A stretch of 64,000 nucleotides of DNA from Candidatus Bathyarchaeia archaeon (GCA_050012255.1 JBEKHN010000004.1:58267-122266), one strand, 5' to 3'; counted from the stretch's first letter, positions 1 to 64,000 are shown. Numbers and translations: made by a program. Notes: generated by a model from the letters alone, not told the origin.

Positions 1-496
1 CCGTTGCAATCACCCTTTTGACCTTGGTGCTTGCCAAAACCTTTTCCAAGATTGGGTAAAGCGCGTCCAAGACAACAACTGTTTCTGCTTCAGAATCGTT
101 CAGCTGATGCGCCACTTCTCGCTCTCGGTATAACGGGCTTATGGCGGTCTCGATAGCCCCTATTTTTGTGATGCCGTAATAAGAGATGACGAATTGAGGT
201 ATGTTTGGCAGGAAAATGGCGACCTTGTCGCCCTTCTTAACGCTCAAACCGTCCAGCGCAGTTGCAAACCTGTCTGAAAGATTATTGAGCTCTCGGTAGG
301 TCATCACTTTGTTGAAGTAAACTATGGCAGTGTGCTCAGGGAATTTCTCAGCTGTTTCTTCAAGCAGGCCGTGAAGCGGAACTTCGGGAAAGTCTATGTG
401 CCTCCGAACTCCTTCGGGCCAAAACTTGAACCACGGCTTCTCAGACGGTTCCTCAGTGAATGATCGTTCTTTGATCTTCCTCTTCTTTGCCGACAT
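1..496 (-). CDS. Long-chain-fatty-acid--CoA ligase (5' part; runs off the window edge)
   Basis: Manual translation from ATG at 496: MSAKKRK...KPWFKFWPEGVRRHIDFPEVPLHGLLEETAEKFPEHTAIVYFNKVMTYREL...GDKVAIFLPNIPQFVISYYGITKIGAI, typical FadD/LcfA N-terminus; not in the ORF track. Confidence 0.88.
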   Translation of the reverse strand, partial: MSAKKRKIKERSFTEEPSEKPWFKFWPEGVRRHIDFPEVPLHGLLEETAEKFPEHTAIVYFNKVMTYRELNNLSDRFATALDGLSVKKGDKVAIFLPNIPQFVISYYGITKIGAIETAISPLYREREVAHQLNDSEAETVVVLDALYPILEKVLASTKVKRVIAT

Positions 497-631
497 AGTC
501 AGCCCTATTCTTGAATATTCGCTGCGTCAGGAAGTAATAACGCTTTCCACGAATAGTTTAACGTCGCGACACGTTTTCTCTACCAATTTCATTTCCTGAA
601 AAACCGCACGTATAAGGCTTGAGCCATTCTG

Positions 632-1090
632 TTATCTACGGGCAGAAATGGCTTTAGCAATCAAGCCTGCGAAAAGTATGGGAAGACCAATCCCTATTAA
701 ATCGAAACTGAGCCAAGCATACGGCCTGTATGTATTGACTTCCTGATAAGGTATCAGCTTTCCACCTGGACCCCTTTGATATACGGTGACAACGCTTGCC
801 ACTGCTTGAAACTCAATAACCGCGAAGGAGAGAGCCAAAAAAGCAACGCAGACGCAAATCAATATTGTCCCTAGGCCGTTCAGCGAGAGTAGCTTTAAGG
901 AGAAAAGTCCGACGCGAGCAAAAAAGCCAAAGATGAACAAAACAATTCCGAAGAAAAAAGCGACCACAGACACGAGTGAACCGAAATTCTCGACATAAAA
1001 CAGTCCTACAACCAAGAGCACTATGCCTGAAAAAATCATGAGGTTTCCAGAGTACTCCTGCAAGTATTCTTTTAACACGTCTATTGCCAT
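632..1090 (-). CDS. Hypothetical membrane protein (about 4 TM helices)
   Basis: 152-aa ORF with four hydrophobic stretches. Confidence 0.65.
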   Translation of the reverse strand: MAIDVLKEYLQEYSGNLMIFSGIVLLVVGLFYVENFGSLVSVVAFFFGIVLFIFGFFARVGLFSLKLLSLNGLGTILICVCVAFLALSFAVIEFQAVASVVTVYQRGPGGKLIPYQEVNTYRPYAWLSFDLIGIGLPILFAGLIAKAISARR

Positions 1091-1454
1091 TCATTTCGCC
1101 TTGAGTGCCATGCCAGCAAGCCTAATCAGATCTCAACCTTAACAGAAAAGTCACACTCTTTACATTTAAGCGCAACGGTCGTTACCTCGGGCCAAGGGAT
1201 TTGGCATGTTCCTCAAGCGCGCGCTGTCTCTATCTCCAAGGTTCTTCGGCAGGGTTGCCCTACACGCACCTCTGTTAATAGTGAAGAATGTCTCTCGTCT
1301 CCTTTTGCTTTGTGCGTCTTATGTTAGAAACGTCGGCCAAAGCCAAACTTTGAGATCGCTCAAACCGTGTGCAAGGATAAGCATGGAAAAGGAAAAAAGG
1401 GGAAGATGCGCGAAATATCTAGGCTCAGCGAACAATCCTGCGGAGGGAAAGTCT

Positions 1455-2291
1455 ATGCAAACCGAGCAAGTGTCAATACTGTGTGAAAACGCGAGGCTGT
1501 ACGCTCAATTGCACATTCCTGACATTGTTCCAGCCCCGGCTGTACTTGTTTGCCACTTCATGGATGCCCGAGGCTATCACGGGCTAGGGATCTACACTCG
1601 TCTGGCTGAGGTTGCCTGTCAAGCCGGGTTTGTGTCTTTGACTTTCGATTTTCGCGGAGTCGGGAAAAGCACTGGGCAGTTTGATTACGGTTTGGGAGAG
1701 CAGCAGGACGTGAAATGCGCTTTGAGTTATCTGACCTCGAAAAAAGAAGTTTTACCTAACAGCATCTTTGTCGTTGGACACAGCCTAGGCGCGGCAGTGT
1801 CGCTCTACGCTGTTCAGAACGATGCGCGAATCAAGGGCCTCGTGTTGTGGTCTCCGCCTAAGAACCACGATTACAACGTTAAGAAGTTCATAAGACGCAC
1901 AAGGGGCAGAATGGGCCTTTACGCGTTTCTTCTCTTCTCCCAGCTTGACCGAGTTTTCAACGTTTCACGAGTGTTCAAAATGGAAGTCTTCGGAATAGAT
2001 CTACGTTTGAGAGATGTCCGTGGAAAACTCATGAAACTAGACGAGTGTAAGGTGATTCAGAAGCTGAAGAATTTGCCCGTGCTGATAGTCATTGGCGATG
2101 CGGATGACATTCACGGTCTAGATGAAGCTCAGGAGGTTTATTCATGTGCGCATGATTCTAAGACCCTCTTGGTGATAAAAGGGGCGAATCACGGTTATGA
2201 AGGTAAAGAGGATGAATTGGTAGCCAAGACAATGGAATGGATAAGAAACGTGGAAGCTGGAAGTCTCAAGTGCAACGGTTATCTCGGTTGA
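1455..2291 (+). CDS. Alpha/beta-fold hydrolase (esterase/lipase-like)
   Basis: FDFRGVGKS, nucleophile motif GHSLG, acid GDADD, His in GANHGY; likely start ATG 1455 (MQTEQV) rather than 1206. Confidence 0.85.
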   Translation: MQTEQVSILCENARLYAQLHIPDIVPAPAVLVCHFMDARGYHGLGIYTRLAEVACQAGFVSLTFDFRGVGKSTGQFDYGLGEQQDVKCALSYLTSKKEVLPNSIFVVGHSLGAAVSLYAVQNDARIKGLVLWSPPKNHDYNVKKFIRRTRGRMGLYAFLLFSQLDRVFNVSRVFKMEVFGIDLRLRDVRGKLMKLDECKVIQKLKNLPVLIVIGDADDIHGLDEAQEVYSCAHDSKTLLVIKGANHGYEGKEDELVAKTMEWIRNVEAGSLKCNGYLG

Positions 2292-2725
2292 AGAGGCACA
2301 AACTCGTAGGTTAGGTTTCCTTCAGTTGTGACTTTGGCCACTAGCTTTGCTCTCATGCCAACTTTTACTTCTGAAAGCTTGAATCCCGTTAGCCATGCAA
2401 GCACCTTCACACCTTCCTTCAACCTTCCGATAGCGACGGTGTACGGCTTGTTTTGCTGGAAAGTGGTCGGCCTTACGACTACATGTGTGAATGTTTCAAT
2501 TTCTGCCTCGCTGCTAAGCTCAACCCACTCAAGACCCGTGGATAAGCATTCAGCGCAGTCAACGTTTGGCGGGAAATAGATTTTTCCGCAGCCTTTGCAT
2601 CTGGTCGCGTAGACTTTTCCCTCTCTTAGGCCTTCGTAAAACTTCAGATTCTTACTTATCGGTATCTCCTGAACAATCTTTATTTCCCTTGATTTTATCG
2701 ATGGCATCGAGGGCATTCTATTCAC
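2279..2725 (-). CDS. Zn-ribbon/OB-fold protein (DUF35 family), thiolase partner
   Basis: CKGCG...CAEC zinc ribbon plus OB-fold; overlaps the thiolase stop. Confidence 0.88.
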   Translation of the reverse strand: MNRMPSMPSIKSREIKIVQEIPISKNLKFYEGLREGKVYATRCKGCGKIYFPPNVDCAECLSTGLEWVELSSEAEIETFTHVVVRPTTFQQNKPYTVAIGRLKEGVKVLAWLTGFKLSEVKVGMRAKLVAKVTTEGNLTYEFVPLQPR

Positions 2726-3900
2726 CTCCGCAGGATAGTCACGTAGCAGTAGTGTCCAGTTCCGCCTACGTTGTGTGCGAGACCGATGTTGTTTTTCAGC
2801 GGCACCTGCCTGCCTTTTTCAGCCTCTCCCCTCAACTGTTTTGTAAGCTCGTACATCATTGAACAACCTGTTGTGCCGATGGGATGACCTTTAGATTTCA
2901 GCCCGCCGTCCATGTTCACAGGGATTTTTCCGCCGATTTCGGTCTGTCCCTCTCGCAGAAGCTTTACTCCTTCACCTTTTGCACAGAATCCAACGTCCTC
3001 ATATGCCATGATTTCTGCAATGGTGAAACAGTCGTGCACTTCCGCGAAGTCAACCTCGCTTGGTGTTATACCTGCGGCTTTGTAAGCTCTTTGTGAAGCT
3101 AGTGCACTTGCTTCTAAACCGACAAAGTTTGATCGTTTGCTGAGGTTTGCGGTTCCTGAAGAATAGCCGATTCCGGCGATCCATATTGGCGTGTCAACTT
3201 TCAGTTCTTTGACTTTTTCTTCAGATGCGAGAACAAGCGCTGCCGCCCCATCTGTCAAGGGGCAACAGTCGAAGAGCTTTAGGGGTGAAGCGATAACCAT
3301 TGAGTTGAGAACGTCGTCAACTGTAATTTTGTTTCGAAGGTGGGCAATTGGGTTCATAGAACCGTATTTGTGGTTTTTCACGGCTACAAGCGCCAGGTCT
3401 TCTTCGGTTGTTCCGTACTTGGCCATGTGAGCGTTTGCGTACAATGCATAGTAGGCTGGGAAGGTTACTCCGAAGTTATGAAACTCCCAGAGATAATAGC
3501 CTGCTCGACCTATCCATTCCATGGCTGTTGCGGAGTCGATTTCCCTCATCTTCTCGACGCCCATTGCCATGGCTATGTCTGCGTGACCACTGGCAATGGC
3601 TGAATATGCCGTGAAGAAAGCTGCGCTACCGCTTGCACATGCTGCTTCACATCGCACGAGCCCTGTCTTTGTCATCCCACAGTATTCTGAAACAACCACT
3701 GCTGGAAGCAGCTCTTCATACCAAGCTCCTGCCCCAACAGACCCAAGAGCGACAAACTGAATGTCACTCGCAGCTAAGCCTGCGTCTTCAAGAGACGGTC
3801 TTACAGCTTCAAAAGCAAGCTCAGAAATGGTCACATCGTTTCTTGCTCCAAACTTTGAGTTGCCAATTCCTATCACTGCCACATTTTTCACGCCAAACAC
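2722..3900 (-). CDS. Acetyl-CoA C-acyltransferase (SCP2-type archaeal thiolase)
   Basis: EAACASG, EVHDCF, KGHPIG, HNVGG motifs. Confidence 0.92.
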   Translation of the reverse strand: MFGVKNVAVIGIGNSKFGARNDVTISELAFEAVRPSLEDAGLAASDIQFVALGSVGAGAWYEELLPAVVVSEYCGMTKTGLVRCEAACASGSAAFFTAYSAIASGHADIAMAMGVEKMREIDSATAMEWIGRAGYYLWEFHNFGVTFPAYYALYANAHMAKYGTTEEDLALVAVKNHKYGSMNPIAHLRNKITVDDVLNSMVIASPLKLFDCCPLTDGAAALVLASEEKVKELKVDTPIWIAGIGYSSGTANLSKRSNFVGLEASALASQRAYKAAGITPSEVDFAEVHDCFTIAEIMAYEDVGFCAKGEGVKLLREGQTEIGGKIPVNMDGGLKSKGHPIGTTGCSMMYELTKQLRGEAEKGRQVPLKNNIGLAHNVGGTGHYCYVTILRR

Positions 3901-3955
3901 ACCCTTCTAGTTAACTTAAGATGCACAAAAAAGTGAAAGAAAGAGGATGTTAAAG

Positions 3956-4750
3956 CTATTTGCCTTTAAACTCGGCCTTTCGCTTGGAGAAGAAAGCTTC
4001 TACGCCTTCTTTGAGGTCTTCTGTTGAGCATGACAGCGCAAAGAGTGCTGCTTCCAGCCGCAACCCAACTTCCAAAGGCACCTGTGTTCCAAAGTTCATT
4101 GCGTGCTTCACATATTTCATGGCTATCGGGGGTCTTTCAGCAAGCTCCTTAGCGATTGTCCTGACCTCGTCTTTAAGCTTCTCGTAGTGGACAACCTTGT
4201 GCACTAGACCTATTCTCAGTGCTTCATCGGCTTTGATCCTGTTTCCAAGCATCACCATTTCCTTAGCCCTCGCTAGACCCACTATCCTGACGAGTCTCTG
4301 CGTTCCACCCCATCCTGGGATCAAGCCCAGCCTGATCTCTGTATTTCCAAGCTCGACATGTTCGGCCGCTATCCTGAGGTCGCACGCCATTGCAAGTTCG
4401 AGGCCACCGCCAAGAGCGTAACCGTTTATAGCAGCGATGACTGGTTTGGACATTTCTTCAACCTTTCCAAAAGTCTCCTGCCCTTTCCTCGCAGCTTCTT
4501 CGGCGTAGACAGGAGTTCCTTTCATCATAGTTAAGTCTGCGCCCGCACTGAAGGCGCGGTCGCCTTCGCCCGTTATCACAACGCATTTGATGCTTGGGTC
4601 GCTTTCTGCAGTGTTGAGCATGTCCAGAAGCTCTTCGATCATGACAGCGTTGAAAGCGTTGAGGCGTTGAGGTCTATTCAGTATGATCCACAGTGTGCCT
4701 TCTTCCCTTTCTATTTTGAGGGTCTCGTATGCTTTGCTCACACTTTTCAC
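3956..4750 (-). CDS. Enoyl-CoA hydratase (crotonase family)
   Basis: AFSAGADL, GYALGGGLELAMACD, EIRLGLIPGWGGTQRL. Confidence 0.93.
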   Translation of the reverse strand: MKSVSKAYETLKIEREEGTLWIILNRPQRLNAFNAVMIEELLDMLNTAESDPSIKCVVITGEGDRAFSAGADLTMMKGTPVYAEEAARKGQETFGKVEEMSKPVIAAINGYALGGGLELAMACDLRIAAEHVELGNTEIRLGLIPGWGGTQRLVRIVGLARAKEMVMLGNRIKADEALRIGLVHKVVHYEKLKDEVRTIAKELAERPPIAMKYVKHAMNFGTQVPLEVGLRLEAALFALSCSTEDLKEGVEAFFSKRKAEFKGK

Positions 4751-4800
4751 CTATTTCCTTGTTTGTTTCATCTGCATATATGATTTTTTCACTTAGCCCT

Positions 4801-5955
4801 CTAATACTTGCTCAGAAGATACTTTAGCACCTGCAGCTTTTGAATCTCGCTTGTTCCCTCGTAAATTTCAGTTATCTTTGCGTCTCTATGGTATTTTTCA
4901 ACGCGGTATTCACCGAAGTATCCGTAGCCTCCTAAGGTTTGGATTGCCGAGTTCGTAGCTTCCATTGCAACGTGGCTTGCGTAGTATTTCGCCATAGCTG
5001 TTGCCATAGCATCCAGTTTTCCTTCGTCAACCAAAGCTGCAGCCTTGTAGGTGAGTAACCTTGCAGCTTCGATCTTTGTTGCCATCTCTGCTAACGTGAC
5101 TCCTATTGCTTCGTGCTGCATTATCGGCATGCCGAAGGCTTCTCGCTGTTTAGCATACTTGAAGGCAATTTCCCATGCTCCCTGCGCCATGCCAACGGCT
5201 TGTGCAGCAACGCCTACTCTGGTCTTGTCGAAGAACTCCATAGAATAGTAGAATCCCTTGTTCAGTTCTCCTATTATGTTCCAGTCTGTCACTTTGACGT
5301 TGCTGAAGTTTAGCTCCCCAGTTATGGATGCTCTGATTCCCATCTTGTTGTGCAGTTTCGTGGCTTCAAGGCCGGGTGTTCCCTTGTCAACCACAAACAG
5401 TGTTTCGCCACGGTGTGTAGGTCTGATCTTAGTGTCTGTTTGGGTCAGAACGACTATGAAATCCGCAACCGTGGCGTTTGTGATGAAGGTTTTCGGTCCG
5501 TTTATCCACCATTCGTTTCCATACTTGGTGGCTGTGGTTTCCATGTGGTTTATGTCGCTTCCGCTGACGTTTGGTTCAGTGAACGCTGCAGCAGACATGA
5601 AGTCGCCTCTGCATATCGGGGGCAAATACGTCTCTTTCTGCTCTTTGCTTCCGTGAGTCATGATGAATTCGCTGCCAAAGTTTCCGCTTGAGATAGCAAC
5701 GCCAAACGATGAGTCTCCGCGGCACATTTCCTCTATTGCTATGCAGGTTTCAAGTAGGCCGAAGCCTTGTCCACCGTATTCTTCTGGGAACATCATGCTC
5801 GTAAAACCCAGTTTGGCCGCTTGCTTGTACAGTTCCGTTGGGAACTCTTCTTTCTTATCGAGCTCCAAAGCTAATTCCGGTTTGAACTCTTTCTGGCAGA
5901 ACTCTCGTACCGCGTTTTTGATGTGCAATTGTTCTTCTGTCAAATCAAACTTCAC
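4801..5955 (-). CDS. Acyl-CoA dehydrogenase
   Basis: AFTEP, NGPKTFITN, KMGIRAS, GGYGY, EIYEGTSEIQK. Confidence 0.94.
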   Translation of the reverse strand: MKFDLTEEQLHIKNAVREFCQKEFKPELALELDKKEEFPTELYKQAAKLGFTSMMFPEEYGGQGFGLLETCIAIEEMCRGDSSFGVAISSGNFGSEFIMTHGSKEQKETYLPPICRGDFMSAAAFTEPNVSGSDINHMETTATKYGNEWWINGPKTFITNATVADFIVVLTQTDTKIRPTHRGETLFVVDKGTPGLEATKLHNKMGIRASITGELNFSNVKVTDWNIIGELNKGFYYSMEFFDKTRVGVAAQAVGMAQGAWEIAFKYAKQREAFGMPIMQHEAIGVTLAEMATKIEAARLLTYKAAALVDEGKLDAMATAMAKYYASHVAMEATNSAIQTLGGYGYFGEYRVEKYHRDAKITEIYEGTSEIQKLQVLKYLLSKY

Positions 5956-7157
5956 TTGTAGAACCCCCTTCCAACTTTCTTCCCAGCCCAGCCTTTGCCC
6001 ACGTACTCTTCAAGAAGTGGACACGGCCTGTACATTTCCATGTTGTACTTGCCCTGAAGCTCTTTAAGCTTGTTGACAACTGTGTCTAGACCAATACGGT
6101 CTGCGTATTCACATGGACCTGAAGGCCAGAACGTGCCCAGCTTCATTCCAGCGTCTATGTCTTCTGGGTTGGCAGCATCATCGTGAATGATCCATGCGGC
6201 CTCGTTTGCAGCAACTGCCCATGACCTTTCCACGTCATATTCGTCCAACAGGTTGAAGGGTATTCTCGGTCGGCCCTTCGTCCAGTCGTAGAATCCTACG
6301 CCCGTTTTCTGGCCGAACTTCTTTTCCTTTATGAGGGGGTCGACGACTTCTGAGCATGGCTTGAAGCGTTCGCCGTAGGCCTCGTACAGGATGTTGCCGA
6401 CTTCATAGGCTATGTCTAGACCGACAAAGTCTGCCAGTTCAAACCATCCCATTGGAAAGCCGCCTGTATACTTGACCGAAGAGTCTATTCCTTCCTTGGT
6501 TGCTTCTCCCTGCTTGTAGGCCCAGAACGCCTCGTTAAACACGGCTCCAAGCACACGGTTCACTATAAAGCCTCGCACGTCCTTTCTCACCACTATCGGA
6601 GTTTTTCCGAGTTTCTTTGCGAGTTCGGAAAGCGTTGTAATCGTTTCCTGGCTTGTGTTTTCTCCTTTGATGACTTCGATCAGCGTCATCATCATTGGTG
6701 GATTAAAGAAGTGCATTCCTGCAACTTTGTCCGGGCGCTTGGTTGCCTTGCCCATTTCTGTTATGCTCAGTGTTGACGTGTTGGAGGCGAGTATTGCATG
6801 GGCAGGTGCTGTTGAGTCTAGTGTGGCAAAGACTTTCTTCTTCAGGTCCATTTGTTCTGGCACTGCTTCGATGGCCATGTCTATGTCCTTGGCGGCTTGT
6901 TCATAACTGGTCGTCGTTCTTATTCTTGCCAGCGCAGCGTCAGCGTCTTCTCGTCTTATTCTTTTCTTTTCAACGAATTTGTCCAAGCTCCACTTGATTT
7001 TTTCCTTGCCTTTCTGGAGAAGGTCATCGCTTACGTCGACCATTGTTACTTCATATCCCGTCATTGCAAGCGCTTCGGCGATGCCGTGGCCCATTGCTCC
7101 GGAGCCTATAATTGCCATTTTTTTCAGTTTCTCACCTGCCAAAATGATCCCTCCCAA
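5952..7157 (-). CDS. 3-hydroxyacyl-CoA dehydrogenase
   Basis: GSGAMGHGIA, EAVPE, SNTSTL, GMHFFNP, GFIVNR; duplicated C-terminal domain. Confidence 0.93.
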   Translation of the reverse strand: MGGIILAGEKLKKMAIIGSGAMGHGIAEALAMTGYEVTMVDVSDDLLQKGKEKIKWSLDKFVEKKRIRREDADAALARIRTTTSYEQAAKDIDMAIEAVPEQMDLKKKVFATLDSTAPAHAILASNTSTLSITEMGKATKRPDKVAGMHFFNPPMMMTLIEVIKGENTSQETITTLSELAKKLGKTPIVVRKDVRGFIVNRVLGAVFNEAFWAYKQGEATKEGIDSSVKYTGGFPMGWFELADFVGLDIAYEVGNILYEAYGERFKPCSEVVDPLIKEKKFGQKTGVGFYDWTKGRPRIPFNLLDEYDVERSWAVAANEAAWIIHDDAANPEDIDAGMKLGTFWPSGPCEYADRIGLDTVVNKLKELQGKYNMEMYRPCPLLEEYVGKGWAGKKVGRGFYK

Positions 7158-7246
7158 CGTTTAATGAATTGCTTGAAGAACGCTAATAAAACTTTTGAAC
7201 GTATGATCCATGTTAGAAAAACGAATAAGAAGGACGGTAGACTTTA

Positions 7247-8401
7247 CTATTGTTGCTTCATCAAATAGTTCGTTATCGTGTACTTCTGCATTTCACTTGT
7301 TCCTTCGTAGATCTCGGTTATCTTGGCACATCTGTGGTAGCGTTCGACGTGATAGTCGGCTAAGTAGCCGTAGCCCCCGAAGATCTGGATCGCGTCGTCT
7401 GTGACTTCCATAGCGGCCCTGCTTGCATACGCTTTGGCCATTGAGGTTGCCACAGCGTTCGGTTTCTCTTTGTCGTAGAGCCAGGCTGCCTTGTACATCA
7501 TCAGCCGGGCTGACTCTATCTTTATCGCCATCTCAGCAAGTCTGAAGCCTATTCCTTGGAAGTTGATTATTGGTTGACCGAACTGTTTTCTCGTTTTCGC
7601 GTAATTTAGGGCCCGTTCGAATGCGCCTTGTGCCATGCCGACTGCTTGGGCGGCTACGGCGATTCTGGTTCCGTCGAAAAGTTCAAGAGTGTAGTAGAAG
7701 CCCTTGCACAGTTCTCCTACGACGTTAGCTTCTGGAACCTTTAAGTCAGCCATGGAAAGCGAACCAGTGACGCATGGTTTGATGCCCATCTTGCCGTGCA
7801 GCTTCGTTGCCTCCAGGCCACACATCCCTTTTTCCGCCAGGAACAGGCTTTGTCCTCTGTGGGAGGGTTGCACGTTGGGATCTGACTGGCACAGTATTAT
7901 GAAAGTGTCGGCTGTTGTGGCGTTCGTTATGAACTCCTTCGCACCGTTTATTGTCCACTCGCTGCCTGTCTTCACAGCGGTTGAATCCATGCGGGTAATG
8001 TCACTGCCATGTTCGGGTTCTGTGAAGGCCGCTGCAGCTATGTGCTCACCTGTTGCCAAGGGCGGGATGTATTTCTTCTTTTGCTCTTCATTCCCGTGTT
8101 TCAGCAGCACGTCCGGGATCATTAGGTTTCCAAGCGAGACAGCAACTCCGAGGCCGGGATCTGCACGGCACATCTCCTCAACAACAAGGCAATCTTCGAA
8201 AACTCCGTACCCCTGTCCACAATATTCTTGGGGTATTCGCATGCTAGTGAAACCGAGCTGCGCAGCCTTCTTATAGAGGGCCATTGGGAACTCTTCTTTC
8301 TGGTCCAACTCCAATGCAAGTTCCGGAGTGAGCTCCTTCGCACAGAATTCTCGGACAGCCTTCACAATTTCCTTTTGCTCATCGTTCAATTTGAAGTCCA
8401 T
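7247..8401 (-). CDS. Acyl-CoA dehydrogenase
   Basis: AFTEPEHGSD, KMGIK, GGYGY, EIYEGTSE; paralog of 4801-5955. Confidence 0.94.
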   Translation of the reverse strand: MDFKLNDEQKEIVKAVREFCAKELTPELALELDQKEEFPMALYKKAAQLGFTSMRIPQEYCGQGYGVFEDCLVVEEMCRADPGLGVAVSLGNLMIPDVLLKHGNEEQKKKYIPPLATGEHIAAAAFTEPEHGSDITRMDSTAVKTGSEWTINGAKEFITNATTADTFIILCQSDPNVQPSHRGQSLFLAEKGMCGLEATKLHGKMGIKPCVTGSLSMADLKVPEANVVGELCKGFYYTLELFDGTRIAVAAQAVGMAQGAFERALNYAKTRKQFGQPIINFQGIGFRLAEMAIKIESARLMMYKAAWLYDKEKPNAVATSMAKAYASRAAMEVTDDAIQIFGGYGYLADYHVERYHRCAKITEIYEGTSEMQKYTITNYLMKQQ

Positions 8402-8418
8402 AATCCTCTTTCTCCCGT

Positions 8419-9414
8419 TTAGGAGCTTGTTTTCTTTGTTTGAAGCTCATATACTTTGCTTTTCAATGCAGGTACCACTTTGAAGAGGTCGTCGACAATG
8501 CCGTAGTCCGAGAAGCTGAAGATGGGTGCTTTGGGGTCCTTGTTTATGGCTATGATGAGGTCTGAGCTTTTCATCCCCAGGACATGTTGGAAGGCGCCGC
8601 TTATGCCCACGGCGATGTAGAGCTTGGGCTTCACAGTTTTTCCAGATGTGCCGACTTGGCGGTCGGTAGGCAGCCAGCCCTTGTCTACGATTGGGCGAGA
8701 GCACGAGAGTACTGCACCTAGGGTTTTTGCAAGCTCTTCCATTATTGGCATGTTAGCCGCGTCCTTTATTCCCCGACCGATGCCGACCAGTTTGTCTGCA
8801 GCTGTGATGTCAACTCCGCCTGGAGGCGGCAAAACGTATTGCAGGAACCGTTTTTCTTGTATCTCTTCCGTGAGCGGAGAGGCAATTTCCGTTATTCGTC
8901 CGTTTGCAGGAGGCATCGGTTTCTGGGGGGCGAAGGTTGCCTGACGGATGGTCGCGATGTAAGTTTCGGCCTTGCGGATGTTGGCTTGGACGTTCACCTT
9001 GCCGCCGTACATCTGTCTGGTAATTGTGAACGCTCCGCTTTCAAAAGCTATGTCTATGCAGTCTGTGGCCAGTGGCTGGTTCAAGCCAGTTGCGAGTCTT
9101 GGAGCTAGGTCCACGCCATATGAGGTGTGTCCCATTAGCAACAGCAAGGGCCTATGCGCGGTGATCAGGGTTGTGAGGATTTTCCTGTAAGCTTCAGAGT
9201 TGAAGTTCTCAAGCTTGGGATCTTCAATGAACAACACGTTCTTTGCGTATTCTGCCAGACTCTTGGCGTGTTCTTTTACGGTTTTTCCCAGCAGAACAGC
9301 GTTGAGCTCTGCACCAGTGTTTTCTGAGAGCTCTCTGGCTTTTGTGAGCATTTCGAAGGTTATGTCTCTCATCTGTCCCTGTCTGTGTTCGGCCAAAACG
9401 AAAATCTCTGTCAT
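8419..9414 (-). CDS. etfA: Electron transfer flavoprotein alpha subunit
   Basis: GRGI, SRPIVD, QVGTSGKTV, GISGAFQH, AINKD. Confidence 0.93.
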   Translation of the reverse strand: MTEIFVLAEHRQGQMRDITFEMLTKARELSENTGAELNAVLLGKTVKEHAKSLAEYAKNVLFIEDPKLENFNSEAYRKILTTLITAHRPLLLLMGHTSYGVDLAPRLATGLNQPLATDCIDIAFESGAFTITRQMYGGKVNVQANIRKAETYIATIRQATFAPQKPMPPANGRITEIASPLTEEIQEKRFLQYVLPPPGGVDITAADKLVGIGRGIKDAANMPIMEELAKTLGAVLSCSRPIVDKGWLPTDRQVGTSGKTVKPKLYIAVGISGAFQHVLGMKSSDLIIAINKDPKAPIFSFSDYGIVDDLFKVVPALKSKVYELQTKKTSS

Positions 9415-9415
9415 G

Positions 9416-10204
9416 TTAAATTAACCCCCTCGACTTGAGGATCTCAGCAATCTTGGCTGCAACCTCGTCTGGGCTTCCCTTCAGAAACTCGGCCTGTTTC
9501 GCTGCTGGTGGAACATACATCTTTTCTATAGTTGTCCATGAACCCGCTGGGCCAACGTCGTTTTCAGTTAAGCCCGTGTCGGCAAGCGCCATCACCTTGA
9601 TCTCTTTCTGCATAGCTTTTCGAATTCCCATTATCGAGACATACCTTGGCTCGTTTATCCCCGTCTGCACGGAAAAAAGCGCGGGTAGTTTAACTTCAAC
9701 CTGCTCTTCCAAGCCTCCTTCAAGTTCACGGTTGACTTTAGCCACACCTGGGCCCAGCTCGATTTTCTTTACCATCGTCGCGTGGGGGATATTGAGCAGC
9801 TCTGCGAGTATTGGCCCAACTACTGCGCTTCCGTCATCACCCGCCTGCATTCCAGTCAGGATCAAGTCGTAATGCAGGCTCTTTATTGCACTGTGCAGTA
9901 TCTTTGCGACCGCATAGCCATCGGAGCCGTTGAACTTTTGGTCGGTCATCCTGATCGCCTTGTCCGCTCCCCGAGCCATGCATTTTCGAAGCGTACTGTC
10001 TGAGTCGTCGCCGCCTAATGTTATCGCCGTGACTGTTCCCCCTTGCTTCTCTTTTATCCGTACAGCTTCTTCCAGTGCGTAGTCGTCCCACTCGTTGATG
10101 TCGAAGACCAAGCCCGTCCTGTCTATGCTCTTTCCCGTAGCGTCGATCTTCAGTTCCGCCTCCGCCGTCTCTGGAACATGTTTGGCGCATACAATTATGT
10201 CCAA
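9416..10204 (-). CDS. etfB: Electron transfer flavoprotein beta subunit
   Basis: KHVPE, INEWDDYALEEA, GMQAGD, NEPRY. Confidence 0.93.
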   Translation of the reverse strand: MDIIVCAKHVPETAEAELKIDATGKSIDRTGLVFDINEWDDYALEEAVRIKEKQGGTVTAITLGGDDSDSTLRKCMARGADKAIRMTDQKFNGSDGYAVAKILHSAIKSLHYDLILTGMQAGDDGSAVVGPILAELLNIPHATMVKKIELGPGVAKVNRELEGGLEEQVEVKLPALFSVQTGINEPRYVSIMGIRKAMQKEIKVMALADTGLTENDVGPAGSWTTIEKMYVPPAAKQAEFLKGSPDEVAAKIAEILKSRGLI

Positions 10205-10398
10205 GTCAACTTGACTCTCCTACATGGTGAGTCTGTTTCACACTCGTTTTCATATAACTTTTGCCTGACAGAATGCTCTTTCGATATCTAGCAATCATGG
10301 ATCGTGCTAGCTCCGCCTTTGACATTTGCTGGCTTCAATGGCTTCAGCAGGTGTTAGCGCGCGCGGTTTTTAAGCAAGCTATGTAGTAGTCTTGGTCT

Positions 10399-12048
10399 GT
10401 GAAGCAGACAGGGATTGTAGTATTCATTTTGTCTATGGTTATGGTTCTGGTAGTTGGTATTGATCCGTCCGTTTTTGTGTTTCACAGCCCGCGCGTTATT
10501 GCAGACCAGAATGTGGACTGGTGGCCCATGCGCCAGCATGATTTGGCCCACACTGGATATTCAACTTCAACAGCACCCCTTACAAACCGAACCCGATGGA
10601 CCTACAGTGTCGGCTTTGGGGGAGCAGTCAGTTCCTCAGCCGCCGTCGAGGATGGCAAAGTGTACGTCGGATCATATGACGACCGAGTTTATGCTTTGAA
10701 TGCTACGACGGGCTCACAAGTGTGGAACTACACGACAGGTAGCTGGGTGGTCTCTTCGCCTGCCGTTGCCGACGGTATGGTTTTCGTCGGATCGTGGGAT
10801 AACAATCTTTACGCTTTGAACGCTTCTACAGGGGCCCTGGTGTGGAATTACACGACAGGCAGCCACGTGTATTCTTCTCCTGCTGTTGCTGGTGGTAGGG
10901 TTTACGTGGGGTCAGATGATCACAATGTTTACTGTTTGGATGCTTCGACTGGGGCTTTGGTGTGGAACTACACCACAGGTAACTGGGTATCTTCTTCTCC
11001 TGCAGTTGTCAACGACACAGTCTACCTGGGCTCAGTAGACCACAACGTCTATGCTTTGGACACTGCGAACGGCGCATTAAGATGGAACTACACAACCTCC
11101 TCTAGCGTGTATTCTTCTCCCACCGTCGTTGGCGGCCTAGTCTACGTAGGCTCAGATGACCAAAATGTCTACGCCTTGAACGCAACGAACGGCGCACGCA
11201 TCTGGAACTACACAACCGGCAACGCAGTGGTTTCTTCTCCTGCTGTGGCTGGCGGGATGGTCTACGTGGGATCGTATGACGGCAAGGTTTACGCCCTGAA
11301 CGTTACAACGGGAGCACATATATGGAATTACGCAACCAACGGTTTTGTCCTCTCTTCTCCTGCTGTGGCTGGCGACATGGTCTACGAGGGCTCAGATGAC
11401 GGCAACGCTTATGCCTTGAACGCTACAACAGGCGCGTTTGTATGGAAATACACAACTGGTCACTGGGTGTTTTCTTCTCCTGCTGTTGCCGAAGGCTCGG
11501 TCTACGTGGGCTCAGGTGACGGCAAGGTTTATGCTTTTGGTCCAGTGCACGATGTGGCAGTGACGGATGTTGCATGCTCCAAAACTGTCGTCGGTCAAGG
11601 CTACGGCCTAGACATAACCGTTTATGCAGCAGACTTGGGCAGCTACCCTGAAGCCTTCAACGTTACGGTTTATGCCAACACAAGTGCTGTTGCGTCACAA
11701 ATCGTCACCTTGTCAAGCGGTAACTCCGCTGATGTCACCTTAACTTGGAAGGCCGCGGGATTGGTTTATGGCAACTACACGATAAGCGCCTGTGCTCTGC
11801 CAGTTTTAAGCGAAGCAAACGTCACCAATAATAATTTCACGTATGGCCCTGTTAGCGTGACCATCCCAGGCGATGTTGACGGCAACGGCATAGTCGACAA
11901 AAATGACGCGACACTCTTAGCGAACGCCTTCAACTCAAACCCTGCTTGTTCAAACTGGAACCCAAACGCCGACGTCAACAACGATTCGGTCGTTGACATC
12001 TACGATGCTATTCTGACCGCAAACCACTTCAACCAACACTACCCATAA
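10399..12048 (+). CDS. Secreted PQQ-like (BamB-type) beta-propeller protein with Ig/CARDB-like domain and C-terminal dockerin-like domain
   Basis: Signal peptide; eight SSPAV..VYVGS.D..VYALNA.TG...W repeats; C-terminal GDVDGNGIVD...ADVNNDSVVDIYD EF-hand pair. Confidence 0.85.
   Translation: MKQTGIVVFILSMVMVLVVGIDPSVFVFHSPRVIADQNVDWWPMRQHDLAHTGYSTSTAPLTNRTRWTYSVGFGGAVSSSAAVEDGKVYVGSYDDRVYALNATTGSQVWNYTTGSWVVSSPAVADGMVFVGSWDNNLYALNASTGALVWNYTTGSHVYSSPAVAGGRVYVGSDDHNVYCLDASTGALVWNYTTGNWVSSSPAVVNDTVYLGSVDHNVYALDTANGALRWNYTTSSSVYSSPTVVGGLVYVGSDDQNVYALNATNGARIWNYTTGNAVVSSPAVAGGMVYVGSYDGKVYALNVTTGAHIWNYATNGFVLSSPAVAGDMVYEGSDDGNAYALNATTGAFVWKYTTGHWVFSSPAVAEGSVYVGSGDGKVYAFGPVHDVAVTDVACSKTVVGQGYGLDITVYAADLGSYPEAFNVTVYANTSAVASQIVTLSSGNSADVTLTWKAAGLVYGNYTISACALPVLSEANVTNNNFTYGPVSVTIPGDVDGNGIVDKNDATLLANAFNSNPACSNWNPNADVNNDSVVDIYDAILTANHFNQHYP
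10621..11540 (+). repeat. Intragenic tandem repeat of about 120 bp (propeller blades), about 8 copies
   Basis: Recurrent tcttctcctgctgt...tacgtggg...tggaactacac units. Confidence 0.8.
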
Positions 12049-12229
12049 CTCATATGATTGCTCTTCTCTTCAAACCTCTTTCTCCTCTGAAAGCAAGAGG
12101 GCAGTTGCTTCTTGGGAGATTCAAACACGCTTCTACCGTAGGAGAAGGACGATTATCACCATGAATGTCATTCCGGTGTTGGCTTCGACAGACAATGTCC
12201 CGTTGGATTAGTATCTCGTGACACTGACA

Positions 12230-12446
12230 GACGTATATTCAGGGGCGAATGTATCTGCTTCCGAGAACCTTGGCATTTAGAGAATTATGGCAACTTCCAC
12301 AGTTGGCTCTTTTTGGGAGGAGTTCAAATCTGAAGACTTGGTGTTCATCGATCAATTCATAGACAGAACAACCAAGCGGGAACAGTCGTTTTGCACACAA
12401 GGACAGGTCTGCTACGCATCGCTCGCTGAACCAGTGTGCCCAAGAA
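12230..12446 (+). pseudogene. Degraded internal fragment of S-methyl-5'-thioadenosine phosphorylase (MTAP)
   Basis: GANVSASENLGI*RIMATSTVGSFWEEFKSEDLVFIDQFIDRTTKREQSFCTQGQVCYASLAEPVCP matches the MTAP core (ANIWAL..LGV..I.ATSAVGSL...DQFIDRT...H......PFC); in-frame TAG at 12278; no N- or C-terminus. Confidence 0.75.
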
Positions 12447-12510
12447 CTCAACGGAGCCCAAGCGACACGCGCGTCACGGAGACTAGGACCAGATCCTTGC
12501 GATTCCTGGG

Positions 12511-12903
12511 CTAGGCTTCGCTTTCTTTCTCCACCGTGTTGTCTACAACTTTGATCCATTTGGTCGCCAGAATCTGGGCAAAATCCTTGCTCTTAGGGTC
12601 GAGATCTGTTCCGACAAGGTGCCAATGATCGTTTATCGTTGCAAACGTCGTGTCCATTATCACAAACTTGGGAGTATAGCTGAAGACTTTCTTCCCTATG
12701 TCAGAAAGCAGGTCCAGAGCACGTTCAAAAGCCTTGTAGGGTATGGTGTGTTCATGCTGCTTGTACACTATCATTATTCTTTCCTTGTGTCCCTTCAAAT
12801 TCTTGGTTCTCAAAACTAAGAATGACTTGTCCTCGTAGTAGATTTTCTCCTTTTTCAGATCAAGTCTGCACAGAGGGCATTGCACAGTCTTCAACTCGCA
12901 CAC
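12511..12903 (-). CDS. HIT-like hypothetical protein
   Basis: CPLC...IYYED N-terminus, KGH..I..KQH, and DHWHL degenerate histidine triad; start GTG 12903 or TTG 12894. Confidence 0.6.
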   Translation of the reverse strand: MCELKTVQCPLCRLDLKKEKIYYEDKSFLVLRTKNLKGHKERIMIVYKQHEHTIPYKAFERALDLLSDIGKKVFSYTPKFVIMDTTFATINDHWHLVGTDLDPKSKDFAQILATKWIKVVDNTVEKESEA

Positions 12904-12979
12904 CTCAGTGAACACTATTCTGGTGCTCACAGTATAAAAGAACTTTTCAACTCTTCCGCTTTGCAATCAGCTAACGTAG

Positions 12980-13150
12980 TTACCTGTCGAAGAGGCAGTG
13001 CAGCAACTCAAGCAGAACGAAAAGTACTCCAACGTAGTAGAACAGAAATCCGAAGAAAGTGTAGTGTTCCCAGATGACGAAACCGGCTAGTCCTGCGGCA
13101 AAACATCCAATACTCAAGAATGTCAGAAACAAGATGTCGATGTTTTCCAT
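12980..13150 (-). CDS. Small two-TM membrane protein
   Basis: MENIDILFLTFLSIG... 56 aa with two hydrophobic helices. Confidence 0.5.
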   Translation of the reverse strand: MENIDILFLTFLSIGCFAAGLAGFVIWEHYTFFGFLFYYVGVLFVLLELLHCLFDR

Positions 13151-13612
13151 GACTCTGTGTTTTGGCACTTTTTCTATGAACAACAGAAACCTCAAAGTGT
13201 CATTTTCCAACACGCGCTTCTTTGCACTTTTGAAGAAAGAAAGGGGCTTGCGACCTTCCATACGCACACGCTCGCTAAGCCCAAGCTGGCACTTCGCCCC
13301 AAATAGTCTTCAAAAAGAAACAGACTGCAAAAAACACTAAGGGCAAGGTTCTCACGGCTAACAGTTTCCACCTCATGCTAGGTCCCTCCTATTCTTGACG
13401 GTGAAAGGCGCCCGCCTTTTTTCGCCGCAAACCACAGATATGCACAGGAAATTGACTTAACGATAAGTGCGTAGACGATGTGACAGACAGTTAATGTACA
13501 TTCAGACAGAAAAAGAGTCAACAAACCATGTCGTCATGTTGGGCCCTCATCAACCTGAACCTTCAATTCAGATTCAGTATTCATAAGCATAAAGTATGTC
13601 CTTCATCAGAAC

Positions 13613-14602
13613 TTGTCACCGTTTCAAAAACGGCAAAGTGAAAACTTGGCATTATCGATGATGAAACCCCGCGACCTGATCCGAGTGCATGACGAAAAGG
13701 CAGACCCTTGGAGGATCGTGTGTAGAGAGAAGGGCTCTAACAAGCAGTTGGAAATCATAGAGAACGCCTTGGCAAGATACGGGCTGTCGCAGAACGAAAT
13801 AAGAGCGTACGTTTACCTCGCAAGAACTGGCGAAAGGAAAGCTGCAGAAATTGCTGAAGCTATATCACTTCACCGAACCGAAACCTACAGAACGCTTCGG
13901 GACTTGGAAAAAAGAGGCATCGCGCTCTCAACTTTTGAACGACCGTTGCGGTTCACAGCGGTGCCTCTGGATAAAGCAATCGAACGACTGATGGAAACTG
14001 AAAAAACGAAGCTCAAGCTTCTTGAGAAAGAAAAGGCCGACTTAATCCAGCTTTGGTCGTCGATGCCAAAGCCAAGAAACGAGAATAGCAAAAAGGAAGT
14101 GTTCCAAATACTCGAAGGCGAATCGCAAATAATTCTGAAAGCCAACGATCTTCTTGGGAAAACTCGGACGGAACTGCAGATTTTTGCTCCTGAAGAGCAC
14201 CTAGCTCAACTGTACCGCAGCGATTTCATGGATAATCTCGAGCAGCACTCTTACGATGTGAGCATCGATCTGCTGACTGAAGACTCGTTGAAGAGCAGAT
14301 TCTTCTGCGAGCGAATCGGTTGGTCAAACCATACATGCTGCGTTGGCGATGTAAGGAAACTGCCTTGTTTCATGATCTCAGACAGAGAAGAACTTCTCAT
14401 CGTTTACAACAAAAAATCCGAAGACAAGAGCAGAGCGAGGAAGAAGAAAAGCAGAACTGCGGCTCTCTGGACCAATTGCACCGCTCTTGTTGTAAGTATG
14501 CTGACGCTGTTCTACAGAATGGCCGAAGCTAGAGAAACTGCGCAGGTCTGCACCGCGCAAGCAGCAGAAATCGGCTTGCAAATGGAAGACCGGGATAGTT
14601 AG
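13613..14602 (+). CDS. TrmB-family transcriptional regulator
   Basis: YGLSQNEIRAYVYL...AEIAEAISLHRTETYRTLRDLEKRG...RPLRFTAVP; true start may lie further downstream. Confidence 0.85.
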   Translation: MSPFQKRQSENLALSMMKPRDLIRVHDEKADPWRIVCREKGSNKQLEIIENALARYGLSQNEIRAYVYLARTGERKAAEIAEAISLHRTETYRTLRDLEKRGIALSTFERPLRFTAVPLDKAIERLMETEKTKLKLLEKEKADLIQLWSSMPKPRNENSKKEVFQILEGESQIILKANDLLGKTRTELQIFAPEEHLAQLYRSDFMDNLEQHSYDVSIDLLTEDSLKSRFFCERIGWSNHTCCVGDVRKLPCFMISDREELLIVYNKKSEDKSRARKKKSRTAALWTNCTALVVSMLTLFYRMAEARETAQVCTAQAAEIGLQMEDRDS

Positions 14603-16965
14603 GCGGACAACTTCTCTTTTATGGCGTTGCGCTTCTCCTCTGTCAGCGGACCGAACTTCTTAATCCTGTCAGTGAACATGCTGAACAGTTCGGCAGCTTT
14701 CTTGTAGACTGGCAACGGCACGTAGCTGTAGCGTACTCGCATGTTTTCGACTCCGTATTTTGCCAGTTCTTTTCCGAGGTCTATTATTCTTTTCTTTGTG
14801 AACTTCTCGTCGATCTCTTGCGTTCCTTCAACGATCAGAATACCGTCAGCACCGTACGCGAAGGCATAAAGCAGGTGTTTCAAGCCTAGTATGGCAGTTG
14901 TTGGAACTGGAATGATCCTGACGTTTTCCGGATAGTTTGTGCGGTCCAGTCCAAGGAAGTCCATGCCGGTGTAGCCAACATTCTTGTCGACAAAAGCGAC
15001 CACTCTGACTTCGCCGGGCTGCTTTTCTTCCAGCACTCCTCTGAGACTGGCAATTATCTGCTTTGCAGTCGCGTTCTTGAAGTCTATGGCTTCTTGTGGG
15101 CAAACAGGTATGCATGCACCGCAGCCTGTGCACTGGAACGCGTCGACCTTGGCCTTGCCGTTCTGCATGCTGATCGCGTTCACTGGACAAATGGGCATGC
15201 AGCCGCCGCAGCCATTGCACAGGTCAGAGATCACAAAGGCTTTCTCAGGAGAAGTCGTGACATAATCACTCTTCAAGAACAGAGCCGCTTTGGCAGACGC
15301 GCCTAAACCGTCTGAGACCGTGTCACGAACGTCTTTCGGGCTTAAGGCGCAGCCGCAAGCAAAAATTCCGGTTACAAGCGAATCCACTGGGTCAAGCTTG
15401 GGATGCTTCTCCGTGATGAAACCGTCCTCACCGAGTGGGACCTTCATTTTTTCGGCCAGTTCCTTCAGTCCTGCTGGCGGAACCATCGGCGTTGCCAGCG
15501 CGATCATGTCAAACTGCTCTTCGGTCGTCTCGCCGGTTATCGTGTCTTCCGCCACTGCAACGAGCTTGCCGTTGCTGCTATCCTTGTAGACTTCTGCCAC
15601 CTTGCCTCGTATGAAACTGACCCCTGCCTCTTCGTCACGCCAGTAGAGGTCTTCGTAACCCTTGCCCGTGGCTCTGATGTCTGTGTAGTAAATGGTAACA
15701 TCGATTCCGAGCATTTTCTTCAGCACGAAAGCCTGTTTTAGCGCGTACATGCAGCAGATGCGACTGCAGTATGGGATGTAATTCTTGTCTCTGGAGCCCG
15801 CGCAGAGCACTATGCCGATTTTCTTGACGTCGCTGCCGTCTGCCCTCTTGATGTAGCCGCCCGTGGGGCCTGTGGCTGACACGAGTCTTTCCAGATCCAT
15901 CATGGTGATGACGTCTTTGTAGTTGCCGTAACCGTAAGTCTCAAGCTTCTTGGCATCATAGAGCTGGTAGCCAGTTGCCATGATGATGCCTCCCACGTGC
16001 AAGTCGACCGTGAAACCTTTGTCTGTCAGGCTTACCGCCTTGGCTGGGCAAAGCTGCTCACACTTTCCACACTTTGTGCATGTTTCAAAGTCAATCGTAT
16101 AGGCTGAGGGCACAGCCTGTGGGAACTCGATGTAAGCTGCTTTCCTCTGCGAGAGGCCTTCGTTGAACTCGTCTGGACAGGAAACAGGGCAAACCTTGGC
16201 GCAGACACCGCAGCTTCTGCATTTCTGCACGTCCACGCCTCGAGGTTTCATGAAAACCTTCACGTCATAGTTTCCTGGGCGGCCGCTGACTTCCTGCACT
16301 TCGGAGTATGTGTACAGGGCAACGTTGGGGTTTCTGCCCACTTCGGCCATCCTCGGCGTCAAGATGCACTGCGCGCAGTCCAATGTTGGGAAGACCTTCG
16401 TCAGTTTTGCCATGTTGCCGCCGATGCTTGGCTTTCGTTCGACTAGATGAACCTTGTAGCCCAGATAGCCGAGCTCAAGAGCGGCTGTGATGCCTGCTAT
16501 GCCGCCGCCAACGATGAGAATCTCCCTAGAACCCTTCTCGCTGATAGTCTGCATCGCTTCAAGCTGCTGGCTTCGCTCGTAGCCGCCTCTAATTAGGCTT
16601 ATGGCTTTTCTCGTGGCCTCGGCTGAACGGTGAGGGCCGTGAACCCAGGAGTCTTGTTCCCTGATGTTCACAAACTCGAGCATGAAGGGGTTCAACCCAG
16701 CCCTCTCCAAGACAGCTTGAAAAGTTGCAAGGTGCATCCTCGGCGTGCAACTGGCAACCACAACTCTGTCCAAGTTCTCCTTCTTCACAGAGTCAAGTAT
16801 CAGTTCCTGAGCTGGCTTGGAGCAAAGATACTTGTGATACTTGGCCACTGCAACGTCAGGCCAACTCTTGACAGTGTCAACGACAGATTTTACGTCCACA
16901 ACGTCGCCTATGTTGCCGCCGCATTCACACACGAAAATGCCGATTCTAGGCGATTTCTTCTCCAT
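14599..16965 (-). CDS. hdrA: Heterodisulfide reductase subunit A-like flavoprotein fused to a cysteine-less MvhD-like domain
   Basis: Start MEKKSPRIGIFVCECGGNI (ATG 16965); SCTPR, NIREQDSWVH, GGGIAG, FPTLDCAQC, YCSRICC, inserted and C-terminal 2x[4Fe-4S] motifs; C-terminal MvhD-like fold. Confidence 0.9.
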   Translation of the reverse strand: MEKKSPRIGIFVCECGGNIGDVVDVKSVVDTVKSWPDVAVAKYHKYLCSKPAQELILDSVKKENLDRVVVASCTPRMHLATFQAVLERAGLNPFMLEFVNIREQDSWVHGPHRSAEATRKAISLIRGGYERSQQLEAMQTISEKGSREILIVGGGIAGITAALELGYLGYKVHLVERKPSIGGNMAKLTKVFPTLDCAQCILTPRMAEVGRNPNVALYTYSEVQEVSGRPGNYDVKVFMKPRGVDVQKCRSCGVCAKVCPVSCPDEFNEGLSQRKAAYIEFPQAVPSAYTIDFETCTKCGKCEQLCPAKAVSLTDKGFTVDLHVGGIIMATGYQLYDAKKLETYGYGNYKDVITMMDLERLVSATGPTGGYIKRADGSDVKKIGIVLCAGSRDKNYIPYCSRICCMYALKQAFVLKKMLGIDVTIYYTDIRATGKGYEDLYWRDEEAGVSFIRGKVAEVYKDSSNGKLVAVAEDTITGETTEEQFDMIALATPMVPPAGLKELAEKMKVPLGEDGFITEKHPKLDPVDSLVTGIFACGCALSPKDVRDTVSDGLGASAKAALFLKSDYVTTSPEKAFVISDLCNGCGGCMPICPVNAISMQNGKAKVDAFQCTGCGACIPVCPQEAIDFKNATAKQIIASLRGVLEEKQPGEVRVVAFVDKNVGYTGMDFLGLDRTNYPENVRIIPVPTTAILGLKHLLYAFAYGADGILIVEGTQEIDEKFTKKRIIDLGKELAKYGVENMRVRYSYVPLPVYKKAAELFSMFTDRIKKFGPLTEEKRNAIKEKLSA

Positions 16966-17055
16966 CGGCGGAAATCTACCTCGTTTATGAATGATTTTAG
17001 ATGATTCACGGGAAAACGCTTTAATAACCTTATGCTCCCTTTTCAACAAAAAGCG

Positions 17056-18174
17056 ATGGACGACATGAACGCTCAAGAGCTCACTCAGAAACATAAACTT
17101 CTTGAATGCATCCAGTGTGGAACGTGCACAGGAAGCTGTCCTGTTGCGAAGAAGGCCAACTTGAACGTCAGAAAGTACATGCGCGAAGTCGCCACGCTGG
17201 GCAAGTTGACCCAGCACCCACAGAATGAATTGTGGAGCTGCACAACATGCAGCGCGTGCGGTGTTCGCTGCCCCAAGGAACTCAACCCATATGAGTTCTT
17301 GATCGACATCCGCGGGATGGCAGTTGAGGAAGGGCAAATTGCTCCTACGATTCGAGACGCCTTGGAGAGCATATTCAAGAACGGCAACCCATGGGGAAGA
17401 ATGCGCAACAAACGCTCTGAATGGATGCAAGGACTAAACATCAAACCCATCTCACAGGGTGCAGAAGTCCTTTTCTTTGTCGGCTGCACATCAGCCTACG
17501 ATCCACGCGTCCAAAACGTGCCAAAAAGCCTCGCAAGATGCTTTGAAAAGGCTGGACTGAACTTTGGAATCCTCGGCGACGAGGAGAACTGCTGCGGAAG
17601 CGAGGTTTACGGCATGGGTGAGAAGGGCCTCTTCGAATTCCTAGTTGAAGAGAACATGAAAGCGTTCAACAAGTACAACGTGAAACAAGCTGTAACAAGC
17701 TGCCCACACGGGTATCACGCTTTTAAGAACAGATACAAGCAAACAAGCTTCGAACCTCTTCACCACACTCAACTTCTCGCCAAGCTGATTGACGAAAAGA
17801 AGTTGACTTTCTCTAAAGAGGTCAACAAGAAGGTCATATACCATGACCCGTGCTTCTTGGGCAAGCAAAACGGCATTTATGACGAGCCGAGAAAAGTCAT
17901 CGAGAGCGTTCCAGGCGTCAAACTGCTGGAGTTTGACCGTTCCAGAGCCAGAAGCGTCTGCTGCGAGGGCGGAGGTGGGAGAATGTGGGTTGATATCCCA
18001 GGCCAACGGTTAGCGGAAACACGGGTGAAAGACGCCGTCGAAGCTGGAGCAGACGTCCTAGCCGTAGCCTGTCCTTACTGCCTACTGACCTTTGAAGACG
18101 CCGTAAAGACTACAGGCGTCGAAGGCAAAATTCAGATCATGGACATAGCAGAACTTCTCACACTTGCCCTGTAG
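17056..18174 (+). CDS. HdrC/HdrD-like Fe-S oxidoreductase (2x[4Fe-4S] plus two CCG domains)
   Basis: CIQCGTCTGSCP, CTTCSACGVRCP, FVGC...ENCCG...SCPH, HDPC...CCEGGG...ACPYC. Confidence 0.88.
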   Translation: MDDMNAQELTQKHKLLECIQCGTCTGSCPVAKKANLNVRKYMREVATLGKLTQHPQNELWSCTTCSACGVRCPKELNPYEFLIDIRGMAVEEGQIAPTIRDALESIFKNGNPWGRMRNKRSEWMQGLNIKPISQGAEVLFFVGCTSAYDPRVQNVPKSLARCFEKAGLNFGILGDEENCCGSEVYGMGEKGLFEFLVEENMKAFNKYNVKQAVTSCPHGYHAFKNRYKQTSFEPLHHTQLLAKLIDEKKLTFSKEVNKKVIYHDPCFLGKQNGIYDEPRKVIESVPGVKLLEFDRSRARSVCCEGGGGRMWVDIPGQRLAETRVKDAVEAGADVLAVACPYCLLTFEDAVKTTGVEGKIQIMDIAELLTLAL

Positions 18175-18287
18175 CGAGGCGTTTCCATCGCTAACGCACA
18201 AAAACTCGCTTCCCATGACGATTACTGTGCTCAATCAATTATATCGAGACTGAAACCGGTGCGACCCGTCTGCTCCAAGCGAGCAAA

Positions 18288-18530
18288 TCAGGGTTCACGC
18301 GTAATCATCGTCGCCGTCGACCTGACATTCTGGAGTTTTCTGATGCGCGTTACGCTCTGGTTCAGCTCGTCCATAGTTCTTGCGTTGACTTTTGCAACTA
18401 TATCATAGTCACCCAGAACAACGAAGGCTTCATCAAAACCCTGAACGCTCTTCAGAGCTTTTAACACGTCATTTTCACAGCCCAAGTTCACGTTTATCAA
18501 CACAAAAGCATTAAGCTTCATCCCGACCAT
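18288..18530 (-). CDS. Stand-alone Lrp/AsnC ligand-binding (RAM) domain protein
   Basis: AFVLINV..G.E..V...L...V.GDYDIVAKV...IRK...VRST.T. Confidence 0.8.
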   Translation of the reverse strand: MVGMKLNAFVLINVNLGCENDVLKALKSVQGFDEAFVVLGDYDIVAKVNARTMDELNQSVTRIRKLQNVRSTATMITREP

Positions 18531-18959
18531 CTACCGCCTTGTGTACCTCTGCGAGCCACTATTTAGCATTTTGTCTTTCTCAATTTGCATGATTCTACCA
18601 CTCTGACTGTTAGAAACATTGCCCCCAACTGGCAAAAGGACCTCAGTAGCGCCCGTAAGGACCGCATCAACGGTGCTACGTGCAGAAAAAACCGAGGGGG
18701 GTAGGCGTGTTAGACGAGGCAAAACACGAAACAGGGAACGTTAAGGGTATGTTCAAGATATCTCGCTCCTCAGATGAACATTGCAACGGTGGCGCGCGCT
18801 GAGAATAGGAATCAAGCTGCTGCTCAGAGAGCAGACGAAAGGGCAACCAGGTGACCGTGAATAGACGTTAATCATCAAGCGAAACGGGCACACGCTGAGG
18901 ATGCGAATGCTTCATAAACATGCAACAAGCAGATCAGCCTGTCTTAGAGGGGCTTCGGC

Positions 18960-19892
18960 ATGGAAAGCTATGATTTGATTATAATCGGTGCAGGTGCTGC
19001 TGGTTTGTCAGGTGGGATCTACGGGGCGAGAAGCGGACTTAAAACTCTCATTCTGGAGGAGAAAATCGCGGGCGGCACGACTGCAGACGCTCCGTGGGTG
19101 GAGAACTACCCTGGGTTTCAAAGCATAAGCGGAACCGAACTTGCACAGAAAATGGCAGCTCATGCCAAGACTTCAGGCGTGAAGATCAACGAGTTTGAAA
19201 GAGTTGTGAAACTGAGCCTTAGAGGTGACAAGAAGACCGTTGAAACCGAAAAAGCGAGCTATGAAGCCAAGGCAGTAATAGTCGCTTCTGGAAGCTACTA
19301 TCGCCAGCTCGGCATTCCGGGTGAAAAAGAGTTTCGAGGAAGAGGCGTCAGCTACTGTGGACTGTGTGACGGACCGTTCTTCAAGGGAAAAACAGTCTTA
19401 GTCGTAGGAGGCGGCAACTCGGCCCTGATAACGGCTCTTTATCTCGCTCATCTCGGCTGCGAAGTCAAGGTTGCACATCGCAGGGATGTCTTCCGCGCTG
19501 AGGACGCCCTGGTTCAGGGACTGAAAAACGTGAAGAACATTGAAGTCTTCATGAACACTGAGGTCAAGGAGATCATCGGCGAAAAAATGGTCAAGAAAGT
19601 CAGCCTGCTTAACAAGCAGAGCGGCGAAACCGAGGAGTTGCCCGTTGACGGTGTCTTCGTCCAGGTCGGGGAAGCCCCCAACAGTCAACAGGCCGGAGAG
19701 GCAGGCGTGGCGGTTGACAAGGACAGCTACGTAATAATCGATGGGTTGCAGCACACGAACATTGAAGGAGTTTACGCGGCAGGTGACGTTACAAACCATC
19801 CTGTTAAACAAGTTGGAACAGCGGTGGGACAGGGCATAACCGCCGCGCTTGAAGCTTATTCTTTCATCCGCAGACCATACTACAAAAGGTAA
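18960..19892 (+). CDS. trxB: Thioredoxin-disulfide reductase
   Basis: GAGAAG, ENYPG, GVSYCGLCDG, GGGNSA, AAGDV. Confidence 0.93.
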   Translation: MESYDLIIIGAGAAGLSGGIYGARSGLKTLILEEKIAGGTTADAPWVENYPGFQSISGTELAQKMAAHAKTSGVKINEFERVVKLSLRGDKKTVETEKASYEAKAVIVASGSYYRQLGIPGEKEFRGRGVSYCGLCDGPFFKGKTVLVVGGGNSALITALYLAHLGCEVKVAHRRDVFRAEDALVQGLKNVKNIEVFMNTEVKEIIGEKMVKKVSLLNKQSGETEELPVDGVFVQVGEAPNSQQAGEAGVAVDKDSYVIIDGLQHTNIEGVYAAGDVTNHPVKQVGTAVGQGITAALEAYSFIRRPYYKR

Positions 19893-20004
19893 AGAATGCT
19901 CCAAAACTAATATATCGCCCCGAACTCCTTTCCAAACTTTCTAGGGTCTTTCATTCCCAGCTACACTGCAAAGAACCGCTGGCAAGCGCTGGAGAAACAG
20001 TGAA

Positions 20005-21225
20005 ATGAGTGAAAAATGCGTGTCTGCCGTAACGATCAACCAAGACTACTGTAGCAAGTGTTCCATTTGCCATTCCGTCTGTCCTTACGAAGCCATAAAG
20101 CGGGACTTGGAAACAGGCAAGGTGGAGATAGACCTACAAAAGTGTCAGGTCTGTGGCATATGTTACAGCGCCTGTCCTGTTATGGCGATACAGATAGTCT
20201 ACTATGACTATGACAGCCTCGTCAAATACGTGAAGGCCATGAGGGAAAAATGCAGGAGCGACACGCTTGTCCTGATGTGCAGGGGAAACTCGCCGTCAAC
20301 GTGCGAGGTTGAAGAAATCCTCCAAGAGCAATGCTTGAAAACGAAAAAGTACGTCCCGTTGCGCCTGCCTTGTGCTGGACGAATCCCCGCCGAGTTTGTG
20401 TTTAAAGTCTTGAAGAGTGGCATAAAGAAAGTTGTGTCCATTCAGTGCGAGGACAGTTTCTGCCGTTTCAAAGAGGGCACCAAAATAAGCACCAGAAAGC
20501 TGCTCCTCGGCAGGGGGGTTCTTGAACAGCTCGGCTTGCCCAGAGACGCCTTCAAAGTGATAAAGCACTCTAGGAAAGCGGTTTACGACACGACAAAATG
20601 CGTGGGCTGCGACAAGTGCGTGTTCATCTGCCCCTACAAAGCAATAGAGGCAGAACCGTTCGCAACACCGAGAATACTTAGCGAAAAGTGCATGGGCTGT
20701 GGAGCATGCGCTCTAGTCTGTCCGCACGAGGCTATTGAAATCAAGGGTTTCGAGTTTGAAAACGTTCTGAAACGCTACACAGAATCTGCTAAGAAGCTGA
20801 AAGAAGCAGGCATATCGCCGTTGGTTCTAGTCTTCGCGTGCCAATGGTCAGAGTTCCAAGCCTTGGATGGTCTTGAAGACCATTTATTCAAGAGAAAAGC
20901 GGTAACGATGGAGATTCCCTGCTTCAAAGCACTCGACCCAATTCACGTTATCAACGCGTTGCAAAACGGTTTTGACGGAGTGATCGCCGCCGTGTGCCCA
21001 CCAGAAGACTGCAAGCTTCAGGAAGGAAAGGACACCGCCGAAAGAAACGTCACTGTACTAAATAACGCTTTAAAGAAAATGGGCCTGCTCGAACGCTTCG
21101 AACTTTTCACAACTTCTCCGCGATGCGTCGGCGAATTCAACGAGAAACTGAACGAGTTCTACGAGAAGATAGCTTTGATGCCGCCTCTGAAGTTAGAAGC
21201 AGTAGAGGCAAAAGCCCATGTATGA
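20005..21225 (+). CDS. Tandem (ferredoxin + MvhD/FlpD-like)x2 Fe-S protein
   Basis: Four CxxCxxCxxxCP motifs in two pairs, each pair followed by an MvhD-like domain (MCRG..PCAGRI..QCEDSFC and FACQWS..PCFKALDP..VCPPEDC). Confidence 0.8.
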   Translation: MSEKCVSAVTINQDYCSKCSICHSVCPYEAIKRDLETGKVEIDLQKCQVCGICYSACPVMAIQIVYYDYDSLVKYVKAMREKCRSDTLVLMCRGNSPSTCEVEEILQEQCLKTKKYVPLRLPCAGRIPAEFVFKVLKSGIKKVVSIQCEDSFCRFKEGTKISTRKLLLGRGVLEQLGLPRDAFKVIKHSRKAVYDTTKCVGCDKCVFICPYKAIEAEPFATPRILSEKCMGCGACALVCPHEAIEIKGFEFENVLKRYTESAKKLKEAGISPLVLVFACQWSEFQALDGLEDHLFKRKAVTMEIPCFKALDPIHVINALQNGFDGVIAAVCPPEDCKLQEGKDTAERNVTVLNNALKKMGLLERFELFTTSPRCVGEFNEKLNEFYEKIALMPPLKLEAVEAKAHV

Positions 21226-22057
21226 AATCATATCAGAGAAAGAGCTTGCCCCGAAAATCAAGCTCTTTGAGGTTCACGCTCCAGAAATTGCTGAAAAGAC
21301 GCGCCCTGGACAATTCATAATGCTCATGATACACGAAAAGGGCGAACGCATACCACTAAACATAGCTGGCTACGACACGAAGAAGGGAACAGTGAGCATC
21401 GCTTTCAACGAAGTCGGTAAAACGACAAAACAGCTGGGATGCCTGAAAATAGGCGACTGCATACAGAGCATAACGGGACCGCTCGGAAACCCTTCAGAAA
21501 TAAGAAAGTTCGGTAACGTCCTGTGCGTTGCGGGAGGCGTGATGGTCGCACCGATGCTGTTGCTGGTTCAAGCGCTTCGCGAAAAGGGTAACAGGGTGAC
21601 CACGGTGGTCGGTGCGAGAATCAAGGACCTACTCTTCTATGAGGAAGAGATGAAGAGCCTCAGCGTCAAGTCTTACGTGGCGACCGATGATGGTTCAAAG
21701 GGCTTCAAGGGCTTCGATTTTCTCAAGCGTGTTCTTGAAAAGGAGAAGTTTGACCGTTGCGTGGCTTGGGGACCCGTTGTGATGATGAAAAACGTGTCGG
21801 AAATAACAAAACCTCACAGCCTGCCTACGATTGTCACCTTGTCGCCGATAATGATCGACGGGATGGGCATGTGCGGCGTGTGCCGCGTCACAGTGAACGG
21901 AAAAATGAAATTCGGGTGCTTTGACGGGCCAGAATTCGACGGTCACATGGTAGATTTTGACCAGCTGATAAACAGGCAGAGGATGTTCCTGCCAGAAGAG
22001 AGGCTGAGCTCACTCGTGTGGGAAATGCAAGGAAGCTGCGCACGTGGCCGAAAGTAA
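21218..22057 (+). CDS. nfnA: NfnA/SudB-like FAD/NAD-binding [2Fe-2S] subunit
   Basis: PGQFI...GERIPL, GPLGNP, GPVVMMK, DGMGMCGVCRV, CFDGPEFD. Confidence 0.88.
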   Translation: MYEIISEKELAPKIKLFEVHAPEIAEKTRPGQFIMLMIHEKGERIPLNIAGYDTKKGTVSIAFNEVGKTTKQLGCLKIGDCIQSITGPLGNPSEIRKFGNVLCVAGGVMVAPMLLLVQALREKGNRVTTVVGARIKDLLFYEEEMKSLSVKSYVATDDGSKGFKGFDFLKRVLEKEKFDRCVAWGPVVMMKNVSEITKPHSLPTIVTLSPIMIDGMGMCGVCRVTVNGKMKFGCFDGPEFDGHMVDFDQLINRQRMFLPEERLSSLVWEMQGSCARGRK

Positions 22058-23453
22058 ACCGAAGCCAAGAGTCAAGAAAGAAGCCGAGCCGATGCCCAAG
22101 CAGAAGCCAGCAGTCCGTAGGAAAAACTTCAACGAGGTTGCATTGGGCTACACCGAGGAGCAGGCCAAAGCAGAAGCAAACCGGTGTTTGCAATGCGCAA
22201 AACCGCAGTGCGTGGCAGGCTGCCCGGTGGAAATAGACATCCCAGACTTCATCAGGCTACTCAGAGAAGGAAAATGCGAAGAGGCTGCAAAGAAGCTCAA
22301 GGAAAAAAACAGTCTGCCAGCGATCTGCGGGCGCGTGTGCCCACAAGAAGACCAGTGTCAGAAATTATGTGTCCTCGGGAAAGTTGGCGAACCCGTAAGT
22401 ATCGGCAGGCTAGAACGTTGGTTGGCCGATTGGGAGAGAGAAACAGGCAACGTCAAGGTTCCAGAGAAAACAGGGTCCACAGGCAAGAAGGTCGCCGTAG
22501 TCGGTGCTGGCCCGGCTGGACTTACCGCTGCAGCTGACTTGGCAAAGCTTGGGCACGAGGTCGTTGTTTTTGAGGCGCTCCACTTGCCAGGAGGCGTGCT
22601 TGTCTACGGCATTCCCGAGTTCCGATTGCCGAAGAGAATAGTTCAGGCAGAAGCTGATTACGTTCAGAAATTAGGTGTCGAGCTTCGCCTAGGGTACTTG
22701 GTCGGCAGGGTCTACACGATTCCAGAGCTGCTCAAGAAGAAGGGTTTTGAAGCGGTCTTCATAGGTACGGGCGCCGGTTTGCCTGCTTTTCTAGGCGTGC
22801 CCGGAGAAGACCTGGGCGGAATCTACTCTGCCAACGAGTTTTTGATCCGAGTGAACCTGATGAAAGCTTACGCGTTTCCAGAGTATGACACGCCTATAAG
22901 GATCGGAAAACACGTCGTTGTCATCGGCGGAGGCAACGTGGCCATGGACTCTGCCCGGTCTGCACTGCGTCTAGGCGCTGAAGAAGTCTGCATTGTCTAT
23001 CGACGCTCAAGGGAAGAGATGCCTGCTCGGCACGAGGAGATCGAGAACGCTGAGGAAGAGGGCATAGTGTGCAAGTTCTTAGCCAACCCAACTAGGTTCT
23101 ACGGCGACGAGAAAGGCTGGGTCAAATCCATGGAGTGCATCTGCATGGAACTCGGCCCCCCAGACGAGTCTGGCAGAAGAAGACCCGTTCCAATAAAGGG
23201 TTCAGAGTTCATCATCGAAACTGACACGGTGATAGTTGCCGTTGGAAGAAATCCCAACCCCATCGTGCAGAGCACGACCGAAGGGTTGGCGGTCACCAAA
23301 TGGGGAACGATAGTCACAGATGAGAATGGCAAGACCAGCCTTGAAGGCGTCTACGCTGGCGGCGACATAGTCACGGGCGAGGCAACCGTGATAAGCGCCA
23401 TGGGCGCTGGTAAGAAGGCGGCAAAAGCCATAGACGAATATCTTAAAAAATGA
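22044..23453 (+). CDS. nfnB: NfnB/SudA-like (GltD-family) NADPH-dependent flavoprotein
   Basis: RCLQC...CVAGCPV, GRVCPQEDQC, IGRLER, GAGPAG, YGIPEFRLP, GGGNVAMD, YRRS; adjacent to nfnA, with no glutamate synthase large subunit. Confidence 0.88.
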   Translation: MAESKPKPRVKKEAEPMPKQKPAVRRKNFNEVALGYTEEQAKAEANRCLQCAKPQCVAGCPVEIDIPDFIRLLREGKCEEAAKKLKEKNSLPAICGRVCPQEDQCQKLCVLGKVGEPVSIGRLERWLADWERETGNVKVPEKTGSTGKKVAVVGAGPAGLTAAADLAKLGHEVVVFEALHLPGGVLVYGIPEFRLPKRIVQAEADYVQKLGVELRLGYLVGRVYTIPELLKKKGFEAVFIGTGAGLPAFLGVPGEDLGGIYSANEFLIRVNLMKAYAFPEYDTPIRIGKHVVVIGGGNVAMDSARSALRLGAEEVCIVYRRSREEMPARHEEIENAEEEGIVCKFLANPTRFYGDEKGWVKSMECICMELGPPDESGRRRPVPIKGSEFIIETDTVIVAVGRNPNPIVQSTTEGLAVTKWGTIVTDENGKTSLEGVYAGGDIVTGEATVISAMGAGKKAAKAIDEYLKK

Positions 23454-23554
23454 ACAGACTGTTCCCTAGCTAGCCCCCGCAGTTTTAGCCCCTCCGGTCG
23501 TTGGTGTTGCAATCCTTTGGCACTAAAAGGTCATCTGACAAGCTTCAAATGGAC

Positions 23555-23749
23555 TTATATTTCACGGATTTCGCATTGAAGCTTCTTGATTATTTCCTCA
23601 GCTTTCAACGGCTCAACTTTCAACGTGTAAAGCCTGCTCGGCGTGCGCAGCTTCAGCTTCACAACATCCTTCAGTCTCTTCACGGCACAATAGTGTGCAC
23701 GCTCGCTTATGGCGACGAATCGTTCGGCATCAACGATTTCAGCAGGCAC
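23555..23749 (-). CDS. rpl38e: Large ribosomal subunit protein eL38 (L38e)
   Basis: MPAEI...F...KR...VKLKLRTPSRLYTLKV...AE.I: L38e signature K.K.R..R.LYTL. Confidence 0.8.
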   Translation of the reverse strand: MPAEIVDAERFVAISERAHYCAVKRLKDVVKLKLRTPSRLYTLKVEPLKAEEIIKKLQCEIREI

Positions 23750-23795
23750 AGCTTTTCACACCCGTTTAACGCAGTGTTGGTTCATACACGAGTTC

Positions 23796-24701
23796 TTATC
23801 TGTTTTGGTGACCGCGTGCATTTAGAGGTTCGTCTATTTCCTTGAGCAAAGCTTCAACAGTTTTCTTTTCCTCTCCATTTAGGGGTAACGCTGGTCTGCG
23901 AGGGTAGCCGCCTGGCATTCCTCTCAGTCTCATCGCTTCTTTGATAGCTGAGAGTTGGTTAAACCTTCTAACAAGTATCTCGTTTGCAAAGGTTATGCGG
24001 TTTTGCAGTCTGCTTGCTTCTTCGTATTGGCCCTTCTTGAAAGCTTTGTACAATCGACTGCACAGCGTTGGGAACACGTTTGCAACTGCTATCACTGCGC
24101 CTCTGCCTCCGGCTAGAAGTGTTGGAAGCGCGATGTCGGCTGTGCCGGCTAGGACGGAAAGCCTGTTACCCACCAATCTCATGATCTCGCTTATCGTGCC
24201 AAGGCTTCCGCTGCTGTCCTTCACTCCGATTACGCTTTGGTTTTCAGACGCGAGTTTATGAATGGAAGCTGGTTCGAGAGAAAAGCCTGTGAACTTTGGA
24301 ACGTTGTAGACAACTATCGGAAGGTCGACAGCCTCAGAGACTGTCCTGTAGTGTTCATGAATTTCTCTGTTTGTGAGTCTGAAATAGAAGGGTGTCACTA
24401 TCAGCGCGGCATCCACGCCCAGGTCAGCCGCATCCTTGGTAAACGCAATGGTTTCTTGCGTGCTCATGCTACCCGTGCCCGCGACTACCGGAACCTTTCC
24501 ATTGGCCTCATCCAGAACGGTTTCAATGACCTTTGCTCTCTCTTGGCGCGTAAGGTAAGGGGCTTCGCCGTTGCTTCCACACGGAACTAATCCTGAAACG
24601 CCACCTTGCAGCCAAAACCTCACACACGTCCTTAATGCCTTGACGTCGAATTGACCTCCACGCGTGAAAGGTGTCACGTGAGGCACAAATATCCCGTCCA
24701 A
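23796..24701 (-). CDS. dapA: Dihydrodipicolinate synthase family protein
   Basis: TPF, GSNGE, TPFY, YNVP, GVKDSSG; GSNGE instead of GTTGE leaves the substrate uncertain. Confidence 0.8.
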   Translation of the reverse strand: MDGIFVPHVTPFTRGGQFDVKALRTCVRFWLQGGVSGLVPCGSNGEAPYLTRQERAKVIETVLDEANGKVPVVAGTGSMSTQETIAFTKDAADLGVDAALIVTPFYFRLTNREIHEHYRTVSEAVDLPIVVYNVPKFTGFSLEPASIHKLASENQSVIGVKDSSGSLGTISEIMRLVGNRLSVLAGTADIALPTLLAGGRGAVIAVANVFPTLCSRLYKAFKKGQYEEASRLQNRITFANEILVRRFNQLSAIKEAMRLRGMPGGYPRRPALPLNGEEKKTVEALLKEIDEPLNARGHQNR

Positions 24702-24989
24702 AACCAGTTTAGCTATAGTCTTGCCTCCAAGGTGCTCACATGCAAACGTCGCTATATAAGCCTGCGACCTTCAGATTTTCTTTTCAGCAGAGGAGAAAGC
24801 TCTCCTGCAAAGCAAATCGAACTTGAACCAGCAAGCGTGTGCAAGGAGGTGGCGGCCCATTCGCCTATGCTCAGACCGCACGCGATGCTTCATGTCCACG
24901 TTACAGTTGCGCGGCTTGCCTTCTTGCCGTATGAAATGAAAAGCTTGCGAATGCATCATGCCAATTCAAAGTGAGCACTGATCGATGAT

Positions 24990-25658
24990 TTAGTCTTCCT
25001 GCTGGATCTCACCCTTGGAAAGACTTAGAATGATTATTCCTAGGAGGGTCACTAGACCTGAGAGACCCGTGAGGTACAATAGAAACTCTGGCAAAAGGCC
25101 TCCGAGCAATGACCACACAAGAAGCAAGAGACCAATTGCGAAGCCGGTTCCCGCCAAGACCGTTATCAGAATCACGAACAACGTTCCCGTGAAGCCAAGC
25201 TGGATCGGAGTTCTTCCAATCGCACGAGAAACTATCCAATAGCTGCCCACAGCCTTTGCAACGTATCCGTCGATGAAACAGTAGATTATGAAAAGAACTA
25301 TCGTCGTAGGCAAGCTTGCCGCGTACAATCTTATGATGAATGATGGGATAGACACTACGAGGAATGCAATGGCTAGCGCAAACCCGTGAACCAGCAAGCT
25401 TTCCCAATCATCATTCACTTGAATGCTCCATATGCTGTCCATCAAAAACTTGTTGACTGCACCCAAAACAAGGAATAAGATGAGAAAGCCGATTATCAAG
25501 CCTATGAGAGCAGCGAAGACGACTAGGCCCAGAAGAATGACACCTAATACGATACCAATAATCAGTCCAAATATGCTGAACAGAAGCCCATGCACAAAAT
25601 ATCTTGGCAGTAGATATCTCAAAAGGGACCCTTTCGAGTTTTCTTCAACCATTTTCAA
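24990..25658 (-). CDS. Hypothetical multi-pass membrane protein
   Basis: 222 aa with about 6 hydrophobic helices. Confidence 0.65.
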   Translation of the reverse strand: MKMVEENSKGSLLRYLLPRYFVHGLLFSIFGLIIGIVLGVILLGLVVFAALIGLIIGFLILFLVLGAVNKFLMDSIWSIQVNDDWESLLVHGFALAIAFLVVSIPSFIIRLYAASLPTTIVLFIIYCFIDGYVAKAVGSYWIVSRAIGRTPIQLGFTGTLFVILITVLAGTGFAIGLLLLVWSLLGGLLPEFLLYLTGLSGLVTLLGIIILSLSKGEIQQED

Positions 25659-25903
25659 GCACCTAGCACGCGCCTATTACTTCTTGATGGCACAAACCAA
25701 AAAACACTAAAGCAATATAAAGCAAGAGTCAACCCTCAAACTATTCTTGATCACCTATTGCCGCCCTCAACCGTGCGATTGAAGCACAGTTCATTCAACC
25801 TGAAAGCTAATATTTGAACTTAACGCGAATTCTGTCATTAGAACAGGCTGTTCGCATGCATACAAATGCGCGCTAGAAGCTTCTTCCGATAGAAAAGGTT
25901 CTT

Positions 25904-25981
25904 TGGTGGGCCGGACCGGACTCGAACCGGCGACCTTCTGCACGTCAAGCAGATGTCCTAACCGAGCTAGACTACCGGCCC
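25904..25981 (-). tRNA. tRNA-Val(GAC), CCA encoded
   Basis: Reverse complement GGGCCGG...TCTGC TTGACGT GCAGA...GTTCGAGTC...CCGGCCC A CCA forms a cloverleaf. Confidence 0.95.
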
Positions 25982-26033
25982 CGGATTTTTCTCTCAGAAG
26001 ACAACGCTTAGTAATAGATATAGAGCTTTCGGA

Positions 26034-26621
26034 TTACTTTTGCACGCTGGTCTCCTTGTTTTTCGCCATGGCAGACATATACTTGGAGATGTAGGAGAAC
26101 GTGAAGGGGCGATACTGAACCTTATCTGTCAAGTCTATCAGGAAGCTTTGAAGACTGTAGACGTCGGCGTGTGGAAACTGTTTTATCCCTTCAAGCATTT
26201 CCAAAAATGATGAATAGTCTTCGTGAATTGAGACTACGGCAACGTCGTACCCCAAGCCCATTCCTCTCAGCGCGAGGACGCTCTTCATTCCCCTTTTTTC
26301 GGCTATTTCTTTGCCCAGCTCCATCAGCTTTTCAAGCTCTTCAGCGGACACGTCCTTCGGACGCTTGATGAAGGTCATGGCCATTATCTTGAAGCCGAGT
26401 TTCTCGAAATTGGGTATTATAGTGTACTCTCTGACGTAGCCTTCTTTCTCCAACCTTCTGAGCGTTCTGGTGACTGTGGGCTGCGAGGTGCCGATTGCCT
26501 TTGCAAGTTCTCTGTCACTTCTTCTACTGTTCTTCAGCAGCTCGGCAAAAAGCTTCAGTTCAACATCCTTCAGAACAATCCCTCCCTGCTTGGTTCGCTC
26601 AATCAAGAATTTCTTCACCAT
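26034..26621 (-). CDS. Lrp/AsnC-family transcriptional regulator
   Basis: ELLKNSRRSDRELAKAIGTSQPTVTRTLRRLEKEGYVREYTIIPNFEKLG. Confidence 0.88.
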   Translation of the reverse strand: MVKKFLIERTKQGGIVLKDVELKLFAELLKNSRRSDRELAKAIGTSQPTVTRTLRRLEKEGYVREYTIIPNFEKLGFKIMAMTFIKRPKDVSAEELEKLMELGKEIAEKRGMKSVLALRGMGLGYDVAVVSIHEDYSSFLEMLEGIKQFPHADVYSLQSFLIDLTDKVQYRPFTFSYISKYMSAMAKNKETSVQK

Positions 26622-26672
26622 GCTTTTAACTTCTTTGCATAACCGCTTCAACCGCCTATTCCAAACGACTGC

Positions 26673-27443
26673 TCAGACAGCCGCCGACTCCATCTTATGG
26701 CCAAAAATTCGGCTCTTCGCCATCGTGACCAAGAATATGAAGGCAGTAATCGTCACGGCATAGAGAAGAATACCCAACAACCAGCTTGTCGGCCCAGCTG
26801 CCCTGCTGGTCTGAAGGAAGAGGCCGATGAACAGAGCGAAGTACCACAAGGCTGAAGACCACGCGATCGGCAGGACCACCGCCAACGCAAAGAGAAACAC
26901 TGAAAGAACCAAGTAGTAGAAGCTGAGGCGCGGCAGAAGCTTCTTTGTCAGCTGGAGGAGTCTCACGTCACCAACACCAAGGCTGCTTCGGCCCTGTATT
27001 GCCCTGATAAGAATCTTAGACTCAGCGTAAACCTCAGGCAACTCTTCCACAACGATCAGGCCCAGTGCCATGATCAACACGAGAAGCGTCAGCAAAAGAC
27101 CTGAATCGATGATCACCAAGAAGAGCGCAGCCGCGCCGAAGCCTAAGACCAGCGGCACGAAGGGCAGCAGACTCAGGAACCTGTGAAAAACCGTTATCTT
27201 TTCGTAGGGGTCGAACACAACAAAGCTCTTGTTGAACACGCTGGCCTCAGAATTCTTTGAAAGACTCTTCAGCTTGCTGAACCTCAGACGCAGAAAGACG
27301 GCCAGAGCCAAGGCTGTCGAACCCATGACAACCAGCGTTGTTGAAGCATAGACAAGGTAGCTGTCCAAGCCAGAAGGCCCCACCAATAGCGACGTTGAAG
27401 TTTTATTAATGCTTGATGCGCCAAAAACACCCGCGCGCGCCAC
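26673..27443 (-). CDS. Hypothetical multi-pass membrane protein
   Basis: About 6 TM segments; start uncertain. Confidence 0.6.
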   Translation of the reverse strand: MARAGVFGASSINKTSTSLLVGPSGLDSYLVYASTTLVVMGSTALALAVFLRLRFSKLKSLSKNSEASVFNKSFVVFDPYEKITVFHRFLSLLPFVPLVLGFGAAALFLVIIDSGLLLTLLVLIMALGLIVVEELPEVYAESKILIRAIQGRSSLGVGDVRLLQLTKKLLPRLSFYYLVLSVFLFALAVVLPIAWSSALWYFALFIGLFLQTSRAAGPTSWLLGILLYAVTITAFIFLVTMAKSRIFGHKMESAAV

Positions 27444-27504
27444 GTAGAAGTATCAGATATGGTGAAAAGACTTTAAGAAACAACAAACGTAACTAGCTAG
27501 AAGT

Positions 27505-27592
27505 GCCGGGATGGCAGAGTGGTTAATGCGCTGGCCTTGAGAGCCAGTGGCCCTTTGGGGCCTCGCGGGTTCAAGTCCCTCTCCCGGCGCCA
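27505..27592 (+). tRNA. tRNA-Ser(TGA), long variable arm, CCA encoded
   Basis: GCCGGGA...CTGGC CTTGAGA GCCAG, variable arm GGCCC TTTG GGGCC, T-loop TTCAAGT, TCCCGGC G CCA; one C:T mismatch in the T stem. Confidence 0.93.
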
Positions 27593-27618
27593 ACAAACCC
27601 GAGCTAGCTGTTTACCAC

Positions 27619-28364
27619 TTAAGCAACTTTTTCGATGATTGCTACGTAACCTGAGTTTTCAGAGTCTATGAATTGGCTTATTTTCCATCCTGTTCCGCTG
27701 ATGAGCTGTTCCATTTCTTCCTTAGAAACGATTAACCATTCAATCCATGTTGTGACTGTTTTTTCGAACCTCACTCTTATCCTTGTCTGTCCGCTTAGTC
27801 TTCCCCTGCTTTTGTTTAGCCTGTGATATTCCAAGTGCAGCGAGTTGTCTGTCTTGTAGGGGTCTCTGGTTTCGGCTATGATAATAGCGTTCTCTGAGGT
27901 TATCCTTCGAAGCCTCTTGAGCAACCTTCTCGCTTTCTTAGGGTTGCCCATAAGGCCGAAGTTGCCGCCGAGCATGAGTATCGTACCAAAAGTGTTGGGT
28001 TTGAAGCTCAGGTTTTCAAGAGACATCACTCTGGCTTTCTTCAGCCCCTCAGTTTGCAGACCTTGACGGCGAGGGGAGAACTGTCGACTCCAACCACGCT
28101 GAAACCCTTTTGCTGCAGGTACAAGGCGTGTCTGCCAGCTCCACAGCCTATGTCTAAGACTCTGCCCTTGACGAAGCCCATCGCTTTCTGCTCGATGAGA
28201 GGCCAGTCCGCGTATTCTGAAAAGTAGACTTTGGGGCTTTGGTGGGCGGAGAAGTAGCCGTCGTCCCTCTCAATTATCTCGTAAATGTTTTGGCCCTTGT
28301 AGCAGGCCCAGAGTTCCTGGCCGAAAGCATCACGCTCACGCTCCACGGTTCTGAGTTTACGCAT
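27619..28364 (-). pseudogene. Class I SAM-dependent methyltransferase, frameshifted
   Basis: N-half has VLDIGCGAGRH; one G missing in the run at 28045-28048 gives a premature TGA; restoring it reads ...KLRGLKKARVMSLENL... into ORF 27619-28029. Confidence 0.8.
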
Positions 28365-28489
28365 AAGCCAAGGATATGGAACTTTCTCACTTTATAATTT
28401 TCGAGTCGGGTTCGACCCGCTAGATCTCACAAAGCGTTTAGTCTATGAAGATGAAGCCTAGAAGCCTCACAAAACTTGGAGAGACGATT

Positions 28490-28797
28490 ATGCATTTGGA
28501 GGAGATGAAGAAGGAAATAGGGAAGCTCGTCTTAGAGAAGGGTTCTACAATAGACCGGAGGACATTCCGAAGAAGCTGCTTTTCGCTTTCATCGAGCTTG
28601 GTCAGGCGAGTAGCGCGTGGAAGGAAGGTGAGAGTGAGGAGAAGGTGGCTGAAGAATTGATCGACGTGATATTTTGTGTTCTTGACGCTGATCGGTTGGC
28701 TTGGTCTTCAGTCAACGTGGACGAGACGTTCCTGAAGAAAATGGAAAAGAACAGGAGTAGACCGTATTAGTACGACCAAGGACACCGTCGCCTATAA
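28490..28797 (+). pseudogene. MazG-like nucleotide pyrophosphohydrolase, frameshifted and with an in-frame stop
   Basis: MHLEEMKKEIGKLVLEK/GFYNRPEDIPKKLLFAFIELGQASSAWK...VAEELIDVIF...FLKKMEKNRSRPY*YDQGHRRL; frameshift near 28541, TAG at 28768. Confidence 0.72.
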
Positions 28798-28832
28798 TGC
28801 ATTACTGTAGCAAATGCACTTGGTAGCGCGGT

Positions 28833-29222
28833 CTATGGTCGATATTCTCTCGAAAACAGTGGGCTCGAGATTATTAGATCTGCTGTCGCTCGGTTGCAGG
28901 CAGTCGGGATGTTGTACAGTACGGCTATTCTGAGAAGGGCCTTGACGTCAACGTCGTGCGGGAGAGATTCCAACGGGTCCCAGAAGAAGATCAGGTAATC
29001 CAATTTCCTGTTAGCTATCAAAGCGCCGAGCTCCATGTCTCCTCCCTGAGAGCCGTCCTTGAGCAAAACGACGTTTAGGCCTGTTTTCTCCATGATTTTT
29101 TTCCCTGTTCCCCCTGTTGCGCAAAGGTTATGAAGTGCCAGTGTCCCCTTGTTGAATTCAACCCACTCCACCAGATCAACCTTCTTATTGTCATGAGCGA
29201 CCAAGGCTATTGTTCTTTTCAA
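28833..29222 (-). CDS. mgsA: Methylglyoxal synthase
   Basis: IALVAHDNKK, ATGGTG, GGD, IFFWDPL...PHDVDVKALLR, ACNRATAD. Confidence 0.93.
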   Translation of the reverse strand: MKRTIALVAHDNKKVDLVEWVEFNKGTLALHNLCATGGTGKKIMEKTGLNVVLLKDGSQGGDMELGALIANRKLDYLIFFWDPLESLPHDVDVKALLRIAVLYNIPTACNRATADLIISSPLFSREYRP

Positions 29223-29453
29223 GCTACATCACACCGGTTCAAACCAAATCGAATACTTCTAACAGCCTTAAACCCTTTGCTGCAACAGTAGCCTTTTCTT
29301 AACCAGAGAAGGCAGGTCAGATATCATTATTGTTCCCAGAAAGAACGTGTTTTCACTCGTGCAATCAAGATTTTGCATGTTTAAACGTGTGGAGCTAGTG
29401 CTTCTTTTCAACCCGCTCAAGCTTGTAGCGCCAACGCGTGCCAGAAGAAATGG

Positions 29454-32400
29454 TTACTTGTAGGTTTTTCCGAAATTTCCAGCTAATATAATGATGTCGA
29501 AGATGTCGACGATGCCGTCTTGGTTGAGATCCGCATCGGAATTCCATAATGGATGCCCAGGATAACACCCGAATGCTGATGCTTCTTGTATTGCATCATA
29601 CATATCAACGGTTCCATCGTGATTTAGGTCTCCAAGAACAGGGACGTAGGGCTGGATGAATGGGTATCTATCAGTGTTGTTTGCGTCTACGATGTATCGA
29701 GTGTCCCCTATTCCGTCACTTCCCGCCTCATTTTGATAAGGACCACTGGAGAAGTCAACACTAGCATAGTCGCTCCAGTAGTTTCCTCCAGAAGGATAGC
29801 CATCATCCCAAATGTTGACTGAGTTAAGACTGAGTGCTTGTTGCGTGTTCTTGAAGTTGTTATGGTATATCGTGTTGTTGTTGCTCTGGTCTTTTAGCCC
29901 GTACAGACCCCAATAACCTATGCTTATGCCGTAATAGTTGTTTGAGAGGGTGTTCTGAAGAATGGTGTTGTCGTTGGAAAACCACTCCAGGTATATTCCT
30001 GCTCCGATCAAAAAGGTATTGTTTGCAACCTTGTTTCTTCTTATTGTGTTGCGCGTGGCTCCACTGAGAGCTATTCCAGCTAAGCTACGAGTACCGCCTG
30101 AGACTTTGTTGCTGATAATTATGTTGTCGGTAGCATAATATGAGATAACGCCCACGATGTTTTCAAGTATCGTATTGCTGTCAATGCTGTTGTTCGGGGA
30201 TGCAGTTATGTCTATACCGACACTGGCGGTTGTTACCGTGTTTCCAGCAATCGTATTACGTTCAGAATAGTATAGGCCGATGCCGTCCCACCCACTGTTT
30301 GCTACGTTGCTTCCACTCACGATGTTGCTGTTGGAGCCCCATAGGTAGATGCCGTTGTAATTGTCTGAAGCAATCACGTTCGTTATTGTGGACTCAGTCG
30401 TGTACGCGAACAACACCCCTTGCCCATTGTTTGAAAGGTTCAGATCGTTCACTGAGATGCCTGTGGAATTGACAACTGCCACATACCCCACATTTGCTGG
30501 AACCTGCTTATCACGCTGATTAATGAGATAGTAAACTTGCTTTCCATTCACAGCGTTTGAAGTATCCACATCATTAACATAATCTGAAAGGGAAGCACCG
30601 TAAACTCCAAAGTTGTATGAATTGCCCGTCATGTCGTTGTTTCTGAGAGTGTTGCTGCCAGAATTATGTAGATAGACTCCTTGATTGTTGTTTACTATGG
30701 CATTATTGCTAATGGTGTTGCGGGCGGAAGAGTCTAAGTACAGTCCCGTTCCCATCGTACCGTTTGACACGGCGTTGCCGCTAATCGTGTTGTTCTCAGC
30801 GGACAACCATAAACCAATGCCAATTTCATTCTTTGTAACCGCATTGTCGCCAACAGAGTTATCGTTGGAGCTGATGAGCTCAATGCCACGGTTACCTTCT
30901 GAAGTCACTGTGTTCCTGACCAAAGTGTTGTTGTTGGAACTGTACAGGTAGATGCCGTACGTGTTATTCAAGGCGTTCACATTTTCTATGAGGCATCCAG
31001 AAGCATACGCGAGGAGCACGCCTTGAACATTGTTTGTCACGTTTAAGCCTCTCACGGAAATGTTCGTTGAGTTCACAATGCTCACGTACCCTGCGTCGGC
31101 TGGGATCTCCCTGTCTTTTTGATTCAACCAGTAATAGACCGGTCTGCCTTCAACCGTGTTAGAAGCATCCACGTCTTGAATGAAATGTGACAGGTCACTG
31201 CCTGTGACGCCGAAGTTGTATCTGTTCGCCGTCATGCTGTTATTTTTCAGGACGCTGTAGCTTGATTCTTCAATGAGCAGACCAGCCGTGTTGTTTGACA
31301 CCTCGTTGCCATTGATTGTGTTGCGACTTGATTTCTGCACGTAGAGGCCAAGGCCATTGTTCAGCAATTTGTTGAAGTCAATTGTGTGCCCCTCTGAATA
31401 GTACAGGTCAATGCCCTCTTCATTACGCATTAACATGTTGTCTCTAACGTTGTTACTCTCAGACTCGTCGATATAGATGCCGATGTAGTTGTTTGATGCG
31501 GCGTTACTATCAACCGAATTGTTGTGTGAAAATGCAAGGCGCAAACCATAGTAGTTGTCTGAAGCATTCACGTTCTCTACGTAAGAATTAACGGTGGCGA
31601 CGAAGAGCACGCCCTCCTGGTTGCTTCGAAGTTGCAAGTCTCTCACGATGATATTTGAGGAATTTACTATTGCCACATAGCCAGCGTCTGCTGGAGCAGT
31701 ACGGCTGTCTTGGTTCACCAAATAGTACACAGATTTGCCATTAACCGTGTTCGAAGCATCTACGTCATGAATGAAATCCGTGACAGAATAACCCTCAACC
31801 CCAAAATTGTACTTGTTGCCTGTCATGTTATTGTTTCTGAGCGTGGCGTTTACAGCACCGTACAAGAGTATCCCATGATAGTTGTTCATAGTCGTCGTAT
31901 CAGTGATTGTCACTCCTTCTGAAGCGACAAAGATACCAGCGTAGTCCAAAGAATAGAGACTATTCTGAAGCGTGAAACCACTGATCTTGACGTAGTTTGC
32001 TGTCACAAGTATGACATCTTTCATTCTTTGGCCGTCAATGATAGTACGGCTTCGGTCTTCTCCAACGAGAGTTAAACCTTCTTTGTTTATCCATACGTTT
32101 TCGTAGTATGTTCCTGAAGCCACAGAGATTGTGTCTCCTTCGAATGCTGCACTTATTGCATCCTGTATCTTTGGATAATCATGAGGGACTCTGATAACTT
32201 GCGGAGCCCTGACGGTTACTTGATTGGATAGAAAATTGTTATTGACAATAGCTTCTCCACTTACGGGCAGTATGTAGCATGTAACATTGTACGCTCCCTG
32301 GATGGTTGGCGTCCACGAGTAACTCAAAGAAGCAGACGCTCCACTCACCAAAAAGTCAATGGCTTGAGATTGGACAACGCCACCGTTTACCAACAACTCG

Positions 32401-33983
32401 ACGGTTATGCCACTTTCATTACTCTTTCCCATGTCAAGTATAGTTGTGTTGACAACGGCTTCATTTCCAAGTTTCAGATACGGAGGCGTCTTCAAGCTTA
32501 AGACAAGGACGTCATGATCTGACGGGCCTTGCTCCACCGCTTTTCTTGCGTTGACTCTTCCAAATCCGTAGTAAACGTCAAAACCTGGGGCGCCCAAGTC
32601 GTCCGCAGTGTACTGCAGCTGAGCCCACACTTGATCTCGAGTCATATTGGGGAACATGCTCCAAATCAAGGCTGCAACACCTGAAACATGGGGCGTTGCC
32701 ATTGAAGTTCCACTCATGTATGCATAAGTGCCGCCCAAGACTGTTGAGTAGATGTTGACGCCAGGAGCCGCGACTTTCAACCAGTCTCCGTAATTAGTGA
32801 ATGAAGCAGGGTTGTCAAGCTCATCAGTTGCCGCCACTGCAACAACCTCGTCAAAAGCGGCAGGATAATGCTTAACGTTGGTTGCATCGTTCCCAGCTGC
32901 TGCAACAACGACCACTCCGTGCTCATACGCATATCTCACGGCCTCATGCAGAACCGTGCTTTCCGCAGAGCTGCCCCAACTGCAGCTAATGATGTTTGCC
33001 CCCTGATTCACAGCGTGAACAATAGCTTTGGCAAGCTCGCTTGAACTTCCAATTCCACTCGCATCCAAGCCCTTTTCACCCATGATACGAACCTGAGCAA
33101 GTCCTGCTATACCTAGGCTGTTATTGATGGTAGCCGCGATAACTCCTGCACAATGGGTCCCATGTCCATTATCATCCATGGGGTTTGGATCATTATTTAC
33201 CCAATTGTAGCCCAATGCAACATAGTTAGCGGCGAGGTCAGGATGTTGCCAGTCAATGCCAGTGTCAACCACTGCCACAAGAATTGAGTGACTGCCCACG
33301 GTTGTGTTCCAGGCCCAATCAGCCTCTATTGTGCGGAGCCCCCATTGTTTAGACCATTCAGGATCATTTGGAACGGCGTCAATCTGATACCTCATGTTGG
33401 GCTCAATGTAACTTGCTAAGCCACCCTTCTCAGCTTCTGACACGAAAGAATCAAGAGTTGATAGAGGTACGTCAGCTACTATGGCCTGGGTATTTTCCCC
33501 CATCAAAACCGAGTCCACAGGTCCCCCACCACTTTCTATCAGACGATCAACAAGTTCGTGGTAGTTGCCTTGTCCTGTGTTGTTAATTCCTATCACTAGC
33601 TCAACGGAGTTTCCGTTTACATAAGCAAAATCTCTCCATTGCGTTGACTGCTTAAAAAGCCACGTCGAAGTAGAGACAAAGTGAGGCTGAGGAGTTATGC
33701 TTTCTTGAGGACCCCAGCTTATGCTTGACACATATTTGTCCATCACTCCTGCCTGAGATCCTCCCAAAGTCCAAGCAATGTCTCTCAGATCCACCGGTTG
33801 TTCGTTTTGTCCAGTCAAGTAACCTTGCCACGCTTGCATAACGTCAAAGCTTCCGGTAGGGTTGTTCTCTTGCTTGGGTATTGTGACCGGAACTGCCTTA
33901 GTGGACAGAGTGTGCGGTACAAAAGTTAGCACGCTTAACACAAGCAGCGTGAGCATTAATCCAGAATCTAATCTGTTTGACAA
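29454..33983 (-). CDS. Secreted S8 (subtilisin-like) protease with Ig/CARDB-like domain, long NosD-type beta-helix and C-terminal dockerin-like domain
   Basis: Triad VVDTG / NGHGTH / GTSMAT; parallel beta-helix repeats; GDLNHDGTVD...ADLNQDGIVDIFD; likely start TTG 33983 after GGAGA, followed by a signal peptide. Confidence 0.88.
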   Translation of the reverse strand: MSNRLDSGLMLTLLVLSVLTFVPHTLSTKAVPVTIPKQENNPTGSFDVMQAWQGYLTGQNEQPVDLRDIAWTLGGSQAGVMDKYVSSISWGPQESITPQPHFVSTSTWLFKQSTQWRDFAYVNGNSVELVIGINNTGQGNYHELVDRLIESGGGPVDSVLMGENTQAIVADVPLSTLDSFVSEAEKGGLASYIEPNMRYQIDAVPNDPEWSKQWGLRTIEADWAWNTTVGSHSILVAVVDTGIDWQHPDLAANYVALGYNWVNNDPNPMDDNGHGTHCAGVIAATINNSLGIAGLAQVRIMGEKGLDASGIGSSSELAKAIVHAVNQGANIISCSWGSSAESTVLHEAVRYAYEHGVVVVAAAGNDATNVKHYPAAFDEVVAVAATDELDNPASFTNYGDWLKVAAPGVNIYSTVLGGTYAYMSGTSMATPHVSGVAALIWSMFPNMTRDQVWAQLQYTADDLGAPGFDVYYGFGRVNARKAVEQGPSDHDVLVLSLKTPPYLKLGNEAVVNTTILDMGKSNESGITVELLVNGGVVQSQAIDFLVSGASASLSYSWTPTIQGAYNVTCYILPVSGEAIVNNNFLSNQVTVRAPQVIRVPHDYPKIQDAISAAFEGDTISVASGTYYENVWINKEGLTLVGEDRSRTIIDGQRMKDVILVTANYVKISGFTLQNSLYSLDYAGIFVASEGVTITDTTTMNNYHGILLYGAVNATLRNNNMTGNKYNFGVEGYSVTDFIHDVDASNTVNGKSVYYLVNQDSRTAPADAGYVAIVNSSNIIVRDLQLRSNQEGVLFVATVNSYVENVNASDNYYGLRLAFSHNNSVDSNAASNNYIGIYIDESESNNVRDNMLMRNEEGIDLYYSEGHTIDFNKLLNNGLGLYVQKSSRNTINGNEVSNNTAGLLIEESSYSVLKNNSMTANRYNFGVTGSDLSHFIQDVDASNTVEGRPVYYWLNQKDREIPADAGYVSIVNSTNISVRGLNVTNNVQGVLLAYASGCLIENVNALNNTYGIYLYSSNNNTLVRNTVTSEGNRGIELISSNDNSVGDNAVTKNEIGIGLWLSAENNTISGNAVSNGTMGTGLYLDSSARNTISNNAIVNNNQGVYLHNSGSNTLRNNDMTGNSYNFGVYGASLSDYVNDVDTSNAVNGKQVYYLINQRDKQVPANVGYVAVVNSTGISVNDLNLSNNGQGVLFAYTTESTITNVIASDNYNGIYLWGSNSNIVSGSNVANSGWDGIGLYYSERNTIAGNTVTTASVGIDITASPNNSIDSNTILENIVGVISYYATDNIIISNKVSGGTRSLAGIALSGATRNTIRRNKVANNTFLIGAGIYLEWFSNDNTILQNTLSNNYYGISIGYWGLYGLKDQSNNNTIYHNNFKNTQQALSLNSVNIWDDGYPSGGNYWSDYASVDFSSGPYQNEAGSDGIGDTRYIVDANNTDRYPFIQPYVPVLGDLNHDGTVDMYDAIQEASAFGCYPGHPLWNSDADLNQDGIVDIFDIIILAGNFGKTYK

Positions 33984-34423
33984 TTCTCCTTCTCTTGATC
34001 TTACATGGTTAAACCAACAGATAAAAGTTCGCGCGCTCCATTCAAAGAACCAGGTAGAACAGTCAAATGTGCGAACAGCAGGTCGCAAAAATCTCTTTAG
34101 GACATGGAATGTCGATGGAAATGGTCTGTGTCGTTTGCAACTAGGTGAAGAACAAACCGTTCCACATCGCTGACATAGCGTAAAATGATGATACGCTTTT
34201 GGCGGAGAGGTCACACAAAAATCCACGCGCCATTGAAAGCCACAATAGGACAAAACATAAGATTCTAGTAGCGGCGTGAAGCATTTTGCTACAAAACCCT
34301 CCTCTTCCGGAATCTTCTCCGGCCAAGAATGCAAGAAGCATCTGAATGACAAAGCAAATCTCGGAGAAGTTCTAATCATTCTAAGATCAGCAGAAAACAG
34401 GGAACTAGAAGCAGGTCTAAGGC

Positions 34424-36607
34424 ATGCCAAAGTTTCGACAGACTGCAGAATTGCTGAGGTTGATGGACAAGAAAGAGCGTATCCGCAACGTCTGCGTAGT
34501 GGCCCACATAGACCATGGAAAAACAACAATGACCGATTCGCTGCTGATCGAAGCGGGACTTCTGCCGCCACACGTAGCAGGTTCAGCAAGAGTTCTGGAC
34601 TATTTGGAGGAAGAGCAAAAACGCGGGATCACGATTAAAACGGCAAACATATCGTTTCTGCATGAAGCAGACGGGTCCCCTTACCTGATAAACCTGGTCG
34701 ACACTCCTGGGCATGTGGACTTCACAGGTAAGGTGACCAGGGCTTTGCGCGCGGTTGACGGTGCAATCGTCGTCGTGGACGCTGTGGAAGAGGTGATGGC
34801 TCAGACAGAAACTGTCACGCGTCAAGCTCTTGAGGAGAGGGTGAGACCTGTTCTTTTCATAAACAAGGTTGACCGTCTGATAAAGGAGCTGAAGCTTTCC
34901 CCCAATGAGATTCAGAAAAAGTTTGTCCATATTATCACCGATTTCAACAACATCATCGAGATTTATGGCGAACCAAGGTTTACAGAGAAATGGAAAGTTG
35001 ACCCTTCAAAACAGAGTGTTGCCTTCGGTTCAGCGCTTCACAGGTGGGGATTCACCCTAGAAATAGCTGAGAAGAAGGGCATAAGATTCAGTGATCGCGA
35101 CATCACGGACGCTTATGAGCATGAAACATGGCAGGAACTCTCGCAAGTTGTTCCACTCCACACCGCCATACTTGACATGGTCGTGAAGAACCTGCCAAGC
35201 CCTGTTGAAAGCCAACGATACCGCGTACCAAAGATCTGGAAAGGCAGTTTGACATCAGAAATCGGTCAGGCAATGGCGAACTGCGACGACCAAGGGCCAA
35301 CTGTGATAGGCATAACTGCAGCTCAGATAGTTCAGAACGAGGGTTTGGTTGCCACTGGACGGATCTTCTCAGGATCTGTGAAAAAAGGCGACAACGTCTA
35401 CTTGCTCGGCGCAGGCAAAGACCATTGCGTGCAACAGGTTTCCCTCTACATGAGTGCTTTCAGGGAAGCTGTAGGCCAAATTTCTGCAGGCAACATTGCT
35501 GCCTTAACAGGGCTTGAATCGGCAAGGGCCGGGGAAACGGTCGTCGATGTTCAACACAAGAGCATGAGCATTCCGTTTGAGAATGCCCAGTATGTTTCAG
35601 AGCCTGTCATGACCATAGCGATAGAACCGAAGAACCCAAAAGACCTAGAAAGCCTTCTTGAGGCACTGAAAAGACTTTCGATTGAAGACCCAAACCTCGT
35701 AACAACGGTGGATACTGAAACGGGTCAACACTTGCTTAGCGGCATGGGTGAGCTTCACTTGGAGGTTGCGATGAACTTCTTGAAGAAGTACATTGGTGAT
35801 GTCGAGCTTGATGCAACTAGCCCGATTGCAGCGTATAGAGAAACTGTTTTCAAGAGTGGAGCCCTGGTGATGACGAAGAGCCCCAACAAGCGTAACGAGT
35901 TCTGGGTACAGACAGAGCCGCTTGAAAGCAAAGCGATAACAGTCCTAGAAAAAAGCCTTTCATACCGTGAAGACAGGTTTGGAAAGAGTGCAGGGGGAGA
36001 GATTTGGGCCGTGGACGAGCGAATCAACATTCTAGTAGATTCAACTAAGCAAGCCGAGCATCTTCAAGAGGTGAAGAACGATGTCGTCTCAGGTTTCTAT
36101 TGGACATGCAGAACCGGGCCCCTTAGCGAACAGCCCTTGAGAGGCGTGAAAGTCAAGCTTATGGACGTGAAGCTGGACAGAAATCCCGAAAATCGAGAAC
36201 CAAGTCAAGTGACGCGGGCAATAAGCCGCGCAATTCTGGGGTCGTTGTTGACAGCTAACCCCACACTTTTGGAGCCGATTTACAAGGTCGAAGTGTCCGT
36301 TCCATTGCAATGGCTTGGCACGTGCTCCAAGATAATAACCCGCAGACACGGAAAAATAGAGGCCACTCAACAGAAAGGACAGTCAGCAATCATCACCGGC
36401 TACGTGCCAGTCGCACAGACTTTCGGCCTCTCTGCAGAAATGCGTACTGCAACATCCGGCCACGTTTTTTGGCAGCTGACTTTTGACCATTGGGAGAAAA
36501 TGCCTGAAAAGCTTGAGGCTGAAGTAGTCACACAGCTCCGTGTGAGAAGAGGTTTGCCGCCGGAAGTGCCTCAACCGAGGGCTTTTGTAGACGAAATCCT
36601 TAGCTGA
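34424..36607 (+). CDS. Elongation factor 2 paralog (aEF-2p) lacking the diphthamide histidine
   Basis: AHIDHGKTT, RGITI, DTPGHVDF, NKVD, SEPV, GMGELHLE, LLEP; domain IV loop reads KLDRNPENREPSQ instead of LHEDAIHRGPAQ. Confidence 0.9.
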   Translation: MPKFRQTAELLRLMDKKERIRNVCVVAHIDHGKTTMTDSLLIEAGLLPPHVAGSARVLDYLEEEQKRGITIKTANISFLHEADGSPYLINLVDTPGHVDFTGKVTRALRAVDGAIVVVDAVEEVMAQTETVTRQALEERVRPVLFINKVDRLIKELKLSPNEIQKKFVHIITDFNNIIEIYGEPRFTEKWKVDPSKQSVAFGSALHRWGFTLEIAEKKGIRFSDRDITDAYEHETWQELSQVVPLHTAILDMVVKNLPSPVESQRYRVPKIWKGSLTSEIGQAMANCDDQGPTVIGITAAQIVQNEGLVATGRIFSGSVKKGDNVYLLGAGKDHCVQQVSLYMSAFREAVGQISAGNIAALTGLESARAGETVVDVQHKSMSIPFENAQYVSEPVMTIAIEPKNPKDLESLLEALKRLSIEDPNLVTTVDTETGQHLLSGMGELHLEVAMNFLKKYIGDVELDATSPIAAYRETVFKSGALVMTKSPNKRNEFWVQTEPLESKAITVLEKSLSYREDRFGKSAGGEIWAVDERINILVDSTKQAEHLQEVKNDVVSGFYWTCRTGPLSEQPLRGVKVKLMDVKLDRNPENREPSQVTRAISRAILGSLLTANPTLLEPIYKVEVSVPLQWLGTCSKIITRRHGKIEATQQKGQSAIITGYVPVAQTFGLSAEMRTATSGHVFWQLTFDHWEKMPEKLEAEVVTQLRVRRGLPPEVPQPRAFVDEILS

Positions 36608-36669
36608 CCTCGCACTGGCCAGCTTTTCCTGCTGTCTTGATCAATAAGGGTTTAAAACTACTTTGAAGA

Positions 36670-37572
36670 ATGGTAAACGTGGGATCGATTATGGTTCAAT
36701 TGGATCTTTCGCTTCCTTTTGACTTGGACTTCACCTTGTGTTGTGGTCAGACGTTTAGGTGGAAAAAACAGGGCGATTGGTGGTACGGTACAGTCGGAGA
36801 AAATGTTTTCAAAGTTCGACAGAGCGGAGACAAGCTGGAGGTTGAAAATGCAGGTGAAGCATTTGTCAGGAGATATTTCGGGTTGAACGATGATCTACGG
36901 GAGATTTTTTCTCAAATCAACAAAGACAAGCACATAGGGACAGCGATTGAAGAGTTCAAGGGTCTTCGCATTCTTCGGCAAGACCCATGGGAATGTCTCA
37001 TCTCGTACATCTGTGCAACCTACAAGAATATTGAGGCGATAAAACGGATGTTGCTGCGTCTTTCCAGAAAATTCGGGAAAGAAGTCGTTCTTGATGGTTA
37101 CAGTTTCTTCACGTTTCCGACCCCGATGAAACTGGCCAAGGCAACTTCAGAGAATCTAAGAGAATGTGAACTGGGCTACAGAGCGAAGTACGTTTCACAA
37201 ACCTCCAAAGAAATTTTCAAAAACGACTATGAGCTGGAACACTTAAAAAAAGCAACCCATGACCAAGCAAAAGAGGAATTGCTCAGATTTCCCGGAGTGG
37301 GCCCCAAGGTGGCAGACTGTGTCCTGCTTTTTTCTCTCGAGAAACTCGATGCTTTTCCAGTCGATGTATGGATCAGAAGAGCAGTTTTGCGGCATTATGC
37401 TAGTAGTTTTCCGAGCGAGTTTGTGGACACTATCTCTCGTGAGAAATCCCTCAGCGGGTCAGGATACAGGCGGCTGAATTTGTTTGGAAGACAGTACTTT
37501 GGCAAGTACGCGGGTTACGCACAAGAATACCTGTATCATAATGAACGCACTCAAGCCCGTAGTCATCCATGA
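36670..37572 (+). CDS. 8-oxoguanine DNA glycosylase (OGG1-like, HhH-GPD)
   Basis: TL.CGQTFRW, GLRILRQDPWECLISYI, LGYRAKY, FPGVGPKVADC, FPVDVW, YAGYAQEYL. Confidence 0.9.
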   Translation: MVNVGSIMVQLDLSLPFDLDFTLCCGQTFRWKKQGDWWYGTVGENVFKVRQSGDKLEVENAGEAFVRRYFGLNDDLREIFSQINKDKHIGTAIEEFKGLRILRQDPWECLISYICATYKNIEAIKRMLLRLSRKFGKEVVLDGYSFFTFPTPMKLAKATSENLRECELGYRAKYVSQTSKEIFKNDYELEHLKKATHDQAKEELLRFPGVGPKVADCVLLFSLEKLDAFPVDVWIRRAVLRHYASSFPSEFVDTISREKSLSGSGYRRLNLFGRQYFGKYAGYAQEYLYHNERTQARSHP

Positions 37573-37683
37573 TTACAAGCTGGTTCTGTATGTGATGCCA
37601 GCGATTTCATAACGGTGGCCCAAATGCGGAAAACGTTTAAATTGACTCTGAAACAGCATAATAAAGGGATCAAACCAAGGTCT

Positions 37684-37778
37684 GGGCCCGTAGCTCAGCT
37701 AGGTTAGAGCGCCAGGCTCATAAATGTTCAGTGTGTTGAGAGACCTGTTGGTCGGGTGTTCAAATCGCCCCGGGCCCA
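37684..37778 (+). tRNA. tRNA with CAT anticodon, most likely tRNA-Ile2, with a 20-nt intron at 37/38 (37723-37742)
   Basis: GGGCCCG acceptor stem typical of archaeal Ile2; CTCA/TGAG central helix flanked by 3-nt bulges TAA and AGA (BHB motif); CCA not encoded. Confidence 0.88.
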
Positions 37779-37922
37779 CCTTTCCTGAGTGCGCATGCTC
37801 TTGAAGACCCGAGACGCTTACAGGTTGCGTCTCCGTTCTTTTTTCGGCTACCAACAATTCCACGGACTTTCTTGGTGACCACCTTTGGTGTTTCTTCCTC
37901 GTCCAGGAGAGAAACGACTGTG

Positions 37923-38402
37923 TTAAGGCTTTAGCCTTGTAACCAGGTTTGCGACCGTCTCCCCAAGATCCTTGCATGATTCAATGTCCTTGCCCCTCGG
38001 TGAACCCACTGCCGCGGCACCATAGTGTTTGTCATCACACCTTCCTTGGACGATCATGCCGTGGACTAACATTGCCTCAACTATTGATAGTAAGGTGGTT
38101 TCTGCACCCGTCGCGGTTCCGCCCGAGCTTGTGAAGACTGCTCCCACTTTTCCGTCGAGTTTTCCGTGTATTTTGACCGATTTGTCAAACATGGTCTTGA
38201 GCTTGCCTGACATTTGACCGTAATAGACTGGCGAGCCGATCATGATCCCATCGGCATTGCTCAGGTCTTGAAGACTTGTTTGACTGACCTTCTTTAAGGT
38301 CACTTCAACGCCTTTGACTCTTTTGACCCCTTCAGCGACGGCAAGCGCCATTTTCTCGGTGTTACCTGTTCGTGAATCGTATACGACTAGGATTCTTGCC
38401 AT
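37923..38402 (-). CDS. Flavodoxin-like NAD(P)H-dependent oxidoreductase (WrbA family)
   Basis: YDSRTGNTEKMA, GSPVYYG, GKVGAVFTS, GAETTL. Confidence 0.88.
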   Translation of the reverse strand: MARILVVYDSRTGNTEKMALAVAEGVKRVKGVEVTLKKVSQTSLQDLSNADGIMIGSPVYYGQMSGKLKTMFDKSVKIHGKLDGKVGAVFTSSGGTATGAETTLLSIVEAMLVHGMIVQGRCDDKHYGAAAVGSPRGKDIESCKDLGETVANLVTRLKP

Positions 38403-38659
38403 TTCAATCCACGGTCAGCAATTGGCTTTAAGGTTCTCGTATTTTTGGTTCTGCCTTTTTATCGTTTTCCTCTGGCTCTTGAGGGTGCTTCCTTCATTTT
38501 CATTCGCACTATTCTCTCATACTGCAAGTTTGTCACGAACAGATTGTTCCTAACACGTCGTAATTTGAACAATGGTGAATTAGTGGTTTTGGCTCGCCAG
38601 CAGCTTGCGGGTTGTGTATCAAAACTGTTCTTACGTGTTTGCGCTACTGGAGAAATTCC

Positions 38660-38779
38660 TCACTTGGCTTTAACAACTTCTTTGCTGCAGATGGAGCACA
38701 AATCGCGGTCGAGTAATTGAATGAGTTCGGAGGGCTTTAATTCGCATCCACATCTATCGCAAAAGATCTTTCTAACCAT
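38660..38779 (-). CDS. Small zinc-finger protein (39 aa)
   Basis: Manual translation MVRKIFCDRCGCELKPSELIQLLDRDLCSICSKEVVKAK; two CxxC motifs. Confidence 0.6.
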   Translation of the reverse strand: MVRKIFCDRCGCELKPSELIQLLDRDLCSICSKEVVKAK

Positions 38780-38952
38780 GCTTGCCATCAACCCAAACTG
38801 TCTGAGCGAGACACTGAATTATTTTGGGAGCGACGTTAAAAAGGCATATTCCCAAACTGCAACATTTGAGTCAACATGGTCTCATTGTTTCTGGGTGGAC
38901 TAGAAGATTGTTCCATAAGCTATAAGTGATCAAAATGGTACTAGAGACTGTA

Positions 38953-39030
38953 AATGAGGGAAATGGTCTGTCACTTCGATGGGAGAAAGGAGAGAAGGGA
39001 GCAGAAATTAACTCTTCCATTTCCCTCATT
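38953..39030. repeat. Perfect 14-bp inverted repeat with 50-nt spacer
   Basis: AATGAGGGAAATGG (38953-38966) / CCATTTCCCTCATT (39017-39030). Confidence 0.8.
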
Positions 39031-39206
39031 CACTTTCCCTAATCAATGCATATGTTACTTTTAAATTTTTTCCTGTTTTTTGAATTTTATTCTCACAAAA
39101 ATGACAAAAAAGTGCTTTTAGCTCATGGCTTGCCCGATTTCTTGTTTGAATCTCTTCTCTTCCAAGAAAAATGCGTGTAGGCCATGCTGAAAACAGCCAC
39201 ATAATC

Positions 39207-39764
39207 CTAACTGAATTCTCTTATTATCTGCTCAACTGTCATTATCTTCGCGTTGTAGATGTCTTTCAAGTATTTGAGTCCTTGTTCATGGTCTTCTAGG
39301 GTGAAGGCTTCGACCCCATCTTCTGCGACTGTGATCTTGTATCCTCTGAAGAAAGCGTCCGCAGCTGTGTGTCTGACACATATGTTCGTATGCAAGCCTG
39401 TGATGATAACGGTCTTGACGCCTTCTCCGTGGTACAAGCCTCTCAGCAGCATGTCTAAGCCTGTCTCGTGGAAGCCGCTGTACGTTCTCTTTTCGACGAC
39501 ATAATCCTTCTTGGTGGGTCTCAGCGCGGGAATCACTTCTGCTCCCGCAGTGCCCTTTATGGCGTGTTTTCCCCACTTTGCAACGACCTCCTGGTCTAGA
39601 GGAAGATGCGCATCGTTGCTATAGATGATTGGCACTCCGTGTTTGCGGGCGGCCACGATAAGTTTTTTCAAGTTTGGAATTATGTGCAACGCTCTCTCGC
39701 ACTTTAAGTCTCCAGTGACGAAGTCGTTGAGCATGTCAAGAACTATTACGGCTTTTCTGTCCAA
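39207..39764 (-). CDS. Cysteine hydrolase (isochorismatase/nicotinamidase family)
   Basis: VLDMLNDF, DAH, WGKH, EKRTYSGF, GLHTNICV. Confidence 0.9.
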   Translation of the reverse strand: MDRKAVIVLDMLNDFVTGDLKCERALHIIPNLKKLIVAARKHGVPIIYSNDAHLPLDQEVVAKWGKHAIKGTAGAEVIPALRPTKKDYVVEKRTYSGFHETGLDMLLRGLYHGEGVKTVIITGLHTNICVRHTAADAFFRGYKITVAEDGVEAFTLEDHEQGLKYLKDIYNAKIMTVEQIIREFS

Positions 39765-39824
39765 TAGAATCGTGCTCCTGAAACTATCTGAATGAAAAGG
39801 GACGAAAAATAGTTTATGGTAGAC

Positions 39825-40898
39825 TCATCTTGCAGTTTCCAGACTGTAGAAGCCATCAGTGAACTTCTCCGACACGCGTTGTTTCACAAGTACGCTGTCT
39901 TCGATTCGGACGCCTCCGAAACCCGGAATGTATATGCCTGGTTCGTCCGTTACTACGTTTCCAACAGCTAGCCTATCCTTGCTAATCGGAGACAACCCTG
40001 GCCCTTCGTGAACTTCTAGCCCTACTCCATGACCCAAACCATGATTGAAATACTCGCCGTAACCTGCATCCTCTATTATCTTGCGGGCTGCTTGATCCAC
40101 GTCTTTCCCTCGTGCTTTGGCCCTTATTGCCTGATAAGCCTCTTCTTCGGCTGTCTTGACGACCTCGTAGAGTTTCTCTTGCTTGTCTGATGGTTTTCCG
40201 GCGACGAAAGTTCTTGTCATGTCAGAACGGTAATACTCGTAAATTGCGCCGATGTCAACGACTATCAGGTCGTCCTTGCGGATTTTTCTCTCAGCGCAGC
40301 CACCGTGAGGGTATGCAGAGCGGATGCCCGAGGCCACGATCGTGTCAAACGCTGTTCCGTAGCCTCCTTTCTTCCGCATTGCGTACTCGATTTCGGCTGC
40401 GACCTCGATCTCAGTCACGTCAGGCCTTATTGTTTCGTAAGCGGCTTTCATGCCTGCTACTGTTATTTCCCCAGCCTTTCGCATGCGGTTGAGTTCTTCG
40501 TTGTCCTTTACCTTACGCAGTCCGTTGACGAGGTCTCCTTGCACTTTCAGTTTTGCGTGTCCACGAATGGCTTTTGCGAGGAGACGGTGGAGTTCGTAGC
40601 TGAGCGTGTCTGACGCGAGTTTCTTAACCTTCAACGCTTTGAGACCTGGGCCGATTTTCTCACCGAGTTTTTCGCCTCTTTTGAGGAGTTCAACCTTGAA
40701 CCCTTTTGCTTCTGCTTTTGTCTGCTCGTAGTTGACGCCGTAGACGTAGATCGTGTTTTCCCCTTTCTTTGGAATCAGAAGGCACGCTGCGCCGGGGATT
40801 CCTGTTAAATACAGCAGGTTAGACTCGTTTGCCACAAGAAATGCATCAAAATCTTTCTTTTCAAAGGCCAGTTCTTTAAGAGCATCGATCCTCTTCAA
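39825..40898 (-). CDS. Xaa-Pro aminopeptidase (M24B)
   Basis: [36 protein letters not shown]. Confidence 0.92.
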
Positions 40899-40961
40899 TG
40901 GTGTTCACCGCTATGAAAGAATCTTTTACTACGGGTTCTTGGCTAAAATGCTTTGCTCTTC

Positions 40962-41252
40962 TCAGCCGCCGCTAACCACGGGCATCAAGATAACGTGATC
41001 CCCGTTTTTGAGTTTAGTTTCAACACCCTTTAGCTGGTTGAGCAGGTACCCGTTCACAGTGGCCATGAAGTTTGATTTCACGTCTGTACCGCCAGATTCG
41101 TAGACAGCTTTCTTGAAGGGCTCACCATATTTTCTCGACAGCAACGCAAGCAGGTCGGCGATTGACGAGTCGTTTCTCATCTCAATTTCCTCTTGCCTCT
41201 TGTCGCCCGTCATGTTTTTGATGTGTCCGAGGTATTCAACCTTGACTTTCAA
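40962..41252 (-). CDS. MoaD/ThiS/SAMP ubiquitin-like protein
   Basis: Beta-grasp pattern ending VILMPVVSGG; start TTG 41252. Confidence 0.87.
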   Translation of the reverse strand: MKVKVEYLGHIKNMTGDKRQEEIEMRNDSSIADLLALLSRKYGEPFKKAVYESGGTDVKSNFMATVNGYLLNQLKGVETKLKNGDHVILMPVVSGG

Positions 41253-41576
41253 CGCTGGGCACCGATCTCTTCTATGTAATCCTAGAGTCAATGTCGTTAT
41301 ATATTCGTTTCAGTCTACGCCTCGCACAGAAGCAGTATGCAAAAGACACATTCAAAACACAAGTGACGGCCCATCCATCTTCTCAAAGCCCAAGTTGAAC
41401 GCCTGATGTGAGAGCCTTAACCCTGGGTGGGTAGATGAAATGGGAGGGAAACCACCGAAAACAGTTATGCAGGGCACATCTCAAGATACTTACCGTTAGC
41501 TGAGGATCTTCCTTCATCCATCAAGAACGTTCATTTAAACAATTCTTTTATGTTCGCCGAATAGTCTAGTTTCTAG

Positions 41577-43268
41577 GTGCCTTCGATGATGTTTAACAAA
41601 AAGAAACTGGATGACATTCAGAAACAAATGGAAAACTGGGAGAAGGAAACGGTCGTGAAGAGTTTCGACAGGCTTCCAGAAAGAGGCGAGTTGTTAACAG
41701 GCTCAGGCATCCCTGTGAACAGACTCTACACTCCAATTGACGTGGCAGAATTCGATTACATGAACCAACAGGGTTTTCCAGGGCAGTATCCGCTTACGCG
41801 TGGTGTCTACCCAACGATGTATCGTGCCCGCTTTTGGACCATGCGGCAGTATGCGGGTTTTGGTACGGCTGAACAGACAAACAAGCGTTTCAGGTACTTG
41901 CTCGAACACGGACAAACTGGGTTGAGCGTTGCTTTCGACTTTCCAACGCAGGTTGGATACGACTGTGACCATCCCATGGCGCTCGGCGAGGTCGGGAAGG
42001 TCGGAGTCAGCACGAGCACGCTCAGAGACATGGAGATCCTCTTTGACGGAATCCCGCTTGACAAGGTAACAACGTCAATGACGATCAACGCCCCTGCAAA
42101 TGTACTGCTTGCAATGTATGCCGCCGTGGGGGATAAACAGGGTGTTAAACAATCGCTGCTTGGCGGCACAGTTCAGAACGATGTTCTGAAGGAATACGTG
42201 GCCCGAGGCATGTACATATTTCCACCGAAACCATCGATGCGCATGATTACAGACATCTTCGTTTACTGCAGCCAGAACATGCCACAGTGGAACACCATAA
42301 GCGTGAGCGGCTATCACATACGCGAGGCCGGCTCTACTGCTGTTCAGGAAGTTGCTTTCACATTGGCAAACGCCATTGCCTATGTACAAGCAGCCATCGA
42401 CCGAGGCTTGGACGTGGACAAGTTTGCAGGAAGGCTGTCCTTCTTCTTCGCTGCCCACAACAACTTCTTCGAAGAAGTTGCAAAGTTCAGGGCAGCACGC
42501 CGGCTATGGGCGAACATCATGCGAGAACGATTCAAAGCCAAGAATCTAAACTCGTGGATGCTTCGTTTCCACACCCAGACATCTGGAGTTTCACTCACGG
42601 CTCAGCAACCGTACAACAACGTTGTACGCGTGGCTTTGCAGGCTTTGTCAGCAGTTCTGGGAGGAACCCAGTCTCTGCACACCAACTCATTCGATGAAGC
42701 TTATGCTTTGCCCAGCGAGCATGCTGTGACGGTTGCCTTGAGGACCCAGCAGATAATCGCCTATGAAAGCGGAGTCGTAGATACTGTTGACCCCTTGGCT
42801 GGGTCATACTACATTGAGCACATGACGAATGAAATTGAAGAGAGAGCACGAAAGTACATTGACAGAATTGACAATATGGGCGGCGCGGTCGCTGCGATTG
42901 AGAAGGGTTTCATGCAGCGTGAGATCACCGAGAGCGCTTATCGCTTCCAGAAGGAAGTCGAGGCCAAGAAGAGAATTGTTGTCGGCGTGAACGACTTCAT
43001 CGGTGAAGAAGAGGTTCCGATCAAGACCTTACAGGTAGACCCGATAGTAGAAAAGACTCTTGTCGAACGGTTAAAGAAGATAAAAAACAAGAGAAACCAG
43101 CCCAAGGTTAACGAGGCACTAGACAGGTTGCGCATTGCAGCTGAACGCGAAAACGAGAGTCTGATGCCCTTCATGCTTAAGGCCGTCAAGGAATATGCAA
43201 CTTTGGGCGAAATATGCGGCACTCTGCGCGAAGTTTTCGGTGAGTATAAACCGCCTTCCATCTTTTAG
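41577..43268 (+). CDS. Methylmalonyl-CoA mutase, substrate-binding (large) subunit
   Basis: [18 protein letters not shown] (Tyr specificity residue), [12 protein letters not shown] (Arg), [18 protein letters not shown]; no B12-binding domain. Confidence 0.92.
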
Positions 43269-43819
43269 CCGATCATCAGAAGCGGCTCTCCCTCGCTCAC
43301 TGAGGAGCCATCAGAAACGTAAATTTCTTTCACGGCGCCGGCCTTGGGCGCGATTATTTCGTTTTCCATTTTCATGGCTTCGATGACACAGAGCACTTGG
43401 CCCGCCTTGACATCGTCGCCCTTCTTGACCTTGACCGAAACTATCTTACCAGTCATCGGCGCCGTTATGCCACCTTCAACAGCCTGTCTGTTTGCAGCTG
43501 CTCTCTTTGTTGGCGTTGCCACAGTCGGCTCAAATGCGGTTAGAGATGCTTTTCTCGCAGGTACTTTAACCTCGGCTTTGAACGTTGCTTCCTCAACCCT
43601 CACCGAGAATTCTTTCCCTCGATTTATCTTAGGCAATTCGACGTCGTAGTTTTTGTTGTCTACTTTCAGAGTGAACGGTTTTTCAAGGTCCAGTGCGCTG
43701 GTCACGAATTCCACGCTGCGAGCCTTGCCGTCTACTCTGATGCTGAAAGAGCTTTGGCCAGTTCTTGTCACCTCGACCTTTTTGGGCTTGTCGTCGATGA
43801 AAACTTCGTACTCTGGCAT
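43265..43819 (-). CDS. Biotin carboxyl carrier protein
   Basis: APMTG...EAMKMENEI biotinylation motif; extended N-terminal beta domain. Confidence 0.92.
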
Positions 43820-43821
43820 CG

Positions 43822-45366
43822 TTATGCACCGTGCTCTGCTTGGTTTTGGCGAGCAGCTAACACCCAGTATGAGTGCGTGTTTTTGGCTCTCTGCACCGTG
43901 AGTGCTTTCGTTCCTGACGAGCTTTGCAGATGGTTTACAGCCGCCACTGAAAGAGCAGCCACTTCCTCAAGCTCCGCTAGCCTTTCTGGTTGTATTCCAG
44001 GCTTGGCTTCTTCGCGTCTTGCTTTTCTTTTCTTGAAGAATTCTAGAGCGGGTTGTGGGAACAACGCGTAGGTAATCTTGTCTTCTTCAGATTCAATGAA
44101 AGGCATCACATCTTCCGGGATCTTGCCAAGGGCTGGCTCAAGCAGGTCGGCAGGACGGCATGTGATGGTTTTTTCATCACCGATAATTCTCTTCTTTACC
44201 TTCTCGTCGATAGGCGCTGGAGGCTTGCCGTACAGGCCTTTCACGTAATCTTTTATCTCTTTAGGGACGATGCTGTATCTCTTGCCCGAAATAACGTTCA
44301 AGACGGCTTGTATCCCAACGAGTTGACTGGTCGGCGTGACGAGAGGCGGATAGCCCAGCTCCTTTCTCACTTTCGGCACTTCTGCGAGCACTTCATTCAA
44401 CCTGTCCGATGCTTTCTGTTCTCTCAGCTGTTCGAGCAGGTTTGAGAACATTCCGCCCGGAATTTGGTGCACAATTATTGAGGCGTCAACTCTTTCAGCC
44501 TTTGGGTCTATCAGTTTCAACGGGTCGTAGTACTTCTCGCGCAGTTCACGGAAGTACTGTGCAATACCGTTAAGCAACTCGCTGTCTAGGCCCGTGTCGT
44601 AAGGGGTCCCTTTCAGGGCAGCGACGACTGATTCCACAGGCGGTTGTGATGTGCCCCACGCCAACGGGGAGAACGCCGTGTCCAAGATATCCACGCCTGC
44701 TTCGCAAGCGTGAAAGTAGGTCATCATGACCATGCCGCTCGTGCTGTGACTGTGCAGGTGTATTGGTAGGCCCACTTCTTTTTTCAGGGCAGAAATGAGG
44801 ACGTAGGCCTGTTGGGGAGCGAGCATTCCGGCCATGTCCTTGATGCATATCGAATCGCAGTCTAATTCGGCAAGTTTCTTGGCAACCTCCACGAAGTATT
44901 CAACGGTGTGGAACGGGCTGATGGTGTAGCTGATGGTGCCTTGAGCGTGTCCACCCACCTTTTTGACCGTCTTGATGGCGACTTCCATGTTTCTTATGTC
45001 GTTTAACGCATCGAACACACGGAAAATGTCTATGCCGTTCTCAGCTGCTTTCTCTACGAATTTTATGACAACATCATCGGGATAGTTCCGGTAGCCGACG
45101 ATGTTTTGTCCCCGAAGAAGCATTTGAAGCGGTGTCCTCTTGACACGGCGTTTCAGCTGACGGATCCGCTCCCATGGGTCCTCAGAAAGATACCGGATGC
45201 TGACGTCGAAAGTGGCTCCGCCCCATGCTTCAAGCGAAAAAAAACCAACCTGATCCATTTTCTCAGCTATAGGCAGCATCGTGTCCGTTCGCATTCTCGT
45301 TGCTATCAGGCTTTGATGCGCATCCCGGAAGGTCGTATCAGTGATTTTTACTGGTTTCGGAACCAA
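43822..45366 (-). CDS. Pyruvate/oxaloacetate carboxyltransferase (PycB/OadA/transcarboxylase 5S family), no biotinyl domain
   Basis: RDAHQSL, WGGATFD, EDPWER, IKDMAG, HLHSH, HQIPGGM, PPLVTPTSQ. Confidence 0.9.
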   Translation of the reverse strand: MVPKPVKITDTTFRDAHQSLIATRMRTDTMLPIAEKMDQVGFFSLEAWGGATFDVSIRYLSEDPWERIRQLKRRVKRTPLQMLLRGQNIVGYRNYPDDVVIKFVEKAAENGIDIFRVFDALNDIRNMEVAIKTVKKVGGHAQGTISYTISPFHTVEYFVEVAKKLAELDCDSICIKDMAGMLAPQQAYVLISALKKEVGLPIHLHSHSTSGMVMMTYFHACEAGVDILDTAFSPLAWGTSQPPVESVVAALKGTPYDTGLDSELLNGIAQYFRELREKYYDPLKLIDPKAERVDASIIVHQIPGGMFSNLLEQLREQKASDRLNEVLAEVPKVRKELGYPPLVTPTSQLVGIQAVLNVISGKRYSIVPKEIKDYVKGLYGKPPAPIDEKVKKRIIGDEKTITCRPADLLEPALGKIPEDVMPFIESEEDKITYALFPQPALEFFKKRKARREEAKPGIQPERLAELEEVAALSVAAVNHLQSSSGTKALTVQRAKNTHSYWVLAARQNQAEHGA

Positions 45367-45430
45367 CGCTGGCTACCTCTGCAGTCTGCTAGGACTCGGA
45401 ATGTGAAAAATGAGTTGAAGGTGTATTAAT

Positions 45431-46999
45431 CTATAATGGTAAGTTTGAATGCTTTCGTGATGGTCTGGCTTCGCGTTTGGTGGCCAAACTTTCGAGGGCA
45501 CTGATGAGTTTGGGTCGGGTTTCCGCTGGTTCGATCACTTCGTCTATGTAGCCTTTCTGTGCTGCTATGTATGGGCTTGCGAATTTTTGGCGGTATTCGC
45601 TAACGAGTTCCCCGTGCTTCTGCTTCGGGTCCTTTGCTTCGGCTATTTCTTTTCTGAAGATGATGTTTATGGCGCCTTGTGGTCCCATGACGGCTATTTC
45701 TGCTGTTGGCCAAGCGTAGTTTATGTCTGCGCCGCTGTGTTTTGAACCCATAACGTCGTAGGCTCCGCCGTAGTCTTTTCTTAGGATGACTGTGACTTTT
45801 GGCACGGTTGCTTCGCAGTAGGCGTAGAGCAGTTTTGAGCCGTGTTTGATAATTCCGCCGTGCTCTTGTTCTATTCCCGGCAGGAATCCTGGGACATCTA
45901 CAAAGGTTACTATTGGGATGTTGAAGGCGTCGCAGAAGCGTACGAATCTTCCCGCTTTCATTGAACTGTTTATGTCCAGTGCACCTGAGTAGTGGGCAGG
46001 CTGGTTAGCGACGATTCCCACTGTTCTGCCGTTTAGACGCGCGAAGCCTACCGCTATGTTCGGCGCCCAGAGGGATTGAATTTCGAAGAACTCACCGCTG
46101 TCCACCACACGGCGGATGACTTCTTTGACGTCGTATGGCTTATCCGAGTCGTCAGGTAAAATTCTGGCCAAGGCTTCATCAGTGCGGTTCGGGTCGTCGC
46201 CTGTTTCAAGAATAGGCGGGTCTTCCAAGTAGTTGCTGGGCAAGTAGCTCAAGAGTTTCTTGACGATCTGTATGCAATGTTGCTCGTCTCTTGCGATGAA
46301 GTGTGTCACTCCGCTGGTCTGACCGTGAACCATTGCTCCGCCCAATTCTTCGAATGTCACTTCCTGTCCCAGAACGGTTTTGACGACGTCTGGGCCCGTG
46401 ATGAACATGTGACTTGTCTTATCAACCATTATTATGAAGTCCGTAAGCGCTGGTGAATACACGGCTCCTCCTGCACATGGCCCCATTATAGCGGAAATCT
46501 GCGGTATCACACCCGAGCTTGTGACGTTTCGGAAGAAGATGTCCCCGTATCCGGCGAGGCTTGCTACGCCCTCCTGTATGCGAGCGCCGCCGCTGTCGTT
46601 CAAGCCTATGAAGGGTGCACCTGTTTTCATGGCTAAATCCATCAGCTTGCAGACCTTCTTTGCGAACATCTCGCCCAATGAGCCTCCGAAGACTGTGAAG
46701 TCCTGAGAGAAAACGTAGACCAATCGACCATCAATCGTGCCATAGCCCGTTACAACACCGTCTCCAAGGAACTTCTTTTCTCCCAAGCCGAATTCTGTGC
46801 ATTGGTGAACAACAAACCTGTCGATTTCGTTGAAGCTTCCCGGATCTAAAAGTAGGTCAATGCGTTCTCTGGCCGCCAATTTGCCCTTAGCATGCTGTTC
46901 TTCGACCCGTTTTTGTCCACCGCCAAGCTCGGCCTGCTTCTCGAGTTCTTTCAGGTGTTTGATCTTCTCCTCGACTGTGGGCTCCTTTGTCGGGCTCAT
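45431..46999 (-). CDS. Acyl-CoA carboxyltransferase (PccB/MmdA/transcarboxylase 12S family)
   Basis: [55 protein letters not shown]. Confidence 0.93.
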
Positions 47000-47082
47000 T
47001 CAATCCCCCGTATTCTTGACTATACTGTTATGCATGTATTTAGAACAAACGGGAGTTTCATCAAACATTCACATATAGAGAA

Positions 47083-47487
47083 TCAGGGTTTCTCAACAAG
47101 TTCAAGAAGAACGCCGCGAGTGCTTTTCGGATGGACGAAAGCGATCTTTGCTCCTTCTGCGCCAGACCTCGGCTTCTCATCAATCAGTGTTAACCCTTTC
47201 TTCTTGAAATCTTCAAGCACAGCCTCGATGTTCTTGACCCTTAAAGCGAGATGTTGTATGCCCTCGCCTCGTGTTTCAAGGAACTTTGCAACTGGGCTGT
47301 CGCTGCCAAGAGGCTCTAACAGTTCAATGCGACTTTCCTTTCCAGCTGAAAAGAAGGCAACTCTTACCTTCCGCTCTTCCAACTTGTGGACTCCTTCAAG
47401 CCGAAAACCTAGAATGTCACGGTAAACGCAGATTGCTTCATTCAGGTCTTTCACGGCAATCCCTATGTGATCGATAGCTTCGATCAA
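47083..47487 (-). CDS. mce: Methylmalonyl-CoA epimerase
   Basis: [39 protein letters not shown]. Confidence 0.92.
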
Positions 47488-47586
47488 CGTTCATTCCTCT
47501 TCAATGACACTGTAGGGCAAGTCAGCCACGTTATAAAAAAGTTTCCAGTATTCCCTTCAAGCGTTCTCACAGAACTGCTTCGCAGA

Positions 47587-50500
47587 TCATCTTTCCCCTT
47601 TGATCCAGCCCTTGATCCCCAATTCTTTGACTGTTATGCTAACCGGTTCCGGCTGGTGCGATTTGTATGTGCCATTTTCATCCAGATACAGTATAGTAGG
47701 TTTCAAAAAGAATTCTCCCTGAGCCTTTGGCTTAATAGTGAGTCTCACCTCTTCTGTCTTCAACGGGTCAAGCCTTTTTCCCTTCATGTTGAGGTAACTG
47801 TCTTCTACGCGGTAGATTTCAGGTTTTTCAGCCAGCTCAAAACCTGCGGGAATGACCTCCGTGATTTTAATGAGCTGGGCAGAGCTTTTTCCCGCGTTGA
47901 CAAGCTCTATCTCAAAATCCAGGTTTTCACCGACTTTCAGCTGCTTCTGGCGTGTAACAAGGTTTGCCTGCACATTGGCGTTTTCGAATTTCTCCAAGCC
48001 CACCGCGTTTTCTTGGTTTGGTGTGGGCGTTGTGAAAGCAGAGGTTGTTGAAACAATCGACGGCGCGTGCAACACCTCGCTGAGAGACAGGGCTAGTTCT
48101 CGTTCCTCTTTCACCCTCTCCAGCAGCCTTAGAACCTGTTCGCTTTTCTCCGGATGCTCCGCCTTCATAAACGAGCCTGCTGAAGTCTGCAGCACCTTTT
48201 CGGCCATCATGTAAAGCCTTGCTTTTTTCTCAGGATCACTTTCCACCTTAGCATTGTCCATACGCATGTAGGCATCAAGGAGCAGTTCAGTTGCCTTGGC
48301 ATACTCTGATGCGTTCTGGAAGCCAGCCCTTACGTAATGTTTCGCGGCGCTTTCCAGTTGCTGTATGGCGATCTTGTACAATTCTGCATTCCCTGTGTCA
48401 GCAAATTTCGTTCCGGCTTCAAGCGCTCTGCAGAAGCGACTATGTCCCAACGCTAACATTTTCGCTTTCTCGTTCGGACTGAACTCTTTGGCTTCCTCGA
48501 AGAGCTGGGACGCTTCTAAGTACAGGTCGGGCGATCCTTCAGCTTCTGCTCCCGTCATTTTTGCCCAAGCCTGAGAAAGAATCGTGATGAGTCTGAATTC
48601 CTTCTTGTCTTGTTCTGACTCTGCCGCCTGGGCTATTTTCTGAAGAGTCTCGACCGCTGAACAGTATTTTTCTGAGCTTGAGTAGTGGTCGCCTTTCTTA
48701 TCAAGGATTTTTGCCTCTTCGATGGCGATTCTCGCCAAACAGTATTCGCGCCTTGAGTCCGTTGCATTGACCATTTGGGTGGCCATCTGTTTCTCGTCTG
48801 GGTCTTCAATCTTGGCAAGCCCATCCTGGATTGATTTCTTAGTTTCCTCAAAAAGTCTGGCTGCTTGTTCAAAGGCTTGGAGGGCTTCTTCGCTTCGTTC
48901 TTTTCTGCTTAACTCTTCTGCATGCTCAATTTGGGCCCAAGCAAAGTAGTTTGGAGCTAGGTAACTCCACTGTTTCAACGATTTGTGCATGTTGGCGGCT
49001 TTCTCAAAGTGCTCCTCTGCCAAACCACACTCTTGTCTTTCGTGATGATGCCTTGCCTTCTCGATTTCACTCCAAGCCCGCATGTAACACGCATGATCCT
49101 GATAAAAGCCCTTGAGCTGAGGAATGCTTTCTGCGGCGCTCATGTAGTTGTCTGAGGCTGAGCCGAAGTATTGAGCCGCATTTGAATGCTCGCCCAGCGC
49201 ATCATAAGCTTGGGCGATCTTCCAGTGGCACTCAGCCATGCGACTTCTTAGATTGAGCTTTTGAAATGATTCAGTCGCTTCTCTAAAGGCTTCTATGGCT
49301 TTTTTCAAATACTCTTGGTTTCGAGTAAGGCCATATAGGCGGTTCAACACATTTCCGTATTCAGATTGCGAATGCCCGAGAACAGCAAATAGCGATGTTA
49401 AACTTGAAAGTTTACTTTCAACGAATGCCAATTCTTTAGTAAGAAGTTTTAAGGAATTCTCTCTGCATAACGCGACTTCCTGGAACAGGTTCTTCTTGGT
49501 TTCAGGGTCATCTGCTAGCTCGGCAAGATCGGATTTTATCGTAGCTAAGGTGTCCTGATTTATACCACGGTTCCAGTAGAGAAGGGGTGTAAGCTGCTCA
49601 GTCCTTGCAACAGATTCTTTCCTGTGTTGCAGAGCCTGTTCGAGAAGCTTTTTTTTCTCGTCGCGGTTGGTTTCTGTTTTGGCCAAGGCACGCATAATCC
49701 CGCCGAATATGCCATGCGCATACATCATGACCTCTGGATACCCGGAATTCTCAGCCTTCTTCAGCATTTCCGGTGCGGCTTTCACGGCTTTTTCTAACAG
49801 ATCACGCTTTTTCCTCACGTCTGTTTCCATGCCAGCCAGCCAAATGTTGGAATCAGCAGGAGACGCTTCGATCCAAGCAAGGTCTGCGCGTGGACTTATG
49901 AACGAGATTTGAGAGAACTGTTCTCTGGCGTCTTGAATGTACTGCATGACTGCTTTGGCGAGCTGAGCTATCTCGTCCTTGTCTTCAATGGCGTTTGTCT
50001 TCCAGACAGTGTGATAAGTCAGCCAGTCAAGTGCGCATCCGATGAAGAATCTGTCTTTGGTTTTCTTTGCAAACTCTAATCCTTTCTTGCAATTCGACAG
50101 AGCTTCATCCGAACCCTCCAAGCCGAATATGGGTTGTCCTCCAAACACTGGGCATAGCGATTCAAGGACGGCTATCTCTTCGGGAAGCTCTTTGGCCTTG
50201 ACCCAGTAGTCCACACCTTTTTGATAGGACTGTTCTCGCTCACGTCCGTCTTGGCAGTAGTAGCCGAACACTCCTAGACAGACAACCGTTTTTGCACAGG
50301 CTCTTGCGAGTTCGGAAGCCTCCTCGGAAGCGGAAAGGAACTTTATAGCCTTCTCTCCACACTCCACCGTTTCCTTCATGATCCTTACGCGTGCTTGAAA
50401 ATCCGACTCAAGTGTGAATTCAAAAATGGGGCCAATTGACAGCTGATTGTACGTCTTTCCATAATCCCAAGAGGCTTCAGCAGCTTCAAAAGCTTCTAGA

Positions 50501-50901
50501 GCAGCTTTTGTCAGCCTCCAACAATCATTAAGTAGTTTTTTCTTCTCAGACGCTTCGGTTGCAAGCCAGTAGCCCATGAAGGCTATCATGGCTTCACATC
50601 GAAGCATCCTTGGCGCTTTTTCCACGTCACCTAAACTGCCATAGGATTTCTTGGCCTTGTCGTGGTTCGCGATCGCCTCGCGAATTCTTTCCTTACACTC
50701 ATTGACGCTTTCAGCCTGCATGGCAGCTTTGTAGAAAGCGCAACCCATTCGCTCGTAAGTGTCGCCGATGCTGAAGGCGTCTTGCTCAGAAAACAAGCCC
50801 AACGCCTTCCTGTAAGATTCAACTGCTCCCAGCCAATCGTACTCTCTTTCCTTCTCCTTTGCCAGTCTAAGGATTGCGTCAAGACCAGAGGATTCAGACA
50901 T
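47587..50901 (-). CDS. Large TPR-like alpha-solenoid protein with C-terminal Ig-like domain
   Basis: About 950 aa of helical repeats (A..Y..A...F) followed by a beta-rich domain (VGENLDFEIELVNAG...). Confidence 0.7.
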   Translation of the reverse strand: MSESSGLDAILRLAKEKEREYDWLGAVESYRKALGLFSEQDAFSIGDTYERMGCAFYKAAMQAESVNECKERIREAIANHDKAKKSYGSLGDVEKAPRMLRCEAMIAFMGYWLATEASEKKKLLNDCWRLTKAALEAFEAAEASWDYGKTYNQLSIGPIFEFTLESDFQARVRIMKETVECGEKAIKFLSASEEASELARACAKTVVCLGVFGYYCQDGREREQSYQKGVDYWVKAKELPEEIAVLESLCPVFGGQPIFGLEGSDEALSNCKKGLEFAKKTKDRFFIGCALDWLTYHTVWKTNAIEDKDEIAQLAKAVMQYIQDAREQFSQISFISPRADLAWIEASPADSNIWLAGMETDVRKKRDLLEKAVKAAPEMLKKAENSGYPEVMMYAHGIFGGIMRALAKTETNRDEKKKLLEQALQHRKESVARTEQLTPLLYWNRGINQDTLATIKSDLAELADDPETKKNLFQEVALCRENSLKLLTKELAFVESKLSSLTSLFAVLGHSQSEYGNVLNRLYGLTRNQEYLKKAIEAFREATESFQKLNLRSRMAECHWKIAQAYDALGEHSNAAQYFGSASDNYMSAAESIPQLKGFYQDHACYMRAWSEIEKARHHHERQECGLAEEHFEKAANMHKSLKQWSYLAPNYFAWAQIEHAEELSRKERSEEALQAFEQAARLFEETKKSIQDGLAKIEDPDEKQMATQMVNATDSRREYCLARIAIEEAKILDKKGDHYSSSEKYCSAVETLQKIAQAAESEQDKKEFRLITILSQAWAKMTGAEAEGSPDLYLEASQLFEEAKEFSPNEKAKMLALGHSRFCRALEAGTKFADTGNAELYKIAIQQLESAAKHYVRAGFQNASEYAKATELLLDAYMRMDNAKVESDPEKKARLYMMAEKVLQTSAGSFMKAEHPEKSEQVLRLLERVKEERELALSLSEVLHAPSIVSTTSAFTTPTPNQENAVGLEKFENANVQANLVTRQKQLKVGENLDFEIELVNAGKSSAQLIKITEVIPAGFELAEKPEIYRVEDSYLNMKGKRLDPLKTEEVRLTIKPKAQGEFFLKPTILYLDENGTYKSHQPEPVSITVKELGIKGWIKGER

Positions 50902-51108
50902 GTGGGATATACCATTACTGACTATCAGTCAGGTATTTGAAAAGGCTTTTCATGACACTCAAGCTCAGGGACACACCACTGATCCAACGATAGATGAAAG
51001 CCGCGCTATAGGCGGTTGTCCCTAGGGTGCTTCGTTCAACGCGCTTACAAATGGCGAGTTCCTTAGAACATTTATATTCGCAAAAAGGAGAGATCGGAGT
51101 GATGCGTC

Positions 51109-53199
51109 ATGACGATCAAGAAGATAGTCAAAAGAGACGGCAGAGTAGTTGATTTTGATTCTAACAGGATTAGAGACGCTGTTTACAAGGCTTTTATTGC
51201 TGTTGAGTTGGAGGATGGTAAGAAAGCTGAGAGCATATCCCGGGAGGTAGTTAGGCTTCTGGACGAGAAATTCGATGGAAGAACTCCTTCCGTTGAGGAT
51301 GCGCAAGACCTCGTGGTAGAGGTTCTGAAGAAAGAAGGTTTTGAAAGAGTTGCGCAGGAATATCAAGTTTACAGGCAGAAGAAGCTCGAAATAAGGAACC
51401 TGAGAGAAAAGCTGGGCATTGAAGAGCCCAAACTGACGGTCAACGCCCTTGAAGTCTTGAGGCAGAGGTACCTTCTGAGAGACGAAACTGAAAGACTCAC
51501 AGAGACCCCTGCTCAGCTGTTCAAGAGAGTCGCAGGAGCAGTGGCGAAGCCTGACGAAAAACACGGTGGAAACGCCGTTCAAAGTGAAAAGACATTTTTT
51601 GAAATGATGGCAAAGCTCGAGTTTGTTCCGAACACTCCGACGCTATTCAACGCTGGAACAGAGCTTGGTCAACTGTCTGCGTGCTTCGTCCTGCCCGTTG
51701 AAGACTCGCTGGAAGGTATTTTCAACGCTGCAAAAGACATGGCGATCATCGAGAAGAGCGGCGGCGGAGTCGGCTTCGATTTCTCGAGGCTCAGACCTAA
51801 GGGAGACCTGGTCATGTCAACCAAAGGCGTAGCAAGCGGCCCTGTCAGTTTCATGAGGGTTTTTGACACTGGTACAGAAGTAATAAAGGCTGGTGGAAAG
51901 CGAAGAGGGGCAATGATGGCGATCTTGAGGGTTGACCATCCGGACATCCTTGAATTCATAACGTCAAAGCAGCAGCCTGGCTTTCTGTCCAACTTCAACA
52001 TCTCAGTCGCCGCTACGGACGTTTTCATGAAGGCCGTGGAGGAAAATGAGGAATACTGGCTAGTCAACCCTAGAAGCAAAGAAAAAACTAGGAAACTCAA
52101 CGCCCGAGACGTTTGGACTCAGATGGCAAGGTCCGCGTGGGCCAGCGGAGACCCCGGCGTCGTCTTCATAGACGAGATCAACAGGCACAACCCCACGCCC
52201 AAGGTTGGAATGATGGAGTCAACCAACCCCTGCGGGGAGCAGCCGCTGCTTCCTTATGAGTCCTGCAACTTGGGCTCAATCAACCTTTCAAGAATGGTTG
52301 AAGATGGAAAAATAAACTTTGAGAAACTGAGAGAAACCGTGAGGAACGGGGTTCACTTTCTCGACAACGTCGTGGACGCAAACACGTATCCTTTGAAGGA
52401 GACTGAGAAGATAACAAGGGCCAACAGGAAGATAGGCCTAGGACTGATGGGTTTTGCAGACATGCTGATAAAACTCGGAGTTCCCTACGATTCTGAGCAG
52501 GCCCTGAGCGTCGGGGAAAAGATAATGAAGTTCATCGAAGAGGAGGGACACAAGAAGTCCGTGGAGCTGGGTAAGGAAAGAGGGTCATTTCCAAACTTTG
52601 AGGAAAGCATCTGGAAGGACAGGTACTCGGCCATGAGGAACTCGACGGTGACAACCGTGGCGCCGACAGGAACCATAAGCATAATCGCCGGCTGCAGCTC
52701 AGGCATCGAGCCGATTTTCGCGATCTCCTTCATACGGAACGTGCTGAGCGGGACGAGACTCTTCGAAACCAACCCGCTGTTCGAGATGATGTCAAAAGAA
52801 AGAGGCTTCTACAGTGCCAAGCTTCTGGAAGAAATAGCCAAAACGGGCTCTGTTCAGAAGATTAACGGAGTCCCGGAAGACATTAAGAAGCTTTTTGTAA
52901 CGGCCCTAGACATCAAACCCGAATGGCACGTGAGAATGCAGGCCGCATTCCAAAAGCACACGGACAACGCCGTGTCAAAGACCGTTAACCTGCCGACGGA
53001 AGCAACGGTTGAAGACGTCAGGCAAACATACGACTTAGCCTGGAAGCTGAAGTGCAAAGGAGTAACCGTGTTCAGGTACGGAAGCAAACCCGAGCAGGTG
53101 CTGTACATCGGAGAAATAAAAACTGAGAAGGGAAAATTCGTCACTCTAGAACCAGAGTACGCCGGCGGCTGCCCCACCAAGAACTGCCCATTCCCATAG
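51109..53199 (+). CDS. nrdJ: Adenosylcobalamin-dependent (class II) ribonucleotide reductase with ATP cone
   Basis: VKRDG ATP cone, PNTPTLFNAG, LSACFV, TNPCGEQ, CNLGSINL, APTGTIS, C-terminal CPTKNC. Confidence 0.92.
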   Translation: MTIKKIVKRDGRVVDFDSNRIRDAVYKAFIAVELEDGKKAESISREVVRLLDEKFDGRTPSVEDAQDLVVEVLKKEGFERVAQEYQVYRQKKLEIRNLREKLGIEEPKLTVNALEVLRQRYLLRDETERLTETPAQLFKRVAGAVAKPDEKHGGNAVQSEKTFFEMMAKLEFVPNTPTLFNAGTELGQLSACFVLPVEDSLEGIFNAAKDMAIIEKSGGGVGFDFSRLRPKGDLVMSTKGVASGPVSFMRVFDTGTEVIKAGGKRRGAMMAILRVDHPDILEFITSKQQPGFLSNFNISVAATDVFMKAVEENEEYWLVNPRSKEKTRKLNARDVWTQMARSAWASGDPGVVFIDEINRHNPTPKVGMMESTNPCGEQPLLPYESCNLGSINLSRMVEDGKINFEKLRETVRNGVHFLDNVVDANTYPLKETEKITRANRKIGLGLMGFADMLIKLGVPYDSEQALSVGEKIMKFIEEEGHKKSVELGKERGSFPNFEESIWKDRYSAMRNSTVTTVAPTGTISIIAGCSSGIEPIFAISFIRNVLSGTRLFETNPLFEMMSKERGFYSAKLLEEIAKTGSVQKINGVPEDIKKLFVTALDIKPEWHVRMQAAFQKHTDNAVSKTVNLPTEATVEDVRQTYDLAWKLKCKGVTVFRYGSKPEQVLYIGEIKTEKGKFVTLEPEYAGGCPTKNCPFP

Positions 53200-53350
53200 C
53201 AAAGCGCTCACTCTGAATTCCAAGTTGGAAACATTGACCAAACAGCTAAGACAACGCAGCCCGCCGAAGAAGCGGAGCGACATGGAATGATACGCCTGAC
53301 CAGTGCCAAAACATTGCAGTTCAAGCTATGACTAGTTAGAGTTCAAATTA

Positions 53351-53368
53351 TTTGTACACGTGTACAAA
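53351..53368. promoter_or_regulatory. Perfect 18-bp palindrome, candidate operator
   Basis: TTTGTACACGTGTACAAA about 60 bp upstream of a winged-helix gene. Confidence 0.55.
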
Positions 53369-53430
53369 AGCGTAGAATTAAGTTTCTCGCTGACCATCTA
53401 TTCTCTCAGTTCTGAGAGGGAAGGGAGACC

Positions 53431-53757
53431 GTGGAGACTCGGCTCAGGAAACGCGAAAGGGACAGAATAGCCATAGTTGCGGAGATTCTGGAAATGGCCC
53501 GTGGTGGAGTCTTGAAGAGCAATATTATGTGGAGAGCCGGACTGAGTTATGAAATGCTGAATGGATACCTCGGGCTCATGATGAACGCCAAGTTGCTGGA
53601 CAAAGTGCTGAAGAAGAACAAAGTGGTGTTCAAGCCAACGGACAGGGGCATAAAGTTCTTGTACCACTGCCGTGAAATCATGGAGTTGCTGGAAACTGAA
53701 GATGATGGACACGAGCCCTGCAGAAGGATTCAACTTCTGCCATGCAGTCTATCATAG
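53431..53757 (+). CDS. Archaeal winged-helix DNA-binding protein
   Basis: RDRIAIVAEILE...KSNIMWRAGLSY..L..YL...T.RG..FL pattern. Confidence 0.82.
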   Translation: METRLRKRERDRIAIVAEILEMARGGVLKSNIMWRAGLSYEMLNGYLGLMMNAKLLDKVLKKNKVVFKPTDRGIKFLYHCREIMELLETEDDGHEPCRRIQLLPCSLS

Positions 53758-53963
53758 CACTAGTCTCACCATTACGTCATGACGTATCGCTTAATCGACT
53801 CTGAAAGCCAGGCCACTATGCCGTTTCTTCGATCGATCGGCGACATTCGTTGACACACTATTCCGTATTGACATTTGTATTAGCGGACTGTTCCAGTAAG
53901 GCTTAATTGGTTTCAGAACGAAAAAGGGTTCCAGGGTCGGTTGGGGGGAGAGTGGGAAAGAAC

Positions 53964-55526
53964 ATGTTCGCATGCAAGCATAAGATCATTTTGGTCAGCC
54001 TGTTCATGGTCGCTTTCGTGTTTACTATTGCACTCGCCCCGACGCGTGCGGCTGCTTCGAGCGTGAGGATCCAGCTTTGCATGGTAATCGACGGGTCTGC
54101 AACCATAAGCAACACTGAATGGAACCTGACCGTTCAGGCAGTATCTAAAGGCGTCACAGAAACGATTCCGCATGACGGGTCAATCGAGTTAACGGTTGTT
54201 CAGTTCGGCTATTTAGGCGGACTGTTTGCGAGAACCGAAGTGGCTCCCAGAATCATAGACGATGCTTCGTATTTGGCGGTTGCCGACCAGGTTTTGAATA
54301 TACCCAAGATGGGTGGTAGCACACCGACGGCTTTCGGCGTCTATCTTGGATGGCAGGAAATGAGGAACTCGCCCAATTTTGCCGCGACATCGAGGCAGGT
54401 CATCAACTTGGCCACTGACAACAAGCCTAACGTAAGAAACGACAATGCAACGATCGACCTCGACGGAGACAACAGAACAGATGGTGCCGATGATTTGATC
54501 GCCGTCGTTAATAACGCGGTCGTTCAAGGGCTTGACGAACTGGATATTGAGGGCATCAACCTGAGTCCTCTGGAGAAGGATTGGTTTAGAAACTGGGTTG
54601 TGCGTCCGCAGCCTGGTGCGATTGCTCCGCCGTTCTCAAAGACGGGATGGATCCGATACGTTGCTGATGTTTCCGAGTTTGCGGACACTCTGGGGCAGAA
54701 GCTTCAAGCCATTATCGCGGGTAAGGATGTTTGGACTCCTGACGCCTTAGGAGCCTTGATAACAATCGTCATCACTGTTGGGATTACGAGCGTCATTTCA
54801 ACGCTTGCGTCGGCCGTTACTAATCCCGAAACTTTTCCCAGTCAGATGATTGCCCAGAAGATCAGCGAGGTGTTTCCTGAAACTCTGAAAAAGTGGCTCA
54901 GCGAGTTTGTTTCTGCGAAACGCAAACTTGTCATCGACTCGCGCAAGCACCCTCCGTTCACTATCACGAAGTTTGAGGCCGTCTCTTACACCATTTCTTT
55001 TTTTGTGCTCACGCTTGCTTTCGCCTACGTTAAAGCATCGGTGTTAGACCAGATTCTGACGATTATCCCCACGGTGTTGGCTACGGGCATAATAGTCGAG
55101 TTTGTGAAGAACTACACCATCGAGGTCGCTGCCAGAAGCCAAGGCGTATGGACTGAACATCGCCTGTGGTACTTCGGACTGACGTTGTTCCTCCTGTCAA
55201 GCCTTGTCTTCCGAGTGCCGTTCTCGTCGCCCAGCAGGCTCACACATAACGCGCCCAAGTTCACAAAACGCTCACTCGGACTGGTCTCAGCAGCTCAAGT
55301 CATTGTTCCCGTCGCTTTCGCGGCGGTGTTCTATGCTCTCTTTGCCAGCGGGTTCACGCTTATCGGAAACATTGGAGTCGTAATGTGCCTGACGATGGCC
55401 CTTTTCGACAGCATACCGATTCCGCCCATGAACGGTAAAGACATTTACGACTGGAGCAAAATCCTCTGGGTCGCCCTGTTCGTGACAACGTTTACGCTGT
55501 ACATGATGGTTCTGTTCATCCTGTAG
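53964..55526 (+). CDS. vWA-domain membrane protein with degenerate M50/S2P-like C-terminal domain
   Basis: Signal peptide, IDGSATI MIDAS-like motif, VVQFG, INLATD; multi-TM C-terminus with FDSIPIPPMNGKDI. Confidence 0.7.
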   Translation: MFACKHKIILVSLFMVAFVFTIALAPTRAAASSVRIQLCMVIDGSATISNTEWNLTVQAVSKGVTETIPHDGSIELTVVQFGYLGGLFARTEVAPRIIDDASYLAVADQVLNIPKMGGSTPTAFGVYLGWQEMRNSPNFAATSRQVINLATDNKPNVRNDNATIDLDGDNRTDGADDLIAVVNNAVVQGLDELDIEGINLSPLEKDWFRNWVVRPQPGAIAPPFSKTGWIRYVADVSEFADTLGQKLQAIIAGKDVWTPDALGALITIVITVGITSVISTLASAVTNPETFPSQMIAQKISEVFPETLKKWLSEFVSAKRKLVIDSRKHPPFTITKFEAVSYTISFFVLTLAFAYVKASVLDQILTIIPTVLATGIIVEFVKNYTIEVAARSQGVWTEHRLWYFGLTLFLLSSLVFRVPFSSPSRLTHNAPKFTKRSLGLVSAAQVIVPVAFAAVFYALFASGFTLIGNIGVVMCLTMALFDSIPIPPMNGKDIYDWSKILWVALFVTTFTLYMMVLFIL

Positions 55527-55572
55527 TCGAGGTAGCACAAAATGACGAAAAGATTGAGAGAGGCATAAAAGA

Positions 55573-55857
55573 ATGCGTTCAAACCACTGGGAATACCTTG
55601 CACTATTGCTCTTCGCCTTGGGAATCGCACTTACGGTGTCTGCCTTGATCATTCATCTCTATTACCAACAACATCCTGCACCAAACCCACAGTATGGCAC
55701 GTATCCAATTCCGCTGCTCATAGCAGGAATATGCATCACAGCACTCGGCATCCCCGTTTACAACAGGTCCAGAACTAAGAAAAGAACAGAAGCGACAGAG
55801 GACAAACTCTTGCCCCCTCCACCACTGCTTCCTCTACCGCCACCGCCTCCACAATAG
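55573..55857 (+). CDS. Small two-TM protein with poly-proline tail
   Basis: Two hydrophobic helices, ends LLPPPPLLPLPPPPPQ. Confidence 0.6.
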   Translation: MRSNHWEYLALLLFALGIALTVSALIIHLYYQQHPAPNPQYGTYPIPLLIAGICITALGIPVYNRSRTKKRTEATEDKLLPPPPLLPLPPPPPQ

Positions 55858-56061
55858 TTCTTGTGCTTGAATCTTGCTCTTTCAACGACAGAACGACTTT
55901 GTTGCACATTCATACCCGAGTCCAATTCGCTACTGCCTTGTAGAATAGTTAGCGCGCTATTTTGAGCAGGTTTGCAGAATGTTGAAAGAACCATCAGGTG
56001 TAACAAATTGAAATGCGCACGCTCCAAAGGAGCGCAGCCAAAAGTGAAGATGAAAGCAACA

Positions 56062-56478
56062 CTATTCCTTTGCGCTTCTCAGAGTGTACTTCGTTTTGAC
56101 TCCCGCTTTTTCAAAGAGTTTTCCAACGGGGCAGCTCCGCACGGTCAGTTCGTGTGCCCTTTGGAGTCTGTCCTTCGGCATATCGGTTTCCACAAGAACG
56201 TCTACGTTGGCTTCGGTTATCGTTCCTACGGCTTCAGACTTCACGGCTTCCACGGTGACTTCCAGATTCTTCAGTGAGAACCTCATCTTTTTTGCCGTCA
56301 TGGCGAAGATCGTCGCGTAGCAGCCTGCGAAACTCATCAGACAGAGGTCCAGCGCTGAGGGGCCCATATCAGTTCCATCTGAGGGAGGCTGGTCCAAACA
56401 CACTGCGTGTGTCCGCTGGTCGTCAACATCAATTCTATAGTTCTCAACCAGCTTTGCTCTTGCATGAAGCTTTGTCAC
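56062..56478 (-). CDS. OsmC-family protein
   Basis: DQP...GTDMGPS..DL.L.SFAGC ... SCPV two-Cys pattern. Confidence 0.88.
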   Translation of the reverse strand: MTKLHARAKLVENYRIDVDDQRTHAVCLDQPPSDGTDMGPSALDLCLMSFAGCYATIFAMTAKKMRFSLKNLEVTVEAVKSEAVGTITEANVDVLVETDMPKDRLQRAHELTVRSCPVGKLFEKAGVKTKYTLRSAKE

Positions 56479-56675
56479 GGCACGTCGCCTTCAACACAGA
56501 GTGTGTAACTAGAAACGTGAAAGTTAAAGCTTCTTGCAAAAGGGTCATTCCGTTTGCTCAACGGCTATAGGTTAATATTCAGGAGAACAGGAACAGTAGA
56601 AGTTGAAGAATCATCTACGCCGTGTTGATTCTGAAGGAACACAGTGTTCAACCAGAGTGCGGATAGTGTGACTGA

Positions 56676-57320
56676 ATGAGTCTGATACCTGATGAGCACA
56701 GGGAACACATAAAAAACGAGCTTGCCGAAAACCTCGTGAACCCTGTGAGACTGATCATGTTCACTGAGCAGTTCGAATGCCAAATGTGCGTGCAGACTAA
56801 ACAGCTGATGACAGAGATCGCCGCGTTGAACGATAAGATCGAAGCCGAGGTTCATGACTTCGTCGCGGACGCTGAGCTGGCCAAGCAGTTCGGGGTGGAC
56901 AAGATCCCAGCTGTCGTTCTTGTGGGACAGAAAGATTACGGCGTGAGGCTCTACGGACTTCCGTACGGCTACGAGTTTCAAACACTGATGTCAGCTTTAA
57001 CCATCGTTTCACGGGGCAGAACAGACCTGTCAGAAGAGACAAAATCGAAGCTTCAAGCGGTTAAAACGCCCGTTCACATTCAAGTCTTCGTGACACTCAC
57101 GTGTCCACACTGTCCAGCTGCGGCAAGCATGGCCCACAAGTTCGCCGTCGAGAGCGAGCTCATAAAAGCAGACGTCATCGACGCAGGCGAGTTTCCGCAG
57201 TTGGCCTCCAAATACGGAGTCATGGGAGTTCCAAAGATAGTGATAAACGAGCAGATAGAATTCGTCGGAGCCGTGCCGGAGAACATTTTCTTAGAGCACG
57301 TCTTGCTCGCTGCCCGTTAA
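56676..57320 (+). CDS. Protein disulfide oxidoreductase (glutaredoxin-like PDO)
   Basis: CQMC and CPHC active sites, GLPYGYEF, VMGVPK. Confidence 0.9.
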   Translation: MSLIPDEHREHIKNELAENLVNPVRLIMFTEQFECQMCVQTKQLMTEIAALNDKIEAEVHDFVADAELAKQFGVDKIPAVVLVGQKDYGVRLYGLPYGYEFQTLMSALTIVSRGRTDLSEETKSKLQAVKTPVHIQVFVTLTCPHCPAAASMAHKFAVESELIKADVIDAGEFPQLASKYGVMGVPKIVINEQIEFVGAVPENIFLEHVLLAAR

Positions 57321-57393
57321 GCCATTTGTGCGGTGAAAGGTTCCGGAAGAGGCTGGGGTTAAACTTCGCAGCCGAGCAAGCCACAGCTCTTAA

Positions 57394-57543
57394 CTACTGT
57401 CCAGTGACGTATCTTGATGGGTCTTTGTCAAACGCTGTCTTGCAAGCCTGAGCACAGAAGTAGTAGGTCTTGCCCCTCTGCTGCGACTTAAACTTCGCAG
57501 TCTTCTCGTCCACCATCATCCCGCAAACAGGATCCTTAGCCAT
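57394..57543 (-). CDS. YHS/TRASH-domain small protein (49 aa)
   Basis: Manual translation MAKDPVCGMMVDEKTAKFKSQQRGKTYYFCAQACKTAFDKDPSRYVTGQ; GGAGGTGA upstream. Confidence 0.88.
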   Translation of the reverse strand: MAKDPVCGMMVDEKTAKFKSQQRGKTYYFCAQACKTAFDKDPSRYVTGQ

Positions 57544-58779
57544 GCAACGCTCACCTCCCGATTTTCATCTAAGGTCTGAAGTATTTAGCTGCTTGTTTTC
57601 TATTCTCAGCGAGTGCGCGCGCCGCTTCGATGCTCTGGAGAAGGAGGTCGTGTAGGAGGCTGTTGAAGAAGCATCCTCAACCCTCGAAATGCACAAGAAA
57701 CACGCTGAAAACGTCGAAACTGGCAGGGGCCTATGAAGTTGAGTTTCAAACCTTCTAAGAAGTGTGTGAGCATCATAACTAACTCTGGCAGCGGTGACCT
57801 TCTGATGAAGAAATCGATTAGAGGGTCAGTATGTTAAGCGAAGTTGCTCATTGATGTATAGTGTATGTTACCCTCCAATGAAAGCGTGCAGCATAGAAGA
57901 GACAGTGCAAACAGGACCGTCCTTTCGCCACCAAAAATAGATGGGAAGGTCAAGAATGACGGTTTGTTGGTACAGACCAAACTCTGGAGAATATTCCACA
58001 GTAGAAAACTTGTTTCACTGACAAGGGGTTTGATGGTCTAAAATGCTTCTAAAACCCTCTAATCAAAGTGTGTGTCACACGCTCTATAAAATAAATTTTC
58101 ACGCTGACCGTGGTGTGTGGATGGTTTATTGGGTTTGTTGTTTGTGATGGGTTATGACGGGTTTGAGTGTGGTGTTGTGGGCTTTAGTTAAAAAGCGCGC
58201 GCGCTACGTGTGCTAATGTTTGAAGAGGATTTTGATGAAGACGCTTAAGCGAAGAAGTCGTGAGTTCTTGATAGAACACTCGGAAGCGCTCGCTAGCCTA
58301 CGCTGGGTATCGAGCAGCTTCCGCCTGAAGTTGGCGGCCGAATGGTTGCCGATACTTTGATACGACTGTTTGGTTAATTGACGTGTGTGATCATGCGTTC
58401 AGCAGTGCGCATGTGTGTTCCTAAATTCCCTTTTTAGCTGCGCAAGATTCGGGCCGCGTCCTCTAACGAAGCCCCGCCGCGTGGCGAACGCGCAATCACG
58501 GTGAAAAAAAAGAATTCTTTTTTTTTACAGCGCGCTAGCGTGTTCCCAAATTCGGTTTTTCGGGCGTAACGTGACCGAGTTGATTCATGTCCTATAGACG
58601 ATGCTTCTTGCATTAAGATCACACAGCAATCCTCGAACCAAGCAAGCATATAAGATAAACCGGCTTGCAAACGAATTAAGCAACAAGCATGCGCGCTCCA
58701 TCTGGCAGTACGGTCTTCAACACGTGCTATGTTTTTCTGATGTTGCGAATTGTTAGTTGTCGGATGCGTTCTCTGACTG

Positions 58780-59095
58780 GATCTGATTGTGGCTCGTTGT
58801 TGGCGAATGATTCCTGCTGTTGCGAATGCCACGGTTAGTGCTAAAAGGCTGAGAGTTATTGGCGTGAGTGTCACTCCAAACGGAGTGTAGTTGAGAATAA
58901 GACCTACTATTGGCACCAGGGCCATGCTTGTTCCGACGCTCAAGGCTATGCGTACTATGGCGTCCAGTTCTTCGGATGATGTTTTGACGGGAGCGCGCCC
59001 GGGGAAGAGGGCTTTGATGAACGTGTAGCCTGGGAGCCAGAAGATGAACACAGCGCCGAGTGCGATTCGAGCATAGACCACTGACGGAAGAGCAA
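58780..59095 (-). pseudogene. Fragment of a DUF1616-like membrane protein
   Basis: RIALGAVFIFWLPGYTFIKALFP...LD.IVRIALSVG.S.ALVPIVGLILNYTPFGV; flanking parts of ORF 58434-59141 look non-coding. Confidence 0.6.
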
Positions 59096-59311
59096 CACTA
59101 CAGATCAGATCTAGAGTTCTCCTCCTCATTCCCCGAAGCAAAATTATCTGTTCTGCGCATTTAAGTCGTGTAGAATGAAAAATCTAGCCTAATAGTCTAG
59201 AACAAAACTCCTATCTTATAGACGAAAAGACTATCCTTGTCTAGAATAAACCCGAATTCAGCTAGACCTGAACTGCTTTAACTTTAAAAGCAGAGGAGCA
59301 AACGTAAAATC

Positions 59312-59668
59312 ATGATGGCAGAGATTCTGTACGCGATAGAAGAGGAAGAGACTCTCAACGCTAAAGAACTTGCCAAGAAACTCGACGTGCCGATGGATCA
59401 GCTTGAAAAAATCCTGACGGACATGGTGAAGAAAAGCGTCGTCGAATATAACAGGCAAACAGGAAAGGTCAGGCTGTCCCGCTGGATTGCGAGGCTTGGT
59501 AAGGAGCTCGAAAACATAAGACCGGCCACTGGAACCATTATCCTTCCCAGGAATCAGGAAATAAAACTCCAAGACATCGTGGTCGGCAACTTTACTAACA
59601 CAGACCTAGAACTGATAGTGCGACTGAGGACAAACCGAAAAGAAATCGCCATCTGCACCGTAAGCTGA
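59312..59668 (+). CDS. HTH-containing hypothetical regulator
   Basis: LNAKELAKKLDVPMDQLEKIL winged-helix N-terminus plus a small beta domain. Confidence 0.7.
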   Translation: MMAEILYAIEEEETLNAKELAKKLDVPMDQLEKILTDMVKKSVVEYNRQTGKVRLSRWIARLGKELENIRPATGTIILPRNQEIKLQDIVVGNFTNTDLELIVRLRTNRKEIAICTVS

Positions 59669-59677
59669 AAGAGCGAA

Positions 59678-59965
59678 TTATGGGCTGGCGTTGATTGACA
59701 GGTAGTTTTTGACGTGGTTCAAATCGTTCAGGATCATTCTTCCTTTCTGCGTCGTGTGATAAACGCGCGAACCACTGCTCGTGCTGGTCTTGCTGATTAG
59801 GCCTTGATTCGTCATCGCAAGCAGATACCGTCGAAGTGTTGAATAGCTCAAGTTAACCTTGTACATGAGATGAGTAAGCTTCTCCCCGTTCATGCATGCC
59901 GTCAGCACATCCATGAGAATCTGAGCTTCTCCCCTTCGATGACCCATCCTGACCACTATCTTCAC
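59678..59965 (-). CDS. Archaeal winged-helix DNA-binding protein
   Basis: RR....ILMDVL...KLTHLMYKVNLSYSTLRRYL...YHTTQKG; same family as 53431-53757. Confidence 0.82.
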   Translation of the reverse strand: MKIVVRMGHRRGEAQILMDVLTACMNGEKLTHLMYKVNLSYSTLRRYLLAMTNQGLISKTSTSSGSRVYHTTQKGRMILNDLNHVKNYLSINASP

Positions 59966-60530
59966 TGACGAGAATGCGACTGATCAACTGTATCATAAAC
60001 GATTTAAAGCTTACTGTAAATCAATGACTCCGCCTTAAACGCAGGGGTTTTGAATCATTTGAAAGAATACTGGTCACGCGCTCCCGTCGCGCGCTAGTCT
60101 CGATTTGGGTTACATCACCAACAAGTAACAGAAAACTCTAACCCTAGTTTATCCCATGTCCATGTCGTATAGAAGGCTCTAGTCAAGCTGAAGGAACAAT
60201 ATGGAGGCAAGACCAATTTAAGATAGACCTTAAAACGCAACCACCATAACCATGCAAAATTGAGCGCGCACGGAGTGTCGAGAGCGTATTGAGAGAGTCT
60301 GTTTATAAGCAAGCTTAGACGATTTGTCAGAATCGAATGTCAACCCGCACACGCGAGAACCGAAAAATATGGGTGACACTTAACAAGATCTGGCCTCTGT
60401 CTTTCTTCCATTCACGTGTGTACGGTATGGTCATTTGAGTTTCTTCTTAAGACTTTGGACAGCGTTCGAAAGTCCGCTGGACCAAACAAGACTTAAATCG
60501 CACTTGGGACAAGCGGAATCGAATCTGAAG

Positions 60531-61298
60531 ATGAAAAAGGCACGGATGGCGTTGGTAGTGGTAACTGCCGAGAGGTTGATCGAAGAACCTTACGCGTCGA
60601 TAGTGTGCTATCCCATGGCGACCAAGACGGAGCTGAGGAAGCGTCTGGTCGAGCTGAGAAAACTGGGAATAGCCGCCCTAGAGTTTGCGGGGGAGAAGCA
60701 GGTTTTCAACGTGCACGTGCTGGGCAAGGGCTGCGTCGGCATAGTAACCATTGCGTACAAAGACGGTGAGAAGGTCGCGCTGAAGATCAGGAGGACGGAC
60801 GCTGACAGAGCGAGTATGCGGCGGGAAGCCGCAATGCTTAAGAAGGCAAACGTTGTGAGCGTTGGGCCCAGACTCTTGGGAGTCAGCAAAGACTTTCTCA
60901 TAATGCAGTTCATCGAGGGCGAATTGCTTCCAAAATGGCTTGAAGAGAAAGTGGGCAGGGCACGGATGAAGAGGGTTCTACGCGACGTACTGGAGCAGTG
61001 TTGGAGACTGGACGTGGCCGGCCTGGACCATGGTGAACTGAGTCACGCGCCGAAACACTTGATCGTGACGGCGGAGGACAACGCTTTCATCGTTGATTTT
61101 GAATCGGCCAGCGTGAACCGAAGGCCGTCCAACGTCACCTCGGTCTGCCAATTCCTGTTCATCAGCGAGTTCTCGCGTAAAGTGGCAGAGAGACTCGACC
61201 ATAGAGACAAGAGGACCATGATTGACTCGCTTAGACGCTACAAGAAGATCGTGAACCGAAAGAATTTCGAGAAAGTGTTGGAGTCTTGCGGCCTCTAG
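60531..61298 (+). CDS. Archaeal atypical Ser/Thr protein kinase (RIO-like)
   Basis: LGKGCVGIV, VALKIRR, E, DHGELS catalytic loop, IVDFESAS. Confidence 0.85.
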   Translation: MKKARMALVVVTAERLIEEPYASIVCYPMATKTELRKRLVELRKLGIAALEFAGEKQVFNVHVLGKGCVGIVTIAYKDGEKVALKIRRTDADRASMRREAAMLKKANVVSVGPRLLGVSKDFLIMQFIEGELLPKWLEEKVGRARMKRVLRDVLEQCWRLDVAGLDHGELSHAPKHLIVTAEDNAFIVDFESASVNRRPSNVTSVCQFLFISEFSRKVAERLDHRDKRTMIDSLRRYKKIVNRKNFEKVLESCGL

Positions 61299-61480
61299 GC
61301 GATGTAGCCCGCTGTCGACTGTGCCCCCAGCCTGTCAGGTTCTAGGCCCAGCATCTTCAACTCTGTCACGAGCCGGGAAAGCTCCAGCCATGTTTCCACC
61401 TGAAGCTGCCTCGCAACCCGTCTCTTGTCGCACAGCAGGGGCACGTTGCCAACGAACACCCAGCCGCAAGACTCAGCCAT
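61295..61480 (-). CDS. Small hypothetical protein (61 aa)
   Basis: ATG 61480 preceded by GGAGAAGGGAG; ends ...AGYIA. Confidence 0.45.
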   Translation of the reverse strand: MAESCGWVFVGNVPLLCDKRRVARQLQVETWLELSRLVTELKMLGLEPDRLGAQSTAGYIA

Positions 61481-61817
61481 TCTCCCTTCTCCGCAAGAAA
61501 CTAAGCCGCTTTCATCTCTTATAACCACCTATGTAAGAACAAAATAGAAGAAATCTCTAGAGCATCGCCACATTCTGGCACATTCTCGGTTCATGCGTGC
61601 ACGCTTTTCTTAGAAGGCGTGGCTAGTTGCATCTTTCTATCTTTCCTTCCTTAAGCGCCTTGGAGATACTCGTTACCTGTCTCTGATACTTCCCGAAGAC
61701 TTATTTCAAACCATAGTGTACCGGTTCTGGGTTGAGGATTCTGATGCGCCTGAATACCATAGTTCTTGCAAAAACATAAATATTACTTTCTTTCCCTTTC
61801 GTCTTAGGAAGGGAAAA

Positions 61818-63059
61818 GTGTTGAAGAGAATGGTTCTCGGAATATTATTTGCGCTCTTGTCAGCCAGTATGTTCACGGCGGCTTTCAGCGTTCAACCGGC
61901 GAAAGCAACAGACGTTGATTGGTGGCCCATGTTCCACCACGACCTAACACACACAGGATACTCCACTTCACCAGCACCTACCACAAACCAAACTCTATGG
62001 ACCTACAGAACCGGCAGTCCGGTGTATTCTTCTCCTGCTGTTGCTAGCGGCATCGTCTACGTGGGTGCAGAGGACTTCAAGGTCTACGCTTTAAACGCCT
62101 CAACGGGCGCATTCATATGGAACTACACGACCGCCGGCGTCGTGCCTTCTTCTCCTGCTGTTGCTGACGGCATCGTCTACGTGGGCGCAGAGGACAACAA
62201 CGTCTACGCTTTGAACGCCACGACGGGCACGCTGATATGGAACTACACAACCGGCGGCTGGGTGGATACTTCTCCTGCTGTTGCTAACGACGTAGTCTAC
62301 GTGGGCTCATGGGACAACAACGTCTACGCTTTGAACGCCACGACGGGCGCATTCATATGGAACTATACGACCGGCGGGATCGTGTGGTCTTCTCCTGCTG
62401 TTGCTGGCGGCATCGTCTACGTAGGCTCAGTTGACTACAAGGTTTACGCTTTGAACGCCTCAACGGGCACGCTGATATGGAACTACACAACAGGCAATGC
62501 GGTGTGGTCTTCTCCTGCTGTTACTGGTGGCATCGTCTACGTAGGCTCATGGGACAACAACGTTTACGCTTTGAACGCTACGACGGGCGCGCAGATATGG
62601 AACTACAGGACCGGCGGTTATGTGGGTTTTTCTTCTCCTGCTGTTGCTGGGGGCATGATTTTCGTGGGCTCAGGTGACGGCAAGGTTTACGCTTTGAACG
62701 CCTCAACGGGCGCGCTGATATGGAACTACACAACAGGCAGAGCGGTGTGGTCTTCTTCTCCTGCTGTTGCTGGTGGCATCGTCTACGTGGGCTCAATGGA
62801 CAGCAATGTTTATGCTTTGAACGCTACGACGGGCACGCTCGTATGGAGCTACACGACCGGCGATTGGGTGCTTTCTTCTCCTGCTGTTGCTGACGGCATC
62901 GTCTACGTGAGCTCATACGACCACAAGATTTACGCTTTTGGTTCAGGCCAGGTAATACCCGAATTTCCGCCATACCTCGTTCTGCCACTCTTCGCGGCGA
63001 CAACTCTGTTAGCAGCGCTTCTCTTCAAACGGAAACGGAAGCGGAAAATATACACGTAA
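61818..63059 (+). CDS. Secreted PQQ-like beta-propeller protein with PEF-CTERM-type sorting signal
   Basis: Signal peptide, WWPMFHHD..HTGYS, eight blades, C-terminal VIPEFP + TM helix + KRKRKRK. Confidence 0.87.
   Translation: MLKRMVLGILFALLSASMFTAAFSVQPAKATDVDWWPMFHHDLTHTGYSTSPAPTTNQTLWTYRTGSPVYSSPAVASGIVYVGAEDFKVYALNASTGAFIWNYTTAGVVPSSPAVADGIVYVGAEDNNVYALNATTGTLIWNYTTGGWVDTSPAVANDVVYVGSWDNNVYALNATTGAFIWNYTTGGIVWSSPAVAGGIVYVGSVDYKVYALNASTGTLIWNYTTGNAVWSSPAVTGGIVYVGSWDNNVYALNATTGAQIWNYRTGGYVGFSSPAVAGGMIFVGSGDGKVYALNASTGALIWNYTTGRAVWSSSPAVAGGIVYVGSMDSNVYALNATTGTLVWSYTTGDWVLSSPAVADGIVYVSSYDHKIYAFGSGQVIPEFPPYLVLPLFAATTLLAALLFKRKRKRKIYT
62010..62940 (+). repeat. Highly homogeneous intragenic 120/123-bp tandem repeat, 8 copies
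   Basis: tctcctgctgttgct...gtctacgtgggc...tacgctttgaacgc...atatggaactacac recurring every about 120 bp. Confidence 0.88.
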
Positions 63060-63317
63060 TTAAGCCAGCCCGCCAACTTGGCATTCTGGCTGTCACTTCA
63101 GTCTTTTCCTCCGTGCCACAAAATGCGAGACCTCAACTGCAAGAATAAACAATCACTAATCCAAGGACAAGGTAGCCTGCGCCCGCACGTTAGTCGTTCG
63201 AATCTCCGCCAGTCAACGATTGAAGCGGAGTTACTAATGGTCATCCAAGAAAACAATAGAAGACTTTTCTATCAGTCCTTTCAAGCTGGTTCGACCAAGT
63301 TGGTTTTGTAAATAAGG

Positions 63318-63516
63318 CTGAGGGGAACTCGGCAACCCAATTTCGTTGTTCGGGAGATATCTGTTTCTTACCGCCAAGGAAACTGGTATAAGTGGCGGTC
63401 TGTCTTAGCAGTCGTGACCGAAAGGTTCATTAGAAATAACCCAAAAATAGCCCGTTTCTCTAGCAAATCGTCGTTGACGTGTACCTTCAGGATTCCTTTC
63501 CGACCCTTCAAGGGTC
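63318..63516 (+). ncRNA. Candidate multi-stem structured RNA (family unknown)
   Basis: Nested helices CTGAGGG/CCTTCAG, GGCAAC/GTTGTT, ACCGCCA/TGGCGGT, GACC-GAAA-GGTT, then GACCC/GGGTC hairpin. Confidence 0.35.
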
Positions 63517-63584
63517 TTACCTTCTTCTGTGAAAAGATTTAAAATACATTAGCAGCTAACTTGCTTCCTGTAACGGTGAAAGCT

Positions 63585-64000
63585 ATGGTCATAAAGAGGG
63601 AGGAGATGCAGGAGATAGTCAGAAGATACAGGGAACCTGTCGGACTGAACCTCGGGTCCCACTCTGCCTTGGACGCTTGGCAGGGCCAACGCAACTACGG
63701 CGTGAGGAGCATAATATACACGACGCCTGGGAGAGCGCGAATTTACCTTCAGAACCCCATGGTTGGCAGGTCAGGCGAGACCGTTGAAGACCTGCCAGGC
63801 CTGGTGAAGCGTGACCTGCGCGTCGTCAACGACCCTAAGGACATAAAGAAGAACGGAGACTGGAGAAGCGTCATACTCATACTTGACGAGTACTCTGACA
63901 TAGTCAAGTACGTCGACGAGCTCGTCGACCTGGAGTGTATGCAGGTCACGAACAGGGCCTTCGCCGTCTACGTGGGCGGAGACGAGCGGTGCAGCGTAAT
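63585..64000 (+). CDS. purP: PurP-family formate--AICAR ligase-like protein (5' part; runs off the window edge)
   Basis: Manual translation MVIKREEMQEIV...LGSHSALDAWQG...YG...VTNRAFAVYVGG; GSHSAL and NR.F..Y.G are PurP-family motifs. Confidence 0.72.
   Translation, partial: MVIKREEMQEIVRRYREPVGLNLGSHSALDAWQGQRNYGVRSIIYTTPGRARIYLQNPMVGRSGETVEDLPGLVKRDLRVVNDPKDIKKNGDWRSVILILDEYSDIVKYVDELVDLECMQVTNRAFAVYVGGDERCSV

Follow-up and report, generated by a model that had tools for sequence, protein, structure and literature searches.

A candidate ATP-independent methylmalonyl-CoA:pyruvate transcarboxylase operon in Bathyarchaeia

The transcarboxylase complex of Propionibacterium is held together by the short N-terminus of its 1.3S subunit and a C-terminal extension of its 12S subunit. 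The enzyme of Propionibacterium freudenreichii subsp. shermanii (EC 2.1.3.1; 12S, PDB 1on3; 5S, 1rqb; 1.3S, 1dd2) belongs to the methylmalonyl-CoA pathway and has neither a biotin carboxylase (BC) nor a pump subunit. The archaeal locus described here, likewise without either partner, encodes subunits of matching types: an acyl-CoA carboxyltransferase, a pyruvate carboxyltransferase that lacks a biotinyl domain, and a separate biotinyl carrier. Homologous alpha subunits and carriers occur in the Na+-translocating Mmd/Oad decarboxylases, but no OadB/MmdB is found here. The PCC holoenzyme (3n6r, 7ybu) shares its barrel-linker-BCCP domain order with the archaeal carrier; unlike PCC, however, this genome has no BC domain, and the carrier lacks the helix and hook that belong to a BT domain. 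In two-subunit pyruvate carboxylase (Methylobacillus 5ks8; methanogen PycA/PycB), PycB has BCCP fused to it and PycA (BC) as its partner, whereas here the genes are split and no BC is present. Among archaea, transcarboxylase gene sets have been inferred by Imachi et al. 2020 in Asgard archaea, a phylum different from Bathyarchaeia (PMC7015854). The sequence-only reading knew of no characterised archaeal transcarboxylase; the excerpts of the literature searched likewise describe no characterised archaeal methylmalonyl-CoA carboxyltransferase, although the idea is already in print for Asgard. Excerpts retrieved on transcarboxylase, oxaloacetate decarboxylase or methylmalonyl-CoA/propionate genes in Bathyarchaeia contain nothing on the genes considered here, and PMC3199775 was the only match joining the BT domain with transcarboxylase.

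The locus lies in a 64,000-nt stretch of a Candidatus Bathyarchaeia archaeon genome (the window). Four minus-strand genes with intact reading frames run from a methylmalonyl-CoA epimerase (47083-47487; 134 aa; TIGR03081 equivalog 161.3 bits, cut-off 114.95; Pfam Glyoxalase_4 94.8 bits) through a 12S/PccB/MmdA-type acyl-CoA carboxyltransferase (45431-46999; 522 aa; Pfam Carboxyl_trans 686.3 bits) and a 5S/PycB/OadA-type pyruvate:oxaloacetate carboxyltransferase (43822-45366; 514 aa; HMGL-like 66.1 and PYC_OADA 177.7 bits) to a biotin carboxyl carrier (43265-43819; 184 aa; Pfam Biotin_lipoyl 81.1 bits, residues 118-183), with spacings of 83, 64 and 2 nt in that order. The 3' end of the carrier gene overlaps by 4 nt the stop of a plus-strand gene for the large (catalytic) subunit of methylmalonyl-CoA mutase (MCM; 41577-43268; 563 aa; MM_CoA_mutase 768.6 bits in Pfam, TIGR00641 822.8 bits in NCBIfam), so that the two genes are convergent. 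Reading frames, Pfam and NCBIfam thus agree with the co-oriented set converging on a mutase that the sequence-only reading had described, and two further observations from it hold: Pfam finds no Biotin_lipoyl match on the 514-aa 5S-type protein, and the window does contain beta-oxidation genes, at 2722-10204 (thiolase, enoyl-CoA hydratase, two acyl-CoA dehydrogenases, 3-hydroxyacyl-CoA dehydrogenase and ETF alpha/beta).

Neither the cluster nor the rest of the genome was found to encode a BC or a membrane beta subunit. Profile searches of the whole assembly (98.54% complete, 38 contigs) gave no match to Biotin_carb_C or to OAD_beta, in searches that were positive in 13 of 14 and 2 of 14 known control genomes, respectively, and tblastn with BC queries (from genomes G124 and G077) and an OadB query (from G064) gave no match at E<=1e-3. 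The single CPSase_L_D2 match (24.5 bits) was considered as a hidden BC and rejected, being the ATP-grasp domain of SucC. This genome consequently shows neither the ATP-grasp BC subunit or domain that characterises PCC and two-subunit pyruvate carboxylase nor the OAD_beta subunit of the Na+-pumping Oad/Mmd enzymes, the latter being found in none of 13 order-level genomes; the absences are not absolute, since the assembly consists of 38 contigs with 5% contamination. The junction between the epimerase start and an upstream 1104-aa gene is the site that BC-BCCP2 occupies in relatives, and it is spanned, from one gene to the other, by a 550-nt contig obtained in a separate, independent study (run X2, record 13; one letter differs); the absence of BC is therefore not a local mis-assembly. 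A co-occurring cognate BC or OadB had been named beforehand as evidence against a transcarboxylase; neither was found here, but both occur in sister genomes, BC-BCCP2 within the operon and OadB beside the carboxyltransferase pair, as described below.

The 12S-type and 5S-type genes are the only Carboxyl_trans and PYC_OADA genes of the genome. Against PDB, the 12S-type protein scores 737 bits with 1vrg, 713 with PccB 1xnv (PccB chains, 682-713) and 633 with transcarboxylase 12S 1on3; the 5S-type protein scores 543 bits with 5ks8_C (pyruvate carboxylase beta subunit), 509 with 2nx9 (OadA) and 452 with 1rqb. In sequence, the 5S-type protein is thus closest to two-subunit pyruvate carboxylases; it is 60-64% identical to methanogen PycB and falls among archaeal PycB-type proteins in a 103-row tree. 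It passes PRK12331, named "oxaloacetate decarboxylase alpha" (728 bits, cut-off 718), and falls below the Propionibacterium-type 5S equivalog NF008984 (555.5 bits, cut-off 827), while the 12S-type protein falls below the MmdA subfamily model TIGR01117 (853.6 bits, cut-off 998.8). Trees and PDB comparisons were one of three computational checks proposed by the sequence-only reading, and all three favour its interpretation for this genome, with the qualification that the Propionibacterium subunits are not the specific nearest relatives of either carboxyltransferase. Together, the 5S-type protein and the carrier cover the PycB model PRK09282 (591 positions) from 2 to 469 and from 461 to 589, and the 5S-type protein is an HMGL-like plus PYC_OADA transferase that itself lacks a biotinyl domain. 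Catalytic columns do not vary among the 13 aligned 5S proteins or among the 20 aligned 12S proteins. The 10 residues around D415 of the 12S-type protein are identical to those around D422 of Streptomyces coelicolor PccB, a residue that we take to have a role in substrate specificity. Pfam, the match to 1on3, this Asp and the gene clustering together point to methylmalonyl-/propionyl-CoA as the probable substrate of the 12S-type protein.

The carrier had been described as a free biotin carrier, and it is indeed a separate protein, but it is not a minimal 1.3S-like one: a conserved BT-like beta-barrel (residues 1-86; 43562-43819, minus strand) precedes a disordered linker (87-114) and the biotinyl domain (115-184; Z 13.6 against Propionibacterium), and the whole length is kept in all 13 order-level relatives. 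The EAMKM motif holds the predicted biotinyl-lysine K150 (codon 43370-43372, minus strand), with E147, M149, K150 and M151 unchanged in all 22 aligned carriers, and a biotin ligase is encoded elsewhere in the genome (C5:95775-96566). AlphaFold models have a mean pLDDT of 77 for the whole carrier and 79.7 for the barrel alone. The modelled eight-stranded barrel superposes on the BT domain of PCC alpha, its best Foldseek match being human PCC alpha 7ybu_A (TMq 0.75, rmsd 2.1 A over 85 columns, E 1.7e-4), and the 18 matches displayed above the first unrelated one (a designed barrel, rank 24) are all PCC, ACC, MCC or engineered PCC. By profile, the match to PCC_BT (PF18140) reaches 21.2 bits (E 3.5e-4; profile positions 33-114 of 126), below the cut-off of 23.5, and the carrier models contain no helix, so that the N-terminal helix and hook are not found on this chain.

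We suspect that the missing elements lie on the 5S-type protein, which, unlike its Propionibacterium counterpart, has a BC-type tail (approximately residues 455-514; 43825-44004, minus strand) with a predicted helix and hook, a putative docking element. A HMMER alignment to Propionibacterium 5S reaches residue 496, with the tail portion poorly aligned. In a blastp search of a very small set, the nine BC tails of relatives, the 5S tail gave six matches at E<=3.2e-4. Against Pfam, the tail (75 aa) had no match at E<=10, PccX-type PF26062 included, and the BC tail of G077 matched ACC_epsilon only, at E 0.16. The likeness of the carrier barrel to the BT barrel of PCC, and of the 5S tail to the BC tails of relatives, suggests that docking on the 12S core relies on a BT domain split between two chains: the carrier would contribute the barrel and the 5S-type tail presumably the helix and hook. 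The 12S-type protein ends with its core, at residue 522. A complex prediction combining 5S residues 300-514 and the carrier with 12S as partner scored 0.02, a value that speaks neither for nor against docking.

A 5S gene, in single copy in all 23 cases, was found in 23 of 251 Bathyarchaeia genomes searched; BC accompanies it in six, OadB in nine and neither in eight; the genomes with this gene do not make up a lineage dedicated to the transcarboxylase. This genome forms a clade with G072 and G184 (98.5, 100 and 100% complete, respectively) in which no BC and no OadB is found, whereas the nearest outgroups G077, L073 and L074 carry BC-BCCP2 intact within the same operon. As these three have one acyl-CoA carboxyltransferase each, the orthologues probably also serve ATP-dependent carboxylation there. 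Over 6886 nt, G208 and G077 share 94.8% identity, which ends 58 nt upstream of the epimerase, where BC-BCCP2 is present in G077 and absent in G208, and the BC of G008 is split across two reading frames. In families f12 and f26 OadB adjoins the carboxyltransferase pair, in BCCP-OadB-12S-5S-BCCP clusters (OadB-BCCP-5S only in f26), and in f30 it lies on a separate contig; these pump-linked 5S proteins are 52-57% identical to the one studied here and end at about residue 463, lacking the tail. Conservation of gene order, another check proposed in advance, was seen across the taxonomic order of this genome, and 11 of 13 order-level genomes have at least one of epimerase and mutase clustered with the set on the stretch fetched. 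A set free of BC and OadB beside MCM and epimerase also occurs in a Hermodarchaeon and in Archaeoglobaceae, Anaerolineaceae and Peptococcaceae MAGs. The Hermodarchaeon locus (L081) has the order MCM-EPI-BPL-12S-5S-BCCP-MCM, unlike the present genome, where the biotin ligase lies outside the operon; also unlike the Asgard sets, the BC-less state is seen here arising from BC-bearing sisters.

Comparison of these sequences indicates that the BC module was lost in the clade of this genome and that the remaining genes are under purifying selection. Values of dN/dS range overall from 0.03 to 0.18, as read from nine pairs whose dS does not exceed about 2.2, dS being saturated in 22 of 32 pairs and unreliable in one more (dS 4.6). 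Between this genome and G184 they are 0.049 for 12S and 0.135 for the carrier, between this genome and G072 0.18 for the carrier, and between G077 and G208 0.095 for 5S and 0.068 for 12S.

The 12S-type protein, 5S-type protein and carrier probably form an ATP-independent methylmalonyl-CoA:pyruvate transcarboxylase, a reading that composition, gene order and the absence of BC and OadB favour for this genome. Because two carboxyltransferases and one carrier are kept with no ATP-using or Na+-pumping partner, CO2 is most likely passed directly between methylmalonyl-CoA and pyruvate as in propionic-acid bacteria; the enzyme would then be of a familiar kind, built differently and found in a new host. 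At the 12S-type site, the carboxyl of (S)-methylmalonyl-CoA would move to biotin on K150 of the carrier, leaving propionyl-CoA; the carboxybiotin would then swing to the 5S-type site and convert pyruvate to oxaloacetate, in a reaction expected to be reversible. The epimerase and mutase encoded alongside would connect this transcarboxylation to succinyl-CoA. The C-terminal helix-hook tail of 5S and the N-terminal barrel of the carrier may make up a BT-type docking domain that anchors the 5S-carrier module on the 12S hexamer, as the BT domain of PCC holds alpha to the beta core. A broader picture, which we offer tentatively, is that the biotin enzymes of Bathyarchaeia are a kit built on one 12S-type hexamer, onto which an ATP-using BC-carrier module and an ATP-free 5S-carrier module both dock by way of one common split BT domain, whose tail sits on the enzyme and whose barrel sits on the carrier; this genome could then represent the natural BC-less state, a transcarboxylase that arose from a carboxylase by module loss, independently of Propionibacterium and with its complex held differently.

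Other explanations of the same gene set have to be weighed. An ATP-dependent PCC and pyruvate carboxylase would be encoded after all if BC-BCCP2 had fallen into an assembly gap or been binned out, and the 38 contigs, together with a BC that lies off the operon contig in four of the six BC-bearing 5S genomes, lend this some weight. Such a loss is nevertheless unlikely: the near-complete assembly yields neither a Pfam nor a tblastn match, both sister genomes are 100% complete and also without BC, the syntenic site is taken by another gene with the junction bridged in an independent sample, and the presence/absence breakpoint between G077 and G208 is clean. A decaying relic left by loss of the BC module is a reading for which the broken BC of G008, showing module decay in the family, can be cited; with four intact frames, invariant catalytic columns and the low dN/dS values given above, it is hardly credible.

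Two more alternatives concern the reaction itself. Pairing of the same carboxyltransferases with OadB in other Bathyarchaeia families places decarboxylation within the family repertoire, and a slow, uncoupled soluble methylmalonyl-CoA or oxaloacetate decarboxylase, in which carboxybiotin simply decays, could be imagined; however, the genome lacks a catalyst to decarboxylate carboxybiotin, and one of the two transferases would suffice, whereas both are, with the carrier, under strong purifying selection in genomes lacking BC and OadB. We consider this quite improbable. Carboxyl_trans enzymes of the clade of the 12S-type protein are often promiscuous. Its best PDB match, 1vrg, has Ile at the specificity position where the 12S-type protein has Asp, and archaeal ACC/PCC accepts both substrates according to PMC3199775, so that a transcarboxylase acting on malonyl-CoA/acetyl-CoA and pyruvate, or on another 2-oxoacid at the 5S-type site, could be proposed. 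Retention of the PccB Asp and the neighbouring epimerase and mutase, which act on methylmalonyl-CoA only, make other substrates improbable too, and leave the methylmalonyl-CoA:pyruvate transcarboxylase as the reading that we prefer.

If the ATP-free shuttle is real, Bathyarchaeia could make propionate as an electron sink without paying for carboxylation or, alternatively, could convert propionyl-CoA to succinate free of that cost, which bears on bathyarchaeial life at very low energy yield and on the sources of propionate in sediments. As a function this is textbook, and earlier work has already proposed it for archaea, hence the surprise is moderate. The series of BC-bearing, BC-broken and BC-less operons, up to 95% identical in nucleotides, offers a direct test of evolution from carboxylase to transcarboxylase, and also of what the BT domain does.

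With a methylmalonyl-CoA:pyruvate transcarboxylase, a Wood-Werkman-like cycle may serve as an electron sink. Oxaloacetate would pass through malate to fumarate, a soluble TfrAB-type fumarate reductase would then yield succinate, and SucCD would activate this to succinyl-CoA; methylmalonyl-CoA and propionyl-CoA would follow, and an ACD-type synthetase could release propionate with formation of ATP. The cycle could also run in reverse and carry propionyl-CoA supplied by the neighbouring beta-oxidation genes to succinate, although a soluble fumarate reductase makes this the less favoured direction. The genome carries the whole oxaloacetate-to-propionyl-CoA route, including TfrA/TfrB-like, SucCD and class I fumarase genes, a malate/lactate dehydrogenase family gene and three ACD-like genes; no AcetylCoA_hydro-type CoA-transferase (AcetylCoA_hyd_C) was found in it. 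A second mutase, a 61%-identical paralogue, lies on contig C12 with a B12-binding small subunit, MeaB and an adenosyltransferase. Archaeal-type PEP carboxylase and GTP-PEPCK were each found in none of the 13 order-level genomes and ATP-PEPCK in one, not the present genome, while malic enzyme occurs in all 13. In G077, TfrBA genes adjoin the operon in divergent orientation.

Four co-oriented genes on the minus strand encode an epimerase (EPI, 47487-47083), a 522-residue acyl-CoA carboxyltransferase of the Carboxyl_trans family (12S-type, 46999-45431), a 514-residue HMGL-like/PYC_OADA pyruvate carboxyltransferase without a biotinyl domain (5S-type, 45366-43822) and a 184-residue biotinyl carrier (BCCP, 43819-43265). 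They are separated by gaps of 83, 64 and 2 nt, and the 3′ end of the carrier gene overlaps by 4 nt with the stop of a convergent gene for the large subunit of methylmalonyl-CoA mutase (MCM, 41577-43268), confirming the tight spacing and convergence described in the sequence-only reading. That reading proposed an ATP-free methylmalonyl-CoA:pyruvate transcarboxylase, noting that the cluster lacks both a biotin carboxylase (BC) and a membrane pump beta subunit (OadB), and the same holds for the whole source genome (G000; 38 contigs totalling 2.35 Mb, completeness 98.54%, contamination 5.04%; the window is C4:58267-122266). Neither Biotin_carb_C nor OAD_beta had a Pfam match anywhere in the assembly, in a search that found them in 13 and 2, respectively, of 14 control genomes, and a tblastn search of the genome gave nothing at E ≤ 1e-3 for either of two BC queries from Bathyarchaeia or for an OadB query. 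The sole CPSase_L_D2 match (24.5 bits) is the ATP-grasp domain of SucC, adjoining SucD. Carboxyl_trans and PYC_OADA are represented by one gene each. The stretch that joins the epimerase to an upstream 1104-residue ORF recurs nearly unchanged in contigs from a run of an independent study (record 13, 47247-47796, one letter different), and thus the local arrangement is not an assembly artefact. This ORF (47587-50901, minus strand), with only a weak DUF11 repeat match (E 4.5e-5), sits where close relatives have BC and its own carrier (BCCP2); the biotin ligase, within the operon in close relatives, has been relocated to contig C5 (95775-96566) in G000. The window also holds a 1711-residue ORF (29454-34589, minus strand) and a 539-residue ORF (53907-55526, plus strand), the latter matching none of the Pfam families at E ≤ 1e-8.

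Of the 251 Bathyarchaeia genomes searched, G000 included, 23 have PYC_OADA, 37 have Biotin_carb_C and 33 have OAD_beta. Six of the 23 PYC_OADA genomes have a BC (G062, G077, G110, G124, G130 and G008, where it is split over two frames), nine have OadB (G005, G017, G023, G029, G053, G074, G097, G111 and G164), and eight, at 87–100% completeness, have neither (G000, G072, G184, G118, G220, G223, G208 and G206). Neighbourhoods of up to 20 kb around the 5S gene, compared in all 22 relatives, bear out the conservation of gene order: EPI-(biotin ligase)-12S-5S-BCCP facing MCM is common to the order-level genomes. BC-BCCP2 lies directly upstream of the epimerase in G077 and in two named MAG loci (L073 and L074), and all seven BC loci examined have a dedicated carrier gene after BC; BC-BCCP is combined with 12S alone in genome G015 and with 5S in G205. 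Since no more than one acyl-CoA carboxyltransferase gene occurs in any of the 23 genomes except G111 and G164, BC, where present, must pair with these same orthologues. Families f12 and f26 have BCCP-OadB-12S-5S-BCCP or OadB-BCCP-5S arrangements. The f12 clusters of the former type (loci L063, L065, L066, L067 and L068) unite one sodium-pump beta subunit with methylmalonyl-CoA and oxaloacetate carboxyltransferases and two carriers, and may represent one pump serving two decarboxylations, or a transcarboxylase with a pump outlet. The spacing between the 12S and 5S genes, 64 nt in G000, is 1.7 kb in G184 (locus L059, 7437-9155), ~7.8 kb in G072 (L060, G072:C35 170-8026) and ~18 kb in G223 (G223:C4).

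G000, G072 and G184, all without BC, form a clade on the 5S tree (SH-aLRT 99). In a 103-row tree this clade is nested within rows that have BC in the operon, with L074 as its sister (support 96), followed by L073, G008, G077 and G208. The last two genomes are collinear, with 94.8% identity over 6886 nt that ends 58 nt upstream of the epimerase, where G077 has BC-BCCP2 and G208 unrelated sequence. For those comparisons in which dS could be estimated, dN/dS was 0.049 for 12S (G000–G184), 0.135 and 0.18 for the carrier (G000–G184 and G000–G072), and 0.095 and 0.068 for 5S and 12S (G077–G208); the BC-less gene set is therefore maintained rather than decaying. We consider it fairly probable that the 12S, 5S and carrier proteins of G000 constitute a transcarboxylase, a reading that the missing BC and OadB and the maintained single-copy set support at the level that genomics allows. 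In G008, a genome of the same family as G000, the BC occupies two reading frames (locus L054, G008:C4, 15175-16538), covering residues 51–363 and 385–493 of the reference, and is cut off by the end of the contig; this could reflect either a sequencing error or a pseudogene en route to loss of BC.

The sequence-only reading also looked to phylogenies of the carboxyltransferases. The 5S trees recover the BC-less clade. Partner kinds (BC, OadB or 12S only) are scattered over the 103-row tree, and on the sequences compared, function is not told by carboxyltransferase phylogeny. Against PDB entries, the 12S-type protein scores 737 bits with 1vrg, 713 with Streptomyces coelicolor PccB and 633 with transcarboxylase 12S, and it keeps letter for letter the PccB stretch around D422, an Asp that presumably has a role in preferring propionyl-CoA. 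The 5S-type protein scores 543 bits with the beta chain of a two-subunit pyruvate carboxylase, 509 with Vibrio OadA and 452 with transcarboxylase 5S; it falls under the NCBIfam 5S equivalog cut-off (555.5 vs 827) and narrowly above that of the ‘oxaloacetate decarboxylase alpha’ model (728 vs 718). Its nearest database relatives (79–100% identity), from Bathyarchaeota/Bathyarchaeia wherever the source names them, are annotated as ‘oxaloacetate decarboxylase subunit alpha’ or ‘pyruvate carboxylase subunit B’, and, in a search of one genome per species, the closest from outside Bathyarchaeia are PycB proteins of methanogens, in which the carrier is fused (60–64% identity).

How one 12S protein could serve different partners is suggested by the carrier and the 5S tail. 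The biotinylation site of the carrier, EAMKM (K150), is invariant, and its N-terminal extension is conserved from end to end in every order-level relative. AlphaFold models comprise eight strands (residues 3–85, pLDDT ~75–89), a disordered linker (87–114) and the biotinyl domain; the best match of the whole model is the BT-BCCP part of the alpha subunit of propionyl-CoA carboxylase (PCC; 7ybu_A, E 1e-12, 183 columns), residues 1–184 aligning with hPCC alpha 558–728. Modelled alone, the N-terminal domain matches PCC alpha with TMq 0.75 and an rmsd of 2.1 Å over 85 columns, and all matches listed above the first unrelated one (rank 24) are PCC, ACC or MCC chains. Against Pfam PCC_BT the carrier scores 21.2 bits, slightly below the 23.5 threshold, over profile positions 33–114 of 126 only, the barrel without the leading helix. 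The C-terminal tail of the 5S-type protein (~60 residues) aligns with those of relatives' biotin carboxylases (6 of 9 at E ≤ 3.2e-4 within this small nine-tail set), sharing a helix and a motif near the end. From these alignments and models we infer that tail and carrier barrel may together form a BT docking domain, and that this split domain would dock either module, BC-BCCP2 or 5S-BCCP, onto the 12S hexamer; G000 would then retain the ATP-free 5S-BCCP module only.

Beyond the operon, G000 encodes SucCD, class I fumarase, malate/lactate dehydrogenase family genes, malic enzyme, three ACD-like acyl-CoA synthetases and a TfrA/TfrB-like soluble fumarate reductase (FAD_binding_2 and Succ_DH_flav_C; Fer2_3, Fer4 and two CCG domains) adjoining an aldehyde:ferredoxin oxidoreductase on contig C5 (locus L163, 6565-12386). 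The window mutase lacks an adjacent small-subunit gene; a second large subunit, 61% identical (G000:C12:35399-39000; L165, 6391-10004), shares its operon with MeaB, a corrinoid adenosyltransferase and the small subunit that binds B12. All genes for a Wood-Werkman-type cycle are thus present. PEP carboxylase and PEPCK were searched for in G000 and not found. Two directions had been offered, fermentation to propionate and disposal of propionyl-CoA from beta-oxidation, the genes for which are indeed present in the window as a beta-oxidation/ETF cluster (2722-10204). Succinate oxidation by a soluble thiol-type fumarate reductase is thermodynamically unfavourable; because we assume from its domain pattern that the G000 enzyme is thiol-linked, propionate formation as an electron sink is favoured, and disposal of propionyl-CoA to succinate ranks second. 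In G077, TfrB/TfrA-like genes (L056, G077:C37 518-3804) stand divergently beside the BC-BCCP2-EPI-BPL-12S-5S-BCCP operon (BPL, biotin ligase), with which, together with MCM, they form a succinate-pathway supercluster.

Transcarboxylase is a textbook enzyme, and the putative G000 enzyme would share the mode of working of that of Propionibacterium; by curated cut-offs, however, its proteins fall outside the Propionibacterium subunit families, and it is probably assembled differently. In agreement with the sequence-only reading, to which no characterised archaeal transcarboxylase was known, none appeared in the literature searched, which also linked neither Bathyarchaeia nor the BT domain with transcarboxylase. 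Imachi et al. 2020 (PMC7015854) infer transcarboxylase-type gene sets in Asgard archaea. Sets without BC or pump stand beside MCM and epimerase in a Hermodarchaeon and in Archaeoglobaceae, Anaerolineaceae and Peptococcaceae MAGs, and several Clostridia have a 12S-BCCP-5S arrangement. A Chloroflexia MAG (locus L107, 6387-11990) carries a bacterial 12S-BC-BCCP-5S-BCCP cluster with the two-module layout seen in Bathyarchaeia, its 12S gene being read as two overlapping ORFs.
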